Shown here piece after piece: positions 1-30,579 of a stretch of DNA of 30,579 bases. Under the pieces are notes generated by a model. That model saw only the letters and a program-made list of their open reading frames with translations, made no database searches and was not told the DNA's origin. Every line of letters begins with the position of its first letter. The first letter of the stretch is position 1. The translations under genes and the position numbers were made by a program. Origin of the DNA: an uncultured archaeon. GTDB taxonomy: Archaea > Asgardarchaeota > Lokiarchaeia > Sigyniarchaeales > SOKP01. The DNA is taken from positions 1 through 30,579 of the forward strand of contig CAYLZE010000061.1 in assembly GCA_964388035.1 (NCBI GenBank). Direction: 5' to 3'.

Positions 1-510
1 TCAGGAATTCTCCTCTTTTTCGCTTTTTTTAGAGAAATGGGTCCTTTAAACATGGATTTATGGAATAATATCTTAAGAGCAATCATGATCATAACGATAG
101 GCGTGGTCGTGTCAGTATTAAGTCAATCGCTGCATAAATATCAAGCCACGCTTAAAGAAAGGGTAAGGGAATTAAGATGCTTGTACGGCATAAATAAAGC
201 CATTAACAATCCCAATAATAGCGTGGATGAAATCTTAATTGAAACCATAGAAAAAGTTAGATGTGGATATCAATTTCCCCACATCACGTGTGCCCGGATA
301 ATCTTCGATAATAAAGAATTTAAAACAACTAATTTCAAGAAAACTCCCTGGAATATTTCGGCTAAAACTCACGTAAAAGAAAAGGAACTCCTGTTGGACG
401 TTCATTATTTGGAAGATAAAAAATTTCTTGATGAGGAAAAAACTTTATTACTAGAAATATTAAAACAATTGAAAACCATTTTTGAATTAAAGCTAACATG
501 GATACCTTGA
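1..510 (+). CDS. 5'-truncated membrane sensor-like protein (TM helices, coiled coil, partial GAF-like domain)
   Basis: Frame 1 is open from base 1 (SGILLFFAFFRE...), so the start is probably outside the window. A TM segment is followed by 'LKERVRELRCLYGINK...GYQFPHITCARI', a segment typical of GAF-like modules in sensor proteins. No kinase or output domain precedes the stop. Confidence 0.6.
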   Translation, partial: SGILLFFAFFREMGPLNMDLWNNILRAIMIITIGVVVSVLSQSLHKYQATLKERVRELRCLYGINKAINNPNNSVDEILIETIEKVRCGYQFPHITCARIIFDNKEFKTTNFKKTPWNISAKTHVKEKELLLDVHYLEDKKFLDEEKTLLLEILKQLKTIFELKLTWIP

Positions 511-614
511 AGAAAATTTAGAGAATGTAAATTGATTGAATTCTCATTGGATGTGAGGTTAATTTGAGCTAGGTGAATTATTATGCCTTCACATGTAAAG
601 TGTCAAAATACATT

Positions 615-1669
615 TCACTTTTTCTTGTTATCTTCCAATTTCAAGATTAAATTATCGTCAGTTTTCTCTTTTACAATGGGCTTTGATTTATCAATCGCTT
701 CATTACAAACCCAACAAGCATTTTCTGAATTAGCCAGTGCATGCGCACACTTCTCGCAATATAATGCTTTACAATTAGAACATATATAACTGAATCCCTC
801 TACTTTTCCTTTGCAAACCAAACAAATTGTTTGTTCTCTATAAAAAGTCACCTCTTCCGTGCTAATCTTTGCTGGTTTTGGTTGGGATAAGATCTCCGTT
901 AAATTGGGGGACATCTCTCCAATTTCTAGTTCTTTCTTAGAAGGGATCGATCGTGCTGGTTTTAAATTCTTTTCTCTTAATCCAAGATACCAAAACCAAC
1001 AACTACTTAACATGACGATTCTCACGATAAATAAAGTACTCTCTGGATCGGTTAAACTATCTAAAGCTCCGGCAAGAACGAAGATGAACCATCCAATAGA
1101 TAAATACAAAAATTTTCTTCGCAAGATCCCCGAAGATTGAATGCTCCTATATAAAAACCCCCCACCATTAAAAATTAAAGCCGAAAGCAAGAAAAATACA
1201 ACTAAAAAAAAGGTAGGAGATGATTGATTGAAAGAAACATCAATTATATTTTCCCCAGCAATCGTAGGTGGGTAAAAAATAAAGGAATTATTTATATCTA
1301 AAAATAAAAACAATTCAAAAATAATGGCTAAAAATGAATAACTACCCACAATAATTTTCTTTTTCTTGGGTACAAGAAGTTCCGCTCCTAAATTAAAACC
1401 AAGAAGAACAACTGGTGCTACCCACATATAGCATAAAATTCCATACAGTTGAATCGGTTCCAAATTCTTCCTATGAAGAGAATAGATAGAAAATCTACAA
1501 ATTGCCCTAAATATAATTGACTCATTAAAATTACTAAAAATCCCGTCATAAACAAAAGTTTGGCATTAGATTTTTTAGATTTATAACAAAAATATATCCC
1601 AAAAGCACTACCGCAAAGAACAACACTCGAACCAGTGAGGCTATTAAGCCATCCTATTGCTGAAAGCAT
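615..1669 (-). pseudogene. Frameshifted multi-TM (about 7TM) protein with C-terminal 8-Cys zinc-finger (RING-like) domain
   Basis: ORFs 1418..1669 and 615..1463 join into one protein if one A is added near 1465-1470 (…ATA GGA AGA [A]AT TTG GAA CCG ATT → ILFIGRNLEPIQLYGILCYMW). The C-terminus is CLVC-x10-CSNC-x4-CEKC-x10-CWVC. This could be a sequencing error rather than a true pseudogene. Confidence 0.75.
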
Positions 1670-2032
1670 CTTAATTTACCTTCATTAATACTTTTTGAAA
1701 TAATTCAAAACTTCAGAAAAGATGAACCTTTATTTCGTATTCTATAAAAAACGTGCGACCTTTATATTTAAATTTATCTATCCATTTCAACCTAAGATAA
1801 GATCATTATAAAGCGATAGAGTAGAGTAGCTATAAAGAATTCGGTCTCTCCACCAATTAGAATTCCTTTTTATTCTATCTGAAAGTGCGTGTGTTAGCTC
1901 ATAACACTTTAGATCTGACATGAAAGGGAATTCATATGGATTGTAAAAAATAAGGGTTTATATTGATAAATAATTTTTAGTTTACTATGAAGTAAAATTA
2001 ATAGAAAAATCAATTTAGTGTAAATAAATTTC

Positions 2033-2848
2033 ATGCCAATCAAAGGAATTGATTATGATAAATGTTCCATGTGCTTGCAATGCATTAAGGATTGTCCCGT
2101 GTCGTGTTTTTCCTTAGATGAAAAACAAGGCCGAGTAATTTATGATAAATTACAACCTTGTATCTTATGTGGCCACTGCATTGCCATCTGTCCAAGAGAT
2201 GCAATCTTATATAAAAAATTGAGAGGGGAATCCATAACTTTTGAAAATATTGAAAATCTCGATAAATTAATCCCTTTTGAAACTATAAATCGATTCCTAC
2301 AAGCCAAAAGATCCCTTCGGCAATTTAAAAAAAAGAAGATTCCCAAATCTTTAATGGAGAAAGTTTTAACCGCCATGAGCCATGCGCCTACAGCTACAAA
2401 TACCCGAAGCTTGAAATGTAAGATAATTTCTGATGAAAACAAAATCAAGGAACTCTCCAAAGGAATATTAAATGAATTGGTTAATGACCCGGAGATACCT
2501 GGCTTGTATAAAAAAGTACTAACCCGGCGCTCAGAATTGGGGAAAGATATCATTTTTTATGAGGCTCCGCACGTTCTAATATTGCATTCTAATAACATTT
2601 CAGATGAAGTAAATGCAACTATCGCAATTACTTATGGGATGTTAGTTGCTCAAACATTAGGCATGGGGAGTTGCTGGATTGCATTAGCCAAGGGGGCTTT
2701 GATTAGAAATAAAAAAATGCGCACGGAAATGGCGGGAATTCCTGATAAAATATTGGGAATATTCGTCATGGGGTATCCCTTAGTCAATTATTTCAGAACC
2801 CCTCCCCGACCTGCATTAAAAATTGAAGGATTAGAAGAATTAGAATAA
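2033..2848 (+). CDS. Nitroreductase family protein with N-terminal 2x[4Fe-4S] ferredoxin domain
   Basis: CSMCLQCIKDCP and CILCGHCIAICP; nitroreductase motifs KRSLRQF, APTATN, LGMGSCWI, MGYP. Confidence 0.9.
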   Translation: MPIKGIDYDKCSMCLQCIKDCPVSCFSLDEKQGRVIYDKLQPCILCGHCIAICPRDAILYKKLRGESITFENIENLDKLIPFETINRFLQAKRSLRQFKKKKIPKSLMEKVLTAMSHAPTATNTRSLKCKIISDENKIKELSKGILNELVNDPEIPGLYKKVLTRRSELGKDIIFYEAPHVLILHSNNISDEVNATIAITYGMLVAQTLGMGSCWIALAKGALIRNKKMRTEMAGIPDKILGIFVMGYPLVNYFRTPPRPALKIEGLEELE

Positions 2849-3223
2849 CTTTTTAACTAAAAAATAAAATAGTTTATTATTATTGAGATTTAAAATTCTT
2901 ATACTCCTCTTTTTTATTATGAAATAGCCTATTTAAAGGTACATTATACTTCTTTGTATATGCCGTACAATGTTCGAGATTGACTTATTAATAACGAAAA
3001 TAATTTGGAAGACTTATAAGCAAGCAAGGATGAAATTCAATTGATCCAGTATGTTCATATTTTTCTATAATATTCACAGAACCAGAAATGACATGAGCCA
3101 TTATGTGTTTCTTAATAACTTAAATATTGGAGCTTTAACATCTTAAGAATATCATCAGGGGCTTAAATTTCTTCATTTTATATTTAATCAATTTTAAATT
3201 AAAAATAAGGAGGAAGAAAAAAA

Positions 3224-3607
3224 ATGAATAATTTAAAAATCACAACCCAAAAAGGACACATGATATTTGCGAGAGCTTGAGCAACTAATCATCCCATAAC
3301 GGATGATATTATACTATATTTACCAAATATATTGAAGGATATAAAATGTAATTTAGATAATTTATCTACTGCTATAGATCACCCGGTATTAATCGAACTT
3401 ATTTGTTTTATTTATACAAAAGAAAATCCTAAACAAGAATCTTTTTGTGAGGGAAAGATGGAATGTCCTATTAATAAATTTTTAAGGAAGGTGGGTTTTA
3501 ATCATGAGATCTTATCGGCATGCAATGAAGATTTAAAGGATGCAGCAAGCGATCTCTCTGTTAAGGTTCATGGGGACATGCAAGATATTCCCGCTATTAT
3601 TTCGTGA
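3224..3607 (+). CDS. Hypothetical Cys-containing protein with one in-frame TGA (3278-3280): selenoprotein candidate or nonsense pseudogene
   Basis: AAGGAGG (3207-3213) precedes ATG 3224, which is in frame with track ORF 3332..3607. Reads MNNLKITTQKGHMIFARA*ATNHPITDDIILYLPNILKDIKC... Confidence 0.5.
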
Positions 3608-3742
3608 TTTAAAGTTAAGATCAAGACCATGTTCCATATATTTTAATAATCCATTCGAGAAATTTTTATTAAGTTCGAATTTAATATTACATTAATGAAA
3701 AAGGTAATATTTTCTCCATGATTATATTTAAATAATAAGGAT

Positions 3743-3758
3743 TAATATTCGAATATTA
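3743..3758. promoter_or_regulatory. Perfect 16-bp palindrome TAATATTCGAATATTA directly upstream of the Lrp gene (candidate autoregulatory operator)
   Basis: Self-complementary and ends 3 nt before ATG 3762. A related TTCGAA core lies at 3674. AT-richness lowers its significance. Confidence 0.4.
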
Positions 3759-3761
3759 TAA

Positions 3762-4274
3762 ATGAAATCTATGAATTTTGAAAATAATTCATCGGAATCG
3801 TCAAAAGAGTATCAGATAGATGAAGTGGACAAGAAAATCTTAAATTTACTTCAAGACAATTTTAAAATCACTTTCAAGCAATTGTCAGACAAGGTAGGAT
3901 TGGCACCCTCCTCAATACATAATCGTGTAAGCAACATGATAAAAGCCGGGATAATACAAAAAACAGGAACATTAGTCAATCCCATTAAGGTTGGATTTAA
4001 AACTGTGGCAATCCTGGGATTGACTGTAGATCCTCTCCGCATGACAGAGATAGCCAAAAAACTTGCAAGCTTTCATCAAATCCAGATGGTGGGCACCACA
4101 ACCGGTGATCATGATATCTTAGTAAGAATAATCGCTGAAAACGATAAAGACTTGTGGAGATTCATAAATTTGCATATAAAAACTATTGAAGGTATTAAAC
4201 CCCAGATGGATGTATCCAGTTTCATTGATTTCTATAAAAAGATGGAAAAAGTTTATTTTCCAGTGGAGGAATGA
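3762..4274 (+). CDS. Lrp/AsnC family transcriptional regulator
   Basis: IDEVDKKILNLLQ...LSDKVGLAPSSIHNRVSNM..GII HTH; TTGDHDILV RAM-domain motif. Confidence 0.93.
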   Translation: MKSMNFENNSSESSKEYQIDEVDKKILNLLQDNFKITFKQLSDKVGLAPSSIHNRVSNMIKAGIIQKTGTLVNPIKVGFKTVAILGLTVDPLRMTEIAKKLASFHQIQMVGTTTGDHDILVRIIAENDKDLWRFINLHIKTIEGIKPQMDVSSFIDFYKKMEKVYFPVEE

Positions 4275-4276
4275 TC

Positions 4277-4323
4277 ATGAGGATTAAGAATTTCCCGTTT
4301 CCTTTTAATCTTTCATTATTTTT
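4277..4323 (+). terminator. Hairpin plus T-tract after the Lrp gene
   Basis: ATGAGGATTAAGA pairs with TTTTAATCTTTCAT (about 13 bp with G-U pairs and one bulge), followed by TATTTTT. Confidence 0.4.
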
Positions 4324-4653
4324 AGTCCACGAAAATAATCAAGACTGGTCTGAATGACAAGAACATTAAAATGGGACCAAACCCCTAATTATCCAATTTA
4401 AAATTAAAAGGGAGAGAAAGTATGGGTTAGTTAAGGACTTAAATTTTTGAAAATTTCCCTATTTAAAGAAGCTAAAGATTGTTTTAAATATTCTTTTCGT
4501 TTTATTTAAGCAAAATTCTTTCATGCATTCAAAGAATTCAAGGGGGAAATAATATTCGTTAATAAATAATAAGTCAAAAAAATATAATCTTTCATGGATT
4601 CCTCATTCTAATAATATAGCAAATTATCAAATTCTTAAATATGAACTATAATC

Positions 4654-6501
4654 TTGAATGGATGGTGCTTGACCACTAAAGAAAAGAATACCTTTAACAA
4701 AAGTTTAGTGGAATTTTCCGTTGGAATAGACCCCTTCGAGAACGCTAGAAAAAAGGGAGTTCGACAATGGATTTTTGCCCATATCTTTAACGGAACGAAT
4801 AAAACCTTTATTATCATCGTATTCATTACAACCATCATTGCTGCAAACCTCTCTTCAGCAACCATGGTGTATGTAGGAGTAGCGGTCAACGATTTTTTAA
4901 ATGGCTTAGCGGATATGTTATTCTATGATACGTTAGTAATTTTTTTATTAGGAATTGGCACGCCCATTTTGAGACTGTTCAGTTTGGGGTTGCGGGAAAT
5001 TCTTGCACAGCGTCTTGAAAGAGATACAAGGAAAGAATTTTATGGAAATTTAATCGGAAAGAGTCAATCCTTCCACGATCAGCAGAGAATTGGGGAATTA
5101 ATGGCACGGGCTACGGATGACGTGAGGATGCTTAATTTTTTTATCAGTCCTGCCGTTTCTTTAATCTTTGAGTCATTTACCGCCCTGATCGTTCCCTTAA
5201 TATATATATTGCTTTTTTATCCCCCTCAATTAATACTCGTTCCAATAATATTTACGGTTTCTTTTTTAATTGCGCTACGATCTTACATTCAAAGATTAGG
5301 TCCTATCACGGGAAAATTAAGAAATAGCTTCGGAAGGTTAGATGCTACATTAAATGAAGCCCTCACGGGTATAGAAGTAGTAAAAACCACCACGCAAGAA
5401 GGGAAAGAAATGCAAAAGTATTTAGCTATTGCCAAAGAATATAAGGATGCATACGCCCAGGAAGGTGTCATTCAGGGAAAGTACTTGCCCATTCTTTTTT
5501 TAGCCTTCGCAACAACGGGAGGTTTGATTCATTCCATTTTGCTCTACATGAATGGAATGCTTACTGTTGGTCAAATCATCTCGTTTTTAGGTTTATTAGG
5601 TTTATTAGAGTTTCCGACCTTCATCTCAATTTTTGTGTTTGCATTGGTAAGACTTGCAATTTCAAGTTCCGAAAGGTTGCTTGAATTCATGAATAAAGAA
5701 ACGGAAATCGACGAAAATCTTGGAGGGTATGAAAATAAAATTCAAGGAAATATAGTTTTTGAAGATGTTTTCTTTAAATATCCCGGAACGGATGTCAATG
5801 TCTTAAAGAACGTAAGTTTCGAAGCCAAACCGGGTCAAACTATTGCGATTGTAGGAACCACGGGTTCGGGTAAAACTACACTGACAAAACTCATGTCCCG
5901 TCTCTATGATGTCTCAAAAGGAAGAATATTAATTGATGGGATTGACATTAGAAAGTATGCATTAAAATCCTTACGAGCTCAAATCTCCTATATCGAACAA
6001 GATGTTTTCTTGTTTGCGAATTCAATAACGTATAATATCTCATTTGGAAGAGTAAGTTCTATCGAAGATGTAAAACATGCGGCGGAACAAGCTCAAGCAG
6101 ATCAATTTATCTCCCAACTTCCCGAGGGATTTGATACCGAAGTAGGAGAGCGAGGGGTGCAATTAAGCGGAGGGGAAAGACAGCGCATTGCAATTGCTCG
6201 AGCTTTCATTACAAATCCTCAAATTCTAATTCTCGATGATGCTACTTCTGCAATTGATTCGAAAACGGAAGATGAAATTCAAAAAGCCATTTCAAACATC
6301 TTAAAGAATCGCACGACGATTTTAATCACTCACCGGCTCAGTCAAATTCGATGGGCAGATCTGATTTTGGTGCTAAAAAGCGGAGAGCTGATCGCAAGCG
6401 GGACTCACGAGCAATTACTTAAAACCTCAGAAGAATATCGAAAAATATTTGTGAAAAAGTTTGATGTAGATGTTACAACCCTATTAAAGGAGAGTGCGTG
6501 A
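4654..6501 (+). CDS. ABC exporter, fused TMD-NBD subunit 1 (MdlA/MsbA-like heterodimer); true start possibly TTG 4669
   Basis: About 6 TM helices; Walker A GTTGSGKT, signature LSGGERQR, degenerate Walker B ILILDD, H-loop ITHR. Confidence 0.92.
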   Translation: MNGWCLTTKEKNTFNKSLVEFSVGIDPFENARKKGVRQWIFAHIFNGTNKTFIIIVFITTIIAANLSSATMVYVGVAVNDFLNGLADMLFYDTLVIFLLGIGTPILRLFSLGLREILAQRLERDTRKEFYGNLIGKSQSFHDQQRIGELMARATDDVRMLNFFISPAVSLIFESFTALIVPLIYILLFYPPQLILVPIIFTVSFLIALRSYIQRLGPITGKLRNSFGRLDATLNEALTGIEVVKTTTQEGKEMQKYLAIAKEYKDAYAQEGVIQGKYLPILFLAFATTGGLIHSILLYMNGMLTVGQIISFLGLLGLLEFPTFISIFVFALVRLAISSSERLLEFMNKETEIDENLGGYENKIQGNIVFEDVFFKYPGTDVNVLKNVSFEAKPGQTIAIVGTTGSGKTTLTKLMSRLYDVSKGRILIDGIDIRKYALKSLRAQISYIEQDVFLFANSITYNISFGRVSSIEDVKHAAEQAQADQFISQLPEGFDTEVGERGVQLSGGERQRIAIARAFITNPQILILDDATSAIDSKTEDEIQKAISNILKNRTTILITHRLSQIRWADLILVLKSGELIASGTHEQLLKTSEEYRKIFVKKFDVDVTTLLKESA

Positions 6502-8308
6502 AATGTGGCAGATTGGATTAGAAGCAGAGGAATATGATCGGAAATATCCGGATAGAGCATTATTAAGCCGCGTCATCAAGTATTTTGCACCCTATAAAAG
6601 ATCGATGGGAATCGTGATCATCGTTCTTACTCTTAGTTCCTTAACTTCCGCAATAGTGCCAGTGTTGACTTCTCTCATTATAAATAATATTATTTCTAAT
6701 CGAAATCCCACGTATTTAATCGTGGTAGTTTCCCTTATTTTCATAGCAAACTTTTCAAGTTGGGTATTCAATTATTTCCAATATAAATACACCACTCGAG
6801 TAGTTGGAAACGTGGTTTTAGACATTAGAAAGGATGCAAATGCCGCCGTGTTGAGCCACGATTTATCTTTTTTTGACAAGAATCCTATTGGAAAAATAGT
6901 TAGTCGCATGAATACGGATTCCGGAGACTTTGGACAAACGGTAGAGTTAACCGTGCAATTAATTTCCTCGATGATGGTAGTGGTATTTTTAATTATCATC
7001 CTATTGATTATAAATTCCTTACTGGCCTTAATCTTCATCTTTTCTATTCCCCTTTTCTTTGTATTAGCATTATCTTTTCGCAGATTGGCTCGAAAGCAGA
7101 CCTTATTCGGTCAAAGAGCGTTAGCTTCGGTGAATGCTTATGTGAAGGAAACATTTTCAGGCATCCAAGTAGCAAAAACCTTCCGACAGGAAGAAAAATT
7201 ATATGAACGGTTTGAAGAAATAAATGACCAATCTTATCGTGTTAATTTAAGAAGAGCTCTCGTATTAGTTGCTATTTATCCTACTTTAAATATCATACAA
7301 GGAATAATTCTAGCACTTATCGTATATTTTGGAGGAAATGGAATTTTAATCGGACAGATTAACGCGGGAGAGTTCAATCTTTTTATTCAGAGCCTGACTT
7401 ATCTCGTGTTTCCCCTCTTGACCATTGCATCTTTCTGGTCTCAATTTCAAGCAGGATTAGCAGCTTCAGAAAGAATATTCGCCCTAATTGACGCCCCTTC
7501 CAAAGTAGTGCAGACTAATGATATAAAACCAGAAAAACTTGAAGGAAAGATCGACTTCAAAAACCTTACTTTTCGCTATGAAGAGGGTAAGGATGTATTC
7601 AAGAATTTTTTTCTCTCCATTCATCCGGGTGAATCCCTAGCAATTGTAGGTCATACAGGAGCTGGTAAATCCAGCCTAGCAAATCTACTAGCTCGTTTCT
7701 ATGAATTTCAGGAAGGAGACATTCTTATCGATGATATAAGTATTCGAAAATATAACTTAACAGCTTATCGTAAGCAAATAGGCATAATCCCTCAATCTCC
7801 TTTCTTATGGGCAGATACTTTAGAAAATAATATTAGTTATTGTTGCAAGGCAAGTGAAGAAGAAATAATTAATGCATTGGACATTACGGGGGGCTCTGAA
7901 TGGATCTCGGATCTTCCTAAAGGATTAGAAACTGATGTGGGAGAGAGAGGTAACTTGCTTTCAATGGGACAACGGCAATTAATAGTCTTTGCCCGAGTAC
8001 TTCTCGAAAATCCGTCCATCCTAATCCTGGATGAAGCTACTGCATCTATTGACCCTTTTACCGAAACCCGCATCCAAGATGCACTTCAAGAAACCATTAA
8101 AGGACGCACCTCGATCATCATTGCCCATCGCCTTTGGACCGTGCGCCACGTTGATAGAATCATAGTTTTGGATCACGGCAAGATTATTGAAGAAGGCAAT
8201 CATGACGAGCTCATGGCAAGAGGGGGATTTTATGCAGAATTATATAATACATACTTCCGGCATCAATCCCTGGAATATATCAATGCCGTTAAAAAATATG
8301 CTGAATAG
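6494..8308 (+). CDS. ABC exporter, fused TMD-NBD subunit 2 (MdlB-like)
   Basis: Walker A GHTGAGKS, degenerate signature LSMGQRQ, Walker B ILILDEAT, IAHR. Overlaps subunit 1. Shows the asymmetric consensus/degenerate sites of heterodimeric exporters. Confidence 0.92.
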   Translation: MREMWQIGLEAEEYDRKYPDRALLSRVIKYFAPYKRSMGIVIIVLTLSSLTSAIVPVLTSLIINNIISNRNPTYLIVVVSLIFIANFSSWVFNYFQYKYTTRVVGNVVLDIRKDANAAVLSHDLSFFDKNPIGKIVSRMNTDSGDFGQTVELTVQLISSMMVVVFLIIILLIINSLLALIFIFSIPLFFVLALSFRRLARKQTLFGQRALASVNAYVKETFSGIQVAKTFRQEEKLYERFEEINDQSYRVNLRRALVLVAIYPTLNIIQGIILALIVYFGGNGILIGQINAGEFNLFIQSLTYLVFPLLTIASFWSQFQAGLAASERIFALIDAPSKVVQTNDIKPEKLEGKIDFKNLTFRYEEGKDVFKNFFLSIHPGESLAIVGHTGAGKSSLANLLARFYEFQEGDILIDDISIRKYNLTAYRKQIGIIPQSPFLWADTLENNISYCCKASEEEIINALDITGGSEWISDLPKGLETDVGERGNLLSMGQRQLIVFARVLLENPSILILDEATASIDPFTETRIQDALQETIKGRTSIIIAHRLWTVRHVDRIIVLDHGKIIEEGNHDELMARGGFYAELYNTYFRHQSLEYINAVKKYAE

Positions 8309-8356
8309 AAAAAATAAATTGAGAGAGTTTAGAAATTTAAACACATACTTACCGTC

Positions 8357-8570
8357 ATGAATAGTGCCTCCTTCTATTTAATGGATACTCCTATGAATGA
8401 ACCGGTAATGGAATATCGGATCAAGGAAAATGAAGGATATCTCATTCTGACCCTCAAGTTAGTCGGCGGAAAGACCCGCATCTTCATTGGTGAGAAAGAG
8501 ATATGGAGAGAACTAGCTAAATAATCATAGAAAACCTCGATTCACGATGAATTCGAGGAATTCTACTATC
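8357..8570 (+). pseudogene. Degraded remnant of a Lokiarchaeia-type protein N-terminal domain
   Basis: 55-codon ORF 8357..8524 contains 'YLILTLKLVGGKTRIFIG'. It is followed by an out-of-frame 'IENLDS..DEFEEF' segment. Both resemble the TLKL-x-GKT-IYV / SIDE motifs I recall from Lokiarchaeal hypothetical/LRR-associated proteins. Confidence 0.4.
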
Positions 8571-8897
8571 TGGTACTAATCATTCAGGATATAATCGTGT
8601 TAGAATCCTATTAATGGAAAAAATTAAACGGGTATTCTTTCTTCCATCTCTATTTTTCCGGTTCCATCACATTCTGAGCATTCTCGCTCAGCCGTTTGGA
8701 AAAAAACACCATTCCAAACGTATCCTATTTTTATAATGCCTGTGCCATTGCAATTTTGACATGTTTGCATGGTCATGATTTTTTCACGTTTATTTTTAAT
8801 TATTTTTTTGATAAATTTTTATTAAAAAAAAAATCTTGTTTATTTTGTTCATATCATATTTTTGTTAAATTGATGACTTTTTAAAGCTCTATTTTCA

Positions 8898-10250
8898 TTA
8901 TAGTCTTGCTATGTACCTATCCCGTTCCCATTGAGAGACATGAGTCCGATATGCATCAAATTCCTCAAGTTTCGCGTAATAAAAGTTTTTAAATGGATCC
9001 TCACCAAATACGTCCCGCATTAACTCGGATTCTTTAAAAATAGTTAATGCCTGTCGTAGACTTCCCGGAAGAGCATCGATTCCTGATTTCTCAAGATCTT
9101 TTGTTGAGAAATGATATACATTTTTATCGGTAGGTTCGGGAATTTCTATATTATCTGACATTACCCCATCGAGTCCCGCTGCTAACAGTACGGCAAATTG
9201 GAGGTATGGATTTCCTGCGGGGTCCGGACATCGAATTTCACAACGCGCTGCAGAAGGGGTGCCATGAAAATCAGGCACTCGAATCAATGGAGAGCGATTC
9301 CTAAATCCCCATGCCACATATACGGGTGCTTCAAACCCAGGAACCAGTCTCCTATACGAATTAGGCCAACTACTTAATACCGCACACATTTCTTTAGCAT
9401 GGCTCAGCTGACCCGCAATCCATTTTTTCATTGTCATCGAGATATTATCTGAATTGTTTTCATCATAAAATGCGTTTTTTCCCCCTTTCCAAAGACTCTG
9501 ATGACAGTGCATGCCAGAACCATTTATTCCGGCAAATGGTTTCGGCATGAAAGTCGCCGTCATATCATTCTGGGCTGCAACCGTTTTAACAATGGATTTC
9601 ACGGTGATAGTTTTATCAGCACTTTCCACTGCCTTATCATATCGAAAATCTACTTCATGTTGACCAAAAGCTACTTCATGATGTAACTTTTCAATTTCAA
9701 TCCCCATCGCATCGCAATATTCGGCAATGATATACCGCATTTTTTCATTAATGTCGTAAGGATCATAATCAAAATACCCTCTCAAATCTGAAGGTTTAAA
9801 TGCTTGTTCAGTATCCTTGTCCAGAATAAAGAATTCCAATTCAGGAGCGCAGTAATAGGTATATCCTTCTTTTTCCGCCTTGTCTATCATTCGTTGTAAG
9901 ATATAGCGAGGATCTCCCTCATATCGTTGGCCATCGGGTTTGTAAATATCACATATAACCCGAGCAACTTTGTTACTTTTACGCCATGGAAGGAGATAAA
10001 ACGTGCTCGGGTCCGGAACGGCGACCTTATCGCTTTCTTCAATGGCACCATATCCCGTGATCGAACTACCATCAAAATTCTCTCCCTCTTTCAGTAATTC
10101 TTCGATTCTATTGGCATTTACTTCAAAACTCTTGAGAATACCATGGATATCCGTGAATTGCAGATAAATAAACTTAATCTGCTCCTCTTTTACAGTTTCG
10201 ATTATTTTTTCGCATAATCCATTTCTTTTAGGATCGTCTAATTTAATCAT
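8898..10250 (-). CDS. glnA: Glutamine synthetase type I
   Basis: FDGSSI, HHEVAFGQHE, TFMPKPFAGINGSGMH, RLVPGFEAP, NRSPLIRVP, EIRCPDPAGNPY motifs; 450 aa. Confidence 0.97.
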   Translation of the reverse strand: MIKLDDPKRNGLCEKIIETVKEEQIKFIYLQFTDIHGILKSFEVNANRIEELLKEGENFDGSSITGYGAIEESDKVAVPDPSTFYLLPWRKSNKVARVICDIYKPDGQRYEGDPRYILQRMIDKAEKEGYTYYCAPELEFFILDKDTEQAFKPSDLRGYFDYDPYDINEKMRYIIAEYCDAMGIEIEKLHHEVAFGQHEVDFRYDKAVESADKTITVKSIVKTVAAQNDMTATFMPKPFAGINGSGMHCHQSLWKGGKNAFYDENNSDNISMTMKKWIAGQLSHAKEMCAVLSSWPNSYRRLVPGFEAPVYVAWGFRNRSPLIRVPDFHGTPSAARCEIRCPDPAGNPYLQFAVLLAAGLDGVMSDNIEIPEPTDKNVYHFSTKDLEKSGIDALPGSLRQALTIFKESELMRDVFGEDPFKNFYYAKLEEFDAYRTHVSQWERDRYIARL

Positions 10251-10544
10251 GTTGTTTTCCTTTTTCTTAAAATCAAATATGTAATTTTAATTGGTTTTAA
10301 TAAGTCACTATGTTAGAAATTTTTCATTCTTATTATCATTTAATACACTTTCCTAATAAATCTTAACTATTTGCCACATAATATAACCGAAAAATATATA
10401 AGTGATCATAATAACGACAAAATTATATACTATATGATTCTATTGGACTCATCATGTAATCTTTTATCACGAGAAATGGACAGTTGAATAGAAAAAGTAA
10501 AAAAATATATTCAAATATAACATTACTTACTATGTAGATACATT

Positions 10545-11054
10545 ATGAATGAAGAAACGGAATTAGAAGAGATCGATAACGAAATCTTAAGAGAATTGAG
10601 TCTTGACGGGCGAAAGTCTTATCGAACGTTGGCAAAAGAATTAGAAAAGTCTCCCGTTACTATTAAAAAACACGTGGAAGACCTAGAAGAAAAAGGTATT
10701 ATCAAAAATTACGGGATTGGTATTGGATATGAAAAATTGGGATACGAAATCATCGCTCTAATTGAACTAACGATAGCTAAGGGAGAAATGATTAGAATAG
10801 AAAATGAAATCGCTATCGATCCTCATGTTTTCGGGGTGTATGACCTTACTGGAACTTATGATGCAGTAATTCTAGCCAGATTCAAGCAGAGAGGCGAATT
10901 AAATGCTCTGGTCAAAAGAATCAATGGAATTGACTCCGTTGCTAGAACAAATACTCATTTAGTCTTGAACGTGATAAAAGAAGGAATTTCATTCGGGGAT
11001 CTATTAAAATATGAAAAAGAAAAGGACAAATCCTTAGAAGATAAATCAACTTAG
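10545..11054 (+). CDS. Lrp/AsnC family transcriptional regulator, divergent from glnA
   Basis: IDNEILRELSLDGRKSYRTLAKEL..SPVTIKKHVEDLEEKGII HTH; YDLTGTYD RAM motif. Confidence 0.95.
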   Translation: MNEETELEEIDNEILRELSLDGRKSYRTLAKELEKSPVTIKKHVEDLEEKGIIKNYGIGIGYEKLGYEIIALIELTIAKGEMIRIENEIAIDPHVFGVYDLTGTYDAVILARFKQRGELNALVKRINGIDSVARTNTHLVLNVIKEGISFGDLLKYEKEKDKSLEDKST

Positions 11055-11167
11055 ATCGGAATTAATGGTTTTAATATCATCTTGAAGATAGAACTAAATT
11101 TTAAATATTTAAAATGCTAAAAGGAATAAAAAAAAAATAGTATTATTTAAGCAATAAAATTATGCTT

Positions 11168-12202
11168 TTACGTTATGATGGTGGTCCATCCGAACTCATC
11201 TTCAATTTCCCCTTTTTGTATACCGGTTAGCAATTCATATAGTTTCCGCGTGATTTCTCCTGGTTCATGATCATTAAACACTCTTTTTTGATCTTGCCAG
11301 CTAATCGATCCAATAGGAGTAATGACTGCAGCGGTACCCGTGCAAAAAGCTTCCGTGCACTCCTCCGTAAAAAGCACGTCATATGGAATGTCTCTCTGTT
11401 CTGTTTTTATTCTTAGCTTTTTATCTGCGAGCTCAAAAACCGATTTTAAAGTAATCCCTTCAAGAATGGTTCCATCCCAGCTTGGCGTGCATAAGGTGTC
11501 ATTTATCATCGCACAAAAATTTGCGGCTCCCACTTCGCTGATATATTTCATATGAACAGAATCCAAATATAATATCTGTGCAAATCCTTCTTCTTTTGCT
11601 TCTTTAGCTGGCTTCATGGTTCCTGCATAATTGCTGCACGTTTTTGAAAACCCTGTTCCCCCCTTGCTCGCTCTCGTATATTTTTTGGATATTTTCAAAT
11701 CGATTGCTTCAAATCCCTTCGGGAAGTAAGGTCCCACAGGACAGCAAAAAACAATAAAGAGGTATTCTTTTGCAGGAGCGATTCCTAAAATAGGACCACT
11801 TCCAATCATTAAAGGTCGAATGTATAACGCGCCCCCGCTATCATTGGGAGGAAGATATTCTCGATTATCTTTCACGACGGCTGTTACGGCTTCCACGTAT
11901 TTTTTCTCATCATATTCCGGCATTAATAATCGTTCTGCACTATAATTCATTCGCTTTGCATTTTCTTCGGGACGAAATAATATTGGCTCTCCAGATGGAG
12001 TGCAATAAGCTTTCATTCCTTCAAAAATTCCCTGACCATAATTCAACACGCACGCCGCAGGAGAAAGTTCTATGGATCCAAAAGGAACTATCTTTCCCGC
12101 TTCCCACCTTCCATCCTTATAACGGCTAATAAACATTTTCTTGGTGGGGATGAACTCAAACCCTATGTGATACAAATCCACTTCTTTTTGTAATTCTATC
12201 AT
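11168..12202 (-). CDS. ilvE: Branched-chain amino acid aminotransferase (PLP fold IV)
   Basis: LNYGQGIFEGMKAY, LFRPEEN.KRM, LYIRP, catalytic K in GTGFSKTCSNY, EVGAAN, ILEGIT, EAFCTGTAAVITP. Confidence 0.95.
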   Translation of the reverse strand: MIELQKEVDLYHIGFEFIPTKKMFISRYKDGRWEAGKIVPFGSIELSPAACVLNYGQGIFEGMKAYCTPSGEPILFRPEENAKRMNYSAERLLMPEYDEKKYVEAVTAVVKDNREYLPPNDSGGALYIRPLMIGSGPILGIAPAKEYLFIVFCCPVGPYFPKGFEAIDLKISKKYTRASKGGTGFSKTCSNYAGTMKPAKEAKEEGFAQILYLDSVHMKYISEVGAANFCAMINDTLCTPSWDGTILEGITLKSVFELADKKLRIKTEQRDIPYDVLFTEECTEAFCTGTAAVITPIGSISWQDQKRVFNDHEPGEITRKLYELLTGIQKGEIEDEFGWTTIIT

Positions 12203-12436
12203 GGCCTAACACTTTTTCCGATTTTAAATGACCTGCAATTTTGAAAGATTAGCTCGTAACTGACCTCTTTCTAATGCAACTTGAGATTTTGATTAAGCAA
12301 GTAAGATTTGCAGAAATGTGGAAAATTAGAAACAGGCAGAAAGAGCAATCTTACTTTATAATACTAATGCTACGGCTACCCGTGCTCTAATAGCACTTGC
12401 CACTACGATAATCGCATTAGTATTGAAAGAGATCAT
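12203..12436 (-). promoter_or_regulatory. Structured 5' leader of ilvE (candidate attenuator)
   Basis: Perfect inverted repeats at 12360-12370/12414-12424 (11 bp) and 12299-12308/12347-12356 (10 bp). Segment 12265-12277 has several competing complements. Confidence 0.6.
12356..12436 (-). CDS. Putative Ile/Val/Leu-sensing leader peptide MISFNTNAIIVVASAIRARVAVALVL (26 aa)
   Basis: ATG..TAA ORF with 11/26 BCAA codons (including tandem IIVV) plus 6 Ala. Ends 153 nt upstream of ilvE and starts about 23 nt downstream of a BRE/TATA. Confidence 0.7.
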   Translation of the reverse strand: MISFNTNAIIVVASAIRARVAVALVL

Positions 12437-12458
12437 TATATGTTTTTATTTAGACAAG

Positions 12459-12473
12459 TATTAAAATTTTTCT
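12459..12473 (-). promoter_or_regulatory. Archaeal BRE-TATA promoter (AGAAAAA-TTTTAATA) for leader-ilvE transcript
   Basis: 22 nt lie between the TATA box and the leader ATG, the spacing expected for a leaderless transcript starting at or near that ATG. Confidence 0.55.
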
Positions 12474-12536
12474 AAAAGAGTCTTATCTTTCTTTTTAATG
12501 CCAATTTAAATGAAAATTCTAACTCTGTCTTCCTAT

Positions 12537-13268
12537 TCATTGCATCCTGAATTTAAATAGATAAAAAAATCTGATGGGGATGACTATAGCATAGAGTATA
12601 GTGAATACAATAAAGGTATAATTAGGATATAACATTAAGACATATACACCAAAAATTGCTCCCAAGATGAGAAAAAAAAAGCCTAGTTTTTGAAGGTTTC
12701 TATTCTCTTTTTTAAAATAGAATAATTGACCAAAGAGCATGTTAACGCTCCCAAAAAGGAGAATGTAGCTTATCATGATGACGTTGGGGGATAGTAATAA
12801 CCAGGCTAATATCTGAAATAATAAGCCTAATCCCAAACCTCGGGTGATTACAATGGAAAAATAACTTATTTTTTCAACATTATCCATTTCATCGACTTTA
12901 GTTTTATAATTAAAAAAAATGCTAAATACCAATAGATCCAACCCAAAATTGAAAAGTATGAAAACGGGAAGGAGAAAGATATTATTAAAGTTACAGGTAA
13001 TCAATTGAGATAATGAGCAGTATGCGTTCAAGACAGCAATGGTTGATGCCAAAATGATTATCATTTTGGTATTCTCTAATTCGTCTCTTTTTTTGAATTT
13101 TAAGAGAGAAAAACCGATAGTCAAAAAAAAGAAACTATATATGAATGCAGTAACAGTAAGTTCCAAGAATTCTATAGCTAAAAAACCGACGATCAGATGA
13201 GTCATTCCTAACAAAATATAAACATATATAGCAACCGAAACAAATTTATCGTTATTGGCGCTTCCCAT
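12537..13268 (-). CDS. Hypothetical integral membrane protein (about 8 TM, apparently two 4-TM halves)
   Basis: Hydrophobic throughout; a TTTAAATA box lies about 22 nt upstream of the ATG. Confidence 0.7.
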   Translation of the reverse strand: MGSANNDKFVSVAIYVYILLGMTHLIVGFLAIEFLELTVTAFIYSFFFLTIGFSLLKFKKRDELENTKMIIILASTIAVLNAYCSLSQLITCNFNNIFLLPVFILFNFGLDLLVFSIFFNYKTKVDEMDNVEKISYFSIVITRGLGLGLLFQILAWLLLSPNVIMISYILLFGSVNMLFGQLFYFKKENRNLQKLGFFFLILGAIFGVYVLMLYPNYTFIVFTILYAIVIPIRFFYLFKFRMQ

Positions 13269-13510
13269 TATCTAATGTTACAATTGCAATATATTTAAAG
13301 GTTCACTATAAAAGATGAGTTCAAATCTTTAATGAACTGGGATTCATTTAAAACTTGAAGATTTTACAAAATTGAAGGTTTGTGCTAGTTTAATTGCATT
13401 GAAAATTAATAACAAGTAAAGTAAAAAGAATAATAATTATAGATAAGAAGTTGTCAAGTGTACATTCCCGTTGATGAAAAGAAATAAATTTCCATTTTTT
13501 ATTGAAAAAA

Positions 13511-14014
13511 TTAGCTGATATTCCATACCATTGCGCATTCGCCGACCCCGCCTTTATCCACTCCTTCGAATCTAAGGTTTTTAAATCCAAATTTTTTCCT
13601 AACCTTGGACAAAATTCCCATCATTACTTGGGGAAACATGCAAGCGGGGCTTCCATAATCATGATATCGATAATATGTATTGGCAAAACACATTTTACAA
13701 CTATCTTGTTTAGCCATTATTTTTATTGGATTGCCTTGATTATCTAAAATAATTTCAACTCGAGCATAATCCGTGATAGCCCATTCCTCTTCCAAGAATC
13801 TTTTTAAACGTTCTTTAAAGTCATCAAGGGTTTCTATATCCGTATCATCAAATTCTCTCCCTATAGTGCGTCCTATTTTTGTCAAAATCTCATCTTTTTC
13901 ATTAGGAGGCAATGCTTTTTGAAGCGCATACCATAGCTTGAAAAAAGTACCATAAGAAACTTTATCAAATCGCTTGGGCAGTTCATCAACTTCTTTTTCA
14001 CTTAATGTTCCCAT
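13511..14014 (-). CDS. V4R / small-ligand-binding-like domain protein
   Basis: Helical N-terminus 'ILTKIGRTIGREF', then SCKMC...PACMFP..MMGIL...GECAMVW, a Cys pattern typical of V4R/HNOB-like folds. Confidence 0.55.
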   Translation of the reverse strand: MGTLSEKEVDELPKRFDKVSYGTFFKLWYALQKALPPNEKDEILTKIGRTIGREFDDTDIETLDDFKERLKRFLEEEWAITDYARVEIILDNQGNPIKIMAKQDSCKMCFANTYYRYHDYGSPACMFPQVMMGILSKVRKKFGFKNLRFEGVDKGGVGECAMVWNIS

Positions 14015-14118
14015 AATTAAATCACTTTCTTTTATTCAGTAATAAATGGGAACTCAAATAATTCTTATTTTCATGATTCATAAAAGAAACGATGAAATAA
14101 CATTATCTAAGCATGTAT

Positions 14119-14185
14119 TTTTGCAAATTGGATTATTAGATATAAGTATCACAATGTCTATACTTCGGGCAATTAGTATTGGAAA
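14119..14185. repeat. 67-bp intergenic repeat, copy 1
   Basis: Ungapped alignment to 14797-14863 with 55/67 identities. Confidence 0.85.
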
Positions 14186-14262
14186 AAATATGTCTTCCTC
14201 TTAATTCAATTTCTTTTGAATTTTAATTGTCTTTAAATCCAGAATTAATAAAATAAAAAAAC

Positions 14263-14601
14263 TTATAATTCTGGGGCACTCATGCCAAGAACCTTATAAG
14301 CTTCACCAAAAGCCAGAATTATTTCAGATTTATCTTTAAATCCCTCAATATTAGCTGCCATGAATAAGTTTTGCTGGGTTGCATTTAACAAGGCTTCTTT
14401 CTCTTTTCCTTTTATTATTTCACTTATACCTATCACCAAGACCATTCCATTTTCATCTGAAGAAACGCCTATTGTAAGGACTTTCGCTATAGTCTTGTCT
14501 GGGGGGTGCTGTTTTAGCCATTCAGCATATGTTTGAGCAACTTTGCTTGATTGATTGGGGGGAAACCAATTTCTGGTAAAAAGTAATGTAATTATCTTCA
14601 C
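14263..14601 (-). CDS. Hypothetical protein (small family frequent in Lokiarchaeia)
   Basis: 112-aa ORF with GTG start; 'WFPP...YAEWLKQHPPD...EIIKGKEKEAL...IEGFK..I.L...EAY..LGM' pattern recalled from Lokiarchaeal paralogues. Confidence 0.7.
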   Translation of the reverse strand: MKIITLLFTRNWFPPNQSSKVAQTYAEWLKQHPPDKTIAKVLTIGVSSDENGMVLVIGISEIIKGKEKEALLNATQQNLFMAANIEGFKDKSEIILAFGEAYKVLGMSAPEL

Positions 14602-14796
14602 CTCTCGTTGAATTATACAATTAGATTTCGTTGTAATTTAAAAAAAGATAAGTTCATATTTATGCTTTTACATTGTTGTCAAAAGTTATTTGAAAATTTG
14701 GATCACAGGTTTAAATTAAGAAAAGGATATTGAGTATAAATTATCGAAAGATTTTCATAACCTCTTTCTTCTTAATCACCAGTATAAAAGGTGTTC

Positions 14797-14863
14797 TTTT
14801 GCAAATTAAATTATTAGATATGCTTATCTTAATGTTTATATTTCGGGCAACTAATTTTGGAAA
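14797..14863. repeat. 67-bp intergenic repeat, copy 2
   Basis: Direct repeat of 14119-14185. Confidence 0.85.
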
Positions 14864-14931
14864 GATTATTTATTGATTATCACGTTCCAACTCATTGTTT
14901 TTTGTGAATAATTTGTATAAAAAAAAAATGC

Positions 14932-15004
14932 AGCTAGCGAACGTTCGATAGTTAAGTTTAAATAATAGGAAAAATTATTATTAACTAACGAACACTCGTC
15001 CGTA
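14932..15004 (+). promoter_or_regulatory. Two TetR-type operator palindromes flanking a TATA box
   Basis: AGCTAGCGAAC|GTTCGATAGTT (14932-14953), TTTAAATA (14957-14964), and a degenerate AACTAACGAAC|ACTCGTCCGTA (14983-15004) upstream of the tetR gene. Confidence 0.7.
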
Positions 15005-15023
15005 TCTTTATTCGAAATTAAAG

Positions 15024-15719
15024 TTGAAAAAAGTGAAGAATGAGGAAAAGAAAGTGAGTGAAGTTAAAGGAAAAGGAACAAAGGAACGAATTAGAGATGT
15101 TGCCATTGACTTAATTTCGGAAAAAGGTTATAATGCAGTTTCAATTAGAGAAATTGCGCGTCAAGTGGATATTGCAGAAAGCTCAATCTATAATCATTAT
15201 AAGGGAAAAGAAAACATCATGGATTCTATTATCGAATATCTAAAAGAAGAATCTAAAAATATTCTCAATGAAATTTCAATAAATACATTTGATCCCAAAA
15301 TCCTTGTAAAGGATGCGAGTAACTTTATGGTGAAAATATTGGAAGCAACAAATATTAAAAAAATCCTAAGAATTGTTTGTATTGAACTCTATCAAAATGA
15401 AAAGTGTTTAGACTTCTTTAAAAATCAATACGTGGAACCCTCTTACATGTTTTGGACTGAAATTTTCAAAAAAATGATAGAAAATGGACGTATTATGAAA
15501 AAATATGATCCCGGCATGCTTGCCAGAGAATTTTATAATTATAATCTTTTTCTCATATTCAAATTATATCTTCTTGATTACAATGAGGCAACCTATGACT
15601 CGCTGATTAAAGAATTAACTAATGATTTTTCTTCTCATGTTCAATTTTTTTTTGAAATGATAAGTATGCAAGGTAAAAAAAAGAACTCCAGGAGTTTCTT
15701 TAAAAAAACTCCAAAATAA
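15024..15719 (+). CDS. TetR/AcrR family transcriptional regulator (start may be a downstream GTG)
   Basis: TKERIRDVAIDLISEKGYNAVSIREIARQVDIAESSIYNHYKGKE HTH. Confidence 0.93.
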   Translation: MKKVKNEEKKVSEVKGKGTKERIRDVAIDLISEKGYNAVSIREIARQVDIAESSIYNHYKGKENIMDSIIEYLKEESKNILNEISINTFDPKILVKDASNFMVKILEATNIKKILRIVCIELYQNEKCLDFFKNQYVEPSYMFWTEIFKKMIENGRIMKKYDPGMLAREFYNYNLFLIFKLYLLDYNEATYDSLIKELTNDFSSHVQFFFEMISMQGKKKNSRSFFKKTPK

Positions 15720-15722
15720 AAA

Positions 15723-16676
15723 GTGAAGGAAATGAAAACGATCATTTATTATTTTACAGGAACGGGAAATTCCTTGTTTGTTGCTCGGGACGTTGCTGAA
15801 AAGCTTGATGGGAACTTGGTTTCAATCCCCTCTATCATGAAGAGCGAGAGGATAGTAGCTGATGCTGAACGGATTGGCATCATTTTTCCCGTTTATTTTG
15901 CTGATCTCGGCGGTCTTCCCCTCATAGTCGACCGCTTTTTGAATAAGTTGGAAGTTCTAGGCGCCAGATATGTTTTTGCAATTTGTATTCATGATGGAGA
16001 TCCGGGAAATACGATTGGACATTTAAAAGAGTTGCTGGAGCTTAAAGGCATCAAGCTTGCTGCAGGATATACCGTGCGGATTGGCGTACCATATCCCTTG
16101 GGATTGAAAATGAAAAAAGCAATATTTAATACAAAAATTGATCCCAATAGAGATCTTCAAAAGGATGCAGAAAAGCAACAGAAGCTACGTGATTCATGGA
16201 AAAAAAAACTCGATGCAATAAGTGAACAGGTGATTAATGAAAAGGAAGGTATATTTGAGACGATTGGAACCTTAACTAAGGTGTTAAAGGGGCTCTTTCT
16301 CCCTTTAACTAAGCGCGTGTTTCGCACCCGTTTTGAACGGCTTGCAGGATTGTCTGAGGAGAAGGATGAAGCCGTTTCGAAAATAGCATTCGCAGATCTT
16401 ATCCAACTTGCCGATAATAGCTTTACAATTACCGATAAATGCAATGGATGTAGTATTTGCGAAAAAGTTTGTCCAGTAAATAACATTCAAATGATAGATA
16501 ACAAGCCCGTGTGGCAGCATCATTGTGAAAATTGCACTGCGTGCTATGCGTGGTGCCCAAATGATGCGATTTCAGGAGAGATAGTTGCTTACAGCAAAAA
16601 ATATCACCACCCTGATGTAAACCTCTCTGAAATTTTAAAGAATAACAATCACAATATGGAGGTAATAATAAAATGA
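15723..16676 (+). CDS. EFR1-family flavodoxin-ferredoxin fusion protein (probable start ATG 15732)
   Basis: YYFTGTGNS flavodoxin loop, IGIIFPVY; C-terminal CNGCSICEKVCP and CENCTACYAWCP; YHHP. Confidence 0.9.
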   Translation: MKEMKTIIYYFTGTGNSLFVARDVAEKLDGNLVSIPSIMKSERIVADAERIGIIFPVYFADLGGLPLIVDRFLNKLEVLGARYVFAICIHDGDPGNTIGHLKELLELKGIKLAAGYTVRIGVPYPLGLKMKKAIFNTKIDPNRDLQKDAEKQQKLRDSWKKKLDAISEQVINEKEGIFETIGTLTKVLKGLFLPLTKRVFRTRFERLAGLSEEKDEAVSKIAFADLIQLADNSFTITDKCNGCSICEKVCPVNNIQMIDNKPVWQHHCENCTACYAWCPNDAISGEIVAYSKKYHHPDVNLSEILKNNNHNMEVIIK

Positions 16677-16891
16677 AAAGCCAAGAATATAAAATGACTC
16701 TTTTCGTGTCACTCTTTCTCATTTCTTCCCTCGTTTCTGGTGGTGCATCCGCTGTCTTGGGGGTAGGATTGATTTATGAGATCATGTTTGCAGTCCATAA
16801 GATAACTTCTATTATCATGGTCATACTTTTTATCTTATTAATTCGCATTCACGGAAAGATTCACGGAAATGTTCAAGGAAAGAATGAATAA
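16673..16891 (+). CDS. Small 2-TM membrane protein with His residues (DUF4405/cytochrome-b-like)
   Basis: Overlaps the stop of the upstream gene, GGAGG RBS; SG in TM1 and H..x13..H in TM2. Confidence 0.6.
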   Translation: MKSQEYKMTLFVSLFLISSLVSGGASAVLGVGLIYEIMFAVHKITSIIMVILFILLIRIHGKIHGNVQGKNE

Positions 16892-17054
16892 AAATTTCTA
16901 AATCGGTCTTTTTTTTCTTAATTTTTATTCTAGCATCAACAAAGGAAAATTCTTTTTACATCTCATGAAAATTAAAATACTTTTAAAACTAGAACTATAT
17001 ATATTATGACCGAGATTATTTATATAATTGAAAAAATTTAGGAGATGAAAAACA

Positions 17055-17825
17055 TTGTTAATAGGAGTTGAACAATTCACTGAATTGGACATCATCCGAG
17101 CCGTATTTTCTTTAGCCTTTGTTGTTATTTCTATTTTTATTGGACTCAAAATATTATTAAAATATTTTAGTTTAAGAAGGACCGAGTTAATTACCGTGGG
17201 ATTAACATGGATCTTCTTAAGCAGTCCGTGGTGGCCATTGCCAGTAACGTTCATTCTGGCTTTTGTATTTAATTCCGGGTTAGATCCCGTGATATATAGA
17301 TATTTAATGTCTGCGTTCATTCCTGTAGCTCTGATTTGCTGGATATATTCCATCAATAATATCGTTTATTTGGGCAGAAAGAAAAATCTCTTTTACCTTT
17401 ATCTTGGAATTAGTTTAGCCTACATAGTTGTTTATCATGTATTTATATTTATTAATCCCGATTTGATTAGTATTTACAATGGGGGCTTTCAATTCCAAAA
17501 TTCGTTGTTTCTCTATTTCTTTTTCATATTCACCATCATCACTGCCATTATTACGGGGGCCCTCTTTGCACTCCAGTCTTTTAAATCTATAGATGCAAAA
17601 ATCCGCTGGAAAGGGAGATTCATTTTATTAGCCGTACTAGTTTTTATTGCAGGAGCTTTAGCGGACACTTTTAGCTTTGGTAACGTGATTATACAGACTT
17701 TTGCACGATTTATTCTCATTATTGCATCCATTTTCTATTATCTTGGATTTTTCTTACCAGATTGGGTAGCTTCTTTAATAATAAAGGACAAATCTAATAC
17801 TTCTGAGAATAAAAATAATCCGTAA
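17055..17825 (+). CDS. 7TM integral membrane protein (Lokiarchaeal family)
   Basis: Seven hydrophobic segments; SSPWW, 'IRWKGRFILLA', 'YYLGFFLP'; AGGAGA RBS before TTG. Related in layout to the TM part of 615..1669. Confidence 0.8.
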   Translation: MLIGVEQFTELDIIRAVFSLAFVVISIFIGLKILLKYFSLRRTELITVGLTWIFLSSPWWPLPVTFILAFVFNSGLDPVIYRYLMSAFIPVALICWIYSINNIVYLGRKKNLFYLYLGISLAYIVVYHVFIFINPDLISIYNGGFQFQNSLFLYFFFIFTIITAIITGALFALQSFKSIDAKIRWKGRFILLAVLVFIAGALADTFSFGNVIIQTFARFILIIASIFYYLGFFLPDWVASLIIKDKSNTSENKNNP

Positions 17826-18003
17826 TTAACTTTTAAATTAACTCAAATTAATTTTTTTTTCTCTTGATCTTGATTTAAACCTCCTTAAATTATAGGAAAA
17901 GTACCTATCAGACATTTTTGAATCATGGCAAGAAAATGAGATAAATTTATTTGTAACCAGATCATATTCTTTTCAATTTTTAAAAAAATATCCTCTATTA
18001 TGC

Positions 18004-18852
18004 ATGAATCAAATTGTTTTTTTTGCACTTCTTATTAGTGCTTTTATTAGATTCTTAGGAGTAATGTTCACGATTGAGTTCTATTTGGAGTCTAAACTAT
18101 TAAGATATAAAGTAATTGTACTGGGCTGGTTCATTTTATTGTGTGCTGGTTTTTTTCCCATAATTTCTATATTTTTCCAGAACATGTTCTTGGTTGCCTC
18201 TTTTTTGGCATTCAATGCCATTTTATCCGCAGTTGGAGGGTTATTCTTAATTATAGGGTTTTTTTCTTATTTTTTGAGCTTAAACTTGAAGAAATTGGTG
18301 CCCGAACTATTAATTCTTATTTTCATTCCAAATGTAGTTATTTCCATATTTTTAAATAATCTTATAATTAGTTTTTCAATAAGCACGATGTTTGCTATGT
18401 TCTCATTTTTCTTTCTAATATTACTAATACGAAAAAATGAAACGATGAGATATGTGAAGAAGAGCATCAAGTGGTTTTACGCGTTATGTACCTTCATGGT
18501 GGCATACATTAGTGTAAGTGCATTTTATTTTTTTAAAGGTTATTCCTTTGGTTTATACGATGTGACAAATAATTTGGATGTAATCGTTAATTACTTTTTT
18601 GTGATAGGTTTGATGGTATTTATTCTTGAATTTTTCATTCATTTAGAACATGATATTAGCTCAAATAAAAAAAATGAGCTTAAAGACAAATATTCACATA
18701 ATGTGGGAAATATCTTACAAGCAATATGTAATGCTGTCGAAATAATAGAATTAAATAAAAATTTAGATGAAGAAAATTCAGAAATGGTGAAATTGATTAA
18801 AAAAAAAGTTTTTGAGGCTTCTGATGTGATAGACGATATTAGAAACCTTTAA
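18004..18852 (+). CDS. 7TM membrane protein ending in a HisKA-like dimerisation/phosphoacceptor helix pair, no ATPase domain
   Basis: About 7 TM, then 'KDKYSHNVGNILQAI' (H-box-like) and a second helix; stop follows. Confidence 0.65.
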   Translation: MNQIVFFALLISAFIRFLGVMFTIEFYLESKLLRYKVIVLGWFILLCAGFFPIISIFFQNMFLVASFLAFNAILSAVGGLFLIIGFFSYFLSLNLKKLVPELLILIFIPNVVISIFLNNLIISFSISTMFAMFSFFFLILLIRKNETMRYVKKSIKWFYALCTFMVAYISVSAFYFFKGYSFGLYDVTNNLDVIVNYFFVIGLMVFILEFFIHLEHDISSNKKNELKDKYSHNVGNILQAICNAVEIIELNKNLDEENSEMVKLIKKKVFEASDVIDDIRNL

Positions 18853-18886
18853 CCTCCTTATCAACTTTTAATTTGATATGTCAGAA

Positions 18887-20293
18887 TCATGGATATTCTA
18901 TTTTGAAAGTTGGGGTGAATTGTTTATAGGCAACTTTTTTCTTCTCCCATAATTTCTTTGCTTCCATGAGCCATTCCTCAAAGTCACTGGTCTTTGCTGG
19001 ATATTTTTCATAGTGCTTTTTAATCTTTCCCGAGAGAGAATTTGCATTTAATAATTGATTAACGTTTTTAAAGGATAACCTGCGCCCTAAAAGACCCGCG
19101 ATTAATTTACCCAGAAATGCTAGCATCTCTCCTAAGCTCATTTCCTCTTCATATTCTTTATTAGGCTCGGGAATTTCCTCGTTATCATCTCCCCCTTTAT
19201 AAATCATTTCTTTTTCGAGCAGGTAATTCCATTCCTTTTCGCTCATATTTAAAATACCAGATAATTGGGTAAGCAGGCCTGCAAATTTCGCTCCTTGATC
19301 TCGATAATATTTAACATTGATATCCCACAATAAATCCCGGGTGATGTATCCCTCTTGTTGTAGGGCTTTATCTACCACTTCATTCAAGATTTTGCATAAA
19401 TTCCAAGTTGCAGTGACCCCGTGACCCGAAAAGGGGTACGTGATACAACCCGCATCACCGATGCATGCGATTCCATCGCTTACCAAGGAATAAGGCGGAC
19501 GCCGATAAGGGGTGATACCCCTTTCTTTTTTAATCACTTCATAAGGAGGAAATTTAGCTTTTTCTAACAAGATGTCCAATGCCTTTTTAGCCTCCTCGTA
19601 TGATCCTCCTTGTCCTATTCCTAGTATGGCGCCATCTTCCGTGAGGGAGGGTCCAAACCAAGATTGATAATAAATGTAAGAGTTCTCTATGGAAGGATGG
19701 GGTTCTTCGGGCTTCTTCCATCGAATGTAATCCAAAAGAACGTGCATGACATCATGTGGACCGAGCTTGAACGTTTCAATGCCATAGTCCGGAGGAAGAG
19801 AGGTTCTTACCACTGCGGAGGTCCCAGAAGCATCAATTATGACTCTTGCACGAAATTCGATAGCATTGCCCCCCGTTTCTACAACACATCCCACAATTTT
19901 ATTATCTTGAAAAATGAGTTTCTTGAACGCATGGTTGAATTTTAAAACTACTCCATCTTTTTCTACTATTCCATACATTCTTTGCAAGAAGGGGGATAAC
20001 CGCATGATGGTCTGTAATGCTCTTACCGTGATTCTGGTCTTAAAATCGGGAGAATTAATGGTAGATCGAGTAAAAGTACCGAGGTATTCGGGCATGCCTT
20101 CTTTTGGCATGGGAATCCCAGAGTTCTCAAATCTATCGGTCTCAAAATGGATGACATCTAATCGCTTTCCCACATCATTTCGCGCATCTTTATCGATTAA
20201 AATTACTGAATGTCCCTTTTTGGCTAATAGCCAGCTCATGTAGGTTCCTGCAGTTCCTGCTCCAATCACTAACACATCTGATTCTTCACTCAT
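18887..20293 (-). CDS. FAD-dependent oxidoreductase, geranylgeranyl reductase-like family
   Basis: DVLVIGAGTAG, IIDASG, IGDAG...PFSGHG motifs. Confidence 0.8.
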   Translation of the reverse strand: MSEESDVLVIGAGTAGTYMSWLLAKKGHSVILIDKDARNDVGKRLDVIHFETDRFENSGIPMPKEGMPEYLGTFTRSTINSPDFKTRITVRALQTIMRLSPFLQRMYGIVEKDGVVLKFNHAFKKLIFQDNKIVGCVVETGGNAIEFRARVIIDASGTSAVVRTSLPPDYGIETFKLGPHDVMHVLLDYIRWKKPEEPHPSIENSYIYYQSWFGPSLTEDGAILGIGQGGSYEEAKKALDILLEKAKFPPYEVIKKERGITPYRRPPYSLVSDGIACIGDAGCITYPFSGHGVTATWNLCKILNEVVDKALQQEGYITRDLLWDINVKYYRDQGAKFAGLLTQLSGILNMSEKEWNYLLEKEMIYKGGDDNEEIPEPNKEYEEEMSLGEMLAFLGKLIAGLLGRRLSFKNVNQLLNANSLSGKIKKHYEKYPAKTSDFEEWLMEAKKLWEKKKVAYKQFTPTFKIEYP

Positions 20294-20526
20294 TATACTA
20301 TATCCTTATTAGTTTTTTTAGACTCTACTATATATTTTGATAGTCCTTTTCTATTACTTTTTAAAGCATCATTAGGTATGAATGTGTGATAATATTCTTT
20401 ATCATTTGAAAAGATTACCTATAAATCAAAATAATTTCTAATCCTATACTTGGTTCAAGGAGTATATAGCTCTGAGTCGATATGATGGTTTGCTTTCATT
20501 GCAGGGGAGAAAATTATACTTGGTTC

Positions 20527-20946
20527 TTATTCTGAATTCTTTACGTTTCTACTAACAAGATAAAAAGATGCAAAAAGAACCGTGTATCCGGAAAGAAAGG
20601 ACATTGCCATTGACATGGAGAAGGAGTCATTTTGACCCATAAGGATAAAAATGAACCCCCCCATCAACGCCACAATTACAAAAATTAATAATAATAAGGA
20701 TAACCAAAATAACGCTTTAATTTTCAAGACCATGGTTTCTAAAAAACTAATAACCGCAATGGCAACAATAGCGATTCCCACGCTAACATGTAAGAAAACT
20801 TCAATTCCTGCGGTATAACTAAAAAAAGCAAAAGGCATCTCTATGGGAATTGCAATAAAAAGATTGATTGACATGCCCAACTCAAATTGGATGAAAAGGA
20901 GAATAAATTCAATTAAAAGAAGCCTTCTTATAAGACTAATCGCCAT
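20527..20946 (-). CDS. Hypothetical 4-TM membrane protein
   Basis: Four hydrophobic helices; QFELGM..NLF and His in TM2; TATA-like box upstream. Confidence 0.7.
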   Translation of the reverse strand: MAISLIRRLLLIEFILLFIQFELGMSINLFIAIPIEMPFAFFSYTAGIEVFLHVSVGIAIVAIAVISFLETMVLKIKALFWLSLLLLIFVIVALMGGFIFILMGQNDSFSMSMAMSFLSGYTVLFASFYLVSRNVKNSE

Positions 20947-21399
20947 AAATATATTGCAATCGCTTTTATATTTAAGGTACTTGCCAATAACTTAAATATT
21001 GCAGGATATTTGCAAAGTTCAAAAAAAGTATAATAATTTCAAAAAAAATATAAGCAAGTTATATTGAAACGTATTGATTGAAAAGTACAATAAGGATTTC
21101 TTTTCTTTGGTTATTTTTGTTTAAAATGAATATCGAACAACTTAATGTGATTTAAAGCAAAAATTGATCATTCACGTAAAAAAAGGGGGAAAGGAGTGGG
21201 AATAGTGATTAATGTTCACTTTATTGAGAAATCTATAATTTTTCTTTCAAAGAATTATACTAATTATATTGATTATATCATAACTTTTCATAAAATTTTA
21301 AACAATTCAAGCAATATAATTAGTATTCTTTAATATATATGATATAGCAAAAAGGTGAAATAAATAACAAAATTTAATTTAATCACTCACAGATCGAGC

Positions 21400-23016
21400 A
21401 TGATTGGTGCCCGAACCCGCGTGGAAGATTCTTGCGAATCGGGATTATGTCCCATATGCATCGCAGATTGTTCCGTGTGGTGTGAAGTGAGTAAAAGTGC
21501 ATTGCGAGGTCGTGAGGTCCTTTATCCCTTGCGAGAACATTTTGGAGATTCCACTGCCGGCACTCCCAAAGATTTTGGTTTTTCTTTTGGAGATTTTCAG
21601 ATACAATTTGAGTGTAGAGGAGCTAAAGGTCTTGATGAATTAAACGAAGATAAAGTAATATTTCCTAATACGGATATCAGTTCAAAATGGGGTAATATCG
21701 AACAAAAACTCCCCTTGGTCATAGCTGGTTTAGGAAGCACGTATGTTGCTAGAAAAAATTGGGAAGGCTTAGCCAAAGGTGCTGCAATGGCGGGTGTTAG
21801 CTTGACAATCGGAGAAAATGTGGTCGGCATGGACCCAAATGCGAGATTTGAAAAAAATGGCGGGCTCTATCCCAAAGTAGTCGAAACAGAAGATATGAAA
21901 TACCGTATAAAAGCTTATCGCGAATTCTGGGATGGTAAAAATGGAGATATCATTGTTCAGAAAAACGTAGAAGACACCCGACTCGGTGTTTTCGATTATG
22001 TTTCATCTAAACTAGACGTGACATCTCTTGAAATAAAATTTGGTCAAGGTGCTAAGGCAATTGGAGGGGAAGTGCGATTAAACACCATTGAACGTGCCAA
22101 ATTATTGCAAGAGAGAGGATATCTCGTCATTCCCGATCCAAGTGATCCCATTGTTGAACAACAATATCGAGATGGTCTTATCTTGGATTTTGAAAGGCAT
22201 TCCCGAGTGGGCATTGCAACGACGGAGCAAGTCTTAGAAGAGATTGATCAAGTGCGAGAAAATGGAGCGAAAAACATTTTTATCAAAACTGGTGCTTATC
22301 GACCCTCAGCAACTGCTTGGATTATAAGAATGGGCGTTGAGGGGAAAGTAGACGGAATGACCTTTGATGGTGCGGGAGGCGGTACGGGAATGAGTCCTAT
22401 CAGCATGATGAATGAAGGGTCCATCCCAACTGCATATTTGGAAGCTTTGGTCATAGGTTGCTTGGACATGATCAAGAAGAAAAATCCCAATGCTAAAATA
22501 CCCACCATTGCGATTGCAGGAGGATTTGCAAACGAAACTCAGATATTTAAAGCATTAGCAATGGGTGCCCCCTACGTGACGTGCATAGGTTTAGCCCGAG
22601 CTCCAATTACTGCTGCAATGAAAGCACATTGGGCAAGCAAGGCAATAGAACACAAACAAGTCACCCCTGCAATGTTGAATTATCTCGGTTTTCCCAGTGT
22701 CAAGGACCCTGACAGCCTGACAATGAACGAGGCGTTTCTAGAGTATGATTACTTGACCCGGAAGTATCATAATAAAGAAATTCCTCCCGCCGCTATTGGT
22801 GTGTACACTTATTTTACCAGTAAATTAGGAATAGGGATTAAACAATTATTAGCCGGAGCCAGAAAGTTTAAGTTAGATCTTATTGATCGGGAGGATATTG
22901 CCTGTATTTCTCAAAGAGCCATTGACGTATGCAAGAAATGGAATTTAGGTGTTTTATCGCAAGAAGATCTTGATATGGAACTGGTAAAGAAAGAAATCTA
23001 CTCCGGAAATTATTAA
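21400..23016 (+). CDS. FMN-binding glutamate synthase family protein (stand-alone synthase domain); start may be ATA 21364
   Basis: N-terminal CPIC...C..WCE cluster, LEIKFGQGAKAIGGE, DGAGGGTGMSP, IAIAGGF, KALAMGA, QLLAGARKF. No amidotransferase domain. Confidence 0.9.
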   Translation: MIGARTRVEDSCESGLCPICIADCSVWCEVSKSALRGREVLYPLREHFGDSTAGTPKDFGFSFGDFQIQFECRGAKGLDELNEDKVIFPNTDISSKWGNIEQKLPLVIAGLGSTYVARKNWEGLAKGAAMAGVSLTIGENVVGMDPNARFEKNGGLYPKVVETEDMKYRIKAYREFWDGKNGDIIVQKNVEDTRLGVFDYVSSKLDVTSLEIKFGQGAKAIGGEVRLNTIERAKLLQERGYLVIPDPSDPIVEQQYRDGLILDFERHSRVGIATTEQVLEEIDQVRENGAKNIFIKTGAYRPSATAWIIRMGVEGKVDGMTFDGAGGGTGMSPISMMNEGSIPTAYLEALVIGCLDMIKKKNPNAKIPTIAIAGGFANETQIFKALAMGAPYVTCIGLARAPITAAMKAHWASKAIEHKQVTPAMLNYLGFPSVKDPDSLTMNEAFLEYDYLTRKYHNKEIPPAAIGVYTYFTSKLGIGIKQLLAGARKFKLDLIDREDIACISQRAIDVCKKWNLGVLSQEDLDMELVKKEIYSGNY

Positions 23017-23456
23017 AAACCAATTAATTTTTTGTTTATTTTTTTACTTTTTTATTTCCAATGCTTCTAGCAGAAGCAGACTTTATATACATATCAAACG
23101 ATCCTGAAACATTTTTGGACTTTTTCTTTGTTAAACGAGCCATTGAACCCGAACTTAATCTTTCATATATACTTTCAATTTATATGGGGTTTCAAAATGC
23201 CAAAGAAATACTCTATTTTAGCGATAAGATTCGAATTCTTAAAAAACAATAGTTTATAACTAAATTTTTGTTAGCATTTAAAATTTAAAGAATTAGAACA
23301 TCATTAATGAATATTAGATTAAATTTTTAAATACAATCCTTCATTGTTTCTTTTACTCCAAGAAGTAAATATAATATGAAATTTAATTAATAATGACAAC
23401 ACAATCATTTCTCATTGTATTCTTGAAAGATTGAGAAATGAATTTGGTATCTATCT

Positions 23457-23900
23457 ATGTGGGAATATGAAATCCAACTCAATTGGGAAAAACAGGAAAT
23501 TCCTTTCAAGCGAATGGTAAAAATCTCCTCTGAGGGATTTCCTGATATTATTGCATCAACTCCAGAGAATCGGGGTGGATTTGCAGGTTATTGGTCTCCC
23601 GAGCATCTCTTTGTAGCATCTGCTAGCATTTGCTTCGCTAACACATTTCTTGCCATTGCTAAAAATTCTGATTTGCAAATCGAAAAATTTCGTATAAAGT
23701 CCACAGGAATTGTTGATTCAGTTGAAATTGAAGGCATTTCCCGAACTGTGGTGACGGAAATTCATATAAAACTTTCTCTTCAATTAACTGACTCAAAATT
23801 TGAGAAAAAAGCGAGAAGAATAATAGAAAAATCTGAAGAAAATTGTATAATAAAGAATTCTGTAAAATCCAAAGTCATAATCGAACTCGTACTCGAATGA
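23457..23900 (+). CDS. OsmC/Ohr family protein
   Basis: WSPEHLFVASASICF and ENCII two-Cys motif. Confidence 0.88.
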   Translation: MWEYEIQLNWEKQEIPFKRMVKISSEGFPDIIASTPENRGGFAGYWSPEHLFVASASICFANTFLAIAKNSDLQIEKFRIKSTGIVDSVEIEGISRTVVTEIHIKLSLQLTDSKFEKKARRIIEKSEENCIIKNSVKSKVIIELVLE

Positions 23901-24379
23901 TACATTCGAAATCAAAATATAAAACATATTTTCTATTTGAATAATCAATATATTCAATTAAATATAATTTCAGTTCTAAATCTTTACCGGATGGAGTTTT
24001 TGGATAAGGAAGAGTTGTCGTCTAAAAATCTTCTTTTTAGTTCTTTTAATATAATGATTGAGAAGCGTTAAGGGCTTCTTTTATCGATTTCACATAATAT
24101 CTCCATGGATTTAAGAAATAAGATATATTATTAATCTAATTTCAAACACGAGAGGCATTTTAAATAATATAATACCTTTTAGATAATTCTTATGAGGAAG
24201 AATTAACAATTATTATTTTTAAATAAAACAGATCTAAATTTATGAAGAAAATATTAAAATAAATCTGAAATGGACTATATAACAAAACTCTGTATAATAA
24301 CAGGTGGCATGATGAGCAGCATTTTCTTGTAACAAATCGCTACAAGATGATCAGGATAATCGAGAATAAAAAAGAAAAA

Positions 24380-25939
24380 TCATTCGTATTCGATTGTTGC
24401 GGGAGGTTTATTTGATATATCATAAACCACGCGATTAAAGCCTTTCACTTCGTTTATAATGCGGGTTGCGATCTTATCCAATAATTCCCAATCTAATTTA
24501 GCAAAACTGGCAGTCATGGCATCCAAGGACTCCACGGCTCTAATAGAGCATATATTTTCATAGGTCCGGAAATCCCCCATTATTCCTACCGTTTTCACGG
24601 GAATATAGACACAAAATACTTGCCATAGCTCATCATATTTGCCCGCTTTCTTAATTTCTTCTATTAAGATGTAGTCTGCCTCCCTAAGCGTGTCAAGCTT
24701 TTCCTTGTTGATGGCACCAAGACATCTTACCGCCAAACCCGGCCCCGGAAAAGGATGACGTTTCAACACGTCTTCATCTAAACCCAATTTCGCCCCAATC
24801 CTTCTGACTTCATCTTTATATAAATCTCTCAGCGGTTCAAGCAATTCCAATTTCATGGTCTCCGGAAGCGTCAAGTTGTGATGAGATTTAATCTTGGCAG
24901 CAGCCTTACTGGTGGCGGCAGATTCCACCCGATCAGGATATATCGTCCCTTGGGCTAAGAATGTAATGTCAGGAAATTGTTTTTCTAACTCTAAGGCTTT
25001 CTTTTCGAAGACTTCGATGAAGGCATGCCCGATAATTTTCCGTTTTTTTTCAGGATCCTCCACGTTTTCTAAGCTTTTTAAGAAAATCTCTTCGGCGTTA
25101 ACGTGATGAAAATTTTTAAATCCTAATTTCTCTTTAAATCTTTTCTGGACTTCTTCTACTTCGTGCTTTCGTAATAATCCATTGTTTACAAAAATGCAAT
25201 GCAATCTATCTCCAATTGCCTCGTGAAGCAAAACGGCCGCAACGGAAGAATCGACACCCCCGCTCAATCCTAATATTACCCGGTTATTTTGCCCAACGCG
25301 ATCCTGAATCTCTTTAATTGTTTTCTGAATCCAATTTTCTAATTTCCATTGTTTCTCGCATTTAGCAATTCTAACGATAAAGTTTTCTAATATTACGTTT
25401 CCTTTTGGAGTATGAACTACTTCTGGATGAAACTGGACCCCAAATAAGGTATTATCCTCGTTTCGATACGCAGCAATGGGACAAGTGCTCGTGCGAGCAA
25501 TGACCTGAAAGTCCTGCGGAAGTTTCTTTATTTGATCTCCATGGGACATCCAAACCGTTTCCTCGGAGCGTAATGAGTAAAAAAGGGTACTTTTATCTAC
25601 TATTTCTAAAAGGGTCCTCCCATATTCTTTGCTTTCATTGGGTTCGATTATTCCTCCGAGTTCATGAACGATTAAATGAAGTCCGTAGCAGATTCCTAAA
25701 AGAGGAATCCGTTGCTCTAAAATATAATTAAATACATCGCGGTTTAATTGGGGACTATTGGGCTCATAAACAGAATCCGGACCCCCCGATAAAATTATAG
25801 CTTTTGGAGACATGCTTTTTATTTTATCCAATTCCGCATCGTACGGTAAAATCTCAGCATACACTCCAAAATCTCTAACGCGGCGGGCAATAAGATGACA
25901 GTACTGCCCTCCGAAATCCAGAACCAGTATTTGATCCAT
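24380..25939 (-). CDS. guaA: GMP synthase (glutamine-hydrolysing), fused GAT-ATPPase
   Basis: LDFGGQY, LGICYG, QFHPEV, LSGGVDSSV, HPFPGPGL, KPPATIEYE. Confidence 0.97.
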   Translation of the reverse strand: MDQILVLDFGGQYCHLIARRVRDFGVYAEILPYDAELDKIKSMSPKAIILSGGPDSVYEPNSPQLNRDVFNYILEQRIPLLGICYGLHLIVHELGGIIEPNESKEYGRTLLEIVDKSTLFYSLRSEETVWMSHGDQIKKLPQDFQVIARTSTCPIAAYRNEDNTLFGVQFHPEVVHTPKGNVILENFIVRIAKCEKQWKLENWIQKTIKEIQDRVGQNNRVILGLSGGVDSSVAAVLLHEAIGDRLHCIFVNNGLLRKHEVEEVQKRFKEKLGFKNFHHVNAEEIFLKSLENVEDPEKKRKIIGHAFIEVFEKKALELEKQFPDITFLAQGTIYPDRVESAATSKAAAKIKSHHNLTLPETMKLELLEPLRDLYKDEVRRIGAKLGLDEDVLKRHPFPGPGLAVRCLGAINKEKLDTLREADYILIEEIKKAGKYDELWQVFCVYIPVKTVGIMGDFRTYENICSIRAVESLDAMTASFAKLDWELLDKIATRIINEVKGFNRVVYDISNKPPATIEYE

Positions 25940-26192
25940 TTTGATCTAACGGATTTTAATTTTGAATCAATTTATTGTAAAGAAGATACGTATTTTAAAA
26001 ATTCTTATTATTATCATTTTGATAGGAAAAATACGCTTACTAGACATAACATGTTATCCGAGAATAATTTTTTCCTATAATCATATGGTTTTTTTGTTTA
26101 AAATTACTTAACTAAAAATAAGATGGATTTTATTCGTTATTTTCTTTTATACTATATATAATGGCATCATTACGGGGATGAAGTTCTAAAAA

Positions 26193-27074
26193 TTGCCGTT
26201 TAAAATTATAGAGAAAAGATATCTAATATCCGATGGGAGCCTGCTAGAGATGGAGCTTGCTACCCCCCTCATAGCTAAAAAGGCTCAACCAGGGAACTTT
26301 ATTATTCTAAGGATAAACGAAACAGGAGAACGCTTCCCGCTTACAATAGCAGATTATGATCTGGAAAAAGGTTCTATCACGATTGTGTTTCAAGTAATAG
26401 GAAAAAGTACAAAGTTATTAGCTGAACTTAAAGTGGAAGATTACATTCAAGATGTGGTGGGCCCTTTAGGAAATCCCATTTCCGTAGAAAAATATCCGCA
26501 TCCGATTATCATTATAGGGGGTGGAGTGGGAATAGCACCTTGCTACCCCCAAGCAAGAGCATTAAAAGAAGCCGGAAACGAAATAATCTCCATTCTCGGA
26601 GCACGCACGAGTAATCTGTTATTTTGGAAAGATAAAATGGCAGAAGTGAGTGATAAAATAATAATATGCACGGATGATGGTTCGGAAGGAATTAAGGGCG
26701 TTGTTACAGGTCCCTTGAAAGATTTAATGTCTAATGAACCCATTAGCTTAGTCATTGCCATAGGTCCTCTCATCATGATGAAATACGTTACATTAACCAC
26801 TAATGGAAGTGCAAGCCTTCCGAAAATAAAAACCATGGTCTCCTTGAATCCAATAATGGTGGATGGAACCGGCATGTGTGGTGGGTGTAGATTTCTTTCT
26901 ACTACGGGTCAAGTTTATTTTGCTTGCGTGGATGGACCAGATTTTGACGGCCATCTCGTAGATTTTGATAATTTAATCAAGAGAGCGAAACGATTTCAAG
27001 AGCAGGAATTAAAATCCTTAAACCTTTTTGAAAAGAATTGCAAAGCTCTTGAAAAGTTCAGAAAGGTGAGTTGA
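26193..27074 (+). CDS. nfnA: NfnA/SudB-type FAD/NAD-binding [2Fe-2S] subunit
   Basis: ERFPLTIAD, GPLG, GGGVGIAP, MVDGTGMCGGCR...ACVDGPDFD (Asp/Cys3 [2Fe-2S]); immediately upstream of an NfnB-like domain. Confidence 0.88.
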   Translation: MPFKIIEKRYLISDGSLLEMELATPLIAKKAQPGNFIILRINETGERFPLTIADYDLEKGSITIVFQVIGKSTKLLAELKVEDYIQDVVGPLGNPISVEKYPHPIIIIGGGVGIAPCYPQARALKEAGNEIISILGARTSNLLFWKDKMAEVSDKIIICTDDGSEGIKGVVTGPLKDLMSNEPISLVIAIGPLIMMKYVTLTTNGSASLPKIKTMVSLNPIMVDGTGMCGGCRFLSTTGQVYFACVDGPDFDGHLVDFDNLIKRAKRFQEQELKSLNLFEKNCKALEKFRKVS

Positions 27075-27078
27075 TTTA

Positions 27079-29820
27079 ATGCAATTCAGAAGCAATTTAA
27101 TCGATATTTTGCTAAGTAATAAAGATAAAATTATAGCCTCCAAAAAGTATACAGAAAGTGAATTTGAGGTTTTTATAGCTGCTTTAATGCAAGCAGAAAA
27201 ACTTAGATACGAAATTCTTGAAAAAATTAAAATCGATAATGAGATAGATGTAGAGAAATTAGCTAAAGAGTTTAAAATTTCCCGAAATGCAGTGGGGTTA
27301 AATCTGGAATATTTAAAGGAGGCGGGATTATTGGAATTCGTTGGAGAAGTCTCGGAGTTTTATAGGAGTTTAGAGAAGAAAAACGATAAGCTGGGGGTCT
27401 TTCCTACTATTTTAGAATTAAAAGAAAGGAATCTATGTTCGGGTTGCGGACTATGTGTTTCCACATGCCCCACTAATGCCATAAATTTCACTAATGATGT
27501 ATTAGAAATAGATGAGGGAGCTTGTATTAAATGTGGGTTATGTTATGCCTGTTGTCATCGAACCTTCTTTCCAAATCTTTTAAATGACGTGGGGGTAAAA
27601 AAAGAGAAAGATGATAAATTTCTTAAAGAACTCAATTATTACAAGGAAATTTATACGGCTCAAACCAATGATGAACAGATAAAAAAAGTGGCTCAAGATG
27701 GTGGAGTTGTCACCAGTCTACTAAAAACAGCTTTTTTAGAAAATTTGATTGATACAGCACTAGTAGTTGGGGAATTGAAAGATGAATTTAGCCTTAAGCC
27801 CTTCCCTTACTTAGCATTTAACGAACAAGAACTATTAAACAGTGGTGGTACTAAATACTCTAATGCCCATTTATTAAAGATCCTACAGCAAGCAAGGGCT
27901 AGAAAGTCAATTGCTGTGGTTGGAACGCCTTGTACGATGCAAGCACTTAAGAAAGTTGCCGCATATCCTCTTAATAAGCCACTTTTTGACAATATTTGGA
28001 TCAAAATCGGTATTTTTTGCATGGAATCATTTGACCATGCTAAAATAGTGGAAATATTAAAAAGCAAATTCCAGAAAAAGCCCGAAGAGATCAGAAAAAT
28101 GAACATTCATGGGGGACGATTCATCATTTACGATAACGAGGGAAAACATCATGATATTCCCATAAAAAATGTAAAGGAATACGGGCGTTATGGTTGCTTC
28201 TTATGTAGCGATTTGACAGCTGAACATGCTGATATTTCTATAGGCTTTATTGGTTCTGATCCAGATTGGTCTACCGTGATTATAAGATCTAAAAGAGGAT
28301 TAGAACTTTTCCAAAAATCCTCGGAACATCAATTAATAAAAAAGAAGCTAATTAAAGAGACAGATGAAAACTTCACGCAATTACGTAAGATTGCTCGCTC
28401 CAAAATGAAGTTTTATAAAGAGATTCCCAGACAAAAAATGATTGAACAAGATCCCGTGGAAAGAAGTAAGAATTTTTTGGAGGTTCCCCAAGGGCTCACT
28501 CCTGAAATGGTTAGATTAGAGACTTTGAGATGTTTGCAATGTGGAAATCCTTCATGTATTCAAGGATGCCCCGTAAATGTAAATATTCCCGAATTTATCA
28601 GATTCCTGAAATTAGGAAAATATAATGAAGCCGCTCATAGTATTAAACAGTATAATTTATTGCCAGCCATATGTGGGAGAGTCTGTCCCCAAGAAATACA
28701 ATGTGAGGAATTCTGTTTATTAGGAAAGATTGATAAGCCGGTCGCAATAGGGTATTTAGAGAGATTTATTGCGGATTGGGAGCGAAAAAACCAATTGAAA
28801 GTATGTCCTGATTGTAGGCCTCCCAATGGTATTAAGGTTGCGGTAATTGGGAGTGGTCCTGCAGGATTAACGTGTGCTGCGGATTTGGTCCGATTAGGAT
28901 ATGAGGTTACAATTTTTGAAGCCTTTCATGAGGGAGGTGGTGTTCTGGTTTATGGGATTCCCGAATTTAGATTGCCTAAAGAAATCGTAAAAGATGAAAT
29001 AGAGACTGTTCAACTTTTAGGCGTTAAAATAAAGTATAATGCTATCATAAGTAAGCTCCTTACTATTGAAGATTTAGAAGATTTGGGGTTTAAAGCGATT
29101 TTCATAGGAGTTGGAGCCGGATTGCCACAAATGCTAAGAATATGTGGCATAGAATTAAATGGTGTCTTAACTGCAAATGAATTCCTCACGCGCACCAATT
29201 TAATGAAAGCTTATAGATTTCCAGAATATGACACTCCTATTGATGTAGGAAGTCAAGTCACCGTAATTGGCGGAGGAAATGTCGCCGTAGATTCGGCGCG
29301 TGCGGCTCTCAGATTAGGAGCAAAAAAGGTAACAATTATATATCGTAGAACTGAAGTAGAAATGCCCGCCCGTAAGGAAGAGATTCACCACGCGAAGGAA
29401 GAAGGAATTAATTTCATGTTCTTAACGAATCCCATGGAATTTATTGGAGATGTTGAGGGCAATGTAAAAGAAATGGTTTTAGAAAGAATGAAATTGGGAG
29501 AACCAGATGAATCGGGAAGGAGATCTCCAGTACCAATTGAAAAGTCTAATTTTACCATTGATACCGATATGGTCATCATTGCGATTGGAACTAGTGCTAA
29601 TACCTTATTATTGAGGAAAATTCCTGATTTAAAACTCACAGCAAGACAATACATCATGACAGACGAAGATGGTCGTACCAATATAGAAAATGTATTTGCC
29701 GGAGGTGATATTGTTACAGGATCCGCAACGGTAATATCTGCTATGGGTGCTGGAAGAAAGGCAGCAAAAGCTATTGATCAATATCTTATTAAAAAATATA
29801 AAGATTCTCAATGTTCTTAA
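27079..29820 (+). CDS. Fusion protein: wHTH + 2x[4Fe-4S] + FrhB/FpoF-like F420-binding domain + NfnB/SudA (GltD-like) NADPH oxidoreductase
   Basis: HTH 'VEKLAKEFKISRNAVGLNLEYLKEAGLL'; CSGCGLCVSTCP and CIKCGLCYACC; FrhB motifs AQDGGVVT, GTKY, VGTPC, IGIFCMESF, CFLCSDL...ADISIG; NfnB motifs RCLQC..C.QGCP, ICGRVCPQEIQCE, GSGPAG, GGGNVA, YRRT, GGDIVTG. Confidence 0.88.
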   Translation: MQFRSNLIDILLSNKDKIIASKKYTESEFEVFIAALMQAEKLRYEILEKIKIDNEIDVEKLAKEFKISRNAVGLNLEYLKEAGLLEFVGEVSEFYRSLEKKNDKLGVFPTILELKERNLCSGCGLCVSTCPTNAINFTNDVLEIDEGACIKCGLCYACCHRTFFPNLLNDVGVKKEKDDKFLKELNYYKEIYTAQTNDEQIKKVAQDGGVVTSLLKTAFLENLIDTALVVGELKDEFSLKPFPYLAFNEQELLNSGGTKYSNAHLLKILQQARARKSIAVVGTPCTMQALKKVAAYPLNKPLFDNIWIKIGIFCMESFDHAKIVEILKSKFQKKPEEIRKMNIHGGRFIIYDNEGKHHDIPIKNVKEYGRYGCFLCSDLTAEHADISIGFIGSDPDWSTVIIRSKRGLELFQKSSEHQLIKKKLIKETDENFTQLRKIARSKMKFYKEIPRQKMIEQDPVERSKNFLEVPQGLTPEMVRLETLRCLQCGNPSCIQGCPVNVNIPEFIRFLKLGKYNEAAHSIKQYNLLPAICGRVCPQEIQCEEFCLLGKIDKPVAIGYLERFIADWERKNQLKVCPDCRPPNGIKVAVIGSGPAGLTCAADLVRLGYEVTIFEAFHEGGGVLVYGIPEFRLPKEIVKDEIETVQLLGVKIKYNAIISKLLTIEDLEDLGFKAIFIGVGAGLPQMLRICGIELNGVLTANEFLTRTNLMKAYRFPEYDTPIDVGSQVTVIGGGNVAVDSARAALRLGAKKVTIIYRRTEVEMPARKEEIHHAKEEGINFMFLTNPMEFIGDVEGNVKEMVLERMKLGEPDESGRRSPVPIEKSNFTIDTDMVIIAIGTSANTLLLRKIPDLKLTARQYIMTDEDGRTNIENVFAGGDIVTGSATVISAMGAGRKAAKAIDQYLIKKYKDSQCS

Positions 29821-29905
29821 TATGAAAATTCTTATTCTATTGTAATCTTCTTTTTTGAATCAAAACGATAAGCTTTAAATTTTAGGGTTCAATTCTTGCA
29901 ATATC

Positions 29906-30579
29906 ATGGAAAATGAAATGAATCCCTATAAAAATGCAAAAAAACAATTAGAAAACGTAGCTAAACTTATAAATCTCGATCCCAACTTTCATGAAAAACT
30001 CAAATACATGGAACGAATCTTAACCGTCTCCATCCCCATAAAAATGGATGATGGTAAATTAAAAGTTTTTAAAGGGTATAGAGTCCAACATTCCACCGTG
30101 AGGGGACCTGGAAAAGGAGGGATTAGATATAGTAGCGCTGTTAACTTAAAAGAGCTCAAAGCATTGGCCATGTGGATGACCTGGAAAACTGCATTGCTCA
30201 AATTGCCGCTGGGAGGAGCCAAAGGAGGAATAAAAATTGATCCTAAAAAACTTTCAAAAAGAGAATTGGAACATTTAACTCGGAGATTTACGGTAGAAAT
30301 TCTTAACATTATAGGACCCACGCGAGATATTCCCGCTCCTGACGTAAATACCAACGCCCAGATAATGTCCTGGATAATGGATTCTTACAGCATGCACAGA
30401 GGCGAAACGACACCTGGCGTAGTAACAGGAAAACCCGTGCAAATTGGTGGTTCTTTAGGAAGAGTAAGGGCTACGGGTATGGGTCTCTTTTATGTTGTAG
30501 AAGAATTGGTTAAGAAGTTAGATTTAACTCTTTCCGAATTAAGTGTAATTGTCCAAGGGTTTGGAAATGTAGGTTCTGT
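29906..30579 (+). CDS. gdhA: Glutamate dehydrogenase (Glu/Leu/Phe/Val dehydrogenase family), 3'-truncated by window end; absent from the ORF track
   Basis: Manual translation: MENEMNPYKNAKKQL...GYRVQHSTVRGPGKGGIRY...MTWKTA..LPLGGAKGG...DIPAPDVNT...VTGKP..IGGSLGR..ATG...VQGFGNVG. TTTAAAT box about 25 nt upstream. Confidence 0.93.
   Translation, partial: MENEMNPYKNAKKQLENVAKLINLDPNFHEKLKYMERILTVSIPIKMDDGKLKVFKGYRVQHSTVRGPGKGGIRYSSAVNLKELKALAMWMTWKTALLKLPLGGAKGGIKIDPKKLSKRELEHLTRRFTVEILNIIGPTRDIPAPDVNTNAQIMSWIMDSYSMHRGETTPGVVTGKPVQIGGSLGRVRATGMGLFYVVEELVKKLDLTLSELSVIVQGFGNVGS

What the first reader, a model, noticed from the sequence alone, without database searches (positions are those of the whole stretch)
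12356..12473. Ile/Val/Leu-rich leader peptide upstream of ilvE: candidate ribosome-mediated attenuation in an (Asgard) archaeon
Seen: the minus strand encodes a 26-codon ORF, MISFNTNAIIVVASAIRARVAVALVL (4 Ile, 5 Val, 2 Leu, 6 Ala; tandem ATT ATC GTA GTG). It is too short for the ORF track. Its ATG lies 22 nt after a BRE-TATA element, so it would open a leaderless mRNA. It ends 153 nt before the branched-chain aminotransferase gene. Known: this is the architecture of bacterial ilvGMEDA/ilvBN leader-peptide attenuators, and archaea couple transcription and translation, but such attenuators are poorly documented in archaea. Inference: ribosome stalling at BCAA (possibly also Ala) codons controls ilvE expression, using archaeal promoter and initiation signals.
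Basis: partly seen in the sequence, partly recalled or inferred. Interest (0 to 1): 0.9.

Follow-up and report, generated by a model that had tools for sequence, protein, structure and literature searches.

The report
Amino-acid-sensing leader peptide in Asgard archaea
A 26-codon mini-gene rich in alanine, valine, isoleucine and leucine opens the ilvE messenger, and it belongs to a family of over 100 such leaders in one Asgard family whose codon runs match the downstream gene, pointing to bacterial-style ribosome sensing that I found described in no archaeal paper.

Summary

**In the window**
- The 26-codon ORF (12436-12356, minus strand) starts 22 nt after a TATA box and ends 153 nt before a branched-chain aminotransferase gene.
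- It is one member of a conserved leader family.

**Distribution**
- A covariance model finds the leader in 107 of 131 sampled genomes of this family (Promethearchaeota MAGs).
- It finds none in 125 genomes of 26 other families of the phylum.
- This genome holds three copies.

**Evidence that the ORF is read and regulatory**
- The ORF stays in frame over 13 different lengths.
- The promoter spacing implies a leaderless mRNA.
- The commonest residue in the last 12 codons tracks the downstream gene:

| Downstream gene | Commonest residue | Leaders |
|---|---|---|
| ilvE | Ala | 17/17 |
| Leucyl-tRNA synthetase | Leu | 36/36 |
| Acyl-CoA dehydrogenase | Val | 5/5 |
| FrhB-like protein | Ile | 11/12 |

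**RNA structure**
- A covarying stem begins at the stop codon.
- Its loop carries U-tracts, the archaeal terminator signal.
- A purine block can pair either with the start-codon region or with that U-tract, which gives two mutually exclusive folds.

**What is not shown**
Translation, termination and the direction of the response are inferred. I favour that stalling turns the gene on.

I found no archaeal report of such leaders. Earlier agents of this scan noted the same system in other genomes.

The parts
12459..12473 (-). Archaeal promoter: A-rich BRE-like stretch plus the TATA box TTTTAATA (12466-12459), 22 nt before the uORF ATG.
   Evidence: Sequence. The same TATA-to-ATG spacing (box start 30-33 nt before the ATG) holds in nearly all family members.
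12356..12436 (-). Leaderless leader ORF of 26 codons plus TAA. Ala, Val, Ile and Leu fill the second half.
   Evidence: Frame conservation in the family is 46 of 47 over 13 lengths. Ala is the commonest residue of the last 12 codons in 17/17 ilvE leaders.
12425..12435 (-). Segment 1: the start-codon region. It forms the 5' strand of the closing helix P1 and pairs with 12271-12261.
   Evidence: 11-bp helix in the window. Own-versus-permuted partner test for the family gives z = 5.3.
12414..12424 (-). Hairpin A, 5' arm (codons 5-8, the AAYACT motif).
   Evidence: 11-bp helix with 12370-12360. Family test z = 7.7. Also present in the MFE fold.
12360..12370 (-). Hairpin A, 3' arm: the last four sense codons, ending 1 nt before the stop codon.
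12345..12356 (-). Stem B, 5' arm. It starts on the last base of the stop codon.
   Evidence: In the family, all 13 modelled pairs covary and 90% of cells are paired. Permutation z = 14.3. The arm begins 1-5 nt after the first base of the stop codon in 50 of 56 leaders and at 6-8 nt in the other 6.
12312..12344 (-). Pyrimidine-rich loop of stem B with U-tracts. In this copy the longest run is only T4, at 12325-12322. Its 5' part (12345-12338) can pair with the purine block.
   Evidence: In the family, T>=5 occurs in 47/56 and T>=4 in 54/56, with the first run a median of 26 nt after the stop. Loop-to-purine-block pairing gives z = 5.8.
12299..12311 (-). Stem B, 3' arm.
12261..12271 (-). Purine block (GAAAGAGGTCA). 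It has two mutually exclusive partners: segment 1 (the start codon) or the U/C tract in the stem-B loop.
   Evidence: It is the most conserved block of the alignment.
12243..12274 (-). 3' strand of the alternative long hairpin. It pairs with 12354-12326 and so excludes stem B and P1.
   Evidence: MFE folds. The long hairpin is the MFE in 47/56 family members.
12227..12233 (-). Second GGTCAT-like block. It pairs with the start-codon region when the long hairpin forms.
   Evidence: MFE fold. The family test of segment 1 against the region after the purine block gives z = 3.9.
11168..12202 (-). Regulated gene: branched-chain amino acid aminotransferase (ilvE), of the paralogue clade that always carries the leader.

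Best explanation
The stretch is a ribosome-mediated amino-acid sensor, a leader-peptide attenuator, built from archaeal parts. Transcription starts at or next to the ATG, so the leader ORF is read as a leaderless message while the RNA is still being made. The last dozen codons call for Ala, Val, Ile and Leu. How fast the ribosome clears them reports the supply of the matching charged tRNAs. The stop codon abuts a covarying stem (stem B) whose loop displays U-tracts, the archaeal termination signal bound by aCPSF1/FttA.

My preferred reading, which is inferred, runs as follows. With ample charged tRNA the ribosome finishes and leaves, stem B forms, the U-tracts are exposed and most transcripts end before ilvE. 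When the ribosome lingers on the terminal codon run it covers the RNA just behind the polymerase and the foot of stem B. The polymerase then escapes, and the U-tract is later locked into the long alternative hairpin with the purine block, so ilvE is expressed. Pairing of the start-codon region with a purine block afterwards shuts the leader's own start site.

Shown: a conserved in-frame ORF, the promoter spacing, codon identity matched to the gene, the covarying helices, mutually exclusive pairings and a conserved U-tract. Inferred: translation, termination and polarity.
For: 1. Conservation. A model built from six relatives finds 57 loci. The rebuilt model finds the element in 107/131 genomes of the family, in 0/19 genomes of other families of the order and in 0/125 genomes of 26 other families of the phylum.
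2. Coding. The AAYACT motif is in frame with the stop in 46/47 leaders across 13 ORF lengths of 20-37 codons. The other two frames hold 0-9 stops each, about 2 to 6 on average.
3. Leaderless start. The TATA-like box begins 30-33 nt before the ATG.
4. Codon identity tracks the gene in 114 leaders: ilvE Ala 17/17, leucyl-tRNA synthetase Leu 36/36, acyl-CoA dehydrogenase/ETF Val 5/5, FrhB-like Ile 11/12. The synthetases include both the archaeal and the bacterial type. Background frequencies are Ala 0.057, Val 0.055, Leu 0.088 and Ile 0.099.
5. Structure. All 13 pairs of stem B covary. Own-versus-permuted partner tests give 4:5 z = 14.3, hairpin A z = 7.7, loop to purine block z = 5.8 and start region to purine block z = 5.3. 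The long alternative hairpin is the MFE in 47/56 leaders.
6. U-tract. T>=5 occurs in 47/56 leaders, a median of 26 nt past the stop. aCPSF1 binds U4 tracts, and the Lokiarchaeota orthologue behaves likewise (PMC8716108). FttA and the RNAP stalk contact RNA 20-28 nt behind the 3' end (PMC11616081). With the polymerase on the U-tract, that stretch is the stop codon and the foot of stem B. The genome encodes aCPSF1.
7. Polarity. A Leu-codon leader on leucyl-tRNA synthetase gives stabilising feedback only if stalling raises expression (inference).
Against: Translation, early 3' ends and the response to amino acids are therefore untested.

The window's own copy is a weak member: 55.9 bits, E about 3e-5 with the rebuilt model, and only a T4 run.

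The U-tract sits in a loop and not after a hairpin. A U-run at the 3' end of the long hairpin is present in only 13 of 47 leaders, so there is no canonical intrinsic terminator.

The class-specific codons spread over positions -1 to -12. Many stalled ribosomes would therefore not reach stem B, which weakens the occlusion geometry.

Acyl-CoA dehydrogenase/ETF looks catabolic and would fit the opposite polarity better.

Leaders within one class are related by descent, so the counts per class are not independent events. The loop-to-purine-block pairing is between a U-run and a purine run, so its register is ambiguous.
Confidence: 0.8

Rival explanations
1. Same device, opposite polarity. A ribosome that follows the polymerase closely pushes it through the U-tract or shields the nascent RNA. 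Ample amino acids then switch the gene on, and stalling uncouples the two machines and causes termination. This would induce catabolic genes by their substrates.
For: The U-tract begins a median of 26 nt after the stop. A ribosome arriving at the stop codon would therefore touch a polymerase paused there (spacing judged from bacterial expressome structures, own knowledge). Acyl-CoA dehydrogenase/ETF and an amidohydrolase are among the regulated genes. A steric-exclusion model for FttA against the ribosome is proposed in PMC11616081.
Against: For leucyl-tRNA synthetase this wiring is destabilising, because less charging would give less enzyme. Yet 36 of 36 synthetase leaders, of two unrelated synthetase types, are Leu-rich. 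The genome has the biosynthetic genes ilvC, ilvD and leuA, so ilvE can be biosynthetic.
Confidence: 0.25
2. The ORF encodes a small hydrophobic peptide with a job of its own, such as a membrane peptide or a type I toxin-like product. The RNA structure would only control that peptide's synthesis.
For: The C-terminal halves are strongly hydrophobic. About 43 of 114 copies precede only small proteins and not enzymes.
Against: Apart from the parts tied to RNA helices, there is no conserved peptide sequence and the length varies from 20 to 37 codons. The composition switches among Ala, Val, Leu and Ile according to the downstream gene, which a membrane anchor would not need. The distance to the next start codon is fairly constant at about 40-65 nt after the element.
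Confidence: 0.07
3. It is a structured cis-regulatory RNA, a riboswitch or a protein-binding leader, in which the open frame is a by-product of sequence constraints.
For: Four helices with covariation or co-variation-like support and a conserved loop motif. An Lrp/AsnC regulator gene lies next to ilvE in the window.
Against: Insertions and deletions are always multiples of three across 13 lengths, and the other frames are closed. Third-position variation occurs within Ala codon runs (GCA, GCT, GCC, GCG). The start codon sits at a fixed distance from the TATA box. No Rfam family matches.
Confidence: 0.05

Closest known systems
Enterobacterial leader-peptide transcription attenuators (ilvL of ilvGMEDA, ivbL of ilvBN, leuL, trpL, pheM of pheST); own knowledge
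   Same: A short ORF in the 5' leader carries a run of codons for the amino acid linked to the downstream gene. It overlaps or abuts mutually exclusive RNA helices. It is placed before branched-chain amino-acid genes and before an aminoacyl-tRNA synthetase. Multivalent versions (Ile+Val+Leu) exist.
   Different: The ORF starts at the 5' end of the transcript, with no Shine-Dalgarno sequence, behind an archaeal TATA box. The codon run reaches the stop codon. The ORF contains a whole hairpin. The U-tract lies in a loop directly after the stop, and there is no conserved hairpin-plus-U terminator. Ala is a sensed residue. The termination machinery would be archaeal (U-tract plus aCPSF1/FttA).
Leaderless leader ORFs of Actinobacteria: mycobacterial polycysteine short ORFs (10.1101/834739) and the Corynebacterium glutamicum ilvBNC attenuator (PMC11857589)
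   Same: The sensory short ORF begins at the transcription start. Several unlinked loci share the device, so the ribosome coordinates a regulon (a 'ribulon').
   Different: Those are bacterial. [quoted passage not shown] Here, folding with ribosome masks gave no consistent change in accessibility of the downstream ribosome-binding site.
tnaC leader of the E. coli tna operon (a stalled ribosome blocks Rho access next to the stop codon); own knowledge
   Same: My preferred mechanism is of this type: a ribosome held at the end of a leader ORF denies a termination factor the RNA next to the stop codon.
   Different: tnaC senses free tryptophan through an arrest peptide and not charged tRNA through codon runs. 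The factor there is Rho, whereas here it would be aCPSF1/FttA. Nothing of this has been tested here.
T-box leaders of Firmicutes (own knowledge)
   Same: The regulon logic is the same: synthetase genes and branched-chain amino-acid genes respond to the charging of the cognate tRNA.
   Different: T-boxes bind tRNA directly and have no ORF. No Rfam family, T-box included, matches the window.

Membership tests
Leader-peptide (ribosome-mediated) attenuators | A short ORF in the 5' leader that is maintained as coding sequence | tested here: met
   In frame in 46/47 leaders over 13 lengths, with the other frames closed. An ORF is present at the same model position in 56/57 and 62/62 loci examined, plus one GTG-start copy.
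Leader-peptide (ribosome-mediated) attenuators | A run of codons for the amino acid related to the regulated gene | tested here: met
   Leu 36/36 before leucyl-tRNA synthetase, Ala 17/17 with Val, Ile and Leu before ilvE, Val 5/5 before acyl-CoA dehydrogenase.
Leader-peptide (ribosome-mediated) attenuators | Mutually exclusive RNA structures whose choice depends on ribosome position | tested here: inconclusive
   The alternative pairings are supported: stem B against the long hairpin, and the purine block with either the start region or the loop. Stem B starts 1-5 nt after the first base of the stop codon in 50 of 56 leaders and at 6-8 nt in the rest. Dependence on the ribosome is inferred only.
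Leader-peptide (ribosome-mediated) attenuators | A terminator before the structural gene (in bacteria, a hairpin followed by a U-run) | tested here: not met
   There is no conserved hairpin-plus-U terminator: U>=4 lies near the 3' end of the long hairpin in only 13/47 leaders. Instead a U-tract (T>=5 in 47/56) lies in the stem-B loop. That fits the archaeal signal (PMC8716108), but the window's copy has only T4.
Leader-peptide (ribosome-mediated) attenuators | The leader is translated and early termination responds to amino-acid supply | not testable with these tools
No culture or reporter data exist.
Actinobacterial leaderless sensory short ORFs | The ORF begins at the transcription start site | tested here: met
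   This rests on promoter geometry only: the TATA box start lies 30-33 nt before the ATG across the family. No transcription start mapping was done.
Actinobacterial leaderless sensory short ORFs | [quoted passage not shown] | tested here: inconclusive
   The unpaired probability of the downstream ribosome-binding site under three ribosome masks showed no consistent shift in 54 leaders.
Known RNA families (Rfam 15) and tRNA-like elements | A match to a curated covariance model or a tRNA | tested here: not met
   No Rfam match at gathering threshold and no tRNA or tmRNA in the window.

The most novel reading that the evidence does not exclude
One family of Asgard archaea runs a ribosome-gauged regulon. 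Leaderless sensory mini-genes tuned to four different amino acids (Ala, Val, Leu, Ile) gate aCPSF1/FttA-dependent termination at a U-tract placed one ribosome-to-polymerase distance after the stop codon. The regulated genes are a spare ilvE, spare leucyl-tRNA synthetases of two origins, acyl-CoA metabolism, an F420-module protein and a family of unknown small proteins. This would be the first factor-dependent, translation-coupled attenuation system in archaea, found in the closest prokaryotic relatives of eukaryotes.
Probability: 0.35. Interest if true: 0.95.

Novelty: new variant of a known kind. Interest (0 to 1): 0.87.

Why it matters
Leader-peptide attenuation is the textbook case of transcription-translation coupling used for regulation, and it is regarded as a bacterial device. 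My full-text searches found no archaeal case.

This family offers more than 100 natural variants with matched codon identity, a defined promoter, covarying helices and an archaeal U-tract signal. That makes three open questions directly testable:
- whether archaeal ribosomes and RNA polymerase are functionally coupled;
- whether aCPSF1/FttA polices that coupling, as proposed in PMC11616081;
- how leaderless mRNAs can serve as sensors.

It also flags the leader-bearing ilvE paralogue as an enzyme linked to alanine as well as to branched-chain amino acids. It further links an unknown small-protein family and an FrhB-like protein to amino-acid status.

Tried and rejected
- **DNA similarity search.** A search of 40 relatives with the leader gave only chance-level hits. 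The element is too divergent for BLAST.
- **Pattern search.** A 17-nt degenerate pattern with one mismatch matched no more often than its reversed control. It was useful only for a few exact hits that seeded the model.
- **Rfam and tRNA scans.** Nothing found.
- **Translational control by masking the ribosome-binding site.** Folding 54 leaders free and with three ribosome positions gave no consistent change. I dropped this as the main output.
- **A second U-run after the long hairpin as a bacterial-type terminator.** It is present in only 13/47 leaders, so I rejected it as a general feature.
- **Other pairings.** Segment 1 with the stem-B 5' arm, hairpin-A 5' arm with the purine block, and the stem-B 3' arm with anything downstream showed no support (z between -1.5 and 0.3).
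- **Column-wise covariation of the loop-to-purine-block helix.** Several registers score alike because a U-run faces a purine run. I did not take it further.
- **Tree building.** The first tree script gave no answer. I repeated it with MAFFT and FastTree.
- **Downstream small proteins.** Pfam and the protein atlas found no family.
- **Leaders on biosynthetic operons.** The genome-wide scan of this genome found no such leader before ilvC, ilvD or leuA with my criteria.

Full report
**Observation.** The minus strand carries an ATG ORF of 26 codons at 12436-12356. It has 4 Ile, 5 Val, 2 Leu and 6 Ala. TTTTAATA lies at 12466-12459, 22 nt before the ATG. The stop codon lies 153 nt before the ATG (12202) of a 344-aa protein. 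That protein is a branched-chain aminotransferase: Pfam Aminotran_4 and NCBIfam NF009897 at 408 bits against a cut-off of 307.

**It is conserved.** Six-frame reading of the 450 nt upstream of ilvE in 30 relatives showed similar ORFs before the two closest orthologues. All ended in the same few codons and were followed by the same block of sequence. A covariance model built from six such leaders found 57 loci in 46 of 135 genomes of the family. Rebuilt from those hits, it found the element as follows:

| Sample | Genomes with the element |
|---|---|
| This family | 107 of 131 |
| Three other families of the order | 0 of 19 |
| 26 other families of the phylum | 0 of 125 |

Record titles name the carriers as Promethearchaeota or Promethearchaeia MAGs, that is, Asgard archaea. 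This genome has three copies:
- the ilvE leader in the window;
- one on contig C128 (2045-2165, minus strand) before a small protein;
- one on contig C48 (4521-4638, minus strand), with a GTG start and an Ile-rich run, before an FrhB-like protein.

**The ORF is coding.** In 46 of 47 leaders that keep the AAYACT motif near the start, the motif is in frame with the stop codon, although ORF length takes 13 values between 20 and 37 codons. The other two frames hold 0-9 stops each, about 2 to 6 on average. Ala runs use GCA, GCT, GCC and GCG. A TATA-like box begins 30-33 nt before the start codon in nearly all members. This places the transcription start at or next to the ATG, so the mRNA is inferred to be leaderless from promoter geometry. 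In the whole 5.47-Mb genome only nine ORFs meet loose criteria of this kind, and two of them are model-supported leaders.

**Codon identity follows the gene.** I identified the next gene for 114 leaders. The commonest residue in the last 12 codons was as follows:

| Downstream gene | Commonest residue | Leaders |
|---|---|---|
| ilvE | Ala (Ala 0.44, Val 0.23, Leu 0.13, Ile 0.11) | 17/17 |
| Leucyl-tRNA synthetase | Leu | 36/36 |
| Acyl-CoA dehydrogenase plus ETF | Val | 5/5 |
| FrhB-like protein with a TrmB domain | Ile | 11/12 |
| Two groups of small proteins, one followed by an amidohydrolase | Val or Leu | 43 leaders |

- Background frequencies are 0.055-0.099.
- The synthetases include both the archaeal and the bacterial type, with at least four unlike leader sequences.
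- Leaders within a class share descent, so these counts are not independent events. The switch of residue between classes is the informative part.
- On an ilvE tree the 16 leader-bearing genes form one clade (support 0.991). Forty-one leaderless genes of the family form the sister clade (support 0.72). Many genomes, this one included, have one of each.

**RNA anatomy.**
- **Stem B** starts 1-5 nt after the first base of the stop codon in 50 of 56 leaders and at 6-8 nt in the other 6. It is the best supported helix: all 13 modelled pairs change on both sides, 90% of cells pair, slid controls collapse, and the own-versus-permuted partner test gives z = 14.3. The alignment was fitted to the model, which favours it.
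- **Its loop** is pyrimidine-rich. It holds T>=5 in 47 of 56 leaders and T>=4 in 54, with the first run starting a median of 26 nt after the stop.
- **Hairpin A** pairs codons 3-8 with the last codons and the stop (z = 7.7).
- **A purine block** about 100 nt after the stop pairs either with the start-codon region (z = 5.3) or with the U/C tract in the stem-B loop (z = 5.8). The two pairings exclude each other.
- **A long hairpin.** Folded from the stop codon onward, 47 of 56 leaders prefer a long hairpin that joins the stem-B 5' arm and loop to the purine block and what follows. Its energy is -22 to -44 kcal/mol, against -6 to -22.5 kcal/mol for the part made before the purine block exists.

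In the window these parts are at the coordinates listed under parts. The window's copy is a weak member: 55.9 bits and only a T4 run.

**Mechanism.** Shown are a conserved, in-frame, promoter-anchored ORF with gene-matched codon runs, abutting a two-state RNA that displays a U-tract. Everything beyond that is inference.
- U-tracts are the archaeal termination signal, and aCPSF1 binds them. The Lokiarchaeota orthologue does so too (PMC8716108).
- FttA and the RNAP stalk hold the RNA 20-28 nt behind the 3' end (PMC11616081).
- With the polymerase on the U-tract, that stretch is the stop codon and the foot of stem B. A ribosome resting on the last codons would cover it (footprint size from bacterial data, own knowledge).
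- The genome encodes aCPSF1.
- I therefore favour that a lingering ribosome prevents termination and the gene goes on. A ribosome that finishes and leaves lets stem B present the U-tracts, and the transcript ends.
- The main argument for this direction is functional. A Leu-codon gauge on leucyl-tRNA synthetase is stabilising only if poor charging raises the enzyme.
- The genome has ilvC, ilvD and leuA, so ilvE can act in synthesis.
- The opposite direction, in which a close ribosome pushes the polymerase through, is not excluded. It would suit the acyl-CoA dehydrogenase class.
- Control at the downstream ribosome-binding site found no support.

**Comparison with what is known.** The device works like the enterobacterial ilv, leu, trp and pheST leaders (own knowledge). 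In its leaderless start and regulon-wide use it works like the mycobacterial polycysteine short ORFs (10.1101/834739). It fails the bacterial definition on the terminator, since there is no conserved hairpin-plus-U element, and on the Shine-Dalgarno-led start. No Rfam family matches. Four full-text searches found no archaeal leader-peptide attenuator.

**Earlier notes of this scan.** I read these after my own analysis. Other agents had described the same leader family before leuS, small proteins and acyl-CoA genes in other genomes, and an Ala-rich ilvE leader in a relative. Those are unchecked AI notes and add no independent evidence, but they agree with what I tested here.

**Limits.**
- Relatedness inflates the permutation tests.
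- The loop-to-purine-block pairing has an ambiguous register.
- Polarity and the role of aCPSF1/FttA are untested.

Noticed in passing
L132:1319-1441 (minus) and L132:889-1062 (minus), on own-genome contig C128; also L116:1680-1814, L135:1667-1870 and L149:941-1096: About 43 of 114 leaders precede small proteins of 41-68 aa that share an LDY-x-x-F/W..P-A/G-E motif. One group ends in IAW, one has a PGEIEIE motif, and one is followed by an Amidohydro_3 gene. They lie between a divergent family-4 glycosyl hydrolase gene and a convergent class I/II aminotransferase gene. No Pfam family or atlas neighbour was found.
   Followed up: partly
Own-genome contig C48:4521-4638 (minus) and the 477-aa gene after it; L205:430-1851: Ile-rich leaders (11 of 12) precede a stand-alone FrhB-like (F420 hydrogenase beta-like) protein with a TrmB-type winged helix. 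It is related to the module fused to the Nfn-like enzyme at 26193-29820 of this window. Why isoleucine should govern it is unexplained.
   Followed up: partly
window 10545-11054 (+) and 8898-10250 (-): An Lrp/AsnC-type regulator gene lies tail to tail with ilvE, next to a glutamine synthetase gene. It could be a second, protein-based layer of amino-acid control of the same locus.
   Followed up: no
ilvE leaders of relatives, about 5-15 nt after the purine block (for example L113, L114, L121): A palindromic AAGCGCTT motif recurs in ilvE-class leaders but not in the window's copy. It could be a protein site or part of the long hairpin.
   Followed up: no
L210:2-2113 and L214:3-2096 against L180:1-2148 and L224:3-2174: Genomes of this family carry leucyl-tRNA synthetases of both the bacterial type (TIGR00396) and the archaeal type (TIGR00395/NF008957). 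Both types can sit behind Leu-rich leaders.
   Followed up: partly
window 12537-13268 (-): The gene upstream of the leader encodes a 243-aa protein with no Pfam match. Its C-terminal part is rich in hydrophobic residues, so it is probably a membrane protein.
   Followed up: no

Follow-up and report, generated by a model that had tools for sequence, protein, structure and literature searches.

The DNA analyzed here (the window, 30,579 nt) comprises positions 1 to 30,579 of the forward strand of contig CAYLZE010000061.1 in assembly GCA_964388035.1, from an uncultured archaeon of the GTDB lineage Asgardarchaeota; Lokiarchaeia; Sigyniarchaeales; SOKP01. The genome is available as a 5.5-Mb assembly of 211 contigs. 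On the minus strand of the window lies ilvE, whose product scores above the cut-off of its NCBIfam family and also matches Pfam Aminotran_4. Upstream of ilvE is a leader that contains a short ORF, a TATA box in front of that ORF and a series of complementary segments within and behind it (Table 1). An Lrp/AsnC-type regulator gene (window 10545-11054, plus strand) is located tail to tail with ilvE, and the ORF adjoining that regulator (8898-10250, minus strand) resembles, by eye, a glutamine synthetase. Expression of ilvE may therefore be subject to two layers of control, with an amino-acid-responsive regulator acting beside the leader.

Table 1. Features of the ilvE leader region, in window coordinates.
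Feature	Position	Strand	Basis or remark
ilvE, branched-chain amino acid aminotransferase gene, 344 codons	11168..12202	-	NCBIfam NF009897, 408.5 bits (cut-off 307)
Box 2, second AGGUCAU copy, about 30 nt after box 1	12228..12234	-	By eye; IlvE-class leaders
Box 1 (third segment, 12277-12265)	12260..12277	-	12261-12271 form the P0 3' strand
P2 3' arm	12299..12311	-	Pairs with 12356-12345; formal covariation
U/C-rich P2 loop, 33 nt, with CUCUUUCU complementary to AGAAAGAG of box 1	12312..12344	-	
P2 (stem 2) 5' arm, from the last base of the stop codon	12345..12356	-	Formal covariation
Leader ORF, 26 codons and TAA (stop 12358-12356)	12356..12436	-	ORF list; counterpart in every parsed copy
P1 3' arm, last four sense codons Ala-Leu-Val-Leu	12360..12370	-	Several pair types per position across the family
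Inner hairpin GUGCU/AGCAC within the ORF	12382..12396 (12396-12392 / 12386-12382)	-	Seen in window sequence and fold
P1 (stem 1) 5' arm, codons 5-8	12414..12424	-	Duplex energy; family test
P0 5' strand, ORF nt 2-12 including UG of the start codon	12425..12435	-	Pairs with 12261-12271
TATA box TTTTAATA	12459..12466	-	23-30 nt before the A of the leader ATG

The spacing between the TATA box and the leader ATG places the predicted transcript start at that ATG or a few bases before it, which implies that the leader ORF is leaderless or nearly so. Ten of the last 12 residues that it encodes are Ala (4), Val (3), Leu (2) or Ile (1). A scan of the region against Rfam 15 identified no family at or above its gathering score on the leader. 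A weak match to Phe_leader (window 12672-12777, minus strand; gathering score 55, observed 25.6 bits, E 0.22) sits within a 243-codon membrane-protein ORF upstream of the leader, and is most likely a chance match in Phe/Leu-rich coding sequence.

We collected relatives of the leader by a pattern search, followed by an nhmmer profile and then a covariance model of 159 positions, termed R1. In the pattern search, a 20-nt pattern allowed two mismatches was no more frequent than its reversed control, and useful matches were confined to zero or one mismatch. The closest IlvE orthologues carried the same kind of small ORF upstream, and then the same sequence around its stop codon. Within one Asgard (Promethearchaeota) family, 92 of 135 genomes, representing all 13 genera, contained an R1 match; among genomes sampled from other families of the phylum, 3 of 126 did. 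All three of the latter matches were borderline, and neither of the two that were retrieved contained an ORF. No credible copy of the leader element was thus found in any other family sampled. The parsed set consists of 92 distinct leader copies from relatives that are kin to one another, so that counts across it overstate the number of independent observations.

Every parsed copy contains an ORF of 16-38 codons whose stop codon falls at the boundary between two of the helices described below (P1 and P2), and the frame is open in all of them despite 17 different ORF lengths. A TATA-like hexamer occurs within -38 to -24 of the leader ATG in 87% of the 92 copies, compared with 9-20% in control windows; in most copies it is located 29-34 nt upstream, and the commonest start context is ATAATG. 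The element always lies on the strand of the gene that it precedes, at a distance of 120-220 nt, and no terminator was found between element and gene at the IlvE-class loci. The fixed distance of the TATA box and the constantly open frame are indirect signs that the leader ORF may be translated. Leader ORFs, as well as several small downstream ORFs that have no Pfam match, are likely to be missing from current gene calls, and their recognition would be a gain for annotation. A CCCAT(T/A)TT motif also recurs in many IlvE-class leaders, where it directly precedes the TATA box and lies about 45-50 nt ahead of the leader ATG (at loci L003, L049, L066, L062, L051, L080, L086 and others). This motif, which is absent from the window promoter, may be a regulator site.

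The amino acid composition of the leader tail tracks the downstream gene across the family. Averaged over the last 12 residues, leaders of IlvE loci (16) contain 5.2 Ala, 2.7 Val, 1.6 Leu and 1.4 Ile, those of leucyl-tRNA synthetase (LeuRS) loci (16) contain 7.2 Leu, and those of acyl-CoA dehydrogenase loci (5) contain 6.2 Val and 2.8 Leu; in classes that precede small unannotated ORFs (about 34 loci), the means are 4-5 Val and 4-7 Leu. In the window, as in nearly all 92 copies, the codon run extends as far as the final sense codon. Given that leader codon runs match the gene they precede, a ribosome very probably gauges amino acid supply at the leader. The targets hint at opposite directions of the response: LeuRS points to a leader that is on when the cell is starved, whereas the catabolic-looking targets (acyl-CoA dehydrogenase and a PLP decarboxylase) would suit one that is on when the cell is replete.

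The genome that contains the window holds two R1 copies (contigs C61 and C128). It also encodes ilvC, ilvD and leuA, so that ilvE may serve synthesis; none of the contigs that carry these three genes contains either R1 copy. The second leader (G000:C128:2021-2215, minus strand; locus L126) has a Val/Leu tail; beyond it, after about 150 nt and a strong AGGAGG, comes a 41-codon ORF ending in Ile-Ala-Trp. Val/Leu leaders at about 34 loci of relatives precede similar acidic ORFs of 41-68 codons, about 25 of which share an Ala-Trp end or a P-[AG]-E-[IL]-E-I-E motif. A search of this small acidic family against Pfam gave no match, and an Atlas search returned nothing informative. No leader of the R1 type was found upstream of the genome's own LeuRS gene, and a crude scan of the genome for other amino acid leaders (His, Trp and others) revealed none that was convincing.

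A second ilvE gene in the genome (contig C23) lacks the leader and has unrelated neighbors. In a phylogenetic tree of IlvE proteins, from which those shorter than 300 residues were excluded, all 29 leaderless proteins and one from a locus whose upstream sequence is too short for a call form one clade, and 17 leader-bearing proteins lie apart from it. The two groups are split at a single branch, indicating that the leader stayed with one of two paralogues. Upstream of the leaderless gene (L127:2720-2960, on G000:C23) lies a GC-rich island of about 250 nt in otherwise AT-rich intergenic DNA. Similar spurious ORF translations revealed a resembling sequence upstream of ilvE in two relatives (L015 and L020); ARAGORN identified no tRNA in the island, and Rfam no family. 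Adjoining the second ilvE is a gene for a 564-residue Ras/Roc-family GTPase with a C-terminal zinc ribbon (L127:686-2380, minus strand).

Three helices can form in the leader RNA of the window: P0 joins the beginning of the ORF to box 1, P1 lies within the ORF, and P2 begins at the stop codon. Each duplex was assessed by its energy relative to 500 shuffles of one arm. P0 (11 bp) reaches -15.9 kcal/mol, with 1 of 500 shuffles as good; the corresponding values are -16.7 kcal/mol and 9 of 500 for P1, and -13.3 kcal/mol and 13 of 500 for P2. Folded as a whole, the 251-nt leader is only modestly more stable than its shuffles (z -2.0). P1 and P2 had been proposed as stems 1 and 2 in a first-pass annotation of the window. 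All segments lie where that annotation placed them: stem 1, with the inner GUGCU/AGCAC hairpin; stem 2, drawn there from the stop codon around a pyrimidine-rich loop and given with its full limits in Table 1; and the third segment. The same annotation held that a third segment, part of box 1, can pair either with this loop or with the 5' leader, and both duplexes are indeed favorable: -13.9 kcal/mol with the P2 loop (14 of 500 shuffles as good) and -17.4 kcal/mol with the first 26 nt of the transcript (0 of 500). Box 1 begins with GCAUUA (12272-12277), a copy of the start of the P1 3' arm. Between box 1 and box 2, relatives contain a palindrome, AAGCGCUU, followed by a U-rich stretch, and a protein may bind there at the DNA level.

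All three helices recur in the family. P0 links a box about 80-100 nt past the stop codon to the initial 8-12 nt of the transcript, which contain the start codon; P1 pairs codons ~4-8 with the last codons of the ORF; and P2, of 12-17 bp, begins 2-5 nt into or after the stop codon. For 54 members, cognate arms were compared with shuffled arms, and each helix performed better than the shuffles in most members (mean z -2.4 for P0, -3.5 for P1 and -3.6 for P2). Cognate arms in these members also fit better than arms swapped in from other members. P1 was significant at p<=0.05 in 44 of the 54, and P0 lies at or below -7 kcal/mol in 65 of the 92 copies. The strands of P0 covary (AUGACC/GGUCAU, AUGAUC/GAUCAU, AUGGUU/AGCCAU, CUAAAA/UUUUAG), as do those of P1 between classes (ACUAC/GUAGU, ACUGC/GCAGU, AUGCU/AGCAU). 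The per-sequence duplex tests were used for P1 because its register shifts by whole codons, which defeats fixed alignment columns. Formal covariation was determined for P2 in a model alignment of 83 sequences, where 87% of cells are paired and 9 of 9 pairs have changed on both sides. Double-change cells number 95, compared with 33 in shuffles, and the observed score was reached by 0 of 500; in slid controls the share of paired cells fell to 33-54%. RNAalifold, applied to a plain MAFFT alignment, recovered only six P2 pairs. Stems 1 and 2 are therefore conserved in relatives with compensatory changes, and the fold of the leader RNA is real and conserved.

The first-pass annotation had further described the folds as mutually exclusive, which proved to be correct only in part. 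P0, P1 and P2 abut and are nested or adjacent, so that the ribosome-free leader is a three-helix junction in which all three are compatible and can coexist; an alternative to P1 was found in the window only. In that copy, the GCAUUA before AGAAAGAG can displace the P1 3' arm, and AGAAAGAG itself has two possible partners, nt 5-12 of the transcript and CUCUUUCU of the P2 loop. The suggested competition between the third segment and stem 1 is strong in the window (-12.5 versus -4.5 kcal/mol) but absent across the family (mean z 0.03), and was rejected as the core switch. The conserved partner of the third segment is the first 11 nt of the transcript, including the start codon. The 5' half of box 1 and the P2 loop show moderate conservation of their pairing (mean z -1.3, with 40% at p<=0.05). 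A search for the classical 1:2, 2:3, 3:4 logic of terminator and antiterminator did not recover it, the candidate alternatives being at background family-wide. A local hairpin of the P2 5' arm with the U run was also considered as an early antiterminator; it was significant in some small-ORF classes only (mean z -0.6) and was set aside. What truly excludes P0, P1 and the P2 5' arm is a ribosome on the ORF. With stem 1 contained in the ORF and stem 2 starting from the stop codon, a ribosome must remodel both, as the first-pass annotation had anticipated.

Beyond the helices, the pyrimidine tract of the P2 loop is the sole conserved feature of the leader, and conservation between classes is poor behind box 1. 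The loop is 81% pyrimidine at +20 to +30 after the stop codon across the family. In 78 of the 92 copies, five or more T occur in a row at +17 to +42, starting most often at +24, which places the oligo-U run about 24-29 nt past the leader stop codon; a second T run often follows 9-15 nt after the first. The window copy contains no run of five or more U, only the U/C-rich loop at +13 to +45. An oligo-U run is likewise absent from the five acyl-CoA dehydrogenase leaders, a class that may use a different output. These five leaders (loci L044, L050, L072, L160 and L174) have Val-run tails and, within the P2 loop, a CUCUUUC(U) that is complementary to GAAAGAG of box 1, as in the window; the L072 loop forms a perfect 8-bp match with AGAAAGAG.

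The U/C-rich tract had been singled out in the first-pass annotation, which reported no classical GC hairpin with poly-U and named FttA/aCPSF1 as a possible termination factor. Conservation of the tract in relatives bears out the first point. As to the second, a hairpin-plus-U-run intrinsic terminator was not found in 12100-12600, and the oligo-U runs of relatives have no adjacent GC-rich hairpin; an oligo-U run of this sort is a signal of the archaeal type. Sense-strand T>=5 runs are enriched directly behind long ORFs in this genome (49%, compared with 39% for A runs; inside genes, 17% compared with 26%). As to the third, the genome encodes aCPSF1/FttA as a 636-aa ORF on G000:C7 (TIGR03675, 865.8 bits; cut-off 580). 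In published structural work the FttA terminator spans RNA positions -1 to -36, is U-rich between -30 and -36 and has a U at -23, and FttA is a proposed counterpart of Rho in coupling surveillance (PMC11616081). For aCPSF1, joint action with U tracts in termination is reported (PMC8716108). The tract of the leaders, a candidate recognition site that would not lie under the ribosome, would fit the U-rich preference reported for FttA (PMC11616081). Steric shielding by the ribosome is not assured, because about 12 nt before the tract would be left free, on the published geometry of FttA, by a ribosome parked on the stop codon. P2 forms only after polymerase has passed the U tract, too late to act on it.

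Together, the covarying helices, the ORF, its spacing from the promoter and the agreement of the codon runs with the genes downstream appear to be best explained by a leader-peptide amino acid sensor, a reading to which we assign a probability of about 0.7 and for which the stretch shown would be the RNA body. The promoter would start the transcript at or near the ATG of the 26-codon ORF, which ends in Ala, Val, Leu and Ile codons. The ribosome-free leader would form P0, P1 and P2 as adjacent helices; a translating ribosome would open P0 and P1, and one positioned on the last codons or the stop codon would also hold the P2 5' arm. How long it dwells at the end of the ORF would be set by the supply of charged tRNA for the tail codons, and the position of the first ribosome would decide whether polymerase ends the transcript at the U/C-rich tract, either intrinsically at oligo-U or through aCPSF1/FttA. 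The three-helix fold would then lock the leader, with its start codon hidden and the U tract enclosed. Translation of the ORF, ribosome stalling, the termination step, its factor and its direction are the inferred parts of this scheme.

We favor premature termination at the tract as the output because the pyrimidine tract is the only conserved feature beyond the helices, oligo-T follows ORFs in this genome and aCPSF1/FttA is encoded, although the assignment is tentative and falls short of even odds. More doubtful again is the complete proposal, in which the first ribosome on a leaderless ORF would gate oligo-U termination, by FttA or intrinsically, in a branched-chain/alanine/leucyl-tRNA regulon of one Asgard family.

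The same ribosome sensor could instead use the three-helix fold to control translation or decay of the full-length mRNA, which we consider unlikely. In one version, the Shine-Dalgarno-like box 1 would be freed or hidden, determining whether downstream pyrimidine tracts base-pair with the ribosome-binding site of the main gene; in another, the paired 5' end would be shielded from 5'-3' exonucleases. P0 does hide the 5' end and the start codon. By eye, boxes 1 and 2 are Shine-Dalgarno-like and the 5' end resembles a Shine-Dalgarno complement, and one small-ORF class carries CACCUC about 20 nt before GGAGGUG and the start codon. Such control would also be in keeping with the moderately conserved duplex between the box 1 5' half and the P2 loop, and with the favorable energy of box 1 with the following 45 nt in the window (-11.7 versus -7.6 kcal/mol). 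However, the relevant pairings are at background across the family: z is -0.35 for box 1 with downstream sequence, -0.21 for the post-box segment with the Shine-Dalgarno region, and 0.06 for the P2 loop with the Shine-Dalgarno region. Moreover, it is the oligo-U run that is conserved between classes and not the region after box 1, and control of translation or decay offers no reason for the fixed distance of that run from the stop codon. Masking of the ribosome-binding site of the main gene by pyrimidines of the loop or the post-box segment was considered as a candidate in its own right, and was rejected because such pairing is at background across the family.

A very unlikely alternative is that the small ORF encodes a working hydrophobic micro-protein, such as a membrane peptide or a type I toxin-like peptide whose mRNA has a long-range 5'-3' fold, and that the helices tune its own translation or stability. 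In hok-type toxin mRNAs, a long-range helix sequesters the start codon; the leader resembles some toxin mRNAs in this respect, and its tails of 10-15 residues are hydrophobic. Yet it is the composition of the tail that is kept and not its sequence, and this composition follows the downstream gene (Leu with LeuRS, Ala-rich with IlvE). The conserved N-terminal Asn-Thr residues are explained by complementarity of their codons to the Val and Leu codons of the tail in P1, acidic residues break up many tails, and the constant strand of the element, its place 120-220 nt ahead of a gene and the lack of an intervening terminator in the IlvE class also argue against an independent peptide. Least probable of all is a purely non-coding RNA, a three-way junction that binds a ligand or protein and in which the reading frame would be open by chance. 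Ligand-binding RNAs are typically compact three-helix junctions that may hold a loop-strand pseudoknot, and an Lrp/AsnC regulator gene adjoins ilvE; but in about 90 copies with 17 ORF lengths the ATG keeps its distance from the TATA box and the stop codon its place at the P1/P2 boundary, always in frame, the helices do not need class-specific codon runs, and Rfam gave no match.

Leader-peptide control is known in bacteria, and full-text searches on archaeal leader peptides, uORFs and attenuation found no archaeal report of it. In PMC8448881, promoter recruitment is called the only known target of archaeal activation and repression. If the leader-peptide sensor is correct, the bacterial logic of sensing from ribosome to polymerase would work with archaeal, eukaryote-like machinery, and through a fold, from start codon to distant box, that would have no bacterial counterpart. 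The leader would also supply a natural, sequence-defined substrate for archaeal termination (oligo-U, FttA and Spt4/5) near a ribosome, a question posed by PMC11616081. Its approximately 90 natural variants, with differing codon runs and targets, constitute a ready mutational series.

Among known systems, the leader is most readily compared with the branched-chain attenuators ilvL-ilvGMEDA, ivbL-ilvBN, leuL-leuABCD and the ilvBNC attenuator of Corynebacterium glutamicum, the last of which has three hairpins (PMC11857589). It shares with them a short ORF at the transcript start that contains an Ile/Val/Leu run, helices that overlap the codons of the run and the stop codon, and a branched-chain amino acid gene as target. 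Unlike these attenuators, the Asgard leader is found in an archaeon on a transcript that is predicted to be leaderless, its regulatory codons include Ala and run up to the stop codon, and its conserved helices are compatible with each other rather than alternatives. It is closed by a helix between the start codon and a distant box, and in place of a GC hairpin with a U tail it has an oligo-U or U/C tract within a hairpin loop.

The pheM-pheST attenuator of E. coli places a leader ORF rich in the cognate amino acid in front of an aminoacyl-tRNA synthetase gene, an arrangement shared by the Leu-run leaders that precede a LeuRS gene at 16 loci of the family; the window copy differs in that it precedes ilvE and not a synthetase, and the type of terminator and the helices differ as well. 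The tnaC-tnaAB system of E. coli senses free tryptophan in the exit tunnel, and the ribosome that stays at the end of its leader ORF keeps the termination factor Rho from acting. The Asgard leader is similar in that sensing would occur at the end of the leader ORF, a U/C-rich tract that may serve as a factor entry site lies within about 25 nt, and a factor-dependent terminator is the candidate output. It is dissimilar in that its signal would be tRNA charging, FttA is unrelated to Rho, and the tract would lie outside a ribosome at the stop codon. Finally, leaderless polycysteine short ORFs of mycobacteria are cysteine-responsive attenuators (bioRxiv 10.1101/834739). As is proposed for the Asgard family, a leaderless short ORF with a run of one kind of codon forms the first cistron and gauges amino acid supply for the genes downstream; the mycobacterial ORFs are bacterial, respond to a different amino acid and lack the three-helix fold.

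Follow-up and report, generated by a model that had tools for sequence, protein, structure and literature searches.

Where do the low-potential electrons of an NfnAB-type enzyme go if its large subunit carries an FrhB module, and with it a possible route to coenzyme F420? This question is raised by a locus near the end of the window (the whole 30,579-nt stretch of DNA analysed here, from an uncultured archaeon of the Lokiarchaeia). A preliminary description had reported an nfnA gene followed after 4 nt by a continuous 913-aa ORF, with NfnB/SudA sequence starting at about nt 28423. The ORF coordinates and the Pfam domains agree with this, the spacing being 4 nt and the NfnB part beginning at about aa 449 (Table 1).

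Architecture of the fused gene

Pfam searches of the 913-aa ORF returned HTH_20 (aa 40-86; weak, E 0.0013), Fer4 (aa 116-161), FrhB_FdhB_N (aa 191-269), FrhB_FdhB_C (aa 276-425; E 1.6e-37), Fer4_20 (aa 462-572) and Pyr_redox_2 (aa 586-892), and the AlphaFold2 model of the protein reached a pLDDT of 85.9 and a pTM of 0.83. A lost stop codon or a misassembly, an earlier worry, is ruled out, since the identical fusion with the same domain set occurs in about 80 protein clusters and in 35 of the 68 genomes of one Lokiarchaeia (Promethearchaeia) family. Support for the fusion comes from these relatives and from an identical JGI fragment (P0001), which may stem from the same sample; among the listed contigs of four runs, with their patchy coverage, none bridges the FrhB/NfnB junction. 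A metagenome scan using the FrhB part gave no match, and no RNA dataset holding the sequence was listed.

Table 1. Features of the nfnA-fusion locus (positions in the window)
Feature	Position	Strand	Basis
nfnA (SudB-type small subunit; a-FAD, NAD site, Asp-ligated [2Fe-2S])	26193..27074	+	293 aa ORF, matches and motifs
Fused large subunit: helix + wHTH, 2x[4Fe-4S], FrhB, NfnB	27079..29820	+	913-aa ORF; AlphaFold2 model
N-terminal helices and winged helix, aa 6-90 (wHTH about aa 38-90)	27094..27348	+	Pfam, fold matches
Ferredoxin-like domain, eight Cys	27400..27573	+	Cys invariance in 76 sequences
FrhB-family domain (FAD, one [4Fe-4S], F420 pocket)	27631..28422	+	Pfam, fold matches
TTT codon, Phe390, equivalent of FrhB Ser209	28246..28248	+	alignment with relatives
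NfnB/SudA domain (two [4Fe-4S], bifurcating FAD, NADP site)	28423..29817	+	sequence and fold match to 4YLF_B
Loop after Cys546, aa 546-551; candidate ferredoxin/module docking patch	28714..28731	+	residue comparison, fused vs plain
Glutamate dehydrogenase gene, truncated at contig end	29906..30577	+	context, not fusion-specific

The NfnAB core

Membership in the NfnAB group, as originally claimed, is supported by matches of the short ORF to the small subunit of P. furiosus NfnI (5JCA_S, E 4e-85) and of aa 453-907 to T. maritima NfnB (4YLF_B, E 4e-165); in structure, the NfnB domain matches 4YLF_B with Z 46.9 and 57% identity. NfnA contains the ERxPxT strand (ERFPLT, aa 46-51) and the [2Fe-2S] ligands D224/C229/C232/C245, the latter invariant in 64 relatives. 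In the NfnB domain, the [4Fe-4S] ligands C485/488/493/497 and C536/542/546 with the Glu ligand E561 (Tm E117), the arginine at N5 of the bifurcating FAD (R631, Tm R187) and the NADP-phosphate arginines R756/R757 are all present and invariant; the use of both kinds of arginine as marks of Nfn follows PMC6405883. In sequence and fold, the NfnAB core is complete in both its cofactor and its bifurcation residues. An NfnA domain lies directly upstream in 39 of 39 fused loci (37 stand-alone, 2 at the end of a longer protein). The database label of the large subunit, glutamate synthase small chain (GltD), was rejected: its C-terminal half matches NfnB with E 4e-165 vs E 8e-75 for GltD, gltD models score below cut-off and the paired gene is nfnA.

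The locus resembles NfnAB/NfnI (NfnSL) of T. maritima (4YLF) and P. furiosus (5JCA) in that nfnB follows nfnA within a few bases, in the Asp-ligated [2Fe-2S] cluster of NfnA and, within NfnB, in every cluster ligand including the Glu, in the arginine at N5 and in those that bind NADP. Unlike these enzymes, the fused subunit has a 448-residue wHTH-ferredoxin-FrhB extension, and most fused-family members have lost the basic patch that follows the Cys of the distal cluster. The layout falls outside the described Nfn patterns A-D, none of which has an FrhB or an extra ferredoxin domain (PMC6405883).

The FrhB module and its F420 pocket

All 12 cysteines of the module are invariant among relatives, namely those of the ferredoxin-like domain (Cys 120, 123, 126, 130, 149, 152, 155 and 159; 76 sequences) and the four-Cys [4Fe-4S] set C285/C314/C373/C376 (FrhB C104/134/192/195). 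The FAD motifs QDGG (helix N-terminus, aa 206-209) and GTKY (Lys-Tyr loop, aa 257-260) are conserved to at least 90%. The folds closest to the module (Z 35-45) are 8RIU_E (Z 44.7, rmsd 2.1 A, 338 residues aligned), 8RJA_K, Fsr and FrhB (9R51_B, Z 35.4); HCAR, which has the FrhB fold without use of F420 and takes its electrons from ferredoxin, reaches Z 30.6.

The equivalent of FrhB Ser209, a residue that adjoins the bound F420, is Ser in 75 of 75 relatives and Phe390 only in this copy; an aromatic residue occupies this position in 0 of 286 wider FrhB-family sequences, and the Phe390 codon is spanned by contigs of three runs with no difference listed. K345, kept in 66 of 75 family members, is Gly here and in 32 of 286 wider homologues, and the IGKGK turn reads IHGGR, with one of its two basic residues retained. 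As Phe390 stands at an invariant Ser position, the F420 site of this copy may be impaired. General decay of the module was considered and found no support, with conserved-column deviations of 10/104 for FrhB vs 20/268 for NfnB (p 0.53). The domain first described as a complete FrhB is thus complete in length and fold but has Phe390 for Ser209 in this copy, and the degeneration of F420-binding residues, named at the outset as a possible objection, is found in part in this copy (S390F) and not in the family. For the family, the proposed link to F420 is likely, given the F420 genes, the FAD and Fe-S motifs and the zeta-like fold.

A check for cof/fbi genes showed that the host encodes F420 synthesis (cofG, cofH, cofD and cofE above cut-off), together with an F420-dependent Mtd. 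Its only cofC match is an arsenosugar glycosyltransferase. A broken pathway, which this apparent lack of cofC might suggest, was rejected: relatives carry a cofC-like gene at the second position past serS, and contig C45 of the host stops at serS. Across the family, cofG is present in 62 and cofD in 67 of 68 genomes; in the sister family both are found in 0 of 6 genomes, and the fusion was not found in these six either. The host also has several small ferredoxin-like ORFs and several HdrA-MvhD-FrhB clusters, and Fno above cut-off was found neither in the host nor in 75 relatives.

Origin and loss of the module

In a module tree built with FastTree, the modules of the fusion proteins group as a single clade within the stand-alone wHTH-Fd-FrhB proteins whose genes neighbour mvhD or hdrA. 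The N-terminal 448 residues are homologous throughout to these stand-alone Asgard subunits of hdrA-mvhD clusters, the wHTH included (atlas TM 0.90). The wHTH-Fd-FrhB unit was derived as one piece from Asgard subunits encoded beside hdrA/mvhD. Two such subunits occur in the host genome (contigs C45 and C57); they differ from the fused form in having no NfnB and 15-25 extra residues at the N-terminus. The wHTH is the least conserved part (48% mean identity) and its structural matches are generic (Z up to 6.1, atlas 0.89-0.91, Pfam below cut-off). The idea that it is a C-terminal extension of MvhD is weakly supported by P0134, in which a degenerate MvhD is fused ahead of the module; a profile search found no MvhD-wHTH proteins.

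The module is optional and dispensable. Plain NfnB is encoded in 23 family genomes, some with deletion scars, and the module, for which a 'hard-wired' F420 link had been suggested, has been deleted repeatedly, with plain NfnB left at the same locus. Two lineages are without the flavin/F420 parts of the module; P0079 and P0080 have lost the FAD motifs and aa 316-366 and have kept all 12 Cys. Loss of F420 synthesis was rejected as the cause of module loss, since plain-NfnB genomes retain cofG and cofD. Nor did Fno-like genes appear to substitute for the fusion: all are below cut-off, and their distribution follows genus (21/22 in g2, a genus with both fused and plain forms).

Possible docking at the distal cluster

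The aa 546-551 loop is basic in plain NfnB, whereas in most fused forms it is neutral or hydrophobic. K/R occupies position 551 in 27 of 30 plain vs 2 of 40 fused NfnB, and position 550 in 28/30 plain NfnB, in 2/40 fused NfnB and in 5/5 post-deletion copies; K550 is retained in this copy and in three intact relatives. Among 5 independent pairs, 4 changed in the same direction and 0 in the opposite one (p 0.125; site picked post hoc). As the patch is neutral in fused and basic in scarred forms, this hints, without reaching significance, that the module occupies the ferredoxin site of NfnB. The NfnB Fe-S domain is 76% similar to fused relatives vs 55% to the congeneric plain NfnB. A complex prediction of the module (aa 1-448) with NfnB (aa 452-908) scored 0.07, which counts neither for nor against contact. 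In the whole-protein model, FrhB-type superpositions extend to residues 553-564, which at most hints that the NfnB Fe-S domain abuts the module.

Proposed electron flow and alternative explanations

On balance we lean towards a flavin-bifurcating NADH-dependent NADPH oxidoreductase of the NfnAB type, with an optional F420 port on its large subunit. The ferredoxin domain of the module would sit at the docking place of free ferredoxin, near the distal [4Fe-4S] cluster of NfnB, either within one chain or across the dimer as in Fsr. NADPH would reduce the bifurcating FAD; one electron would travel via [2Fe-2S] and a-FAD to NAD+, while the low-potential electron would pass through five [4Fe-4S] clusters to the FrhB FAD and from there, as hydride, to F420 (net: 2 NADPH + NAD+ + F420 -> 2 NADP+ + NADH + F420H2). 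The complex would then be an NADPH outlet filling the F420 pool (F420-dependent Mtd, HdrA-MvhD-FrhB clusters), and residual ferredoxin activity would probably be retained. The zeta subunit is likewise anchored via its ferredoxin domain at the docking place of soluble ferredoxin, which is still reduced, eightfold slower than F420 (PMC11493965). The present copy, with S390F, could be slow with F420 and work chiefly as NfnAB plus a tethered Fe-S wire. Against this explanation stand the fact that F420 reduction from NADPH needs no bifurcation, so that the low-potential electron is wasted, the occurrence of the FrhB fold in enzymes without F420 use (HCAR), and S390F and K345G in this copy.

Alternatively, the module could be an FpoF-like ferredoxin:F420 oxidoreductase loosely tethered to an ordinary NfnAB, with free ferredoxin shuttling between the two. 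We regard this as unlikely, even though soluble FpoF has such an activity (PMC9012536), F420 reduction by ferredoxin at -500 mV releases about 31 kJ/mol, simple deletion restores plain NfnB, and the small ferredoxin-like ORFs of the host and the K550 kept in this copy also fit. The disappearance of the basic patch by the distal cluster in most fused forms speaks against it, as does the similarity of the NfnB Fe-S domain, which tracks the module.

A quite improbable reading runs the enzyme in reverse, as an F420-driven transhydrogenase making NADPH (F420H2 + NADH + 2 NADP+ -> F420 + NAD+ + 2 NADPH). In its favour, Nfn normally serves to make NADPH in the cell (PMC6405883), at standard potentials the reaction runs slightly downhill (-4 kJ/mol), and, as noted above, no Fno above cut-off was found. 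However, with NADPH at -370 mV and NADH at -280 mV, F420 would have to be poised at or below -460 mV; between -340 and -380 mV the cost is +15 to +23 kJ/mol, and the NfnB clusters of P. furiosus have potentials of -513 and -718 mV. The direction first proposed, F420H2 + NADH -> NADPH, thus costs 15-23 kJ/mol at the potentials usual in cells, and the redox potentials (taken from PMC6405883, PMC8518648, PMC10229431 and PMC9304861) favour NADPH -> NAD+ + F420 over F420H2-driven NADPH synthesis.

There is also a slim chance that the module serves mainly to dock and wire NfnAB to HdrA-MvhD or comparable complexes, the role presumed for its stand-alone ancestors, with F420 chemistry secondary. Its nesting among proteins encoded beside mvhD or hdrA, the MvhD remnant of P0134, the intact Cys of P0079 and P0080 and the hdrA-like genes near 8/39 fused vs 0/24 plain loci (in related lineages) are in keeping with this; the FAD and F420-pocket residues conserved in nearly all family members and the missing first 15-25 residues are not. 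A dedicated F420-linked donor for the neighbouring glutamate synthase-like FMN protein or GDH, as also put forward earlier, is very improbable: a GDH gene does start 85 nt downstream of the 913-aa ORF, a Glu_synthase-domain gene (21400-23016) and a glutamine synthetase gene (8898-10250) are in the window, and F420-dependent glutamate synthases with FrhB domains have been proposed for methanogens, but such neighbours are as common beside plain nfnAB (GDH near 13/39 fused vs 13/24 plain loci; GltB-like gene near 5/39 vs 6/24), which makes the association one of nfnAB rather than of the module, and the C-terminal half is nearer to NfnB than to GltD.

Comparison with known systems and implications

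The favoured NfnAB-type enzyme with an F420 port has parallels among known systems. The zeta subunit of the F420-reducing CODH (8RIU) and the Fwd-complex subunit (8RJA) of Ca. Ethanoperedens thermophilum have the same 2x[4Fe-4S] + FrhB build (Z 44.7 and 40.0) and a common logic, the redirection of a ferredoxin-dependent enzyme to F420; they are, however, separate subunits of non-bifurcating CO2-forming enzymes, whereas the module of the present protein includes a wHTH and is joined in one chain to a bifurcating flavoenzyme. In Fsr, the F420-dependent sulfite reductase (7NP8, Z 37.1), ferredoxin-FrhB is fused N-terminally to the catalytic domain as here, but the output is siroheme, the electrons come from F420H2 and the relay crosses protomers (PMC10229431). 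Fno, the F420H2:NADP+ oxidoreductase, likewise connects the F420 and NADP pools, but is a small Rossmann protein of unrelated sequence with direct hydride transfer and no flavin, Fe-S or NAD coupling. Literature searches, with subscription journals mostly outside their coverage, found no description of this fusion architecture, in line with the initial statement that no characterised enzyme of this layout was known to its author.

With slightly less than even probability, we see here a low-potential Nfn arm that ends in a two-electron carrier, so that one soluble enzyme would couple NADPH, NAD+ and F420 without free ferredoxin; it would have arisen in Asgard archaea by recruitment of an Hdr-complex subunit, and its intact, pocket-mutated, flavin-less and deleted variants would show a switch between F420 and ferredoxin. 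This natural variant series suits tests of how a bifurcating enzyme gets re-plumbed. Such genes presently carry a wrong label, glutamate synthase, and the enzyme may find use as an NAD(P)H-driven F420H2 regeneration system. Ferredoxin is the carrier of the low-potential arm in characterised Nfn, and an F420-coupled form, if true, adds a new carrier to the class. It would also mean that NAD(P)H electrons pass via F420 in uncultured Lokiarchaeia, for which models usually centre on ferredoxin and H2.

The fused gene and its distribution

Pfam, structure and homology matches agree with the preliminary description of a wHTH, 2x[4Fe-4S], FrhB and NfnB in one 913-aa ORF behind nfnA. Pfam places on this ORF a weak HTH (aa 40-86), 2x[4Fe-4S], both FrhB_FdhB domains, Fer4_20 and Pyr_redox_2. 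Its aa 453-907 match T. maritima NfnB (E 4e-165) and GltD (8e-75), and by this measure the C-terminal half is far nearer NfnB than GltD; aa 114-453 match the zeta subunit 8RIU, FrhB and Fsr, and the 293-aa ORF matches NfnI small subunits. The AlphaFold2 model of the whole fused chain reached a pLDDT of 85.9 and a pTM of 0.83, and that of aa 1-448 alone (the wHTH-ferredoxin-FrhB module) 91.9 and 0.92; the latter shares the fold of the zeta subunit 8RIU_E (Z 44.7, rmsd 2.1 Å).

Using the Nfn-defining motifs of PMC6405883, we found NfnA ERxPxT and Asp224/Cys229/232/245, as well as the cluster cysteines, Glu561 (= Tm E117), Arg631 (= Tm R187) and Arg756/757 of the NfnB domain, all present here and invariant across the family; judged by these motifs, the Nfn core is intact. 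The four catalogued Nfn architectures all lack FrhB, whereas the fused protein carries it (PMC6405883).

An assembly artefact or lost stop, named earlier as the way in which the fusion could be spurious, is ruled out: the ~910-aa one-ORF architecture is common to ~80 clusters (90% identity level), 35 of the 68 genomes of the host's family (among 300 genomes sampled across the phylum) yield matches that span the FrhB/NfnB junction, and an NfnA domain lies directly upstream in 39/39 loci read. The remaining searched genomes of this sample, outside the family, gave no junction-spanning match. In the host genome (5.47 Mb, 96.7% complete; named relatives Promethearchaeota/Lokiarchaeota), of which the window is one entire contig of 30,579 bases, the fused gene is the sole high-similarity NfnB-type gene. 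In line with the preliminary description, which knew of no characterised enzyme of this layout, our literature search turned up no account of an FrhB-NfnB fusion with NfnA next to it; the closest oddity in print is an ANME-1 HdrA carrying an NfnB insertion. The NfnAB variant with an FrhB module is real, conserved and apparently undescribed.

Features of the window and of related loci (L, loci read in genomes)
Feature	Position	Strand	Remark
nfnA-type ORF	window 26193-27074	+	293 aa
Fused large-subunit ORF	window 27079-29820	+	913 aa; 4 nt past nfnA ORF
GDH gene	85 nt 3' of fused ORF		truncated by contig end
Lrp/AsnC regulators	window 3762-4274, 10545-11054
Glutamine synthetase	window 8898-10250
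Class IV aminotransferase	window 11168-12202
Geranylgeranyl-reductase-like gene	window 18887-20293
Glu_synthase-domain gene	window 21400-23016		weak partial Pfam match
OsmC	window 23457-23900
Mpt_N genes	L053:5507-6502; L047:4517-6181; L141:7156-8826
Second FrhB-NfnB hybrid of host	L004:6295-8757 (C5)		820 aa
NuoE/NuoF-like locus	L074:1773-10196
Tandem fused genes	L063:7361-12871
HdrD/NfnB-like hybrid	L063:13898-16654		~918 aa
Two nfnA-fusion pairs	L141:8902-17780
[NiFe]-hydrogenase large subunit	L088:1393-2697 (C28)
Host cofE	L005:8269-10629 (C64)		475 aa

Other hybrids were seen alongside. The second, differently built FrhB-NfnB hybrid of the host lies in an hdrC-hdrB-hdrA-mvhD cluster, with a Fer4_20/Pyr_redox_2 (NfnB/GltD-like) unit inserted between FrhB_N and FrhB_C. 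At L074, L115-L119 and L121, NuoE-sized and NuoF-like genes are followed by a ~1100-aa protein (2Fe-2S, NuoG/molybdopterin-oxidoreductase-like, C-terminal NfnA) and then NfnB, an arrangement that possibly couples a HydABC/Bfu-type module to Nfn; in L074 and L076 this NfnB is fused to the F420 module. Two fused genes stand in tandem behind one nfnA at L063, and two complete nfnA-fusion pairs lie within 9 kb at L141. L063 and six other fused loci carry the ~918-aa hybrid (4Fe-4S, Fer4_20, Pyr_redox_2, two CCG domains) directly upstream of nfnA, often with an aldehyde:ferredoxin oxidoreductase nearby. Protein search also returned 605-aa proteins with FrhB and an NfnA-type DHODB Fe-S domain (P0109, P0110) and ~505-aa proteins with FrhB and CBS domains (P0107, P0108).

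Origin and loss of the module

Within the family the module cysteines are invariant (12/12) and its FAD motifs at least 90% conserved. Stand-alone proteins of 470-530 aa with the same helix+wHTH-ferredoxin-FrhB layout were found across Asgard groups, two of them in the host genome (contigs C45 and C57); separate addition of the wHTH is rejected, as these already join it to ferredoxin-FrhB. Four of the five looked up adjoin mvhD or hdrA-like genes, whereas P0134, the fifth, itself begins with a fused, degenerate MvhD (E 7e-4). A FastTree of the Fd-FrhB domains groups the fused modules in a single clade (100) that nests among the stand-alone proteins (97-99). The wHTH, the least conserved part of the fused protein (48%), matches regulators only generically, and its role is presumably structural or inherited.

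The ferredoxin arm had been suggested to be hard-wired to F420, but the module is, by its distribution, optional in the family, since 23 family genomes have only plain NfnB (462-491 aa) and five plain copies bear deletion scars with three different breakpoints. L106/L111 start at the FrhB C-terminal helix, the flanks of a 1.24-kb deletion having 87-90% DNA identity to the fused L080; L113 retains eroded N-terminal DNA upstream of plain NfnB; L110/L112 retain the fusion's first residues. P0079 and P0080, which sit on separate branches, lost both the FAD motifs and aa 316-366 while retaining every cysteine. Plain NfnB often occupies the same guaA-nfnA-nfnB-gdh or AOR-linked setting as the fused form, and the single congeneric genome has it at the syntenic locus. 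Fused NfnB domains are not monophyletic (AU p 0.006, for a grouping named after the first tree was seen). In the window's NfnB, the Fe-S domain shares 76% identity with fused relatives and 55% with the plain congener, while the FAD and NADP domains share 67-73% and 76-81%, respectively; this mismatch would fit co-evolution of the Fe-S domain with the module, or else regain through recombination.

F420 context and the pocket of the window's copy

F420 biosynthesis, for which the preliminary description had proposed a search, is encoded in the host: cofG, cofH, cofD and cofE are above cut-off, and the location of cofC falls in an assembly gap. The genome also encodes F420-dependent Mtd, and the FrhB C-terminal domain is matched 12 times in it. 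Its cofE belongs to the long, FbiB-like kind and adjoins cofD; the C-terminal domain of the product matches FbiB at a score under the cut-off. In the family, cofG occurs in 62/68 and cofD in 67/68 genomes, versus 0/6 for both in the sister family, and in those six genomes the fusion was not found. For the [NiFe]-hydrogenase large subunit the host gave a single, divergent match (Pfam ~50 bits per part), which is preceded by mvhD-like and small-subunit genes.

Degeneration of F420-binding residues, raised earlier, applies in part to the window's copy but not to the family: the equivalent of FrhB Ser209, beside bound F420, is Phe390 here and Ser in 75/75 relatives, and one turn lysine is also Gly. 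An aromatic residue at this position occurs in 0/286 FrhB-family sequences. The Phe390 codon is probably real, because the TTT is covered without a listed difference by contigs from three sequencing runs, each belonging to a different study and one of them perhaps the source sample. The module as a whole does not decay faster than NfnB in this copy (p 0.53), and we give about even chances to its having lost most F420 turnover.

Neighbouring genes

The proposed donor role for glutamate synthase or GDH finds no support, nor does any dedicated link to glutamate synthesis, as both genes lie near plain nfnAB too: GDH near 13/39 fused versus 13/24 plain loci, a GltB-like gene near 5/39 versus 6/24. 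Other fused loci adjoin aldehyde:ferredoxin oxidoreductase, hdrA or Mpt_N methylene-H4MPT dehydrogenase genes. Directly 5' of nfnA, an Mpt_N (MtdA/MtdB-type) gene stands at 8 of 39 fused loci and at none of 24 plain ones, the lineages concerned being related; its product could perhaps supply the fused enzyme with NAD(P)H. In the window, positions 8898-23900 hold nitrogen and lipid context genes.

Possible docking site and likely direction of electron flow

Residue 550 lies just past Cys546, which we take to ligate the distal NfnB cluster by homology to dihydropyrimidine dehydrogenase clusters. Plain copies have K/R at this residue in 28/30 cases, fused ones in 2/40 and scarred ones in 5/5, and T. 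maritima and P. furiosus NfnB have Lys; at residue 551 the corresponding K/R counts are 27/30, 2/40 and 0/5, and at residue 492 they are 16/30, 0/40 and 0/5. These columns were picked after looking, and of five independent pairs four go the same way and none the opposite (p 0.125). Ferredoxin is predicted to dock near the distal cluster (PMC6405883); because basic residues there are mostly absent from fused forms, the pattern hints that the module covers a basic patch needed by acidic ferredoxin. However, K550 is retained in the window's copy and in three relatives with intact Ser390. A strong precedent for a module at this site is the zeta subunit, anchored through its ferredoxin domain at the would-be ferredoxin dock, with ferredoxin activity remaining, eightfold slower (PMC11493965). 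Since the electron relay of Fsr crosses protomers (PMC10229431), the wire in the fused enzyme could be intermolecular.

The earlier idea of an F420H2/NADH transhydrogenase making NADPH would run uphill. At literature potentials (NADPH -370 mV, NADH -280 mV, F420 -340 to -380 mV), F420H2 + NADH + 2 NADP+ comes to +15 to +23 kJ/mol and would require F420 at -460 mV; replacing F420 by ferredoxin at -500 mV brings the same step to -8 kJ/mol. At these potentials, which are assumed for the host rather than specific to it, an NADPH outlet is the most plausible role of the F420 arm. The enzyme is an NfnAB variant with a probable, optional F420 port, whose wiring, direction and activity we infer.
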